Assembly (NCBI RefSeq): GCF_000143415.4
Contig: NW_003314389.1
Coordinates: 208,892 to 272,891, forward strand
From: Selaginella moellendorffii
Taxonomy: Eukaryota > Plantae > Lycopodiophyta
DNA length: 64,000 bases
Direction of reading: 5' to 3'
A program made the translations under genes and the position numbers. Every line of letters begins with the position of its first letter. Within the stretch, counting starts at the first letter, position 1. Positions 1 to 64,000 of the stretch are shown here, piece by piece. The notes beneath the pieces were generated by a model. The model saw nothing but the letters and a program-made list of their open reading frames with translations, made no database searches and had not been told where the DNA came from.

Positions 1-900
1 ATGGTTCAGCAGTCTCATCCCCAACTTCTGTAGCAATAGCTCCTGCCATGGATATGCTTAGAGTGTCCGGTTCATGAAGTGGGAATGTCTACTTCAATGC
101 CACAATTGCTCACAAAGGCATTTCTAGCAATGAAACTATAACTCCGATATCATGTCCTGCAGAAATAAGTTTCTTGCCAATAAGGTCCTGTCCGCAGAAA
201 AATCCAGATTGTTTAAAAAAGAAAACCGATGAATGACATGATCACTTGCGTTGCATTGAAGGCACGTTTTAAATATTTCAACGTCCAGGCAAGTACCACT
301 AATCAGCATAGTGGAAGCTAGCAAGGAAAGAAAACCACAGTTTGTCTGACCTGATAAAAAAATTGGGCCAGTGCAAAACCTCCTAGACGACCTTTGCCAG
401 TCCCAACAGTAATGTGCAAAAGAACAACTTCCTCTCCAATCTGAAAGGAGCAAGTAATCAGATTTGAATGAAAGGATATGAATTTCAGTACCTTCAAATC
501 ATGATGATGAGTGTAATGTCTGGACAAGTCACATACGACTAATGACGAGATTCCCAGGTGCCTTGACAGTTTCACCACCTGCTTGAGCAGCCATTGACAA
601 GCTGTCCTTTCCACCTTCTATTGCAACCTCAAGCTCGATCATAGTGTCACGAAGAGCAACAGCAGGATTGTACATATATGTCAGAATCAAGTTCATCCTG
701 CAAAGTTAAATAGATCATAAGGTGTGTAAACACAATTAAGATGAGAGTACCTTAGCCCAAACAAGATTCGTCAAAGCTTCTCCAAGCGCCAGCCTGGCAA
801 TAGCTGCAGGATTCAGCAGTCCCTGCAAATTGTCTTCAGAAAAAGGTAAAGAAGTTTCAATCTACCTTGATCGGTTGTTTACCAATAGCGCAAGCAGCAT
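1..900 (-). pseudogene. PUR4: Degenerate multi-exon fragment of FGAM synthase (phosphoribosylformylglycinamidine synthase, PurL/PUR4)
   Basis: Minus-strand pieces AACAIGKQPIK / GLLNPAAIARLALGEALTNLVWAK / MIELEVAIEGGKDSLSMAAQAGGETVKAPGNLVIS / LISAGHDI match plant FGAMS. There is a 1-bp frameshift before YVTCPDIT and in-frame stops; short GT-AG introns are retained. Confidence 0.85.
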
Positions 901-1639
901 GTTGCACTTAGCAAGCTTGGACACATCCTTGACATGTTCATGGAGTCACATGAAACCATGGAGTTTGTGGATGCATCGCTTCTTCCACCTCACAGCCAGC
1001 TCCTGGAGAACGTTTGTGGATTGCAGAGGCTTTAGAATCTGGCCGGATGGGAAATACAGGGGAGAGGATCCAGCCTGCACACAGAAAAAATGTTTAGAGA
1101 CAAAACAACGACAAAGGTTTTATTGCACCTTTGGTTTGCAATAATCGATGAAAGAGCAATCGCAGTCTCTTGAACTTCCAAAGTCATGTACATGACCACT
1201 GAGTGAGTATAAATATCCTTCCTTCAACAAGACTGTATGATGTAGCGAAGGAGTGATTGCCAGTGGGGAAGTCATCACGGAGCTGGAGCTCGTGTTCTTC
1301 AGACTGTCCACCTTTGACCTGTCCCAGGCAAGGTGCGTGTGTCACGAATGGTGACGAGCAATCAACGATCCTGGCTTCCGCAAAGGGTATGCACATGCCC
1401 ACCGCTGCATTCCCCACCTCTACTGTCTCAAATCTGGATGCCTTTTTTGTCAAGCCAGTTGAGAACTCCTGACACAGCAAGTGGTGCCACTTCCAGACAC
1501 TCCTCAAGGGCATGACAATCGCCTGCAAAAGTGCCGGGTTACTATGCTTGGCCACCTTCGAATTCGTGGCTCACCTCCACCTTTGTGTGGTGCTGTATAG
1601 ATCTCAACCCAGTGAGAGTTCCTTTGCCACCAGCGGCAG

Positions 1640-1850
1640 TGGTGGTGGTGGTGTAGGGCACTTGCTGCACCAGCATGTATAGCACCATGGACATGAAGTA
1701 TCACGTGGCTAGTCCATGGTGATGATGATGTTGGTCCATCTGCTCAGGAGTGAGGAGGATGGTGTCTGTGGTGTAGGGTTTGCTATACTCGTCCACCACT
1801 GTCATGTTGTGGTTGGCTATGGAGAAGAAGAGCTCCATGTTGAGAGGAGG
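1640..1850 (-). pseudogene. Laccase (multicopper oxidase domain 2) fragment
   Basis: LNMELFFSIANHNMTVVDEYSKPYTTDTILLTPEQ resembles plant laccase ELFFSIANHxLTVVEVDAxYxKPFxTDxILIAPGQT, with small deletions. Confidence 0.75.
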
Positions 1851-1930
1851 AGAAAGTATCTCTTCCTGGTAATAGCATTCAGGGTGTAAACTTCTGTGAG
1901 AGAACAAGAAGAATGGTGATATCCACAAAA

Positions 1931-1963
1931 ACACACACACACAGAAAGAGAGAGAGAGAGAGA
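1931..1963. repeat. (CA)n(GA)n microsatellite
   Basis: Directly visible. Confidence 0.9.
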
Positions 1964-3119
1964 ATTTGCCCGATCACCCTAAAAATTTCACTTGATTTGG
2001 AGCATCATTAATTGAAGTGTTCCCACCCTTTTGGCATGTGATCTATGCCATCTATTTTGAAGTCTTTGAATTTGAACCATTAGATTATAAGCATATTCAT
2101 AAATAATATTCTCAAAATGGAATAAAAGATGCCAGATGCTATATGCCAATAGCACTTTTAAATAAGAGAGTACGATGATGATGATGATTGATGATTCTAG
2201 AGAGAAATGACCTCATGTGGAGATGGTCAATTTTCCTAGCAACTGTGGAATCATCTTTTGTAATGGGCTCCTTAGCCGGCTCCACTTCTATCCTGGAGGT
2301 TATAACTAGGCATTGTTACATTTATTTTGATACAGACCTCTATTAATGGTTAATAAATAGTTATATAAACAGAACCATTAGATTAAGAAAGTTAACGGTT
2401 GTGTATGTACTTGGTAAAACAAATCTTATCCATTAAAATAAATTATAATAAAATCTGGACTATTAGAAAGCACAAAGCAATTACCAGCCCAGGAAGCACT
2501 CGATATTTGTATGTGTTTACCATATTAAATACCATGTCATATACAAGACATAGACTACCAGTCTCTATAGCATTTAAAACTCTCTTTCTATTAAACTTTT
2601 CTTGTTCTTCATAATATTTAAAATTCCAAAAATATTTTAAGTTTTTTCTCTTGGTAGAAAAGGTTTTATACACTCTTGATCAATTGCTGATGAACCTATG
2701 TTGAGTTGATGAAGCCTGTTTGGCTGTATTAAAAATGTCATATTCAGTAAAAATATAGCTAAAATTGAAAGAAGATAAAAGAGAATATTAGTTTAAGAAG
2801 ATCTATAAGTTTCTGTTATATAAAATTTTCTTGAATATTTTTTTTATCTTTACATGGATGGTAAAACTAGAGCATTGATATTTTATTTTATCTTTCCTTT
2901 TCTTCCATGATTTGTCATTACAAAAGTATTATTTCTACATTGGCATAGAAGAGCCCTGAAGGTTGTTTATTCATGCTATAAGAACAAAAACCTCTTAGTA
3001 TATAAGGAGAAAGGTAAACAAGAAATACAAGCTTAAGTCATTTATGCAATTTGACACAATTAACAGAAAAATGCAAATTAAAAACACTTGATGCTACATA
3101 CTTATATTTAATTGACTCC

Positions 3120-4040
3120 ACACTACCTGGATTTAATGGCCCGATCGCTCTCCTCAGCTCCACTGGTCATCACTATCTCCTCATTGTACAGACACGAAAT
3201 GGATTGAGGCTGTCGTCCAGACCAGTGCTCAGCAGTGAAGTTCATCTATGAGCACATTGTGTGTCATTTCAGCATCCCTGCAGAGCTCGTATCCAACAGA
3301 GGTGGAGGATTTCGTTCAACACCTTCTCCAGCTCTTGAAGCTTCAACACGTCCATAGCAGCAGCTATTTTCCCCAGTCCAACAGGCAAGCTGAATCCAGC
3401 AACAAGATTATGAAAGCAGTGTTAGCAAAGTTTGCAGACAGGCATCCTCGGAGAATGGCAAAAACAGCACTGTGGGCAGTCAGGAAAATGTACAAGACAT
3501 CCACCCCCGAGACTGGGATCCAGAAAGAGACCCCTTCGCAGTTGCCACAGTCCTGGAAAGAAAAAAGAAAAGTGAAAGAATGGAAAAGAAAGAAAGATGG
3601 AAGACAGTAAACGAAAAAGGGAAAGTCACCATGTGAAGCATTTGAAGAAGCAATGGTTTTGTGTGTGTTGGAGCTCAACGCTGCTTGCATCTGAGAGAAC
3701 GTAGGCACCGCCTCCAACTTGCCATGTCACTAAGAACAGCTCAGTCCAAAGTGGCGAGAACTTGGAAGTCGGAGTGTGATTCTGAAGCATCACCAAGTCG
3801 CCAGGTTCAAACGGGGTGGCACAATGTCTGGAACGGTCCTGTTGTGTCTTGAGCCTGAATCTGGCAAGGTGCACCTGGCATGCAGATGTCTGACATTGCT
3901 CCCCAGTGCTATAATCTCCCGTACTCAGGCCTGGAGCTTGTCCTCCTCAGTCTTCTTCATGGTAAAGAGAGAACTAACTTGAAGCCTTGACAGGGAGCAC
4001 GGTTTCAGTGCCATACACCAGAGAGAATGGTATTGCTGCT
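3120..4040. mobile_element. Degenerate Gypsy-type integrase remnant, core on + and C-terminal part on -
   Basis: Plus strand: HSSSYFPQSNRQAESSNKIMK...LWAVRKMYKTST (about 3350-3505). Minus strand: PFSLVYGTETVLP (about 4035-3990) and FEPGDLVML..SKFSPLWTELF..GAYVL (3626-3874). Confidence 0.7.
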
Positions 4041-5750
4041 ACTGATCTTGCCATGCACATTATCTGTCTGGGACTTTTCAACATCACTCTACTGACCCAT
4101 CATACAGAGCAGCCAGCAGAGTTTCAACAAACTTTGAACATGCCAAAGTCAAGTTACAAAACGGACCTAGAAAAACAACAAATCTAGACTCCAGAAGCTG
4201 ATCTCTTCCAACCAGTTGGCCCTGATGTATACAGGAAAGCATTTTTGAGTGGATGGACGGCGTACCCACCACCTTTTCTTCAGCACTGAAAAGGAGCAAC
4301 AAAGTTTTGCTGCTAGCAGCTTGCAAGCACAAGGCATGACAACACCATGGCTCACTACCATCCACCACCATCCACACTTCTCTCTCATACAAATCCCAGG
4401 CACAACACTCTTTCATCCTTCCATCACAAGCTTAGGCAACTTAAGGAACTTCTTGGAGGCTTGGAACGCACAAGGCTGTGATCCAGGTGATTGCTTCTTC
4501 CCCTGGCTTTGGTTCCCCTCCATGTTTTCTTTGTTTTCTTCTTACTGATCACTTTTCACTCTTTTCACTCTGTTTTCTTTGGTTTTCTCCTCTTTTCTTT
4601 CTGGACTTGGGTTCAGTTTGCACTCACAGTTTTCCCCATGCGGTTTTCCCTATGACTCAAAACTCCATCCCTCTTCCATTTCCTTTCTTTCTTTTACTTT
4701 CATTGGTTTCTCCAGTTTTCAGCACCCAACAACATCCTCCAAAAGCTTTGGGTGGTCCATTAAAGTTTTCAATGCTGCAACGCCAGTATCATGCCCAGCA
4801 GAAAGTAAGGTTAAAAGGTTGTCATGAATATGTTTCAAACAGATCCTTGTGCCACCTTCGTCCTTATATCACCTTGGGGCCGTCTTTCCAGCCTTCGCCA
4901 GCATATAATTTTATCGTTCTGGGTATGTAGATTAGCAACGAGCTCACACCACGAACCAGATTTTCAGACGCTTTCGACAATTCCATCTTATGCTGTGGCG
5001 CAGTTTCTACTATAAACTCCACCTTGTTTTAAATGCGTTCTGACACTTATAATAGTGAATTGGCGCAATATCAAATATTCAGCAGCCATCATCCATATAG
5101 CATACCTCAATCCACCGCTCTCATGCTTTATGGGGGATGCCGTGACACATGTAAACAATGAATGAAAGAACGAATAAATATTCGTCAAGTAAGACTGACT
5201 TGCTTTGCCTCGTCTAAATCTAAAGTGTTTGTAGTCTTTCCTTCCCAATTCTACAGCACCATCTCTTTGATAAGAGGAATAGAAGAAGAAAGGGTCTCTG
5301 GGAAGTGGGCGATGCATAAACTTCCTTAATCTATATGATGCAGTTTATGATGTTGGTAACCACGAAGAACTGTTGATGGCAACAAGCTGCTTGCAAGACC
5401 GAACTTTGCAGCTTCTGGAGTCGTCATAACAAGAAGGATGGCACATTTGAAAACCCTCCATGCCTGCATGTAGCCATGAAAAACACTTTTCCTTTTGAGT
5501 TTCTTAAAGTCAATCATGTAAAGATAAATTGGAGTTTGACATTTTTTCTAGACCTCGGAAGCTTCACATAGAACTCTCAGTAGGGCATTTTATTAATTCA
5601 TTAACCTGACATTAATGACTAACAAGGACGGTCTCAGGGCCTAAGCTTTCGACGGCTGCGTCCCTCTCTTTGCACACACAATCAAACATATTGAGGAAGC
5701 CAACTGTTCGCTTCGTATTAGGGCTCTAATACTTCCAAATATTGGGAGCA

Positions 5751-7019
5751 ATGAAGGAAGACGCTGGCGAGATACCTGGAAGGAGCTTGGAGGATTACCA
5801 AGCTGGACTTGAAGACAGTATTCGCAGGTGTGAGGAGCTTCTGGCTCGTACGCCGCTCACATTTCTTCCGCCACATCGAGGTATGGCTTCTTCTTGCCTG
5901 ATTGTTAATTAAATGCCGTTCAGGATCGGGGAGTTCAGTCTCGGTCCGAGATAGTAGTTCTAGATGCTGCTCGTGTCCCGAAAATGATGATTTTCCTACC
6001 AGCTCGGTGTCTGAGAGACGGCTCTCTGGCTCGGGCACTGACAGCGTGTTACATTTTTCTTCCAAGGAAAAAGCTGGTGATGTAGCTTGCAGCCAGGATG
6101 CAGGTGAAATTCCTCACAGCATTTACCCACCCGAAGGGAATAATAATGCACCAGCGCAATGCATACACTCTTTATGCGGTGATGAAGTGGAATTAATCAT
6201 TGAGACAGACTATAAACATGAGGTTACCCCAAGGACTGGCGATCAGCAAAAGCCGCCTCTCAAATTTTGTCCATTGGTACCGTGCTTTTTAGCTTTTCTT
6301 CAGGAGTTTTAACACTTATTTCAGGAGGGCGTGCCTTCAAAAAAGATTCAAAGAAGTAAGAGTGTTCCAAAAGAGAATTTGCAAGTAAGTTAGTTTCTTA
6401 CAAAATAATAATAATAACTTTTGAATGCCGACAGCGCAAAAATGCGAGAGAATTTTTCAACGCAATTGGTGAAGTTATGGATAATCTCAAATCATACATT
6501 CATTGTCCATCCCTTCAAGCACACAACAATGTGACTGGAAAGGTACAGTCATATACAAGAATATCTTACCATTTTCTTTTTTACAGGAGAGATTGAACAA
6601 TCTATCTAAGCCAAGAACGGAAGTATATAAGAGGCTTGCTCAGGTTAAGAAAATTATAGAAGACAAACAGCTTAAAGAATGCTCATTCAAGGTTTGTGCA
6701 ATATGGTGCTTTTAACATTAACATTTATCTGTTTATTGAATAGCCGGCTGTAAGGATCAAAAGTGAGTTTTGCCAAAGAGCTCCTGTTTTAGAAAGGCTC
6801 ACGGAAGCTCAACAACAAAAAGAGGTTAGAAAAAGAGTAAGAATTGTGCACTGTTGATAGTGAACTGATGAGTTTCTTCCTTTTTGTTAGCAAGCCCGAA
6901 AAGTTATTGAAAAAGAGGAGCTTGCGTCATGTTCATTTCGACCACAAATTAATCATAACTCTCATTATTACGAAAGGAATCTTTGTCAGCCTCTGTCTCA
7001 TAGGTTTAAAGAGCTTGAG

Positions 7020-7059
<40 letters not shown>

Positions 7060-8768
7060 CCCTCTCCCTCTCTCTCTGTTTCTCTGTCTATGTCTCTCTG
7101 TGTGTGTACTAATTACTTAAGCAGGCACGCAGACGTGAAAAAATTCAAAAAGCAATGAAAGAACATGAGAGATACTCATTCAAGCCTGAAATCAATCCAA
7201 ATTCTGTGCAGCTTTTTAAACAGGTAAACTATGTTTACGGAGTTATGATACAAACATAGTCATTACTTACTTTAGAGAGGATTAGAGACCGTGGATTTGA
7301 CTGATAGGTTGAATACAATGGGGCATTCAGTCCACCTTGATTGCAAGAACGACATAGAGGTTTGGATGGAGACTTTATGGGTTCATAGCGGTTGAAAGTA
7401 TATCTTGCAGACAATGGGCGCAACATTTTGCCCAGAGATCAATAGCAACACAGACGACATTTTAGCTTCTTCCCAGCAATTTCATGGACTTCCAACAGAC
7501 TTTCTATCAAGGCAGCAACAGTTTTCGCAGTCGCTACAGAAAAAAAAAGTAAGAAAACTAGCATTTTCAGCATAGAAAACAGTTTTTTTTAGAAGCAAAA
7601 GGAGAACGAGTTTCCTTCGGCTTTTACCTTCACACCAAATATTGGAAACTCGGATTATATTCTCAAGAAAACAATGTGCTTCCCAGAAACATGTGAAGAA
7701 AGAGTTCAAAGGCTTGCTTATAAAGATAAGGCCAATCAGATGCAAACACGGAAGAAGGTCGCTGTAAGTCTGGGTTCATCAACTATCCAGCATTCTTGAA
7801 AGTGAATGCCTTTTGGGGAGGGGCGGGGCGGGAGGGTGGGGTGGGGTGAGAGGAATATCGTGCATGCACTAAGTTAAGATGGTAGATGTAGTAATTATGG
7901 TGACTTTTGTAGGAGAATAAAAATGCACAAATATGTTGAAGTTTATCCTGCATTGAAGTCTTATGGAGGAGTTTGCTCTTCACGCAGGACGATTACTATG
8001 GACAGTTCAACTTCCAGCCAACGATTGACGAGGTTTCTCGATTGGTCGGGCGCTCATCAAATATTAGAGACCTTCACCTGGTATAAATTTCCTGATCTTG
8101 TGTCACAGAATTTTTACAAGGCCTATGTGAGACTTCTACAGAACAGAGAGGGCCACGAGGTGAAGAAGGAGCTTGAGCAAGCTGCAGAATTTGATTTCCA
8201 GAAGAAATGTCCATTTAGACCCATGGTAAAAGCATAAATCCTTGAAATATGTAATAACTATTTCAGTACGTTTAGACCTTCTCGTCCCTGGAAGGGGAAA
8301 AACCAGTTCTTCGAAGTAAGTTTTTGGAACGACTGCAAGCGAGGAAGGTTTGTATCATATTATAAAGGTTACCCTTAAAAAATCCTGGATTGTCAGGGAC
8401 AATATTCCACTTCGATGCAAGAATCATGGACAACGCGAGAACTCGCAGAAATTAAAGAATGCACCTTTAAGCCCTCTGTGAACCGGCCTCGGCCCAGGGT
8501 GGAACCTCCAAAGATCATCAAAGGCCTGGAAAGATACTTTGAACTTCAGCAGATTGCGAAGCAAATGAGGAAAGACCAAGAAAATCTAGAAAAGAAAGTG
8601 TTCTTTTCTCACGTAAGTCACCAACCTTTCTAGTTAGAAATCTAAATGGTTAGTTATTGCTTACAGGTGTCAAGCTTACCAATCAGGCAGTACACTATCC
8701 CAAAACCATTCTCATTTACAGAGCATTACAAACATGATGCAAAGCCAAGTTCTTTGGAAATACAATAA
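5751..8768 (+). CDS. Multi-exon uncharacterised protein with repeated (E)C(T/S)F(K/R)P-x-(I/V)N motifs, possibly microtubule/basal-body associated
   Basis: ATG 5751 (MKEDAGEIPGR...); a 43-bp GT-AG intron at 5881-5923 restores the frame into ORF 5902. Later exons carry KECSFKP, CSFRPQIN, YSFKPEINPNS, FTFTPNIG, FNFQPTID, KCPFRP and ECTFKPSVN. The last exon reads TIPKPFSF...EIQ-TAA at 8766-8768. Internal exon boundaries were not all resolved. Confidence 0.75.
7022..7090. repeat. (TC)n/(TG)n microsatellite inside an intron
   Basis: Directly visible. Confidence 0.9.
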
Positions 8769-11079
8769 AGGCCTTCCTCTTTTTGTTAGCTGGCTAAATG
8801 ATGTTTCCCAACCTCAATGAGGAAGAGATGTTTTCACTGGGTACTTAGGTGCAATATCACCCTTCTATGGATCCTAGATTCCTTGGCCGATGTATTCTGG
8901 GTCAAAGGAACAGAAAGAAACTTTGCAAGATATGACATTGGGTAGCTAGAGCGCACTTTGAAGAAAATGCTCTTAGCTAGTAGGATCTTCAAATGTGAGA
9001 AACAGCAAAACCACAGGTTTTTCAAACCTTTCGACATAAGGAAAGCAATGAAGAGGTTTCTCCAGTCAAAGCTTTTTTTTGGGTGAGCAAGGAAAGAAGA
9101 ATCCTGAACAGATGCTGAGACTATCGAATGGTTCTAGCTGATGTAATGGAAGTGGAGTGGACAAGCCACAAGTTCACGAAAGAAGATAGACTTTTATATG
9201 CTTTAGTTCAATGAATAGCTTGGAATGTGTCTCTGCATATGGCATTTAACAACTAACCTCACATTCGTGACACGTCCTCAAGAAAAATGAAGAGAGCCGA
9301 GAAAGAAAAACGAATTTGGTCGAGACACACTTAAGAGCTGTGATAGCAAGAAAAGCCACAGATCTATAGAGGATAATTCTGGAATTGTTACAGCATAAAT
9401 ATCATTTTAACATTTTCTTTGCATGAATAGATGCACAGGTGTTTTTTTGAAATAGAGATTAACCAATTGCAAATTCGTAATTGCTGGTTCTCTGCTTCTT
9501 GTAGGCACCATTCTTCATCAAAGTTCGTAGTTTGAACCAAAGGTTGACCTTTAGCAGGACCATTAACGCCTTTGCAACTATATACGTGCTTGGTAAAGAG
9601 GAGTTAAAGATCTCATCAAGGTTTGAAAAGTTTGAAAAGGTTTCCAGTTCCAGTTTGATCGTGTCCAAGATGCATTTGAATTTGAGTTGGCATTTGAACA
9701 TTCTTCAGCAGCACGAATCTCTCCTTCTTATGCCAAAATAAATAAATAATAAAAATTACAAAAGAAGCTATACACACCGGCAATTCTGCTGAAAAATCTG
9801 TGTTGAATCAATCAAGAAGCGGTCAAGCACTCCACTGCTTCGGCTGCATGCTTGGCCGACTGCATGGGCCTCGCTTCAGCACCGCCTGCTGCCTGCCATC
9901 CTCCAGCCGAACCGGATAGCAGCCCCCGTGGAAGAGGAAGTCCACGTACGTGTGGATGAGCTCCACCTCCTATATCTCACCTGAATCAGACCGCACGACA
10001 TAGTTTTCATCCTCGGCTGCTTTGGCTTTGGCACGCCAGCTCCTGCTTTGAAGGTGAAACCGAACAGCAAACTTCGTCGAGTGGGAGCCATTTCCTTAGC
10101 CTTGACAGAGTAGCACTGTCTTTCGCACCATCACTTTTCAATTTTACTGCTCTTCAACAATGCTTTGCAGTAGTTCCCATTACAGTAGTTCCCATTTGGC
10201 ACATAGGTATCAGGGCAGTGGAGTAGACTCTCTTTACGATGCCCTGAACAAGATCAAGGACGAGACTGATTTTTCACATATCATTGGTCTCTTCCAGTCC
10301 AGCAGGGTAAGTTGAGGGTGGTTCAAGAGTTACATCAGAAACAGGTGTAAGTCATGTACTTGTCGCTGGGTTCTGGTACCTGTTATCCTCAGCCTTCGGA
10401 TTTTAGAAAAACTTTCCTCAACCATGGCACTAGGAAATGGAGATTACGCAGACCATCTCGCATGCATGACCTACTGTCTGGCTTATTGGATCGCATGCAC
10501 TGAGGAGCTGGGTGGAAAGAGGAGCCATGGATGTCGCAGGTGTTTTCAAACATGATGACTGTAGATAGTGGAAAGGGCTTTTGGCCGGGAGTGGAGAATC
10601 GGATAAAAGAACGAATTTACGTTCTCGAGAAGATAAACTACTTTTGCCACTAACTCCTCTGGAGCTGGAGGAGGAAGATAAAGTCGTATTTTTTAAATGC
10701 ATAAACCACAACATTCTTAGTGAACTTTCAGGAGTCTTTTTCTTCAAATAAAAGACTACCTTCCCTGGTCCTATGATGGGTGAAATGATGGAAGGTATCC
10801 TAGGCACACATGTAGTTGACACTAGCTGGGATTCCAGCTCTGCTGGAAAATATAGATTAAAGTAAATATGAAAAATTTCCAAAAGAAAATTTAATTATTT
10901 TTATCACAATTGTTAGTGATCCCTTTAGATATTAAAATAATTGTTTAAATGAATAGTTTTAAATATTTTATGGTGTAGTTGTAAAACTTTATATGAGTAA
11001 TGGAGAGAGTAGCTTTTGGAATAATGCTTAGTGCGAATAAGTTTAAAGAATATAAGATAAAAATAAGACTAACGAGGCA

Positions 11080-11595
11080 GTGCAGGCTGCTGCCAAACTT
11101 CTAGTTGGTGGTAAGCAAAGGGGAGCTTTCATGAAGCCAACGATCCTGGAAGACACTCCCTTTGACACGGACGCAAGGAAGGGAGAGATTTTCGGTTCCG
11201 TGGTCCTTCTCTACTCATACAAGTATCTTAGCTCACAAAGTTCTTTACTTCCTTTTTTTTTCTCTAAACTAAAACGGTGGTGATGCAGTGATTTCAAGGA
11301 AGCCATGAAGGAAGCTAACAACATGCATTACAGTCTCCAAGCCGGCATCTTTACACGTACGAGGACAACTCAGCAATGATTTGTGGATAGACTGTATTTA
11401 CTCTTCTCAAAGCTCGAGCTTGAGTCAAAAGTAAGACGCGTTGCCTACATTGCGCATGACTAAAACTTTGGTTTCGAGCATGTCGTCCATCGCATACTTG
11501 ACACCCTCTTGTTGGATTCCAGAGTCTTTGATCCCACCGTATGGCTGCCTATCAATGCGCATGCCTGGCAAATCATTGAGGCAAACTCCTCCAGC
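11080..11595. pseudogene. ALDH21: C-terminal fragment of ALDH21-like aldehyde dehydrogenase, last exon inverted
   Basis: Plus strand: KLLVGGK..PTILED..EIFGSVVLLYSY, an intron, then DFKEAMKEANNMHYSLQAGIFT. Minus strand 11595-11425: AGGVCLNDLPGMRIDRQPYGGIKDSGIQQEGVKYAMDDMLETKVLVMRNVG, which resembles the moss ALDH21 C-terminus as I recall it. Confidence 0.75.
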
Positions 11596-13412
11596 CTGTG
11601 AGGGTTTGCGTTTTATATATCTTATTTTTTATTAAAAGTGACTAATTTATTTTCACACAACATTAAAACCATCAATACTTCTATCTATAAATTAAATTAT
11701 TTTATTCAGGTAGTTTAATTTATAGTTGTAATCCATAATATAAAATTGTAAGTTTAAAGCTGCTTAATTTAACTTTTAAATCACTTTCAAAAAGTCCATA
11801 AGAAATATTAAATAAAGTTAACTAATATTATGCAGCAGATAATAAAAATATTATTTTTTCCTTTGAATTTACTCTCACTGAAAATTCACCTAAAATCATA
11901 ATTAGTTTATAATTTCTTATTTTTTATTTTCAAGTGTGACTATTTGATTTGGGTTTAATTTTTCAGTGATTTAGTATATATAGTAAAATTGTTTGATGTA
12001 CTCTTAAATATCTCCTTTTTGTTTAGAATGCCACAAAAATAGGAGAATATGTTCTTCTGTGAGTGCTTGGAATATGGAAAAGGAATACAGAAAATATGTA
12101 TATCAATTAGCCCAAAAACCCTAGCTTATATACAAGAGTGAGTAGTCCGGATTGAAACCAATCCGACGGCTACCAAAATCCCACTACGCTAATATTAATA
12201 TATGGCATCGTAGCCATACACTTAGCCCTCACATCATCCCCTCCTCTCAGAATAATGGAAGACCATCAGAGTTCTTTCGTAAATGGGCTGGAATCTTGAG
12301 GAACGTTAGGAGGAGGCATTGGTGGATCTGTAGGTGGCATTAATTACTCCTAATCCCTTTGTATAAAGCATTTCAACTGCTGCAAATGCACAATCTCTGG
12401 AGGATCGGCCTATTGGACGTCATGCCTAACCTCATAAACTTGTGGTCCAATTTGCCGCAACACCCGATATAGTCTTTTCCACTGCACAAAGAGCCCCTTA
12501 GATAAACCATGTACCATAAGATGGGGAAAACGGACTAACACCAAATCATCCACTTTGTATTCCGCAGGTGGATGATGATGGGAGTTGTAGCACCGTTGTT
12601 GTCCCACTTGTACATAGCTTAAGTGGAAGAATGCTCATCAAATACTGATCACATGACCTAGCATCAGCAGCTCATGGCAATCACGAAGGTAAACTCAGCG
12701 CTGTTGGTAATATTAGATCATGACCATATAGAAGTTTATATGGTGAAGCACCAACAGAACTTTGCACCCCTGTGATATATGCATACCGAAAAATAACCAT
12801 CCCAATCCAAATGCTGAAAATTCACATACTTCGCAATCATCCCTTTGAATGTCCAAACCCCAAATATCCCAAGTGAAACGAATAGGAGAGCGAACCCTAG
12901 GCCAACCTCCCTTAAGGTGTTACGGCATTAAATCTCACAGGCCACAAGAATATTCTTGGAATATTCCTGTGGTTTGTGTCATTCTCCCCTCCCTCATGAC
13001 CCAGCCATATACGGCAGCCTTGAGAAGCTAAATGAGCCTCACATGAAGGGAGCCCAAGGCAATATGGCCATGGAGAAAAGATGTGCAAACGGCAACACAA
13101 CGTCGCGACAAATGGCCACGAAAGAAAGAAAGCAATATGGCTTTCTCACATGACAATACGGTCATGAAAACAAGAGAATGATAATAGAACAAATGGCTCA
13201 AATCATATAGCAATACAGCTATAGAACTCAATTCTCCCCTTCTTTAGGAATGTCATCCAAGTCATAACCAAAACTCAGAAACACTCTCTTCATATCATCC
13301 TCAATTTCCCATATAGCTTCATCCATGGAATAACCATTCTGTTGAACTAACAACTCCCTAGTTGTCTTTTGGCATGTTTTCACCAATCTTTGAGAAAGAA
13401 TATTGGCCGGAC

Positions 13413-13606
13413 TGTAAGCTCCTGAGTTTGGACTTCCCGGGAGGTCACCCAGCCCAGTACTATTCAAACCCAAGGACGCTTAACCCCAAATATCCCAAGA
13501 CCCTTAACCGATTGGAAAAGGGGGTGCACTTTTGTTCATGGGCCCTTTCCCTCTATATTTAAACCCCATGGATCGTCTCTCCAGTCGTTCCCTTTGGTTG
13601 CTTACA
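13413..13606 (-). mobile_element. Solo LTR of Cassandra-like TRIM containing a 5S rRNA-derived segment
   Basis: TG..CA ends, perfect TSD CGGAC, 5S-like segment 13430-13484; interrupts the integrase C-terminus of element C. Confidence 0.9.
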
Positions 13607-16600
13607 CGGACTAGCCTTCTTTGCATCAATCTCTGGAACCTGGATGATGGACTGATCCATGAGATCACCAGAGTGCAAACACACTTTAAGTTTGCTCACA
13701 TGGAACGTTGGATGAATCTTCGAACTAACTGGCAAGTCCAAAGTGTATACAAGATCCCAATTTTCCAAGGCCCACAATACCATGGAGACAACTTAGCACT
13801 GCCACCTACTTTCAGAGCATTGTGCATTCAATAGCTTAAGGAAAACCTTATCACCAACTTTGTATTCTTGATAACAACGATGCTCATCAACCAATCTTTT
13901 GTCTCCCTCTTGAGCTTGCCTCATGTTCAATTTTGCCAACTCAAGCTTGTCTTGCATATCCTCTAGGAAATCATAAGCATGAGGAACCCAAATCAAAGCC
14001 AAATTTAAACTCACAAGAGACCTAGGCTCATAACCATATATCGCCATAAAGGGAGATATGCCAATAGTTGATTGATGAGCGCTATTGTGAGCAAACTGAA
14101 GAAAAGGCAAATACTTCTCCCATACTCCCTGTTGAGTCAAGTTTCCCACAAAAGACCTTAGCATATCTTCTAATAGCTGATTCATGCGCTTTGTTTGCCC
14201 ATCAGATTGTGGATGCTCACCACTACTCATGCTCAGCTTAGTCTCTAGCTTCTCAAAGACTGTTTGCCAAAACTTGGACATGAACTTGGGATCCCGATCA
14301 CTCACAATGTCACCCGGCAAACCATAGAGACTGAATAACCGGTCTACAAACAACTAAGCAAGTTCAGAAGCTTTTATCGTTGTCTTCACAAGGAAGAAGT
14401 GAGCCACCTTCGTCAAATGATCCACAACAACCCAAATAGTATCATTTCCTCAAAGGTTTTGAGCAAACCAGTGATAAAGTCCATTGAGATGCTATCCCAC
14501 TTATTCTTGGGTACACATAAAGGATGATAGAGGCCAGCGAACTTTTGATGATCAACTTTGACCGCCTAGCAAGTCAAACAACCATGTACGTACTTCTCAA
14601 CATCTAACTTCATCCCAGGCCAAAAGAAATGCCTCTTCACCAACATATACATTCTCAATACCCCCGGATGCCCAACACTTGGCACATCATGACACTAAAC
14701 CAAAATCCATTTGATGAGTTTGTCAACACAAGGAACCACTACACGTCCCTTCTTCACCAAGATTCCATCTCATATCTCGAATGACGCAAACTTGTCACCC
14801 TTTAAATCTGTAGAGGCGTCCCTCAACAAAACCTTCACACAAATATCAGTGATAAAGGAGTCGAAGTCAGTAAACTCGTTAAGCTCATCCAAGAGATCAC
14901 TGGATAGCTTCACAAACGAGATAGAATTTACCATCTTGGATAATGCATCAGCCACCTTATTGTCACCTCCATGCTTGTACTGGATCTTAATAAACATTTT
15001 CTACAGGAACTCTTGCTAACGAGCAAGGTAGCTTCGAAGATCCACATCTTATCATTCATTGACCCCTTCAGAAAAATCTTTGCTCTGATGTCCAACTTTA
15101 TGGCAACGAAAACAATTGCCCTCCACCTTATCCTTCTCTCGCTGGTCCAAACAAAGTTTCTTAGCCTCACTGCCATCTTCATGCTTCAAGCCACAATGGA
15201 ATAATGACTATTTCTTCCCTAAATATGAAGAGCTGGTCATCACATTGACTACTCCATAGACCATCTCGTTGACCAGAGTTGACTGAGTTGACTGATGGTT
15301 TGGACGAAAAGATTTGAGCCTTAGTGATAGCATTAGTCAATGTTGCTGGAAAATCCTTCTTGACCTTCTACTGCACATCCACTAAGCTTAATCCTTTGAT
15401 GAAACATTGCATCTTTAGCAGCTTATTATAGGTGCCCGTGAGACTAAAGCAAAGATCATGGAACTTCTGGGCATACGCATCCAAAGACAAAGTCCTCTGC
15501 CGGATCTCTAATAGCTGGTTCACGAGATCAACCTCTTCAAACTTCTTGACAAATGAAGCACGGAAAACCTTCATCAAATCAATCCAAGAAGTTGGCTTTG
15601 GATTAGCTTTGATGTAATTCTTCCACCACGAAGAAGCATGGCACATAAGCTTCGTCATAAAGAAATCTATCTTCACTGTATCCTCACAAGGATTGTGAGA
15701 CCAACAACTTTCCCACAATTCCAACTAAGAATCAACCTCTTAACTATCACAAACATCCGGTGATGATTTCCATTCCATGATACCATAAGCCTTGGCATGT
15801 TTGACATACCAATGGTAATCATGGACATGAGATTGGTGTAAGGAACCGACTCCCCGAGATGTCGTAGGCTAAAGGATCCCCAAAAGCTTGACCGAAATGA
15901 CAAAGAGTTTATCGGATGGGACCAAGTCGAGGATCGAGTCCAAGACTGACTCTAGGACCAAGTTCGAGATAGAGTCCGGAATCGAGTCCGAGACCGACTC
16001 GGGGACCGAGTTCGAGTCCGAGTTCGAGACCGAGTTCGAGACGGAGTCCGAGATCCGAAATCGGGTCCGAGACCGAGTCCGAGGTTGAGTCCGAGGTCGG
16101 GTCCGAGATCGGGTCCGAGATCGAGTCCGTGATCGAGTCCGAACCCGAATCCGAAGTCGGATCCGAAATCGGGTCCGAGATCGAGCCAGAGACTAAGTCC
16201 AAATACTAATACGGGTCAAGGGGTGAAAGCCCAAAGCGTGCGTCTCCCAGGGGGGGGGGGGGGGCTGCAGGGGGTTCCAAAAGTATAGTAGGGATAGTGA
16301 GGTCCAGGAACCAGTTTTGAAGGGACTCTCCAGTTGGGCTTCCAAACCGACTTGAGGTTGGGACTGGGACCGAGGGGCCTTGGGTGGGAGTGAGCATGGA
16401 CTTGGCTGGTGCCGGAGGGGCCATCCAAGGAAGTGCTCAAGAGCAGCTCCCACTCCCGAAAGGGAAACCGATTGCGGTGCTCTTGGCTCATGTGGAGTGG
16501 TGCCCCACTTGAGTACCATGCGGCTCATTGGTCCTCGCCCTTCCTAGGGGCTTGGGCCTTCCTTCGGGATGGAAGTGGGGGGCGAGAGGTACCCATACCG

Positions 16601-17127
16601 GGCCGCTAGGCCACGGTGTTTCACCCCGGCGTCCCGAAGCAAGTGTTGCACTCAAGACTTGGGATTTAGAGGGTCCCATGATCAAGTCTTGTGGTACCAA
16701 GGGATGTTAGGAACCTGGAAGCTTGGTGTGCTTGGCTGCTTGTGCTTGCGGGGAGTGTAGCCGAACCTTAAGTCCAGTCTAACCCGGGGAGGGGGATTGA
16801 GAGTGATTTGGGAATCCGTGGAAGGATGCTAACACTCCGTTGCTCGTGCAGTGAGTAGCTGAAACAAAGTAGGAGCTGGTACCATAGGCGAAAACCTTGG
16901 CAAGGGAACTTAGCAAAAGCCAAGGAAGTGTTGGACGGATAGACGAGGTAAGCTGACAAATTGGAAAGGAAAAATTTGTGGCTTACAATTTGGTATCGGA
17001 GCCTCTTCCTCAGTTCTAGAGAAGGATAGAGGCGGATTGCTGGGAGATGGCAAGGGCAGGATGTAAGCGAACCTAGGCAGAGACGGAACCTCCTCCAGAG
17101 CTGGAGCCTCCGGTCGAACAGGAGGCG

Positions 17128-19116
17128 ATGGATGAGGAATCCTTGCATGAGGAGGACTCCAGTGAGGCAACTTCCAAACAGGAGTCTGGTGGTGAGGTTC
17201 GGTCGTCCAAGGCTCGATTGGATGTTCTAGAAGGACAATTGGCACAGACCAATGCCCTGCTAGAGACTCTCATATGCAAGCTAAAGCGTGACGAGAAGCG
17301 GAAGAAAAAGCAAAAGACTGTGGATGCTGGTAGCGCAGAAGGTGTGGACCCTTCGGCAGGGACTGAGGCAAAACCAGACAAGGTCGAACAGACCGAAGTG
17401 GAATCGGTCCCTCAGGCAGTTCCCAAGTACAAACCAAAGCCCCCACCGGTCTTCAAGGGAGTGAACGACTATAAGGTGGTGGAGGATTGGTTCTACGATA
17501 TGGAGGACTACTTCCGAGCGTTGCGATTACCAAGCTCGGAGAAGGTCCCATGTGCAAAACCATACTTGGCAGATAATGCCAAGTCTTGGTGGAGAACGAC
17601 AGAGGCCAACGAAGGACCGGTGGCCACTTGGGAAATGATGAAGGCGAGGATCCGCGCAACTTACGTTCCTCCGAATGCTACTCTGCATCTAAGGGACGAG
17701 CTGAGTAGGCTGAAGCAGACCGGAACCATTCAGGAGTATGTGAATGGGTTTATGGCAAAGAGGATACTTGTCACGGACATGGGGGATATGGATGCATTCC
17801 ATGCCTTCATATCAGGTTTGCAAACCTGGGCTCGCGGCGAAGTAATGCGGTGGAACCCGACCAACTACAAAGAAGCGTTGGATGCGGCCATCAAGGTGCA
17901 TTTCAACGATAACCTGCGAAAGGGGAACACGACGGGGTTGGGATCCACGTTTAGCAAAGGGGCCAAACCAAGGGGAACGTTTAGCAGAGGGAAATTCAAG
18001 AAGAGTTTCTCTAAGAATGAGTCCTCGGGGTTTTGGAAAGGCAGATCCGGTGGCCAGCGAGCGAGTACGTGGGGGAGTCAGGCGAAAAGAGACAAACCCA
18101 CGGATAAGAAGGTCAAGTCATATAGCAGCGTGGGAAACAACGTATGCTACAACTGCGGTGAAGCGGGACACTTCTCGAGGGAATGTCCCTACCCGAAGAA
18201 GGCCAGAGCCAATATGGCCATCAAGTCGGGTGAAGTCCAAACAGAGGTATGTGATCCAGCCCCTAACTCAAAGTTACTCATTACACGAGCAACTTTGGTA
18301 GAGAGTCGTTCGCGACATCTACTAGCCCTCCGAGGGAAGCTCAGAGGTAGCTTTGTTAAAATCCTTATTGACACGGGTGCTTCGGATAATTTTGTGGCTG
18401 CAGACATAGTCCGGCAAGCCGGACTAACGATGCAGTGGCTAGGCGAACCAAGGACTATAGAGTTTGTTCAAGGTAGCCAAAGCACTGATGAGGTACTTCG
18501 ACAAGCGAGAGTCGAAGTGGGGACTTGGAAGGTGGACATGGACTTCACCGTGTTGGACATGGCGGGATTTGACGTGATCTTCGGAATGGACTGGTTCAAT
18601 CGATTCGTGGTAGCCCTGCATGGACAAGGTAGAAACCTTGTGGTACTGGCGAATGCCCAAGGAAGAAGATCTAGGGTGGAGGCCCAAGATCTAAAGGTAG
18701 GGCAAAGCAAGGCCAAAGATTCCTGCTTAAACCTGGTGTCCACGAGAGGACAACTCACTAAGGGAACTAATGCGGCCTTTTTGTGCTTACTCTCGGTGAA
18801 GAGTGACAGAAAGACAGGAATGGAAGAAGTACCTTTAGTGATCCAACGGGTGTTGGACCAATTCCAGAATACCATGCCGGAGGAGCTACCGGCGGGGCTG
18901 CCCCCAGCACGACCGATAGAACATAAGATTGAGCTGGTCGAGGGTGCTGAGGCAGTGGTTCGTCCCCCTTATCGTTTGAACGAAAAAGAACTCAAGGAGC
19001 CCAAGTGCCAACTAGAGGAGTTGGTGGACAAAGGGTATGTTAGGTTGAGCAAGTCGCCGTATGGGGCGCTGGTGTTATTTGTGAAAAAGAGCGACCATCG
19101 AATGTACATGAGTTGA
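17128..19116 (+). CDS. Element E Gag-protease plus start of RT
   Basis: Open 662-aa ORF with retrotransposon gag (LKQTGTIQEY), zinc knuckle CYNCGEAGHFSREC, protease LIDTGAS and RT N-terminus SKSPYGALVLFVKK. Confidence 0.9.
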   Translation: MDEESLHEEDSSEATSKQESGGEVRSSKARLDVLEGQLAQTNALLETLICKLKRDEKRKKKQKTVDAGSAEGVDPSAGTEAKPDKVEQTEVESVPQAVPKYKPKPPPVFKGVNDYKVVEDWFYDMEDYFRALRLPSSEKVPCAKPYLADNAKSWWRTTEANEGPVATWEMMKARIRATYVPPNATLHLRDELSRLKQTGTIQEYVNGFMAKRILVTDMGDMDAFHAFISGLQTWARGEVMRWNPTNYKEALDAAIKVHFNDNLRKGNTTGLGSTFSKGAKPRGTFSRGKFKKSFSKNESSGFWKGRSGGQRASTWGSQAKRDKPTDKKVKSYSSVGNNVCYNCGEAGHFSRECPYPKKARANMAIKSGEVQTEVCDPAPNSKLLITRATLVESRSRHLLALRGKLRGSFVKILIDTGASDNFVAADIVRQAGLTMQWLGEPRTIEFVQGSQSTDEVLRQARVEVGTWKVDMDFTVLDMAGFDVIFGMDWFNRFVVALHGQGRNLVVLANAQGRRSRVEAQDLKVGQSKAKDSCLNLVSTRGQLTKGTNAAFLCLLSVKSDRKTGMEEVPLVIQRVLDQFQNTMPEELPAGLPPARPIEHKIELVEGAEAVVRPPYRLNEKELKEPKCQLEELVDKGYVRLSKSPYGALVLFVKKSDHRMYMS

Positions 19117-21291
19117 GGGCGTTCCTGGGGCTATGCAACTACTATCGAAAGTTTATCAGACACTATTCGAGAGTAGCCCTGCCCTTAACGGACCAAACAG
19201 GAAAAGGGAAGATGGTATGGACAGCAGAATGCGAGGCGGCATTCGTCCACCTCAAAGGGAAGTTGAGGAAGGCTCCCGTATTGGCATTACCAGACTTTGG
19301 TAAGGACTTTGAGGTAGAAACGGATGCTTCGGACTTTGCGTTGGGTGCAGTTCTAAAGCAAGACAACCATCCGGTAGCGTTCTTCTCGAAGAAGCTGGAC
19401 AAGGCTCAACGGAAGTGGCCTGCCCACGAGAAGGAATTGTTTGCGGTGGTCAAGGCACTCAAGGAGTGGCGACACTACCTTGGGAGACACTTCAAGGTTT
19501 ACACGGACAATGTGGCAACGAAACACTTCTTGTCACAGCCCGACCTAAGAGGCAAACAAGGTCGGTGGGCCAATGCCTTGGCCGAGTTTGATTGCGAAAT
19601 TCTGTACAAGCCTGGGAAGAGCAACATCGTGGCGGATGCGCTAAGTCGAAAAGCGAGCTTGAAGTTGGCAATATCCAGCGCAACAGCAACCTTCTGGGAC
19701 GATGTGCGGACAGTATATGAGAACAATGGTCTAGCACAGGAAGTGTTGCTGAGGAATCTAGAGGCACGGGAAGCTCACCAGAGAGGTGAGCTGCCAACGG
19801 AAGAGAAAACGGGCTATGCAGAATGCAACGGACTCATTTATTACAAGCAAACGAGGGTGTATGTTCCAGAAGGGGAACTAAGGAAGGTGGCCTTAGAAGA
19901 GTGTCATGACGGACCTCTTGCGGGAAACAGTGGAGTGCCCAAGACGATGGGCTTACTCAAAAGGAAGTACCATTGGCCAGATATGGCTAAGGACGTCCAA
20001 GACTATGTAAAGACATGTCCAACATGTCAGCAAGTAAAAGCCGTGACTAAGGCTAGTGGGGGCTTGTTGCAAAGCATCCCAATTCCAGATCGCCCGTGGA
20101 AATGTCTTACGATGGACTTCATCACGGGACTCCCCCCAAGCGAGGGGTTTGATGCGATATTCGTGGTGGTGGACCAATTTTCGAAAATGGCACATTTCAT
20201 ACCCACCACAACAGAAGTGGATGCGGAAGGTGTGGCAAAGCTGTTCTTCGAACAAGTGGTTCGAGTGCGGGGAAGGCCGGAAGAGATTATCTCAGATCGA
20301 GATAAGATCTTCACTAGTAGGTTCTGGAGGACACTCCTAGAACAGTATCGCACAAAATTGAAATTCAGCACAGCCTATCACCCACAGACAGGTAATGGGT
20401 ATTAAGTCAAGATTGATGGCACTAACACTTCTTGACAGACAGACAAACGGAAAGGGTGAATAGGCAGCTGGAGGATTATTTGCGATGCTATGTCTCGGGA
20501 GACCAGACTGACTGGGTAAGTCATTTGGGACTTGCGGAAATGTGTTATAACAACTCACCACACTCAAGCATCGGGGTGAGTCCATGGGAAGTCATCAATG
20601 GGCGAGCTATTGAAGGTCCTGTGGAACTCGGCGTGGCCGAGTATCATGGAGAGTTACCCGCAGTGGAGGCATTCACGGCGGAAAGACTCAACATTTGGAA
20701 TCTAGTGAGGGATTCCTTGGAACGGGCTCAACAAAGGCAAACTAAGTACGCGAACCAGAAGCGTCGGGATGTGGAGTTCCAAGCTGGGGAGAAGGTGTGG
20801 CTGAACACTAAGAACCTCAGACTACCAAGTGGGATCAGCCGAAAGTTGACCCAAAGGTAAAGATGCATGTATTCCTGTAAATGAATTGATCTTGAGTTCC
20901 TTAAGTAGGTTCGCGGGGCCTTATGAAATTGAGGCACGAATCGGTAAAGTGGCTTACCGACTCCGACTTCCTCGAGAGATGGGGAAGATGCACCCAGTGT
21001 TCCACGTGGAACTTACTCAATCCGTACTTTGAGGATCCGCTTCGCAAGGACCAAGTGAGACCTTTACCTGAGGTTATCCAAGGGGAAGAGGAATACGAAG
21101 TCGAGGCCATCCTCAATGCGCGCAAGAGCAAGCGACAAGGACGCGAGGTGAGAGAGTTCCATGTGAAGTGGAAAGGATTTCCACACTGCGAAGCAACATG
21201 GGAACCGGAGGAGAACCTAGCGAACGCTCGAGAACTAGTGGAGGAATTTCTGCAAGGCAGAACTCTATGTACTTATGCAAAATTCAATTAA
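19113..21291 (+). CDS. Element E RNase H-integrase-chromodomain, split by introns 20392-20438 and 20857-20908 and one 1-bp frameshift near 21009
   Basis: RAFLGLCNYYR, ETDASDFALGAVL, zinc-binding region, MDFITGLP and ISDRD. Splicing restores YHPQTDRQTERVN and KLTQRFAGPY. Chromodomain YEVEAIL..VKWKGFPHCEATWEP. Confidence 0.85.
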
Positions 21292-23038
21292 AAATATCAA
21301 TTTGCAAAGTTGAGCAAGTGCAATATGTTGGGACCCGAAGGCGCGCCAAAGGTAAGCTAATTAGCATGGGTTGGATAGGTCGATCAGGCGTAGGGCACTA
21401 CGCCCGACTCCCCGCGGGGATGTCGAATCTGTAGACGTATTCTACGGAGGTTGGGTTCGAGTCCCAACCCCCTAGTAAAGCAAGGCTGGGTTCAAGTCCC
21501 GACCCCATACTAGGGCGTGGTGAGGTGAGGAGTATAGGGACACCTATATTCCGTTGTCATGGGCTCTTGGCCGGGGAGGCTAACTTAGGCACACCGCTAA
21601 GTGGGGGGATGCCCCCGGAGACATGGTCAACAAGTCGTAGGATAAAACGAGACGTTCGATGTGGGCATCGAACTTCTTCTATGGGTGGTGGAGTTGTAAG
21701 GAACCGACTCCCCGAGATGTCGTAGGCTAAAGGATCCCCAAAAGCTTGACCGAAATGACAAAGAGTTTATCGGATGGGACCAAGTTGAGGATCGAGTCCA
21801 AGACCGACTCTAGGACCGAGTTTGAGATAGAGTCCGGAATCGAGTCCGAGACTGACTCGGGGACCGAGTTCGAGTCCGAGTTCGAGACCGAGTTCGAGAC
21901 AGAGTCCGAGATCCGAAATCGGGTCCGAGACCGAGTCCGAGGTCGAGTCCGAGGTCGGGTCCGAGATCGGGTCCGAGATCGAGTCCGTGATCGAGTCCGA
22001 ACCCGAATCCGAAGTCGGATCCGAAATCGGGTCCGAGATCGAGCCAGAGACTAAGTCCAAATACTAATACGGGTCAAGGGGTGAAAGCCCAAAGCGTGCG
22101 TCTCCCAGGGGGAGGGGGGGGTGCAGGGGGTTCCAAAAGTATAGTAGGGATAGTGAGGTCCAGGAACCAGTTTTGAAGGGACTCTCCAGTTGGGCTTCCA
22201 AACCGACTTGAGGTTGGGACTGGGACTGGGACCGAGGGGCCTTGGGTGGGAGTGAGCATGGACTTGGCTGGTGCCGGAGGGGCTATCCAAGGAAGTGCTC
22301 AAGAGCAGCTCCCACTCCCGAAAGGGAAACCAATTGCGGTGCTCCCGGCTCATGTGGAGTGGTGCCCCACTTGAGTACCATGCGGCTCATTGGTCCTCGC
22401 CCTTCCTAGGGGCTTGGGCCTTCCTTCGGGATGGAAGTGGGGGGCGAGAGGTACCCATACTAGGCCGCTAGGCCACGGTGTTTCGCCCCGGCGTCCCGAA
22501 GCAAGTGTTGCACTCAAGACTTGGGATTTAGAGGGTCCCATGATCAAGTCTTGTGGTACCAAGGGATGTTAGAAACCTGGAAGCTTGGTGTGCTTGGCTG
22601 CTTGTGCTTGCGGGGAGTGTAGCCAAACCTTAAGTCCAGTCTAACCCGGGGAGGGGGATTGAGAGTGATTTGGGAATCCGTGGAAGGATGGCTAACACTC
22701 CGTTGCTCGTGCAGTGAGTAGCTGAAACCAAGTAGGAGCTGGTACCATAGGCGAAAACCTTGGCAAGGGAACTTAGCAAAAGCCAAGGCAGTGTTGGACG
22801 GATAGACGAGGTAAGCTGGCAAATTGGAAAGGAAAAATTTGTGGCTTACAATTGGTTCAACCCTTGAGGGTCCATGCGAAGCAAGAAATCCTTAATGAGA
22901 TTAATAGAATCCTTAACCTCCTTTATGTCGTTCTGAACCTCAGAAATCTGGCGTCCTTGCTGCACAACGACATCATCAAGAGTCTCTTCCACATCATCAT
23001 GGCTATCATCACTAACACTATACTCCTCATCAGGATCA

Positions 23039-23632
23039 TATAAGCTCCTGAGTTTGGACTTCTCAGGAGGTCACCCAGCCCAGTATTATTTAAACCCAAG
23101 GACGCTTAACCCCAAGTATCCCAAGACCCTTAACTGATTAGAAAAGGGGGTGCACTTTTATTCATGGGCCCTTTCCCTCTATATTTAAACCCCATGGACT
23201 GTCTCTCAAGTTGTTCTCTTTGGTTGCTTACAATCCACCACACTTCCCTGTAAGTTCACGTCCTCGTGAATGGAAGCTGAGATCTGCAGCTCTCCCGAGA
23301 GGCCCGCTCTCTTGACACCCTACCCCTCGGGTCGAGCCCAGCAGGAGCAAATTGGACCAGCTAGATGTCAATCAACATGTGGTGTGATTCCCTTAGCCAA
23401 CCAACAGAGTCGGACCTGAGACCTCTCTGATACCAAATGTAAGCTCCTGAGTTTGGACTTCTCGGGAGGTCACCCAGCCCAGTACTATTCAAACCCAAGG
23501 ACACTTAACCCCAAGTATCCTAAGACCCTTAACCGATTGGAAAAAGGGGGTGCACTTTTATTCATGGGCCCTTTCCCTTTATATTTAAACCCCATGGACT
23601 ATCTCTCAAGTCGTTCTCTTTGGTTGCTTATA
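23039..23632 (-). mobile_element. Complete Cassandra-like TRIM (5S rRNA-containing LTRs, non-coding)
   Basis: LTRs 23039-23232 and 23438-23632 with a 205-bp interior. Minus-strand PBS TGGTATCAGAG (tRNA-iMet) and PPT GGGAAGTGTGGTGGAT; TSD GATCA. 5S segments at 23056-23110 and 23455-23509. Confidence 0.9.
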
Positions 23633-23646
23633 GATCAATGTCTTGG

Positions 23647-24801
23647 TGTCGCAAATGTGACTTCGGGTATCGAAAGTTACCTGTCAACCGGTCCTTACAG
23701 ACACTCTTTCCTTACTACCATGATGGCAAGAGGTCGGTATCGCTGGTTCCCTTTATCAGCCCCTCTTGTTCAAGTGTTAGTTTACTGGGCTTAGCACTTG
23801 TACTTAGCCAGATGGACATAAGGTAGGAACTCCTATGTGTTTCTAGCTGAGCATACTCGGTCTGGCTCTTAGTTCTCTTTTGCTCTGTCTTGCACTAGCT
23901 TGACAAAAACCCTCGCATATTGAGATTAGTCCCTCAATATCGCTGGATGATAGCTTACCATGTTTGCCAAACACCCTCGCTATCATGCCCTTTGTGTTAG
24001 TCTCATTTCGGTCCCAAATGCTATTTATGGAAAGTGTCTAGATTTACTCATTTGGCATATCTACGGAATGTAAAGATTGGCCTGAACACAATGGTGTTTG
24101 TCCCATGTCCAAATTCACATTCTAGCACCATTCCATATTTAGTAAGTTTCGAGCTTGTCCCAGAGACTAACTCTTGACACTAAGGGAGGCTTGGGGTGAA
24201 AGCCCAAAGCGTGTGTTCCTCAAGGGGGGGGGGGGGGGGGGGGGGCTGTGGGGGGTTCCAAATGTATAGTAGGGATAGTGGGTAGGCTGGGCATGGCAGA
24301 CTAATCTGAGGCATAGTCTAGCTCCCGCTTGTGTGCCTGTCCTTGTTCTACGTCCGGCTTGGGTTTAAGCCCAAGTTCCATTCCATGCTAGCTAGTGGAG
24401 TACCCACGTCCTCACGTTAGGCCACCGGTATGCCGAAATAGCGCTAAACTCCATTTAGCTCTGTTTTGCGTGCTGGTCCTGGCATTAGGATGCAGATTGC
24501 TCTAGGACTGTTCCAAGTCGCTCCGGGCTCCTATCCCTTCGCTCCTTAGGCTGTATGCTCGGGAGTTGCTCTATGGTTCGGTTTCGTCACTCCTTGGCTC
24601 CAAGCTTGGGAGTTTGGCACCGTTTCTTCGTTCAGTGGCCCAAGGCCTTGAAACTTGGGTTCTGCACCACTGTCCTTTGGACACATGGCATGTGACATGT
24701 GGCATCTGATACATGGCACAAAGAGGGTTTAGGTACCACTTTGTGGTGTTATCCTATGGTAAATCACCATAGGATAAAGGGTAAAAGCCACGTGCACTAC
24801 A
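23647..24801. mobile_element. Solo LTR, family G
   Basis: TG..CA ends, TSD CTTGG/CTTGC; inverted homologue at 43289-44984. Confidence 0.75.
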
Positions 24802-26791
24802 CTTGCTCACCCACTATCACCAAAAGAACGTGTTGCTCCGATACCAATGAAACGAACAAGAGAGCAAACCCTAGGCCAACCTCCCAACCCTTAAAGTGTT
24901 ATGGCCTTAAATCCCACAGGCCATAGAATATTCTCAAAATATTCCTATGGTTCGTGTCACCAAGACCCTTAACCGATTGGAAAAGGGGTGCACTCTTGTT
25001 CATGGGCTCTTTCCCTCTATATTTAAACCCTTATGGATCACCTCTCGAGTTGTTCTCTTTGGTTGTTACACCGTTCTACCAAATCATTTGATTGTGGATG
25101 ATAAGCTCTTGTGAAAGTGTGGCGTATCACCACCAAGACGTCAAAACATGAAATGATTCAGCCATAAATGCGGGACTATTATCTGAAAGAATCCACTTTG
25201 GACAAGAATACTAGAACACCACTCGATTGAGGAGGAAGTATCTAACAGTAATTGCAGAGGCATTCGCAAAAGCATTAGTTTCCACTCAATGAGTCAAGTA
25301 GTCAGAAGCAATAATAACATACTCATTGCCAGCAGTCACCCGTGGAAAAGGTCCCATAAGATCAAACGCTATCAACTCAAACGAACAAATTACAATTGAC
25401 TCTAATCGTCCTTCAGCAGCACGAGGGGGAGTATTACAAGCTTGGCACCAAACGCAGCTACGCACACATCAGATAATATCACGTCGCATCTCCGGCCAAT
25501 AGAAAGACTTGCGCAACTTCTTGGTTACATGACGATGTCTTATATGCCCACATAGAATAGGAGAATCATGGTAGGCATGGAAAAACCGTGGAATAAAGAC
25601 AGAAGGCACCACCAGCCGTAAATGATCATTAGGATCCGTCCCCACAAAATAAAGAAGGTTGTCTTTAAAGCAATATTGAGAATGTATATGCCGGAAAGGC
25701 AAGTCATCAGCAAGTGATGCAAGATTCTCAAACCCATTTTGAAGCATTTGAATCCACGGCTCAATCTTTTGAGACTCGCGAACCTCATTAAGAGAAGGTA
25801 GATTTTGCTCTACACCTTGTCGACACTGAACGTCAAGTACAGCCAATGCCGATGGTAGAGAATCCTTATCTAGAAAATCCACAGATGCTGGAATAATAGG
25901 TTCGTCAAAAACATGAGAAGAGAGTGGAGATGGAAGAGGAGCTCGAGAAAAGACATTAGCATTAGCCATAGAACTCCTTGGGCAATAAACGACATCAAAA
26001 TCATATATCTCAAGCTTCAAAGCCCACCAAGTAGTATGACCAACCAGGTTTTTCCGCTTTAATAATGAAGTAATAGCAACATGATCACCTTCAAGAAACA
26101 TCCGAGAACCGTAGATATGCATGAAGTTTCTCAAAACCCCAGACTGCTGCTAAACACTCCTTCTCTATCGTGGAGTAGTTCATCTCTACTAGTTGTAATG
26201 TACGGCTTATATACACAATAGGATGGCACTGATCAGGCACACTCGAGCTCTCTTGCATCAACACACCTCCAAGACCAATGTTAGAAACATCCACATGCAA
26301 AATAAAAGGTCAAGTGTAGTCAGGATATGTCAAAACCAAAGGAGTCATCAATAGCTTTTTGAGATCCACGAATGCCCACTCATAATCCAGAGACCAAATG
26401 AAAGATGACATTGATGACTTCAGCAATGCTCACAATGGTGTAGTGTGATCAGAAAGATGATCCACAAAACAACCGAGATACTACACCTTGCCCAAGAAGC
26501 GTTGCACATCATTCACACACTTCGGAGTAGGGAACTTTAGAATAGTCACAAGTTTGTTAGGATCAACTTGCAAACCCTCACAAGAAATACAGTACCCAAG
26601 ATAAGTTGTGTCCTTGGACCCAAACACGCACTTTGACCGCTTCAACATTAAATCAATGTCGCATAGCCGATCCAACACTTTACAAACATCACAAACATGC
26701 TCCTCCCATGTCCCCTTCAAGTGGATTAAGACCTCATCAATGAAGTCAGTAGTCACCTCCAGCATATCACAAAGAACCTCGTCCATCATCC

Positions 26792-29700
26792 TGTGAGACA
26801 CAAATCCCTAAGCCCCAAAGTGCAGCTGAAAGGGTGCCACGTGGTAGTGGCTGAACCAAAAGCCAAACGAGCGTAACACGTTTGGACTAAAAGGCTCTGA
26901 CTTGAAAGGTCGAGAGTTTGAGTGGAACTCCCAACGGAGTGCTCAAGGAACGAGCATAAAGCGAGCAATAAGCGAGGCTCCAAAAATGGACCCAAAAGAA
27001 CCAACACATGACACGTGGAAGTGTTCGAGATGGAGTCCGAGATGGACCCGAGTTGGAGTCTGAGATGGAGTCCGAGGTGGACCCGAAATGGAGTCTGAGA
27101 TGGACCCGAGTTGGAGTCCGAAGTGGAGTCCGAGATGGAGTTCGAGGTGGACCCGAGATGAAGTCCGAGACGGAGTCTGAGATGGACCCAAGTTGGAGTC
27201 CGAGGTGGAGTCTGAGATGGAGTCCGAGATGGACCGAGATGGAGTCCGAGAAAGACTCGAGATGGAGTCTGAGATGGACCCAAGATGGAGTTCGAGATGG
27301 AGTCCGAGATGGACTGAGACAGAGTCCGAGATGGAGTCCAAGATGGACCTGAGATGGAATCCGAGATGGAGTCCGAGAAGGACCCGAGATGGAGTCCGAG
27401 GTCGAGACTGAGACCAGGACTGAGACCGAGACCGGGACCGAGACCGAGACCGAGACTGGGATCGAGACCGAGACCGAGACTGGGATCGAGACCGAGACCG
27501 AGGCTGAGGCTAAGACCCAGCCCGACCCAGCACAATTTGGTATCGGAGCTGTTCCTTAGTCCAACTTTTATTGGTGCTGAAGTATATCACCACTAGGTTG
27601 GCATCGGAGGGTCCTAGGATGGGCTTGCTTTTGAGGAGTAGCAAGTCGGGAAGACATGGCTCTCCACTACAGCTCACGTGTGAACTTGTAAGCAAGGTGG
27701 TGGATAGAAAAAGGCCAATGATGGAACGACTTTTGGATCTTGGGAACAGTGTAAGGCTTTCCTCATTGAGTGAGGATGTGATTCAGATGAGCGTTTGATA
27801 CAGCAAACGGGCTAACATAGTTGTGGTAAACAACTATAGTTGGGATCACGGGAAAGATGCAGACTCCAAAACAATAAAGGAGTCAGAAGATTACCCTCAT
27901 ATAGTTGATGTTCCCAGAAGAAGGAAACTTTGGCCCAGAGTTGGGTGCAAACACTATGGTGTGGTGCTAACGGATAGTTAGCATGAGGAACAACCATATT
28001 AATCTTGGCAAAGACCTAAACACTAATGAGTAGTGTTATAAGGATAGGCTCGTGGGGCCAATGGTGTGGAGACACCAAATGTGCCAAGGTGTAATACCTT
28101 GAGGTTATGTTGGTGGGTTCATAAGAACCCCTTGCCAAAGGGAATCCTAACGGAAATGGGAATGGCATAACCTAAGCTGGAAGGCATGTGGTAGAGTGTG
28201 GTGACTAAAACAATTATGAAGGTGTGGAAGCATTAGCAATGAGTTATAGGACTTGACAACTATGAAGCAACTAAGCAAAAGGTGCAAGATAATTTGTTAA
28301 ACTAGTAGAAAGTAACTACCCAAGACTTCTTAATGGCATAAGGAAGTTAGATATACCCTTATAGGGGATAAATTGTTTATGTTGCGATATAGTAAGTCAA
28401 TGTTGAAAAGAGGAATGCCCATTGTCAAAAAGGCCATCATTAGGAGACCCAAACACTCTAGAACACCCAAAGGTGGTGTTTGATGTCGCGAGGGCAATAG
28501 GTAAGGCCCAAGGGACTAAGTCCCTAGTGAATGATGGATAGAAGGTGCTATCTAAATGTCCAAGGTTGCAAAGACGGAAGAAGTCCGTCTATCCGAATCG
28601 GATAAAGCCAAAAATGGAATTTTGGCAAGGCTAGTGATGGGCATATAAAGGCCCATATATATTAACGTTAATCTTGGTATGTAGTATTATAAGGTGAGCA
28701 TACCGAGATTGAGGAACCACTCCCTAGGCTGTCAAGTAGGTTCATCCCCAACAATACTTACTAAGGCATGGTAAAAAGTGCAAAGCTATCCTCCTAGTTT
28801 CGAGGTGAATAACCGAAGGGAATGTGTGAAGCCAAAAGCAAGTAGTAAGGGGATAGAACCAAACCATAGGAATCAAAGAGCATAACCAAGGGTGGTTATG
28901 TCAGTTGGGAGTGGAGAATCAAGTGGGTGCTTGAGTATGTTGTTACTAGCAATCGTGGTGCCATGAAGAGTCTAAAGCATGAAATTGTCCATGCTAGACT
29001 ATATGGCAATTGGAAAGCTTGCGAAAGGAGAGGCATTAGCAAGCTAAAGGGCAGAGTTCCTTCAAGTTCCCAAAGACGATTCTAGGTAGCTTAGTACCTA
29101 GAAAGGCCAAGTGTAAATGGTTCCTAGAGTGCACAAAATCAGAGTGGCGCAGCAGAAGCGTGGTCTTGAAGCTGGCCATGAGGCAAGGCTATCAAGGTTG
29201 GGGAAGTAGTTCCCGAGTGTTCAAAGAGAGGGCTTTGAAAGAAAGTCGATGGTTAAGGACTTTCATGCTTATGCATGAACCATGTTACGGTGGCCGGATA
29301 AATTGCTAAGTGAGATTGGCAAGTCAGGGGGACAAATCCCCTAGTTGAAGGTGCTAACTTCAAAAAGGGTGGGCCATGGGGCCGAGCATGGAGGAGTTCA
29401 TGCATGATCACAGACTTGTCAAGTGAGAGGACTTAGCAGTGCGAGGGAACTAGGTTCCTAAGCTGTGATCTATAGTGCGCTTTAAGTATAAATTGGCACA
29501 CCGGCGTGGGGAGTCACACCAGGCATCTAGGGTGATGCCGTCCGTAGATGCATATACGAAGGTTGGGTTCGAGTCCCAACCCTCTAGTGCTTGGGTTCGA
29601 GTCCCAAATCACTAAGGAGTGGTGATGGTTTGGAATATGAGGACACTCATATTTCGATGGTCATGGACTCTCAGTGAGGAGACTGGTTTGGGCACACTGC

Positions 29701-31436
29701 CAAGCGAGGGATGCGTCGGAGTCGTGATGCACGGTTAGATTGCTTAGAGTGAAAGCTCAGCATATCTAACTTGAACACTTTGGTGCAAAGGGCACCAAGG
29801 ACGTGGTGAATGAGATGGGGACACCCAGTCTCAGTTGCTATGGATCCTTGGCCAGAAGGGCTAGCTTGGGTGCATTGCCAAGTGTGGGGGATGCCCCCGG
29901 GGTCATAGTCAACAATTTAAAAGGGTCTGGAAGACCTAGTTCCTATTGGTAGACCTGTTAAAGGGTTAAGATGAGATCACGAGGTGATCTTGTGGCTAAA
30001 CAAATACAAAGTCTTTGTTTGGGTTAAGGAATATGATTCCCAGTTCAAAGTGTTGATTTGAACTATTGATAATGGTCTGGCTTGGTCGAGGTGACCAAGT
30101 GGGAAGGACACATAAAGGGAAATCAGTTGTGCCAATACAATGGTATAGTAAGTCCAAGAAAGTAGTCTCGGGGAGAGACCCATGGGAGGGTCGCAAAGTA
30201 GGGCTGTGGACGAAGCCCGCAACAGAAATTGCTAAAGAGACCTACTAAGGGTGAGCATCCGTTGGACTTAGCAAAGTAGAGCCAGTGCTATGGAACCAAA
30301 AAGATACCTCAAGAATAGAGGTAGTGATCCTACGTTGCTCAGTGCAACGATCAATAGATAAAAGCAAAAGACTAGTGGCCAAGTGTGGGCCATAAAGTTC
30401 ATTGGAAGGAATCCAAATAGCAAAGTTAGGCATGGAACACTAATGTGTTGGATGCTAACGGATTGTGAGAAAGGAAGTGTGCTTCAAAGGATGGATTCCC
30501 AAATGCTCCAAGTTGGCAAAGGTGAAAGCTTCAAGGAAGGGAGCGGCGAAGTAACCAAAGGATAGGGCTGTGGATAGCTCTAGCACAACTTACGATGGCT
30601 GAAACTTGGTGCCAAAAGTGGCATAAAATAGAAAGGACAATGGCACCCTCAAGTGGGGAGCTTCCTCTTCGAGAAGTCAAAATTAAAAGTTCCAAGGTGA
30701 ATTGGTTATGTCAATAGAAGTTGGGACTACTCGAGAATGAGTAGTGGAGTTGAGTTAGAGAAGGTGTCTCTAACTGGTTTAGCGAGAATTGAACCAATAA
30801 AAGGGAGCAAACCATGCCAAGTGGCCGAATGAGTCTCTATGTTGGAGAGACTATGTCCCTTAGAGGATGGACAAGGCATGGTGAGCCTTCGGGGTCAAAC
30901 CATAGACAAATATTGGCTGGGTGCCAAGGATGGAAATGGTAATACTTGCGAGTGTTACTTTATAAAAGGGTTTACCGTTCGATGAGCACATCGAACTTCA
31001 TCTATGGGTGGTGGAGTTGTGAGACACAAATCCCTAAGCCCCAAAGTGGAGCCGAAAGGGTGTCACGTGGTAGTGGCTGAAGCAAAAGCCAAACGAGCGT
31101 AACATGTTTGGACTAAAAGGCTCAGACTTGAAAGGTCGAGAGCGGGAGTGGAACTCCCAACGGAGTTCTCAAGGAACGAGCATGAAGCAAGCAATAAGTG
31201 AGGCTCCAAAAAGGGACCCAAAAGGATCAACACATGACACGTGGGTGTCAGTTTTAAGACTGGACACGTGGAGCACTTGGACCAAGTGCAAGGGCTGAGT
31301 GGCATGGATGCCATTCTCGGGACTAGCAAGTCCCAAGTCCTGAATTGGACTTAAGGAGGTTGTGAATGAGACTCCTCCAAGTGGTCAGAGGTGTGGTTAA
31401 GTGACTAAAGTAGAATGGAAAATTTAGTCGCTCACA
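26792..31436 (+). mobile_element. Non-autonomous LARD-like element F1 inserted in the RT of element A
   Basis: LTR remnants 26792-27534 and 31018-31436, PBS TGGTATCGGAGC after 27534, PPT ATGGGTGGTGGAGT, TSD CATCC/CATCT; no intact ORF. Confidence 0.85.
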
Positions 31437-34400
31437 CATCTGTTGGAAAGTGGCTAGAGCATTGTTCAAACTAAACGGCATCACTAAGAACTTGTTCAAA
31501 CCAAATGGTGTACAAAATGCAGTTTTAGGAATATCTTCTTTGGCCATCGGTACTTGCTAGTACCAAAAAACAAGATCGAGCTTGGTGAACTAACGACTTT
31601 GCCCTAGATGATCCAAGAGATCAGCAGTGTGAGGAAGAGGATACACATTTGGGATCGTCACTTCGTTTAACGGACGATAGTTAATGCAGAAATGAATACT
31701 TCTATCTGGCTTCGTCACAAGATGAGGCTCATGTGCCCAAGGATTTCACAACTTCTGAATAACACCCTTCTCCAACATCTTCTTGACGTTTGCATGTAAA
31801 ATCTTGATCTCCTTGGGTGACCGACAACGAATAGGAACCTTGATTGGACGAGCATCCCCGGTTGGAATCAGATGACGTGTGGCAATCTTGGCCCCAAACA
31901 ATAGGTCAAATTCAAAGAGATCAAAATACTCCTTCATGAGCCTGTCAACCGCTACAACACAAAGAGTGTTGGAGGGATCAGAAAAGGGAAGAGTAGAACA
32001 AGACGGAAATATAGGAGGAAATAGTGGGGAAACAAAAGTAATAGAAGCAGAGGTAGAAGTAAAGGGACGAAGAGGTACGAAAGTGAGAAGAATGAATAAA
32101 ACATAAGGAAGTATGAGACAAGGGGGAGAAACCTCAAAGTCACATTTAGCATGATGCGTTGCAACCAATCTATACCAAGAATGAAGTCAAAATTTTGACT
32201 CGGCACCAACTACAATGACTGCAACTCAAGCTTGAGATCACCCACACGCACAACCAGGTCTACCTCATCCTGTGCACATGCATGTGTACGGCCATTGCCA
32301 TAAAGAATGAAAACTGGTTTCACCACATGACACAAGTGTAGACGGCAACGTGTAGCAACAGGTCGAGCAATAGAAGATAAACTCAAACTTATATCAACCA
32401 ACACAGAGAGAATAATAGGAGACCTCTTGTTATAAAAACGAGCTTGGAAAGTAAACATTGGATGAACCGGTGCCGAGTGAACCCTTTGATGATACTCTCG
32501 AAAGAAAGATGGAGGGGTCACTAACTTATTTGCGCAAGGTCCCTCTGTTACTTGTGCGACTTGTCATTTCCTGGATGCATCTCAGTGTCCAAACCTTCCA
32601 CCACAGCAACACCAATGGGATGTTGTTGACACTAGGGTCTCCACCTAGGAAATGGAGGTTGTCAATCCGGAAAACGCCGACAACGCCAATAAGTATGACC
32701 AACTTCATCACACGCCTAGCAACGAATATCACGGCCATGACCACGTCCTCGCCCTTGTCCTTGGACTCGAGCAGCAGCAACATCAACCTCTATTAGAACA
32801 GGACCATCACCCATAGGAAGTGGAGTTAAAGGACATGTAGCGAGAAGTGGAAGAGGCGACATCTCATAATGTTGTGCCAAGTGAAGAGCATTGTCAAGGG
32901 TGGCAGGAGCAAGTGCATGCACAAGTCCGACAAGATCTTGACAAAGTGCTGACCACAACATTCCTAGCTTGATCCACTCCGATATATTTGGCTCCACACG
33001 AAGTAAAAGACTTCAAAAACGAACGCCAAATTGCATCACTAACTCAGATGGCCCTTGGCGAAGACGATGTAATTGTTGGAAGGCATCATCACAGTCGTTG
33101 GGATGTCCGAAGGCGCATTTGAAGATGTTCGGGAGAACACTCCAATCCCCACGAGTGGCTGCACTCAAACCATTGTACCACTGCAATGACATCCCTTGGA
33201 GACATGTGGGAAACTCATGCAAACGTTAAGCATCATCCCAAGAATGATATATGAGAATCACCGTGAAATGATCGAACTAATGGTACACATCATCCCTAGG
33301 ATTCCCGCGAAAGAACTCTGGCCGAACGCGAGGATTGGCACCAAGAGCAGAAGGAGTGGTACCACGTGCCATGAATGCTGCCATCAACTGAGTTTGGTTG
33401 TTCAATTGCAAGCACATAACATCAAGTAATTGTACCAACTGCTGCTCTAGAGTCAAAGGAGGAGATTATAGATCTGCCATGAAGAGGAACGAAAAAAAAA
33501 TAGCAAAAGAAAAGAAATGACAAAAGGCTAGAAGGAAATGGTAGATCTAGACAATATAAAAAGCTAGATCTAAACCAAAATCCTGAAAGGAAAGAACAAA
33601 AGAAAGGAAATGGAAAATGTTAGATTTAGACGATGCAAAAGCTAAATCTAAATCAAAATCCCAAATCCAAGCACTCCTCAGGGACAATCAAAGTTGCCAC
33701 TCACCTCCACTAATGTGAGTGCTTGAAATATGGAAAAGGAATATAGAAAATGTGCATATCAATTAGTCTAAAAACCCTAGCTTATATATAGGAGTGAGTG
33801 GTCCAAATTAAAACCAATCTAATGGCTACAAAAATTTGTTATAAAACAGCTGTTATCCGGCTACAAAACAAATATATTTTTAAAATTTTTATATTTGATT
33901 TTTTATAAAATAAAAATATTAATACACCTGTAAAACCTTTCTAACCAGAATATAAGCTACCAATAGATCAAGAGTATGTAACAGATTTTCTAACTTATAA
34001 TATATAGGATAACTACTATGAAAATTAAATCACAAAGAGACAAAAATCTTGAGAAAGAAAAATTTAGAATAAAAAGAAGGAAATTTTATTGAAATAAAAA
34101 TTAAAAATATTTGTTTATATAAACTTCTCATCAAAAGTGAGTTAGGTTAAAAAGTAGTAGAACAACTCCAAAAATAAATATCTAGATTGTAAGCAAAAAA
34201 GTTGACAATTATAAACTACAGTTCAACATGATTATAATTAGGTAATATCATACTAGAAGTTATGATTTCAAAATCTTTAAGAAATTTTGAAACTTATAAA
34301 AAGATTCTGCAAGATTGTCTCTTGCCAATTGATATTAAATCATACATAACTAAAAATCTAGAAATAATTAATTTAAATTTAAAATTACTATTAAATTAAT

Positions 34401-35914
34401 AAAAAATACATACTATTCAGCATTTATCTAAACAAACTTAAATAATTAGAAATATCAATAATTTTATTAAAAACTTAGATCTAGCACATTACTATTTACA
34501 TAATAAAATTATTATATTTTTGTCATGGTACTATATCTAATATAATATGATAACATCATCAAAATATAATAAAAGGTAAAGTTATGTTATTTTTATTTTA
34601 TTTTAAGAAAATGTATATTTTTGTATTAAGATTATCATTTGTGAATAAAGTGTTGTTATTGATTTTTATCCTCTCCAATTCTTCATTCTCTAAATTAGAT
34701 TGTTGATACTTTAATTATAAAGAACATATAAATAAAAAATATACTTAGATCTGACATATTACAATATACAACAATACTATAATGATATTTATATTCTTTA
34801 AAGTATAGTATAATATAATTATCAACATATAATATAGACTATAAAAATTATTTCTTAAAGGAATTTTTTAAGAAAGGCCCATTTGATAATAAGATTGAAA
34901 TGGTGACCTTTGTGGCACGAACTTATGTTTCTATGCTCCCTGCCACCACAAGCCATTCTAAGGAAGCTCTAGTATCAGGCAATGCAACTGATGTTAGATC
35001 TCTTCCTCTTGCAAGGATATGTGTCTGTCTAGGTATATGCAAAGGCGATAAATCCAGTTCTATTTTTCTTCCACATTTTGTCTTGGATGATTCATTTATC
35101 TAATTTCATTGTTTGAGAGTGAAGTGGCAAGAGATTGACATCTTTATGAAATCTCTGCTTGTGTCATTCCAACATTGTAAGCATTGTTTTGTAGTCAATC
35201 AAAGCCATAAAGGCTAAAATAGGCAGTACAATGTACTCCTATTTAACTATTTATTAGAACAAGAAAATATCATACTACACCTTACAGTTTCTCATTCCCT
35301 AGACATTCCTCAGACGCTGCTTGTAGAATTCCAGAAGCTGTAACTTGACTACCATAAAACATGAAAGAAGCAGCGAAAGAGTACCATTCATATTTAAAGG
35401 TTTTTTTTTGTCATTGAAAGATATCCAGAGGAGGTTAACACTTCAGAGCCTCACAAGCACCTCATAAATTTCCCTTAAAGAGATGATGTGCAGTTCTAAA
35501 GAATACTTGCCAATTTGAATCTGTCTTCAACATGTCTTCATTAGGTCCATTGGAGCAAAGGGTAAACAATGCAGAGTTTTCATAATAGTGTTTCCTTCCA
35601 AAATACAGAAGCCACAGGGATGAATTAGAATAGTGTAGGCATGAGAATACATAGGGTATCATCTTGTATGAGGGACAATTCAGTAGAATAATTTTTTCTT
35701 TTTTAATTACAGAATAGCCTGGATGTGGCCTAAAGAAGAAAGATTGTATGAAGGAAAGTTTGTATGAAATTGTAAATGTTTATCTTCACTTTCTCGAGCA
35801 CATCAGGATTTTGCTTTAGGAAACCATCAGCCATTGAGTTGTGACCAGCATTTATGTACATGTTGAGCATGTCTATGATTTCAGCGCTTCCAGAGCCTCT
35901 CCTTTGTCATCCAG

Positions 35915-38900
35915 TGTAAACAACTAAATTTTCCATTCTACTTTAGTCACTTAACCACATCTCCGACCATTTGGAGGAGTCTCATTCACAACCTCCATCA
36001 GTCCAATTCAGGACTTGGGACTTGCTAGCCCCAAGAATGGCATCCATGCCACTCAACACTTGCACCTGGTCCAAGTGCTCCACGTGTCCGGTCCCAAGAC
36101 CGACACCCAAAGGTACCACTGACATCTCGGCCTGTTACGCTAAGGCCATGCCCATTCACCTTTGCTGCACTAGTGGTCCAATACCACTTGCATCACCATC
36201 CCGTCTCTCCAAGACTGGGCCATCTGTCCACGAGTGGTCATCCTAGATCCACTCCTTAGCATCCTTAGGATGCCCACAGACCTGGGGAATCGCCTTCCCC
36301 AAAGTCCCTTTGTCAGTTCCTACCAAGTCCCTTTCTGCCCCTGGCCGTGTTTGCCAACACTGTCACTGGATCGAGGCCCACAGGCCCGACCACTAAGTCC
36401 CATGGTCCTCTGGGACTTCCTCACCACACGACTGTGCCTTGGTCACTACCCTAGAGGATGCTCCTCTTCCTTTCCACAGTCTAGGCCTTTGGGACAACAT
36501 TTCAGAACACCGTGGCCTTACGCGAGCCACCTGGGTACTCTCCCCACCTTTCGCCTTTAGGTGCTCTAGCCATGGGCTTAGAGCGAGGTTCCGTTGAGCC
36601 ACACCTGGTATCCAAGTAGGTAGTGCCACCCACACTTGGATTGGGAGCATCGGCCAGTCGATCTCCTGGGGGAACTAGAGCCGGCTCTTGAACACTACAC
36701 CAAGCTACCCCGCTTGTCGGTCCGTATTCATTCTAGTCTTGGACTTCCCAGTGGTCAGTTCATCACCCAACACTGGGTCTGGCCTTCCTGGGCCAAACTG
36801 GCCTTTCCTGGCCAAACTGGCTCCACTGCAGTCCTCCCCCTTACTATACTTTTGGAGCTCACCAAACCCCCCAGGGTCTGGGAGACGAACGCTTTGGGCT
36901 TTCACCCTCTCAGACTCGAACTCGGACTCGGACTCGGACTCGGACTCGGACTTGGACTCGGACTCGGACTCGGTCTTGGCCTCCGCCTTGGTCTCAGTCT
37001 CGGTCTCGGTCTCGGTCCCGGTCTCGGTCCCGGTCTCGGTCTCGGTCTCGGTCTTAGTCCCGGTCTCGATCTCAACCTCGGACTCCATCTCGGGTCCTTC
37101 TCGGACTCCATCTCGGGCTCCGTCTCGGTCCATCTCGGACTCCATCTCAGACTCCATCTCGGGTCCATCTCGGACTCCATCTCGGGTCCATCTCGGACTC
37201 CGTCTCGGTCCACCTCAGACTCCATCTCGGACTCCATCTCGGGTCCTTCTCGGCCTTCATCTCGGACTCCATCTCGGGTCCATCTCGGACTCCGTCTCGG
37301 TCCACCTCGGACTCCATCTCGGACTCCATCTCGGGTCCATCTTGGACTCCATCTCGGACTCCATCTCGGGTCCATCTCGGACTCCGTCTCGGTCCACCTC
37401 GGACTCCACTTCGGGTCCATCTCGGACTCCATATCGGACTCCATCTCGGACTCCACTTCGGACTCCATATCGGACCCCACTTCGGGTCCATCTCGGACTC
37501 CACTTCGGGTCCATCTCGGACTCCATCTCGGACACTTCCACGTGTCATGTGTTGGTCCTTTTTGGGTCCCTTTTTGGAGCCTCGCTTATTGCTCGCTTCG
37601 TGCTTCTTCTTCGAGCACGTTGTTGGGAGTTCCACTCCCACTCTCGACCTTCCAAGTCCGAGCTTTTAGTCCAAATGTGTTACACTCGTTTGGGCTTTCG
37701 CTTCGGCCACTACCACGTGGCACCCTTTCCAGCTCCACTTTGGGGCCTAGGGATTTCGTGTCTCACAACTCCACCACCCATAGACGAAGTTCGATGTCCT
37801 CATCGAACGGTAAACCCTTTTATAAAGTAACACCCGCAGGTATTACCATTTCCATCCTTGGCACCCGGCCAATATTTGTCTATGGTTTGACCCCGAAGGC
37901 TCACCATGCCTTGTCCATCCTCTAAGGAGGATAGTCTCTCCAACTTAGAGACTGATTGGACCACTTGTGGTGGTTCTTTCCGTATATTGGTTTAGTTCTC
38001 GCTAAACCCATTAGAGACACCCTCTCTAACTCAATTCCACTACTCATTCTTGAGTAGTCACAGATTCCATTGATCTACCTTTGCACTTTGGAACGTTTAC
38101 TTTTGACTTCTTGAAGTCAATTTCCTAGGCGTCTCCGACACCTTGCCTTGCACATTTTGTGCAACTCCACTTCCCCTCCTAGATAGTTCTCTACTCAAGG
38201 GCACCCTCATCCTCTTTTCTATTTTTGTGCCACCATTGGCATTATGTTCCATTTATCATTATTTGTGCTAGGGCTGTCCGCGGCCCTATCTTTTGGCTCC
38301 TTAGTTACTCCCTCACTTGGAGCCTTTTCTTTGCCAAATTGGAGCACTTGGGAATCCGTCCTTGGAAGTCCACTTCTTTTTCCGCAATCCGTTAGCATCA
38401 AACACATTAGTGTTCCTTGGCTAACTTTGCCACTTGGATTCTTTCCAATGGATTCCACAGCCCCATCTTGGGCACTCGTCTTTTGCTCCTATCCTTGGAT
38501 TGTTGCACCAAGCAACATAGGATTATTACCTCCCTCCTGGAGGTATTCTTTTGGTTTCATAGCAAAGGATCTGCTTTGCCCAGACTAGGGTGTTCACCCC
38601 TAGTAAGTCTCCCCAACTGTTCTAGGCTCTCTTCCTAGCCCAACCTTGTGACCCACCCATGGGCCTGTCTCTGGAGACTATTTTCTTGAACTCATAATAC
38701 CATTGTATTGTAGTAGTTCATTTCCCTTAGGTGTCCTTCCCACTTAGTCACCTTGACCAAGCCACACCTTTATCAATAGTTCAAATCAACACTTTGAACT
38801 AGGAATCATATTCCTTAACCCAAACAAAGACCTTGTCCTTGTTTAGCCATAAGATCACCTAGTGATCTCATCTTGACCCTTTAATAGGTCTACCAATAGG

Positions 38901-40712
38901 AATTAGGTCTTCCCGACCTTACTAAGTTGTTGACTATAACCCCGGGGGCATCCCCACACTTGGCGGTGCGCCCAAGCTAGCCCTTCCAGCCAAGGATCCA
39001 TAGCAACTGAGACTGGGTGTCCCCATCTCATTCACCACGTCCTTGGTGCCTTTTGCACCAAAGTGTTCAAGTTAGATATGCCGAGCTTTCACTCTAAGCA
39101 ATCTAACCATGCATCACGACTCCGGGGCATCCCCTGCTTGGCGGTGTGCCCAAGCCAATCTCCTCATTGAGAGTCCATGACCACCGAAATATGAGTGTCC
39201 TCATATTCCAAACCATCACCACGCCCTAGCGATTTGGGACTCGAACCCAAGCACTAGAGGGTCGGGACTCGAACCCAACCTCCGTATATGCATCTACGGA
39301 CGGCATCACCCAGGATGCCTGGCGTGACTCCCCACGCCGGTGCACCAACTTATACTCAAAGCGTGCTATAGATCACAACTTAGGAACCTAGTTCCTCCAC
39401 ATTGCCAAGTCCTCTCACTTGACAAGTCTGTGATCATGCATGGACTCCTCCATGCTTGGCCCCATGGCCCACCCTTTTTGAAGTTATCACCTTCAACTAG
39501 GGTATTTCTTCCCCTGACTTGCCAATCTCGCTTTGGCAAAGTCCTCTGACCACTGTAACATGGTTCCAGCACAAGCGTGAAAGCCCTTGATCATCGACTT
39601 TCGTTCAAAGCCCTCTCTTTGAACACTTGGGAACTACTTCCCTAACCTTGATAGCCTTGCCTCATGGCAAGTTTCAAGACCACGCTTCTGCTGCGCCACT
39701 CTGATTTTGCGCGTGTTTTGAACCATTTACACTTGGCCTTTCTAGGTACTAAGCTACCTAGAATCATCTTTGGGAACCTTGAAGGAACTTTGTCCCTTAG
39801 CTTGCTAAGGCCTCCCTTTTTGCAAGCTTTCCAATTACCATATAGTCTAACATGGACAATTCTATATTTTAGACTCTCCATGGCATCACAGTTGCTAGCG
39901 GCAACACCCTTGAGCCCCCACTTGATTCTCCACTCCCAGCTGGCATAACCAACCTTGGTTATGCCCTTCAATTCCTATGGTTTGGTTCTACCCCCATACT
40001 TCTTGCTTTTGGCTTCACTTGGCCTCGGTCTCGGTCTCGGTCCCGGTCTCGGTCTCGACCTCGGACTCCATCTCGGGTCCTTCTCGGACTCCATCTCGGG
40101 CTCCGTCTTGGTCCATCTCGAACTCCATCTCGGGCTCCGTCTCGGTCCATCTCGGACTCCATCTCGGGTCCATCTTGGACTCCGTCTCGGTCCATCTCGG
40201 ACTCCGTCTCGGTCCATCTCGGGTCCATCTCGGACTCCGTCTCGGTCCACCTTGGACTCCATCTCGGACTCCATCTCGAGTCCATCTTGGACTCCATCTC
40301 GGACTCCATCTCGGGTCCATCTCGGACTCCGTCTTGGTCCACCTCGGACTCCACTTCGGGTCCATCTCGGACTCCATATCGGACTCCATCTCGGACTCCA
40401 CTTCGGACTCCATATCGGACCCCACTTCGGGTCCATCTCGGACTCCACTTCGGGTCCATCTCGGACTCCATCTTGGACACTTCCACGTGTCATGTGTTGG
40501 TCCTTTTTGGGTCCCTTTTTGGAGCCTCGCTTATTGCTCGCTTTGTGCTTGTTCCTCGAGCACGTTGTTGGGAGTTCCACTCCCACTCTCGACCTTCCAA
40601 GTCCGAGCTTTTAATCCAAACGTGTTACACTCGTTTGGGCTTTCGCTTCGGCCACTACCACGTGGCACCCTTTCCAGCTCCACTTTAGGGCCTAGGGATT
40701 TCGTGTCTCACA
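35915..40712 (-). mobile_element. Non-autonomous element F2 with full 1.85-kb LTR (35915-37767) and deleted second LTR (about 40021-40712)
   Basis: TSD TCCAG/TCTAG; interior 37768-40020 is the reverse-complement homologue of 28840-31017. Confidence 0.85.
36914..37530. repeat. CpG-rich 6/11/12-bp satellite (GAGATGGAGTCC, GAGACC) inside F and E LTRs
   Basis: Related arrays at 15930-16200, 21790-22055, 27025-27510, 40021-40480, 44020-44400 and 61390-61520. Confidence 0.9.
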
Positions 40713-41336
40713 TCTAGCTCATCCATGAGCAACAAAAGAATGCTTGTTTTCTATGGCTTTCTGGAAGCTCTTTGCTGCTTGATCAGGTCTTGGATAAGCT
40801 TGATGACCTTTCACCTCGCCTGAGAATGGGAAAACATCACAAAACTATGTAGGACAATTCATAATTTTCAAAATATAAGATACATAAGGTTGATTTCTAT
40901 TGAAATTGCATCTTTAAAAAATATACATTTTTACGTGAATGTTATCATTTGTGAGTGAAGTGTTAATTTGTTTTTCATTTTATTGATTCTACTTCATGAT
41001 TCTCTTGTATTATAAATATGATTGCTCAAACCTAGATTTTAAAGAACACAAAATTAAAATTTTTAAAATTAGATCTAACATAGTACTATATACAAGAATA
41101 ATCAAAATTTATTTAATAATGGAAGAACAACTGCTTTCTTCTAGCTGTAAGGAATTTTTTTCTTTATTAATACTATAAAATATATATTTTCTAAGAAAAT
41201 TATAAAAAAAGAAACATATTTTTTGGTCGGATTTATTTAATGTTGTATAAAATGCTAATTTTTTAGACTAAAAATGATTTAGAAAATTATTCTTACTTAT
41301 AAAGATATTAAAAATATTAATATTTTAAAATATCCT

Positions 41337-44300
41337 TGTGAGTGCATGGAATATGGAAAGGGAATACAAAAATGTGCATATCAATTAGCCCAAAAACCCT
41401 AGCTTATATACAAGAGCGAGTGGTCTAAATTGAAACCAATATAACGGCTACCAAAATCCCCCTATGCTAATATTAGTATACGTCATCGTAGCCATACACT
41501 TGGCCCTCATATCATCCCCTCCTCTCAGAATAATGGAAGACCATTAGGGTTCTCTTGTAGACGAACCGGGATCTGGAGGAACATAAGGAGAAGGCATCGG
41601 TGGATTTGTAGGTGGTAATAACTGCTCCTAATCCTTTTGTATGAAGTGTTTTAACTGCTGCACATACACAATCTTTGGAGGATCGGCTTGCTGGATGTCC
41701 TGTCGAATCTCATAAACTTGTGGTTCAACTTGCCGCAACACCCAATACGGTCCTTTCCACTGCGCAAGGAGCCCCTTAGATAAACCACGTACCGTAAGAT
41801 GGCGAAAACAGATTAACACCAAATCATCCACTTTGTACTCCGCAGGTGGACGATGATGGGAGTTGTAGCGCCATTGTTGTCCCACTTGTATGTGGCCTAA
41901 GTGTTTGGTAGACTCCGCTCAGACAAGTGGAAGAATGCTCATTAAATACTAATCCCACGACCTAGCATCCGTAGTTCATGGCAATTGCAATGGTAAACCT
42001 AGCTCCGGTGGTAATATTGGATCATTCCACCAGACCATCTAATTGTGGATGATAAGCACTTGTGAAAGTGTGGCATATCCCCAACTGAGACATCAAAACA
42101 TGAAATGCCTTAGCCATAAATGCAAGACCATTATTTGAAAGAATCCGCTCTGGACAAGAATGCTGGAACACCACTCGATTGAGGAGGAAGTATTCAACAG
42201 CAATTGCAGAGGCGCTAGCAAGAGCACCAACTTCCACCCAACAAGTCAAGTAGTCAGAAGCAATAATAACATACTCATTGCCAGCACTCGATTGTGGAAA
42301 AGGTCTCATAAGATCAAATGCCATCAACTCAAATGAATAGGAAATTGCAATTGACTCCAACTGTCCTTCTGCAGCCCGAGGGAGAGTATTACGAGCTTGG
42401 CACCAAACACAGTTACACATATACCAGATAATATCACATCACATCTCTAGCCAATAGAAAGACCAGCGCAACTTGTCAATTACACAACGATGTCCCATAT
42501 ACCCACTTAGAACAGGAGAATCATGGTAGGCATGGGGAATAAAGATAGAAGGCACCATCAGTCGTAAATGATCATCAAGATCTGTCCTCACAAAATAAAG
42601 AAGGCTGTCTTTAAGGCGATATTGAGAATGTAAATGCCAGAAAGGCAAGTCATTAGCAAGTGATGCAAGATTCTCAAACCCATCTCGAAGCCTTTGAATC
42701 CACAGCCTAATCTTTTGAGCCTCTCAAACCTCATCAAGAGAAGGTAGATCTTGCTCTACGCCTTGTGTACACTGAACATCAAGTACAGCAACCACCGACA
42801 ACACAAAATCCTCATCTAGAAAATCCACAGAGGCTGGAACAATAGGCTCGTTAGAAACATAAGAAGAGAATGAAGAAGTAAGAGGATCTCGAGAAAGGGC
42901 ATCAGCATCAGCCATAGAACTCCCTAGGCGATAAACAACAGCAAAATCACATATCTGAAGCTTCAAAGCTCATCAAGCAGTACGACCAACCAAGTTCTTC
43001 TGCTTCAATAATAAAGTAACAACAGCATGATCACCTTCAAGTAACGTCCGAGAACCCTGTAGATATGCATGAAGTTTCTCAAAACTCCAAACTGCTACTA
43101 AACACTCATTCTCTATTGTGGAGTAGTTCATTTCCGCTAGTTGTAATATACAGCTTATATACGCAATGGGATGGTGCTGACCAGGCACACTCAAGCTCTC
43201 TTGCATCAACACAGCTCCAAGACCAATGTCAGAAGCATCCATGCGCAAAATAAAAGGTCGACTGTAGTCAAGATATGCCAAAACCGGATGTAGCGCACGT
43301 GGTTTTGACCCTTTATCCTATAGTGATTTACCATAGGATAACACCACGAAGCGAAACCTAAACCCTACATGTGCCACATGACAGATGCCACATGTCATAT
43401 GCCATGTATTCAAAAGAACGTGGTGTGGAACCCGAGGTTTAGGGCCTTGGGCCACTAAACGAAGGAACAGTGCCAAACCCCCAAGTATGGAGCCAAGGAG
43501 TGATGGAACCAAACCATGGAGCAACTCTCAAGCATACATCCCAAGGAGCAAAGGGATAGGAGCCCAAAGCAATTTGGAACAGTCCTAGAGCAATCAGCAT
43601 CCTAATGTCAGGACCAGCACGCAAAACGGAGCCAAATGGAGTCTGGCGCTATTTCGGCATACCGGTGGCCTAATGTGAGGATATGGGTAGTCCACCAGCT
43701 AGCATGGAATGGAACTTGGGCTTAGACACAAGCCGGACACAGAACAAGGATAGGCATGCAAGCAGGAGCTAGACTATGCCTCAGGTGTGAGACACAAAAT
43801 CCCTAGGCCCCAAAGTGGAGCCGAAAGGGCGCCACATGGTAGTGGCCGAAGCGAAAGCCAAACGAGCATAACACATTTGGACTAAAAGCTCCAACTTGAA
43901 AAGGTCAAGAGTGGGAGTGGAACTCCCAACGAAGTGCTTGAGGAACAAGCACGAGGTGAGCCATGAGTGAGTCTCTAGAAAAGGGGACAAAAGAGGACCA
44001 AAACATGACACGTGGAAGTGTCTGAGATGGAGTCCGAGATGGACCCGAGTTGGAGTCCGAGGTGGAATCCGAGATGGAGTCCGAGATGGAGTCCGAGATG
44101 GACCCGAGTTGGAGTCCGAGGTGGAGTCTGAGATGCAGTCCGAGATGGAGTCTGAGATGGACTTGAGTTGGAGTCCGAGGTGGAGTCCAAGATGGACCCA
44201 AGATGGAGTTTGAGATGGACTGAGATGGAGTCCGAGATGGAGTCCGAGATGGACCCAAGATGGAGTCTGAGATCGATCGAGACGGAGTCCGAGATGGAGT

Positions 44301-45530
44301 CCGAGATGGACCCGAGATGGAATCCGAGATGAAGGCCGAGAAGGACCCGAGATGGAGTCCGAGGTCGAGACCGAGACCGGGACCAAGACCGAGACCGAGC
44401 CCCCCCTCTTGAGGAACACACGCTTTGGGCTTTCACCCCAAGCCTCCCTTAGTACCAAGAGTTAGTCTCTGGGACAAGCTTGAAACTTACTAAATGGTGC
44501 TAGAATGCAAATTTGGACATGGGATGAAAACCATTGTGTTTAGGCCAATCTCTACATTCCGTAGATATGCCAAATGAGCAAATCTAAACACTTTCCATAA
44601 ATAGTATTTAAGACCGTAATGAGACTGACACAAAGGGCATGATAGCGAGGGTGTTTGGCAAACACAATAAGCTATCATTTAGCGAATATTGAGGGACCAA
44701 GCTTAATATTGCGGGGGTTCCCAACACTAACAAGTGCAAGTCAACAACATGAGTTTATCGTCACCGTGCCAAGTATGCTTGACTAAATGACAACGTAGGA
44801 TTTCCTTCCTTAGTGCCCTTCTGGTCTAAATGCATATGTGATGACCAGTTTCTCAACTAGCTTAGGTGAAGACTAATAATAGGTCTAGCAATATTGACCT
44901 CCTGCCATCGTGGTAGTAAGGAAATAATATCCGAAAGGACTAGCCGACAAGTAACTTTCGATACCTGAAGTCACATTCGTGACACTAGAGGAGTCATCAA
45001 TAGCTCTTTGAGATCCCCGAATGCCCGCTCACAACTCAGAGACTAGATGAAAGATGATGTTGATGACTTTAGCAACACTCGCAACGTTGCAGTATGATCA
45101 GAAAAATGATCCACAAAACGACCGAGATACTACATCTTGCCCAAGAAGCGTTGCACATCATTCACACACTTTGGAGTAGGAAACTTTAGAACAGCCACAA
45201 GTTTGTCAGGATCAACTTGCAAACCCTCACAAGAAATACGGTACCCAAGATAAGTTGTATCCTTGGACCCAAACACGCACTTCGACCGCTTCAGCTTTAA
45301 ACCAACATCGCGTAGCCGATCCAACACTTTACAAACATCACGAATGTGCTCCTCCCACATCCCCTCCGAGTGGATCAAGACATCATTAATGAAGTCAGCA
45401 GTCACCTTGGCATATCGCAAAGAACTTTGTCCATCATCCGCTAAAAAGTTGCTGGAGCATTATTCAAACCAAAAAGCATCACCAAGAACTCATACAAACC
45501 AAATGGTGTATGAAAAGCAGTCTTAGGAAT
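41337..45530 (-). mobile_element. Second, 5'-truncated copy of Gypsy family A
   Basis: LTR 41337-41511 matches 12058-12233 and has a PPT. Integrase (AYHPQLDGLVE), RNase H (DASDIGLGAVL) and RT (FINDVLIHS) remnants parallel 25071-26790. Confidence 0.85.
43289..44984. mobile_element. Solo LTR family G (inverted) carrying an F-LTR fragment at 43786-44400
   Basis: Reverse-complement homologue of 23647-24801; decayed TSD CCGGA/CTAGA within the host motif LLMTPPVLAYLDY. Confidence 0.75.
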
Positions 45531-46518
45531 ATGTATATATATATTCTCTTTTTTTATTATTACAATTGTATTATAAAATAGTGATTATTAGTGACATTAT
45601 TAGAATTTTATGACCACCATAGTGGTGAATGATATAATGGAGTTTCTTTGCTTAAAAGAAGAAGTAAACCTGTATTGTCATAGAAGTGTCAAAATGTCAT
45701 CATATGTGACAAAATTCCATTTTTTTTGTTACTGCTCTAATCCCAATGTCTAATGCATGCCATTAATATTACCACAATAGTAATATAACTATTCAGTAGC
45801 TACATTATATATAAATAAAAAAGCTGTATTATTTGAATTTATTGAGATTATTGTGAAATTTTTAAATTTTTTTAATATCATCATTTAAATTTATCATGGG
45901 AGGACCCTAGCATAAATTCTAACTTTTTATTTTTTTAGCTATCTGGTATTTGTATGACATGTTGTTTCTCCTTTTTCTCTATCTATTTTTAATTCTTATC
46001 ATGCTCATTGAATAGCCCACCATTTGATAAGATTTAACACCCTTTCAGTTGTTGAATTTTTTATAATAATGAATACAACTCAAAAAAAAAAATCAGTCTA
46101 TCAAATTTTTACTCAAGGAACTTCATGTCCTTGGATGTACCAGCAACAACTCCTTAGATTATGGAACTGCAGAAGGTAGCTTGAGGTTTTCTTTCATCTC
46201 TGAGAAGAAGCTAACAAAGCTTTTGCTTGTAGTAACCTGAGCATAGATGGTGAAACACTTATTTAACGAGATTTTTCTTCTTCTTTTTCTATCTCATCTT
46301 TGATAGTCTTATTATAACTTTTTGATATTGTTCTTTATCTCTTGTAGGTTATCAAAATGAAGTGTCAAAAAAATATTAATAGCAACTAACATATGTGTGT
46401 ACATGTGTGTTTTAGATAGATTTGAAAGATGACTCTTACTTCAAACACTTTTTCTATCCCATTAAAACATCTTTAAAGACTTTTTTATATTTTAGTCCAG
46501 TGTAGCTGGATTTCTTGC

Positions 46519-46520
<2 letters not shown>

Positions 46521-46554
<34 letters not shown>
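46521..46554. repeat. (GT)n microsatellite
   Basis: Directly visible. Confidence 0.95.
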
Positions 46555-46556
<2 letters not shown>

Positions 46557-48031
46557 TCTATTTTTATTATTAACTATTATGACTATTTTTTATATATTAA
46601 AAAATTATGAAAGTTTTGACAACACTACATTTTTCATAATATGTTAGGTTGATAACTATGAATGAAATACATTATTTTCATACTTTTTATTTGGATAATA
46701 GTATCACGTTGTGAAGAGTAAATACTACATTTATAATTATAATCATACCATAATTCAACTCATCTAACGAGCTATGAGACCCTAAGCTATCAAAAGGAAT
46801 ACTAAAAAAGATATTATACAGATTAAAATATATATTTAATAATATATCATAATAAAAAATTTAAAAATTTAATTTATTTAAATTATATTTTGTATTTATA
46901 TTGTATTAATTTTATAATAGTATGTATTTAAAATTCATATATTATCTAAGTTGTCTAAAATATTTATTATTTAAAAGATAAACTATTGTGCTGCATTTAA
47001 GTTCAATAGATAAACTATTGAACTTATATTTGTAAATTAGAAATAAATTCTGTAGAATACACTATATATGCAATTATTAAATTTTATTGCTAAACTGGAA
47101 GAAGGTGAGCTATATTTTTAGTTTTATCTGCAGCTACACAGTACCATGTAAAAGAGCTTTAAATATTTATATTTTTATAAATATCTCTGATTATTTTTTA
47201 ATATGAATAATATTAAAGTATAATATTTTTACTCCAAAAATTAATATTTACATTCATTGATTTATAAAATCAGTACAATACCCCAAGCATAGCTAGAATA
47301 GGGAGGCACTTTAACTAAATCTACCAGTCCCACTGGATGGATTGATGTTATAGAGATATAATAATGGCAATAACTCATAAATAACACTTGAGTTGATAAA
47401 CACTTCTTTTGCTGATGATGATGAGCTTCTGTTTTGTGCTATGAGCTGCTAGAATAATATTTGGGGAGTCTTCAATTTCAAAGTTGCAACAAGTTGATGG
47501 TTTAGAAACTAAGATGGTGGCAATTTACAAGCTTAGTGTGCCTTTCAATAGCGATCCAAAAACCATCAAAAAGCTTGATGCATATGAAGTTGGATTCCTT
47601 GGAATTCAGTGAATTGCTCACTACACTTTGAGCTCTTTTCACTACAAGTGAAGCCTTCAAGAGGAGATTTCACATGCTACCCAGTCATTGGTTTCCACCA
47701 TAATTAAACCCGTTCCTCTGGTGGCTGTCAAGGCTCAATCTCTAGACATTTCATTTATTTATTGGATCCCACAGTGAGCATTTCCATCTCGATAGAAGAT
47801 CTAAGACTTCACTTGGCACTCCAAGTTTTAAATGTTATATTATATTATGAGTTATATTTGTTTTGTTATAATGTGTGTTATGTTTATTGTCAATTGTAAA
47901 CATAATTTTTTTATATAATAATTATATTATTTTATGTTAATTATGTATGTTATAACCACAATTATGTTAAAAATTATAATTACAGTTACAACTTTTTGGA
48001 ATTACTAAAACATCAAGAATAAACACGACAC

Positions 48032-48058
48032 TCCCAGCCTAGTTGGGACTTTTGCTAG
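48032..48058 (+). mobile_element. Helitron-like 3' terminus
   Basis: Hairpin TCCCAGC-CTA-GTTGGGA, 6-nt spacer, CTAG followed by T, at the end of a long AT-rich tract. Confidence 0.5.
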
Positions 48059-48659
48059 TCCTTATATCTAAAAAAGGAAAGGCTCTATATTCAAATCAAG
48101 ATTCTTTATTTGGTTTGGATGAGGACATGTATAAAGAAACGGTTCGGTTGGTTCTAGGTCAACATCTATGCATTATGCATTGATGACTACTCCTCATGGT
48201 CATGTACCACATTCCTCCTGCTCACAATGTTGCAGTGGAGTAGGTGCATTTATCTGGCTGCCAGACAAATTAGACTACAATTAATATATGTGCTTTGGTG
48301 TAGATCTTGGAGGTGTCTAAGCAGCAATCATGTAATGCTTGGATAAAGGTATGTTTTTCTCTGTATCTAGCAAAGCTGATCCTCCTATTACAGGTTTTTT
48401 TTTTTTTGACATGGAAGACTATGTCTACTTTGTGCTAAACCAAAGGATACAATGTGGTAAAGTACAACAATCAAGGTCTTTATAGCGCTGATTTTCTCAG
48501 CAGCAGTTTTTCTACAACAGCCAATGTGCCAAATAGGATAAGGAGAGCATCAGTGGCTCTACTCTACATCCAGCAAATTTACAGGCACAAATAGGCAACA
48601 AGGTACTTCCCTACATATGTTTTTTAAAGAAGTTAACATTTGTTTTGAACTGCTTGTGG

Positions 48660-50250
48660 AGCTATGGCTAGACAGTTGGAGAATGGCACAGAAAACGTGT
48701 TGGATTCACAGGGAATGTGGAGCCGTCCTTCATAATCCCCATGGTCACGCCTCTTCCTCTCCCGTGGCGCTCTCTCCACAGGGCAAGGGCGGATGGCTGG
48801 CCGCCACAATGCTGGTGTCATGGCCAACTTCATCGGCAACGAAGCTCTGACGTGGAATCGTGCACTTGCCTACACGCTCACATATCCGATCCATGACGGC
48901 CAGGTTTGTGGCTTTGTGTGTGTGTGTGTGTCTGTCTGTCTGTCTGTGATTCACTTCTCTCCAGGTAGAGAACTGGGACGCCCTGGAGAGGTTTTGGTAG
49001 CAGTATGTTTCGTGCTACACAAGATCAACTCTGAGAAAGCTCAAAGCATGAAGATGGAATCTTCCACCTGTAAGAAAAATAAAAATTGAGACAAGAGTAT
49101 TAATCCATTTTCTTTCAAAGACAGGAAGATTATAATAAACCTTATAAACCTTAGAGCAACACGCTTACTAATAAAACAGGTTTGTGCATTTTGCAACTCT
49201 ATTACTTGAGAATGAATCTAATATGCTGGTCATCTAATACAACTTTTTGTTGTAGATGTTAGCTCATCCTTTTCTGGAGCCATTTGCTTGGATTCTCCAA
49301 ACTTTAAAAAGCTAAGGCATTTCTTTGAGGGAATCGGCCTTGAAGGTCATGCTTATTTGAAGCAAAAACGATGACTTGGAGTATTTCTATACCTCAAGTG
49401 GAATCCTGGTTCAATTAGGGAGGGGTAAGCTGGAATGTTACATTGTAAATTGTCTCTGATGACCTTTGTTTTTTCCAAGCAGTGCTTAGTCATAAAATCT
49501 TTCTTTTCTTGCTTAACTCTATATTGTTTATGCCCAGTTATGGAGGAGCTTTGTGAGCTACTGCCATGGGGTGGCCTCTTTATAACACACTTATGAGCAG
49601 CCAAAGCAACATAAGAAAACAGTTTGAAAGTCATGTCTACTCGGAGTTAAGCAACGTGACTGATGCCATTGTTTACAGTTGCCTCACTCACAAAGCTCCC
49701 AGGAGCTCCCTACGCTCCAGCAGCCTTCCTCACTGGCCTACTCGATCCAGTGAAGAGCCGGGAAGTTAATCATGGAGCTCTTTGGCAGAAAGCTGATGAT
49801 TGTTTTCAAAGTGTTCTAGAGCTCTTTTGTCGCAGAAGGAGTTCCTTGAACAAGTTGCCAGTAAGGTCTGGCAAATCTATGAAGAAATTTGTGGCATTAT
49901 TTGCCTTGATGGCTCATCTCATATTGTGTCAATCTTTGGATAGTGAGTTCCTGGCAAATCTATGAATAAAATTTTACTGGCATTGTTTGCCTTCATGGCT
50001 CATAGGTTAGCAGCAAAGAGAGCTGCCATGATCATCATGGAGACCCTTGCTTCCATACTTCCAGATGTACTCTTGAGAATCATCCAGAAGCCAATTGTCA
50101 CACATATATCCTCAAGAGATTATTTCAAATGCTACCAAGTGCCAACAAGTATGAATTGGTATGGAATCTCATCAATGAGAGAATGCCAAAGCTTTGCAAG
50201 CATGAAACTGATGGGAAGGAGATTGAGTAGCAATCTGGAAGGACACTACT
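48660..50250 (+). pseudogene. Degenerate exon-like sequence of unidentified origin
   Basis: Coding-like composition, GT-AG-like breaks and many stops; no family recognised. Confidence 0.3.
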
Positions 50251-51609
50251 AGCATGAAGAAGAGAGTTAGAGAAAAAGAAAATAGCAGAAGAACCTATAT
50301 TGTAAGTTTTGTTAGAGTGCATTGGAATAAATTGCAAAGCTTTCTTTTTTAGAACTCCTTCTCCTTCTTTAGCACCCAGTGCTGTGAATTGATCGATCGA
50401 TTTAGCCCGAGCTGTGAGCGGTCTCTCTATCCATTTTCTCCTCTAAGAAGCTCTAATCTAGAGATAAGAAATTATATAATTTATATTTATTATTATTATA
50501 TAATTATCTATTATCTTTACAAGTTCAGAAACAAAGCTTGTACCATAGCATCTGGTGTTATTGATAGAAGGTCACTTTTAGACTCACCTCTTGTTAAGTT
50601 TGGTCAAGCAATATCAGAAACAATATCGAAATTTATCTCTAGCATGGAAAATATTCTTCAATACAATTTAATCCAGTTGTTGAGCGTACTAATCCTCAAA
50701 TTGTTTTATGCATTGTAAGTGAAGATTCAATTAAAAATATACTAAGGAGGCAACAATCTGAATTTCTATTAGGTTATTATGATAAAAAATTTATGCAGGT
50801 GTAAACCCTTTCCTGAAATGACTATTGCAGAAGAGTATAATTTACGTCTGCTATAGACCATATTCTTATATGAGTAACATGAAAAAAAAATGATATCTTC
50901 CACCTATCATCTATAAAATTAAGAAATAACCTTGAAGTTACAAGAAGAGAATTCGAAGTTGGAGTTGATGGGATATCTTCAGATGCCATGCCAGCTTTAA
51001 AAGCGAAAATTAAAAAAGTTCCATCCATTTGTAAAAGGACATTACAAAGGAAATGATTCACATAATAATTATATTAAGAGAATATTTTCTAGCCGTTTTT
51101 TCAATATACTCAACTAACTATATAACAGCTTCTGGTGGTGGTGTGAACAAATGTCTGGCTCACTAGATCAGTCACATCAATGGAGATGTTTCTAATTTCA
51201 TTAGAGTTTCATTTTGGAGTAGACGCGACAATGGCTGCAAGGTTTGCGTAAGCAATATACTTTCAGATACGAGGCTGCAATAAACAGACAAGACGACAAT
51301 AAAACAATTTGAGTAGCTACTCTTATCCTTGTCAGACCTCATAGATACAAACCTTTGCCAAAAAAATACAAGCGCAAGATCAGGTAGCACCTGTGTGGTG
51401 AACGCCACATGGACGAATAAATAACAGAGGCATTATAAGTCACATACTTTTAAAATAGTTGCAAGCTTTAGGGTACCAGAGTCAAAGATGAGATGCGGTC
51501 ACGGTTCTTTGAGCAAACCACGGGTAATTCGTCCTTTTCTTATTTGTTAATTTCTTTCCAGTTTATTCGAAGGCTCTGCTAGCGGTGATGTGCAAACAAT
51601 ATTAGAATG

Positions 51610-52437
51610 CTAAGTCAATTGCCGATTAGACGCTGCTGCAGTGGATGACATTTTAAGAGTTAGAGCTATGGCAATTAGTGCTCCTGAGGCTGCTGCTGCA
51701 GGGAGTGCATAGTTGAAAATGTGAGTTTTGTTGCACCACGGTTGGTCTAAGGGTTCCAGATTCAGTTGAGAGGCTACTTTCTTTGGTGTAGGCCTTCGAA
51801 TATCCTTTTCCACCTTCATTAAGCCCTGGACAAAGTCCACAGCAAGTCTCTGAATTTCAGACCTCAAAATGTTCTTCTCATTTTCCTCAGAATCTTTATC
51901 TTCGTTCAACATGCGGAATGCCTCTTGCTCCAGAATTGATACTAGAGAGATGCTTCGGTCCTCTTGATCGCAACCAAATGAAGCGATCGGAAGAGTTGCT
52001 CTATCCAAGTGTTGCTGCAATACCATTTTCATTTCCTCTACCTCAACTGCTTTATTTCTGGCAATTTCTCTTTGTCGCTCACAATCCTCTCTCGCTTGCC
52101 GAAGCTGTGCTTCCAATCGATCGTTCTCCTCGTTGAGAAGGTTCGCGAGTCTACAAAGCTTAAAGACGTCACCATTGAAATTTGCGTCCTTAAGTTGCCT
52201 CTTAGATGACCTAGCAGCTGTAGTTTTGCTGCAGCTGCTACTAGTACTGCTGTCGGCAGATTTGATGTTTGTTGAATTATAGGCTGACGCAGTTGCGGTT
52301 GCAGCTGCTGCTCTTAAACCATAAAGTCTCCTTGTCAACTTGTCGCCATCGGCCTGTATGGAGGCAAGCTGTTTTACAAGAACGTGATTCAGCTGCCCTA
52401 ACTCTTCAGTTGGTTCCTCACCACCAGCATTCGCCAT
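51610..52437 (-). CDS. Single-exon coiled-coil protein with a C-terminal hydrophobic segment
   Basis: Open 315-codon frame, likely start MANAGGEE at 52437 (an upstream ATG at 52557 is also possible). Heptad-rich LNEENDRLEAQLRQAREDC; tail ALPAAAASGALIAIALTL followed by K. Confidence 0.7.
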   Translation of the reverse strand: MANAGGEEPTEELGQLNHVLVKQLASIQADGDKLTRRLYGLRAAAATATASAYNSTNIKSADSSTSSSCSKTTAARSSKRQLKDANFNGDVFKLCRLANLLNEENDRLEAQLRQAREDCERQREIARNKAVEVEEMKMVLQQHLDRATLPIASFGCDQEDRSISLVSILEQEAFRMLNEDKDSEENEKNILRSEIQRLAVDFVQGLMKVEKDIRRPTPKKVASQLNLEPLDQPWCNKTHIFNYALPAAAASGALIAIALTLKMSSTAAASNRQLT

Positions 52438-52669
52438 AGAAAACCTCAAGGTCAGGGACGCTTTGATACTAACAACCGCTGGGTAACACGTGGAGCCGTG
52501 ACTCAACGGTGTGACCATAAATGAAAATTTGGCAAATCTATCTTTGGAAATGTCCATGATGTTCAGTAGAAGTACGAATGTACAATACCGTACGTAATGT
52601 CTGGTTGTGCCTTTTCACGTCTCTTACAATGGTTTATGAGACTGCCTGAGAAAAGAAAGAAGCCACCAT

Positions 52670-54299
52670 ATGGCGAACATTGACATCGCAAAGCTTCTGG
52701 AATCTGATGAAGGTCCCAGACTACACCCAAAGACGAAGATCATCTGCACATTAGGACCTCGTTCACGCGATGTTCCCATGTTGGAAAAGCTCTTGAGGAC
52801 TGGAATGAATGTTGCTCGTTTTAACTTTTCCCACGGTTCATATGAGTATCATCAAGAGACTCTGGAGAATCTAAAGTCTGCTATGTCAAATACACAGATC
52901 ATGTGTGCCGTAATGCTTGATACAAAGGTATACCGAAGCATACTTTGAATAGGGGTTAACAAGTTCTTGATCAGAGCAGGGACCTGAAATTCGTACTGGG
53001 GTCTTAAAAGATGGAAAGGCTATCAAACTCCAAGAAGGAAAGGAACTTACAATTACCACAGACTATGAACACAAGGGTGACACCGAAATGATCGCGATGA
53101 GTTATAAGAAACTGCCACAGGATGTTGCGCCTGGAAATATGATACTGTGTTCAGACGGAACAATTACTTTGACTGTTTTATCTTGCGATCCTGTTGCCGG
53201 ACAAGTGAGATGCCGGTGTGAGAATACTGCCATGCTGGGGGAGAAAAAGAATGTGAACTTGCCTGGTGTGGTTGTAGATTTGCCAACCATCACAGAGAAG
53301 GACAGGGAAGATTTCCTTGTTTGGGGAATTCCAAACAAAATAGATTTTATAGCAGCTTCTTTTGTTCGGAAGGGCACTGATATACTTCACATAAGAGATG
53401 TTCTCGGAGAACATGCAGCCACAATTCAGATTATTTCCAAGGTACTATTTGATATAGAAAAGCAGAAATATTGAGTTCGTTTACAGGTTGAGAACCAAGA
53501 AGGATTAGTAAACTTCGATGACATATTGAGAGAAACAGACGGGATAATGGTAGCGCGAGGAGACCTTGGAATGGAAATTCCAATCGAAAAAATATTTCTG
53601 GCACAAAAGATGATGATATACAAGTGCAATGCTGCCGGGAAGCCCGTAGTAACAGCAACTCAGATGCTTGAGTCAATGATAAAATCCCCAAGGCCAACCA
53701 GAGCGGAAGCAACTGACGTAGCAAATGCTGTGCTGGACGGTACTGATGCTGTCATGCTTAGTGGGGAGACTGCAGCTGGTGCGTATCCTGAAAATGCCGT
53801 GCGAATCATGAATAAGATTTGCGTTCAAGCCGAGGCATCTATTGACTACAGCTCTGTGTTCAAAGTCATCCTCAAAAATGCACCAATGCCTATGAGCCCC
53901 TTGGAGAGCTTGGCTTCTACGGCCGTGAGGACAGCATTTAGAACCAGAGCTAAGCTTATTTTAGTTCTCACACGAACAGGTGGAACTGCTAAGCTTGTGT
54001 CTAAATATAGGCCCTCAGTGCCAATCTTATCGGTGGCAGTTCCGGTTTGGAAAGCTGATAGCCTAAGCTGGTCGAGTACAGCCGATTCTCCGGCTCGCCA
54101 CAGCCTGGTGTGCAGAGGCCTTATTCCCATACTCTCTGAAGGCTCTCCAACTACAGCTGATGCAGATTCTACAGATGAAATTATTAATTCCGCCCTTCGA
54201 CATGCTATCACAAGAGGATTATGCAACCACGGAGACGCAGTGGTCACAATTCACCAAATTGGAAAGGGATCTGTAATCAAAATAATGGTAGCTAAGTAA
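52670..54299 (+). CDS. PK: Cytosolic pyruvate kinase, 510 aa; exons 52670-52927, 52980-53441, 53487-54299
   Basis: KTKIICTLGP, ARFNFSHG, MLDTKGPEIRTG, MVARGDLGME, ATQMLESM and RPTRAEATDVANAV; 52- and 45-bp GT-AG introns keep the frame. Confidence 0.97.
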
Positions 54300-54499
54300 G
54301 ACATCAAACCAACTATCTATATTTCAAATGAATGGAACATTTTCTCTTTCCGATGTGATTGTTATTTTGATAAGCGAGTTTGGCTTGCAAAGCTTGAGTT
54401 CCTTGTCACACTCCCACTGTCTGGATGCCAACCTGATCCCGTGAATGGCTTTGGTGGACACATTGGCATTTTAAAGGTTGACACACTAATTAAATATGA

Positions 54500-55490
54500 G
54501 TATGCCTTAACGGGCTGTGGCTCGCCAGTTAACTTGATCCAACCGTTGGCAGCCGTCAGATCGAGTCAGGTTCTCTGCGAGAACGTGGCTGAATCCAGCA
54601 GCCAGCTGCCAGGTTCTGGAGAACCCTCTCATCCTCCAATATCGTTATTCCACGTGTCTGTTAACGGTCTCGCTACAGCCTGTGAACGCTGTTCCCGGGC
54701 ACGGCCTCCCTCGTTCCCTCCAGAACGCACTCGCCGGGCTAACGCCCGGCTCACCTGTTCTGGGCGGGAACGTGCTCGCCCTACCCAGGAACTGCCTCTT
54801 AATGGGGCTGTGGCTTGCCCGTTAATTCGATCCAGCTGTTGGCATCCGTCGGATCAAGTCAGGTTCTCCACACACTTCCTGACCGTTGAATCTAGACACC
54901 CACATGGCTGATGTGCCATGTACAATTCTGGAGAACCTGTTCTCTAGGATCATACTAATCCAATAAGAATGTGCCATGTGTCATTTAACTGGCTTGTGCT
55001 GCCTGTTAAAGATGGAGTTCCCGGGTAGGGCAAGCATGTTCCTGCTCAGAACAGGCGAGCCAGGCGAGCCCGTGCCCTAGGAATGGCCTTAATGGGCTGT
55101 GGCAAGACCCTTAAAAGACACATGGAATAACATTATTGGAGGATGAGAGGGTTCTCTAGAACCTGGAGGCTGGCAGCCAGGTTCTGGAGAACCTGGCAGT
55201 TGTCAGCCACATTCTTGCATAGAACCTGACTCGATCTGACAGCTGCCAATGGCTGGTTCAAGCTAACAGGAGAGCCACAGCCTGTTAAGGTAAGTTATAC
55301 TAATTCAGTGCCACGTGTCACTTAACTGGCTTGTGCCCACTGTTGTAAGGATGGTCAAGTTCTCCAGAATCATACTAATCCAATAACAATGAGCCACATG
55401 TCACTTAACTGACTTGTGCTGCCCGTTGAGGACGGTCAAGGGCAGGTGTGCGCCCATTGACCGGCCGGTCTTGTGCCCAGCTTGCCATGT
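54500..55490. repeat. Foldback/MITE-like element built from inverted and direct modules
   Basis: 54503-54685 is an imperfect inverted repeat of about 55092-55290; modules GGGCTGTGGC, GGTTCTGGAGAACC and GATCATACTAATCCAATAA recur. Confidence 0.65.
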
Positions 55491-56605
55491 TCCTGACAGA
55501 TTTGAGTTAATCGAGCTAAGATAACCACCCTTTACTTTTTATAGGCACCATTACCTAAAAGGCACAACCTTTTAAGTAAATTTTAATGGCTCTAGTTAAT
55601 GGCTGTAGTTAGGAAATTTTCTCCAACACTCTTTTAAATTTTCAGTTCCTGTGTTATTAGCTAAATGTAAGAATTCTTACGTTTAGTTAGTAAGGAGCAA
55701 CGAGCGTGAGTGTGCACGCGCGAAGGGGAGGAGGCCAGTATGTGATTGTTGTGGGGAGTGGCAAGCATCGTGGTGATGCTTCTCTCCATCATGAGATCTT
55801 GTGCAATGGCGCCTTGCTCTATCCTCTTTGCCCCTGCAGGATGATCAGCATAGAACCTGAGGAGCAGCCTCCAGGTCAAACATTGCCACCCCCGATTGCC
55901 CATGGTAGGCGCAGATCTCACTCGCTCACACGAATCATAGGAATTGACTTGCGGCTATGCTCGCATTGAATGAGCCTGTGAATTGGGCTTTGGTGTTGAC
56001 GACGCAAGAGATACAGGGATTGCCCAACGCCATAGCGCATGCTTCCAGTCCCATTAAAATTTGGTGTGACGGCGACCTTTGTTAAAAAGTGAACTTTTAT
56101 TTAGTAAAAACTTAAAATTTTAATTGCCATTTAATTTAAAGCAGTGTAATGCAAGCATTTTAAACCTGCTATTAGTCTATTCTGATACCTTCTCGACACG
56201 ACTTGCTGCTGCCTCTCCCATCTTGCAAAGAGCTCACTGGCAATCGTCATTCCCATGGTGTGCAGCACATTTGTCTACTTACAACAGAGTTTCTAAGACA
56301 CAAGTGAGAAAAGTATTTAATCTCCTCTGTAGCATAGATAAAACTTTAAGGAGTAACAAAGATAAAATTAATAACAGTGTTAGGGGCATCAGCAGCTGCA
56401 GGGTAGCATTTGATTAAAGTCCACCTAGTGATTAATGATGATTTACATCTCTTTTTTTAATTATTATTTGTGCAAGAAATAGAAAAAACTGTTGGTGTGT
56501 ATTAAACTTCTCCCTGCTGATTTCCCATGCCGCCATCTTTCACAAGGGTTCTATAGATTAAAATCTAGAAAAAAGTCTGTTCAAAAGTTGATTTAGGGTT
56601 TGTTA

Positions 56606-59600
56606 ATGGCAGACGTCCCACATCACCTGGAGAGGTCAGAGGGCGTAGCATCTATTTATCTCACAGATGACACGTGCAAGATCATCAGTATCGACAAAAC
56701 ATCTGCTAGACATGGCAACACTTTCAAGGTCCCGAAGAATGTCATCATGGACGACATTCAAATGCGTGGCACCATCTCGGATTTTCATCCTGTTAAACCA
56801 CAGTTACAAGTAAGAAACTTAATTTTCTGTGTATCTTGTAGAGTACGGCTTGCAGGCCTATAATACAGGAGAAATACTTCTCCGCTATAAAGACAAGTAT
56901 GGTGATAGTACAAACTTTGAGATTTGTGTGACCCAAGCCGGGCATGTGGCTATAATGAAGGTCGGTCTGGATCACTTTGATTTCTTTTGACTTTTCTTTT
57001 GAAACTGCAGGAAATAGCCATGGAAGCCGATGCTTCCAAACCACCACCAAAGCCTGAAGTGACGAAAAGAGAGCCAAAACCATGGATCCATCTTGGTAGT
57101 GACAAAGAGATTGCGGAAGAACAAGCTCACACGTCTAGGAAACTGGTGACTGGCAATCTTTTTATAGATTTGTCTGCTAATGTGAAATTATGCAGATTGT
57201 TATAAGGGCTACAAGAAAGCGCAAGGATTTTGGTGGTGCAGTAGCATTTAATGACCGAGATTCCGTGGTTATAACTTCAAAATTACATTTCCACATGTTA
57301 ATAACATTTTTTATCACAGGAAACTTTTAGTAGTGGACAAATGGAATGCCGTCCTTTCAAAGATCCAGCATATGACAAGTGTTTGGCTGAACAAGACATT
57401 GGAATACAGTCAATTCCAATCACTCGAGACTGTGCATCTCAAACAGACCAGTAAGTAAGACTTTCTGTGCCGCTAAGGTAAAGTGATAGATTACAGGGAG
57501 GTGTGTCGAAACAACTGTGTACAATATCAGCCTCGAATGCTGACTGATGAGAACAGAAAGATCATTCTTGACAGTGATCACATGTGTGCCTTTCTGGATT
57601 CATCAAAGCCAAGGTAAGCCCACTGAATTTATCTGGTCATTAACAGCATTTTCTTTGCAGATATGTAGATGCTTTGCAGCAAAACGAAGTTCTGGACTTA
57701 TTTGAAGATGACTTTGCAAGCTTTGGGGAGGAAGACGAGCATGCAGGACAGAAAACAATCAGTGTTATAACGGTGAGATCTCGTGTCGTCATCCAATCCA
57801 TCAAACAGCCCTTGCTGGATTTGGTCAGGAATTTCAAGCATTTTCTGATCTACTATATAGCAAAGGAAAAATGATTTCTGCAATTGATTGGATGCCTGGG
57901 AAAAAGGGTGTAGTTGCAGCTTCATGTTCCGATTCACGGGCATATGATGAAAGGCTTCAGTTTACAGGAAAACCTAGCAATTCGTTTGTACTTATTTGGA
58001 GCTTCGTGGACCCTATTCGACCTCAAGTATCACTTCCTTTCCACTTCTCCTTTCAAAAGGCTGATAGTTATCTGCAGATAATACTTGAATGCCTTTCGGA
58101 CATTTTTTCTCTACGATTCAACCAGTCGAATCCCCGATTTGTGGCTGGAGGCTGTTACAATGGCCAGGTTTTGTTATATATGCGTGGTTTCCGTGTGATC
58201 TTAGCAATTTGAAATCTATATAGGTGATTATCTGGGACATTGCAGCTGCTCAAATGCATATGGAAGCAAAAGAAAAAGAATCATCAGACCAAGCAGACCA
58301 AGGCAAGGACAAAGAAAAAAAGAAGGCTCCTATTGTCATTTGCCACCTACTTAGTTCTGCTGCAAGATCTCATAACGCGATAGTATCAGACCTTCATTGG
58401 CTGCCGGATTACCTGCAGGTAGCCCATAATTAATGCTCGACAAAAGCATTGTGCCGGTCTTGCAGCTCGATGCAAATGGAAAAATATCAAAAGGTCATTC
58501 ACAGAGCACTAAAGTACTTGTTTCTGTAGGGGCAGACGGGAAGGTACTTCATGTTGTTTACAGAAAATATATATCTCACTTCCACAGGTTATATTTTGGA
58601 ACATTACTGATGTTGACTTAAATCGTAATGCTGGGAGTGATGACGAAAGAAAAGCAGCGGATACTTCCAATCAGAAGTACAGATGGGATCCTGCTTTGCA
58701 AATTGACCTGGTGGGTGGCGATCCACGCCGAATTATGGGACTGCTAAAGATGACAATTGCTACAGATTCGCGGTTTTTCTGTAGCACTGAGGTGCCCATA
58801 CTTTTATAGGCTTTGTTCATCGGCATAACAAACACTTTTCAGTTTGGTGAAGTGCTGCGGGCGGATTTCAATGTTCCCAAGGACAAGATAATCCAGGACA
58901 TTTCACAGTCGCATTTTGGACAAGTGCGTGCCCTCCAACGCTCGCCATTTTACGAGGATGTACTCCTCTCAGTTGACATTTGGACCTTCGCATTGTGGAA
59001 AAATGATTTCTCGGTATAGAACTAGTGCAGGAAATATATGGACTTATTTGTCTTTTCCCAGAAACCAATATTTATTTCAAGATCAGCCGAAGGCTACCTT
59101 ACTAGTGGCTGCTGGAGTCCATCACGACCAGGAGTTCTTTACATTGGTCGTATTGATGGTAGTATAGAAGTGTGGGATCTGATCGATCATAGTCATCAAC
59201 CATCAGCGCTGGCATCGATAGGATCTTGCCAAGTCACTTCAATGGAGTTTTGGCCATTGCAATGTAAGTAGTTTCACAAATTTAACGTCCTCACTAAAAC
59301 CCTCTTTTAAGCAGCTCCTCAGATGCTGGCGGTGGGCGATATCCAAGGTATCTTACATATCATGGAAATTCCTAGACGACTTCGACGAATGGTGCACAGG
59401 GAGGTAAAGACTGCGTCAAGGGTTGTGTGCATGATTCTAGTCACCTATGTTATTAGAAATCCATGGTGCGAAAGTTTCTTGACAGACAGCAAGCTTGGGT
59501 AGAGGATGTTGAGAGCCGAGAAAAAGAACGCCTTCAAGAAATTGAGAAACGACAGAAGCAAGAATACGATCAAAGAGTACTTATCTGAAGGTTTTTTAGT

Positions 59601-59782
59601 ATTTAATTTGTTACTCTCTTCTACAGGAAAGGGATGAACAGTTGATGCTATGTGCAATGTGGAATGAGGCAAAAGAAAATGAATATTTGGCTTTTGAAAA
59701 AGAATGCAAGGTTCTTCTTAGCATGGAGAAGTCGATACCAGAACCTCTGGAGCATGTGACCGAAGCAGTTACATCTTTGTAA
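56606..59782 (+). CDS. WDR63: WD40 axonemal inner-arm dynein intermediate chain (WDR63/DNAI3, IC140-like), many short introns
   Basis: N-terminal DDIQMRGTISDFHPVK, KPWIHLGSDKEI, ALQQNEVLDLFEDDF, LIWSFVDPIRPQ, VAGGCYNGQV, LQRSPFYEDVLLSV, WSPSRPGVLYIGRIDGSIEVWDL and LAVGDIQGILHI; stop TAA at 59780-59782. Confidence 0.88.
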
Positions 59783-60035
59783 ATTTCAAAGAGTTGGAAG
59801 AGGCTAGCTCACTGTTTATTTTACGTACTTCTTTTGGATGCTTCTTTCCTAGTGCATCAACCCTCAAAGAATTTGAACAATTTCAAGATCATCTTCTTCT
59901 GTGATTTGGACCAGTACTGGTTGCATCTCTGGAGGATCCAGTGTAGAACTTATACTAATCATCATCGACACTGCCTCTAGAAATCATCTCTTGTCAACAC
60001 ATTGTTCTTGGGAAATGGGGAGCTGCTACCAAAAT

Positions 60036-61380
60036 TGTTAAGTGCCAGCTTTGACCAGGTGGTCAACATGGGTTAAGGGAAGCTCAAGGGTATGTTAAGG
60101 CATAGTAAGGAACCTAACTTACCCTATGGAGCGGTGGCACAGTGGAGCTTTTGAGGTAGTTTAGGGGTGGTTGGGTGGTGAGGAACCTCAAGAGGAGGCA
60201 TAGCATAGTCTACAGAGGCTAGACTTCTTTGTCTTTGTTATTTAGTGCCAGATTATAACATTGGTATTTGAGGAGTTTGTTGCGATGGCCAACTAAGATG
60301 AACACTGGAATCCTAATGTCAATGGTGGTGCCAATGGTAGTCTTGACAGAGCTACAGAGATTTGGACTATCCATGATGTTCATGAGCTACTAGCCCTCAA
60401 AAAAATCAGCAAGAGAAAGAGGAGATGCATGGGATGATGGCTACCATGTGTGGGTGTGTTGAAGCACTTGAGGCTGCTAGTGGTGGTGCTCCAAGTAAAA
60501 CATAATTGGTGGATTGGCTCATGGCTTTAACTTTTTTCAGTGATGGTGGCATGGACAAATGTCTGGCTTGACTAACCAATCTGAAGAAGTTCTTGGCTAC
60601 CAAAGGAACTCTAGATGCAAAGGCTTTAGTGGTTATTTCAATGGTTTTGCATGATGTGGGTTTTCAATGGTGGAATTAGCTTGAGGAGTCTTGTGTTATG
60701 GACAAGAAACCACTAGTGTTTACCATGGATGAGTTTGAGGTTGCTTTTTGTTTATCTTTTTCTTTTCACTATGATGTAGAGAATGATTGTATGGAACTTT
60801 GACATTTTCAGCAAGGGAAAATAATGATTGGGGACTATTTTGAGAAGCTTACTCACTTGATTCGTGTTCTAATGAAATATCTAAATAAGAGTAAGACCTA
60901 CTTCATTAATGGCCTTCATAGTGAGAGCATGACACAACCCTTGTGTCATTACCAACATACAAAGAGTTTGGAAGAGCTATTTGATATGGGTTGTTGACTT
61001 AACAATGACAAGCAAAGTCTATCATGCACTCAAAGAGTCCTTCAGTTGAGAAACATTGTGATGATTGCCATGATCACAAGGATGGGAAATCATAAGTTGA
61101 AGTTTTTGGTGACTATTTCAGATGCAAAGGGAGCAAAAGTTATTTGTGATGAATTATAGGGAAGATTGTCATCATTGTGATGATTATCCATAGTTGAAGA
61201 ACAAGTAGTAGAGCAAGAAGAATAGTAAACCTTTTAATGACAGTAAGTTGGATATTAAGAAGTTGGAAAATTTGTAGCGCGAGATGACAATGAAAACTTT
61301 TGTAAAGCGGCTGGAAGTGTTGGTTGGCAAAACCACACTTGTTGAGACTTTTTTATCTCACAGACATTTATCATGTGGAT
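60036..61380 (+). mobile_element. Old degenerate LTR element (LTR 60036-60260, PBS remnant, gag remnant)
   Basis: TGTTA..TAACA ends followed by TTGGTAT; gag-like FQWWN..EFEVAF..FQQGKIMIGDYFEKL with stops. Confidence 0.55.
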
Positions 61381-61384
61381 TTCA

Positions 61385-62412
61385 TTCTTGGAGGAGTCCG
61401 AGATGGAGCCCAAGGTTGAGTTTAAGATGGAGATTGAGACCAGAACTGAGACCAAGAACGAGAACGAGTTTGAGTTTGAGTTTGAGTCCACGTCTGAATT
61501 CGAGTCCAAGTCTGAGTCCAAGGGTGAAAGCCCAAAGCAATTATTTGCCAGATCCTGGGGGGTTTGGTGAGCTCCAAAAGGATAGTAGTGGGAGGACTCC
61601 AGTGGAACCAGTTTGGCTAAAAAAGGTTAATGTGACCAAGGAAGGTTATACTTATATGGTGGGTGATGATATAACCATTGAGGAGTCTAAGGCTAAAATG
61701 AACATGAACGGATAAGTGGGGTAATTTAGTGAAGTGTTCAAGAGCTGGCTATAACTCCCCTGGGAGATTGAATGGTTGATGCTCCCAATCCAAGTGTGGG
61801 TGGCACTACCTACTTGGATATCTGGAGTGGCTCATCATAACCTTGCGCTAGCCACATGGCTAGGGCACCCAGAGGCAGAAGGTAGGGAGAGTACCTACAA
61901 GGATACAGTCATGTGGCAAGAAAGTCTCAAAGGTCAATGGGACTTAGTGGTTAGGCCTTTCACCTAGTGGTGATGTTGGTGAGCACAACTATGGATGGAA
62001 AAGGACTTGATGGGGATTGAAGAAGCGATTTTGGGGAAGGGTGTTCCCCATATCTTTGAGCATTCTAAGGATGCTAAGGTGTAGTCTTGGGATGACCACT
62101 CAGAGGGCCCAATGTATGAAAGACAAGACTATAGTATGGGTGGTTTTGGACTACCTATGAGACAAAGGTTAATAGACATAGCCATAGGACATAGTAATAG
62201 ATTGATATATCAATGGTACTTTTGAGTGTCTATTGTGGATCGGACACATGGAGCACATGGACCAAGTGTAAAGGTTGAGTGGCATAAATGCCATTTATGG
62301 GGCTAGTAAGTCCTCAAGTTGGAAATAAGACTTATGGAGGTTGTAAGTGAGACTCCTTCAAGTGGTCAATGGTTAAGTGACAAAAATGGAATGGAAAATT
62401 TAATCACTTACA
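61385..62412 (+). mobile_element. Diverged 3' part of an F-family LTR
   Basis: Collinear with the reverse complement of 35915-37080; ends GGAAAATTTAATCACTTACA. Confidence 0.8.
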
Positions 62413-64000
62413 AAATTGTTATTACCATATGACTTGACTCAATACTTAATACTAGTTTATAGATGATAAGATATGATGAATTTTAATTTGGTATGATACT
62501 ACTTCAAGAGTGTTCTCCAGAACTTATTAGTGAATATCTTATCTTAATCTGAGATAATTTCTTTTGGCCTTCCCTAAATACAAACCATTTTTTCAAAGAA
62601 TAATGTTGCCATACCTTCCACATCAATTTCCATTGTGTTGGGTATTAAATATATCATTTTTGAAAATTGATCTACCACCATAAATATAGCATCAAACCCC
62701 TCACTTGAGAAGAGTTCCATAATAAAGTTCATTGTAGGACATTTCCATAGACAATCAAGCCCCCACTTGCATTAGTCATGGCCTTTACTTGCTGACATGT
62801 TGAGCATATATTTATATAGTCCTATACATCCTATCTCAAAGTCATTTGTTTTTACTTCAAAATCTTTATTAAAGTCTAGTAAAACTAATATGAAAGCCTT
62901 CTTCAACCTTCCTTTCAAGTGGATAAATGTTGTTTTGTATCCTGTTATCCATACTATCTTCCCTTTCCCATTTTACATTAAGGGGTGAGCAACTCTGAAT
63001 TTTATAGCCTTAGGAATGCCCTTAATGCATATATATTTGATGGTTACACCCATTTCTAGATTGTTTGTACTTTCTCAGAGTCCATTTTGAGCCTGTGCTT
63101 TACCCATTACATACCTAACAAATTTTACCTTTTGTTGAGGAAAGTGATATTTGCTCTCTTTAGTGTACAACTTGTGTTCTTTTAGTTTCTCAAACACTTT
63201 TGTCAAATGCTCCTCTAGGGTCTTGCTATAAATTAGGATATCATCAATATAGATGACTAAAAAATGATTTATATAGGGTATAAAGATAAAGTTCATAAGT
63301 GCTAATAATATTGCCGACACTTTATATAGCTTAAAGAGTATCACTATAGACTCAAAGCTTTCATACCTTATTTGACACGTTATCTTTTCAACATCTTCCT
63401 ATACTACCTTGATCTAGTACTATCATCATGACCTTAGGTCAATTTAAGAGAAGTATCTTAGTTTTCCTAACTTATCAAATAGATCCTCAATCCTTCATAA
63501 AGGGTACTTATTTGTTTTTGTATACTTGTTGAGCAACCAATAGTCTATGCACATACCTATAGACCCATCATTATTTTTCACAAATAACATTAAGCTTTAT
63601 ATGATGAATTGCTCAATGTAATATACCTTTTATCAACCAACTCCTTAAGTTAACATTTAAGTTCTTTGAGCTCTTTTTCATTCAAGTGATAAAGGGTATG
63701 AACCATTACTTTAGCACCCTCAACCAACATAATCTTATGTTCTATCAATCAAGCAGAGGTAATCCCACCAGCAAGTCATTTCAAAATTAGTCCAACATCT
63801 ATTGAATCATGAAAGGCACTTCTTTTGTTTCCATTTTTTATCGCTTCTCATAAAGAGTAAACATAAAAATGCCACTTTAATTCTTTTAGTGAATTGTCTT
63901 CTTGTGGATACTAGATTTAAGCAAAAGTGTTTGGACTTACTTTGCCTTATCTTTAGATCCTTGGTCTTCCAACTTAGATAATTCTCCAAGGGCATTTACT
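62413..64000 (-). mobile_element. Old decayed copy of family E retaining the RT core and the first integrase intron
   Basis: DLKIRQSKSKHFCLNLVSTRRQFTK matches E DLKVGQSKAKDSCLNLVSTRGQLTK. RT YIDDILIYSKT; the integrase piece is collinear with about 20040-20431. Confidence 0.85.

Follow-up and report, generated by a model that had tools for sequence, protein, structure and literature searches.

That introns are lost during retrotransposition has long served as classic proof that the process runs through RNA. In a 64,000-nucleotide stretch of the Selaginella moellendorffii genome (hereafter the window), an LTR retrotransposon carries two short intron-like inserts within its integrase gene. The locus raises the question of whether these inserts are spliced introns and, if so, how a gene that passes through RNA could have gained and kept them.

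A chromovirus with two inserts in its integrase

The element occupies 15837-22850 of the window, on the + strand like all of its features described here, and is flanked by a 5-bp target-site duplication, ATTGG (left copy 15832..15836, right copy 22851..22855). Both LTRs run from TGTAA to TTACA, the 5′ LTR with 12-nt tandem units at 15837..16987 and the 3′ LTR at 21695..22850, with a short purine-rich tract ahead of the latter (21683..21693). Directly after the 5′ LTR lies a primer-binding site, TGGTATCGGAGC (16991..17002), which we take to be of the initiator tRNA-Met type; no tRNA gene was found within the 64-kb window. Gag (capsid and CCHC knuckle), protease and the start of reverse transcriptase (RT) share a single frame at 17047..19116 (Pfam PF03732, PF00098, PF08284), of which 17077-19116 is open from gag through protease into the RT start. 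The RT thumb, RNase H, and the integrase HHCC and core domains up to the first insert follow at 19119..20391 (PF17919, PF17917, PF17921, PF00665), then an integrase exon B with the catalytic Glu and C-terminal part (20439..20856), and an exon C with the GPY/F motif and a chromodomain (20909..21291; PF00385, E 4e-17). By its sequence the element is a chromovirus-type Ty3/gypsy element, with TG..CA LTRs and a target-site duplication, the order gag-PR-RT-RH-IN, and a C-terminal chromodomain.

The first insert (20392..20438, 47 nt, CAG/GTAATG..TTGACAG/AC, slashes marking the borders) separates the second catalytic Asp from the Glu, and the second (20857..20908, 52 nt, AAG/GTAAAG..AAGTAG/GT) lies just ahead of the GPY/F motif. 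An earlier reading made from the DNA letters alone (the sequence-only reading) had proposed both as spliceosomal introns, and on re-check its positions, lengths and GT..AG ends proved exact. The inserts break the frame as it had stated: neither length is divisible by 3, and a frame read into the inserts meets a stop at 20403 and at 20858. Their removal restores the integrase, with 36 residues from the second Asp to the Glu across junction 1, which is the D-35-E spacing, and the alignment to intronless homologues falls into three collinear blocks, interrupted at the two inserts. The GC content of the inserts is 38% and 33%, versus 50-53% in the coding parts, and their size is that of host introns, two of which, in a pyruvate kinase gene at 52670-54299 (+), measure 52 and 45 nt. 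Candidate branch sites, judged by their letters, are CTAAC at -17 in intron 1 and TTGAT at -23 in intron 2; folding of the two inserts gave no notable structure.

The copy in the window is a dead element. About 0.52 kb of the RT core is gone at 19089..19090, the frame is interrupted by a stop at 17074-17076 and shifted near 21008, and the integrase motif that directly follows intron 1 has a non-conserved residue. At the RT-core junction, homologue P0021 aligns over 1-123 and then 294-721, and contigs from two sequencing runs (X15 and X1, described below) show loose ends. Sequence of the RT core continues past the X15 loose ends, and a second, decayed copy of the family (62400..64000, - strand, 71-73% identical) retains it. 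We considered whether the missing RT core held an additional intron and find this unlikely, with 526 nt in the decayed genomic copy at this place and about as many in the overhangs of the RNA-like contigs (76 + 450). Between the two LTRs of the window copy there are 18 transitions and 2 transversions (K2P 1.8%), corresponding to ~0.7 million years at a rate of 1.3e-8 per site and year. The description of the element as recently inserted holds only in a loose sense.

Splicing and selection across the family

We compared seven sequencing runs, of 24 matching runs from one organism. X15 and X16 (two samples of one study) and X17 (a second study) are RNA by our guess, X23 and X24 are confirmed RNA libraries, X1 is a deep DNA run, and X4 is a small run from another sample. 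One X15 contig (record 12, 2500 nt) matches 19089-20386, 20434-20854 and 20907-21238, three pieces that abut directly in the contig. In an X16 contig (1083 nt), 20386 is joined to 20434, skipping 47 nt with GT..AG ends, and 20854 to 20907, skipping 52 nt with GT..AG ends. The sequence-only reading had stated that a lack of spliced reads would refute it, and these exact skips go in its favour. The integrase introns are present in DNA copies and precisely absent from these RNA-like contigs, whose RNA label is a guess. Neither joint occurred in X1 among 8050 contigs over 20300-21000, where the full list of other joints comprises 12, at depths of 2-262, nor in X4, whose 29 contigs read through both inserts.

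Together with two further skips described in the next section, all 4 skips seen in X15 can be placed at canonical GT..AG ends, a placement that a random skip of 40-200 nt in the element allowed in 1981 of 200000 trials (1%); all four introns have U2-type GT..AG ends in consensus context. These data bear on the possibility that the inserts arose by misassembly or as single insertion events, with GT..AG ends by chance. Short direct repeats, as are usual for insertions, flank both inserts (GACAG around intron 1, AGGT around intron 2). Set against this are the presence of the inserts in two independent runs and in the decayed second copy, and the canonical placement of every skip, and we give this explanation next to no weight. 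We conclude that the integrase inserts are almost certainly spliced introns.

A different account of the intron-free contigs is a processed retrocopy in the plants of one study, with the intron-bearing copies not being spliced today. The guessed RNA status of the runs would allow this, and one variant of the X16 contig, at 20831, is absent from X1, so that X1 is compatible with an intron-free genomic copy private to that study's plants. The two confirmed RNA libraries, of each of which ~12% was read, likewise gave 65 and 25 reads and no joint, at an integrase depth of at most ~1.7, which is too low to inform; these reads lie mostly on a diverged LTR with unrelated flanks. The retrocopy account is opposed by the lack of any precise-loss joint in the X1 and X4 contigs named above, and by X17. 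This run (RNA by our guess) retains intron 1 and both edges of intron 2, and it shares with the X16 spliced contig two rare variants that X1 lacks entirely or almost so; a single small subfamily thus contains forms with and without the introns. At 20563, 20566 and 20821, where 97-99% of X1 depth differs, the RNA-like contigs have the alleles of the window, and they are therefore not random DNA carry-over. The X16 spliced contig and the intron-bearing copy in the window are unlike at 8 of 602 letters, which places the contig within the intron-bearing family, so that a retrocopy would itself be a product of splicing. With selection on exons B and C acting across the intron-bearing majority (below), we consider a retrocopy very unlikely.

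The inserts are not peculiar to the window copy, so that the other condition under which the sequence-only reading would have been refuted also goes in its favour. Summed X1 depth is flat, at 0.8-1.0 million over the inserts and 0.68-1.19 million in full flank bins (a measure that is not copy number); the 8050 DNA contigs hold no precise-loss joint; and the decayed copy, 73% identical, still has a homologue of intron 1, at which it ends. In that homologue, 33 of 46 insert letters match, with 69 of 92 in the flank, a score reached by 0 of 5000 shuffles.

Variation behind intron 1 indicates that the interrupted gene is in use. Exons behind intron 1 hold 23 of the 27 variants found (16 common in X1 and 7 rare), and 15 of the 16 common ones change a third codon position, in two genomic frames, without changing the amino acid (p 9e-7, against an expectation of 0.34 for transitions); among the rare ones, 2 of 7 are of this kind. 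No GT or AG is hit by a variant at ≥30% of depth. Purifying selection therefore acts on the part of integrase that can be reached only through splicing, a result that backs the earlier claim that integrase needs spliced mRNA. The same data speak to whether the family might be non-autonomous for integrase, with the inserts having broken the gene, another, intron-free family supplying the protein, and splicing being a by-product. The several lesions of the window copy would suit such a family, as would the unrelated, insert-free chromovirus-like element that adjoins it. The excess of synonymous changes, the open exon B, the strong chromodomain match and the absence of common variants at splice sites all run counter to it, and it appears extremely unlikely.

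Related elements from metagenomes (48-55% identity) lack the inserts: among 81 loci, 78 cover site 1 and 67 cover site 2, and 0 carry an insert at either. The introns are therefore likely gains in the studied lineage, and the border repeats GACAG and AGGT would fit insertion with a small duplication. Homologues whose match ends shortly past the HPQT motif were rejected as candidate intron-bearing relatives, since the 45 listed out of 80 carry on with the normal motif. Six broken alignments proved to be frameshifts or deletions rather than insertions. The nearest proteins found are only 45-55% identical to the studied element. We found no close relatives, with a best identity of 45-52% among the top matches listed, at most 50% among the best 150 representatives, nothing at E 1e-25 among longer proteins, 46% for one locus of a viral collection and 48-55% for 80 metagenome loci.

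A leader intron and a proposed split between mRNA and genomic RNA

The two skips that add to those of the sequence-only reading come from RNA-side evidence only, each from one contig of one run. The first, in X15 record 10, defines a leader intron of 66 nt (16948..17013, GAG/GTAAGC...CCTCTTCCTCAG/TT), which covers the last 40 bases of the LTR (to its end at 16987) and the whole primer-binding site at 16991-17002. The second, in X15 record 11, defines an alternative gag/protease intron of 157 nt (18247..18403, GAG/GTATGT...GGCTGCAG/AC). It lies in phase 0 within open coding sequence and covers the DTG motif of the protease; once it is removed, the new frame stops in the second codon past the junction, leaving Gag only. 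The contig with this skip runs on into RT.

Reverse transcription of LTR elements requires the primer-binding site and the U5 end. An RNA that has lost the leader intron has neither, and so cannot be reverse-transcribed. On this basis, the explanation that best accounts for the locus as a whole, and that we think probably correct, is that integrase is made from spliced mRNA only, while the same splicing likely removes the primer site and thereby bars back-copying. Three classes of RNA would be expected. Fully spliced RNA, with the leader, gag/protease and integrase introns all out, would encode Gag only. A rarer class that keeps the gag/protease intron and loses the integrase introns would encode full Gag-Pol; we infer this class, and no contig of that kind was among the 4 X15 records. 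Unspliced RNA would keep the primer-binding site and serve as template, its own frame stopping in intron 1 before the catalytic Glu. The sequence-only interpretation is supported as regards the need of integrase for spliced mRNA; the packaged genome would then stay unspliced, and splicing may act as a switch on transposition.

How firmly such an arrangement would protect the introns depends on how the four splices combine. If splicing of all four introns were coupled, as we assume, no intron-free copies would arise, in agreement with what the DNA shows. An RNA that retained the leader and was spliced in the integrase would still yield them, so the lock needs coupled splicing. The four skips sit on three separate contigs; their co-occurrence on one molecule would be part of the model, as would the protection of the introns through loss of the primer site.

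Folding predicts a 14-bp hairpin (16948..16986) between the leader splice donor and the LTR end, with a pair probability of ~0.99 for most pairs. Its z is -5.0 over 47 nt, a segment selected once the fold was known, and -0.3 over 91 nt, and folding of the whole leader is not unusual (z -1.5). Such a hairpin could hide the leader donor and favour the unspliced class; a stem beside the primer site may also simply serve priming. The strongest form of the model is that the leader intron locks every spliced RNA out of replication, the donor hairpin switches between mRNA and genomic RNA, and the lock let the integrase gain and keep introns. We put this forward tentatively, as a possibility somewhat short of even.

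The introns could also be real, and spliced mRNA needed for integrase, with the barrier to back-copying lying elsewhere: in an internal poly(A) site, in an uncapped template pool as in BARE, or in selective packaging, the leader intron being incidental or secondary. The spliced contigs end at 21238 (X15) and ~21248 (X16), just before an AT-rich block past the stop codon (21250..21327, with AATTAA at 21286) and some 440 nt ahead of the purine tract, and this block might, as a very weak hint, be an internal poly(A) site. BARE copies only an uncapped, unspliced RNA pool (PMC3735527), and EVADE couples splicing to early termination (PMC5580714). Contigs, however, cannot show RNA ends, and both runs belong to one study, which puts the coincidence of ends below even a weak hint; and the leader skip removes the primer site outright, with no extra assumption for the molecules that carry it. 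We judge a barrier of another kind unlikely, though less so than the other alternatives weighed here, and return to the reading in which splicing itself removes the primer site.

A high-copy family with introns in the integrase core indicates that the intron-loss rule can be broken stably, and the leader intron points to a simple cause, namely that the primer site is itself intronic. If this is true, the family would offer a natural system in which mRNA and genomic RNA are kept apart with no accessory protein, would add a Gag-only splice that Ty3/gypsy reached by convergence, and would show that a gene with an RNA stage in its cycle can gain introns. Under the lock reading, integrase would only ever be made from RNA that is not genome, and a plant LTR retrotransposon would run like a complex retrovirus. 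Pipelines based on open reading frames would class all copies of such a family as broken.

Known systems and neighbouring DNA

The sequence-only reading had summarized splicing in plant LTR elements as mostly controlling the Gag/Pol ratio or removing a spacer. This understates Ogre, for which the REXdb classification paper reports splicing as needed to translate RT-RH-INT (PMC6317226); the principle therefore has a plant precedent. Ogre likewise keeps a spliceosomal intron in genomic copies and splices it from a subset of transcripts for downstream pol translation (PMC6317226). It differs in having one spacer of ~274 bp between two ORFs, whereas here two introns of ~50 nt lie within a chromovirus integrase, one of them between catalytic residues. 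Protease and the RT start share one frame in our element, with no Ogre-type intron between PROT and RT ORFs.

The Ty1/copia elements EVADE and BARE1 splice at the gag/protease border and reach a stop just after Gag (PMC5580714, PMC3735527), and by its coordinates the intron at 18247-18403 does likewise. BARE also keeps translated and replicated RNA pools separate (PMC3735527). These are copia elements that make Gag-Pol from unspliced RNA, whereas the unspliced RNA of our element cannot encode a whole integrase. The EVADE report found no such conserved splicing in Arabidopsis Ty3/gypsy elements (PMC5580714), another paper describes spliced LTR-contained RNAs of maize elements (PMC13192763), and a 2025 review names Ogre and EVADE as the only exceptions to intron-free plant LTR elements (PMC12786077).

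Beyond plants, foamy viruses (Spumaretrovirinae) have their major donor in the R region of the 5′ LTR, so that their spliced RNAs would skip the primer site; they make Pol from spliced mRNA, and folding of the donor region is regulatory (PMC5035957, PMC7828637). They differ in splicing over gag to an uninterrupted pol, whereas our element has host-sized introns inside pol and a leader intron of 66 nt. The likeness would be one of analogy and implies no common descent. In Cer1, a Ty3/gypsy element of C. elegans, multiple consensus splice sites must be skipped to produce genomic RNA, but the spliced RNA encodes an accessory protein, and Gag and Pol come from unspliced RNA (PMC3315495). Penelope-like elements are also retroelements that keep spliceosomal introns (PMC4209133), but are non-LTR elements without integrase or primer-binding site. 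GingerRoot, another conceivable source of an intron-bearing integrase, was dismissed, since it lacks the HHCC, GPY and chromodomain features of the studied element (PMC6839031).

By analogy, the split between mRNA and genomic RNA would work like those of Ogre, BARE1 and foamy viruses, in a layout that we did not find in print. No report of an intron within a retrotransposon integrase, or over the primer site of a plant element, appeared in the full-text literature searched, a scope outside which most subscription papers and Repbase lie, so that prior annotation is possible; the REXdb element collection may contain the family.

A quick tree of 53 rows, built with no reference elements, groups the window copy with Sesamum proteins and an unnamed clade (SH-aLRT 96). 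The Sesamum-containing group may be Galadriel. By structure the chromovirus fits Galadriel or the unclassified clubmoss chromoviruses of REXdb: the tRNA-Met site, single gag-pol frame, chromodomain and 4-5 bp duplication are features of these groups, all present here but common to other clades (PMC6317226). The Tcn1 clade fits less well, with self-priming and no tRNA site in 83% of its members and overlapping or separate gag/protease frames in 72%, where our element has a tRNA-Met-type site and one frame (PMC6317226). The lineage table of that source lists a split inside integrase for no lineage (PMC6317226).

The studied element is nested in an opposite-strand gypsy-type element (13620-15836 and 22851-23440, - strand), whose integrase has no inserts at either site. 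A second LTR family lies at 26792-31250 (+), 36900-40715 (-) and 43786-44400. Its LTRs of ~740 bp are rich in 12-nt tandem units like those of the studied LTR, and its inner part shares 72-75% with the 3′ untranslated region of the studied element (21416-21633). At 27538 it has a primer site, after which an acceptor-like TGTTCCTTAG stands at nearly the spacing of the leader acceptor; we saw no nearby donor. This family is possibly a non-autonomous partner of the studied element. The 12-nt arrays in the LTRs of the studied element (15920-16200 and 21780-22060) form open, low-complexity Arg/Asp/Ser-Glu frames on both strands, and similar arrays occur in the LTRs of the second family.

X23, X24 and X15 record 9 contain a transcript of a diverged LTR piece with unrelated flanks, matching 16400-16813, which is probably a host transcript with an LTR fragment. 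A few X23 reads on the 3′ untranslated region (21356-21690) have an orientation opposite to that of the LTR reads and possibly represent antisense RNA. Elsewhere in the window, a more distant gypsy family is represented by decayed pol genes at 25074-26840, 31437-31949 and 42025-45524 (-), which nested insertions have broken up. The best match of the host pyruvate kinase exon is in the lycophyte Diphasiastrum (78%, among proteins of 148-473 residues), which marks the host as a land plant, and introns as short as the two in this gene suggest Selaginella. Exon pieces at 57712-58212 (-) look like parts of a flagellar dynein intermediate chain with WD repeats, a likeness that would be in keeping with a plant whose sperm are motile.
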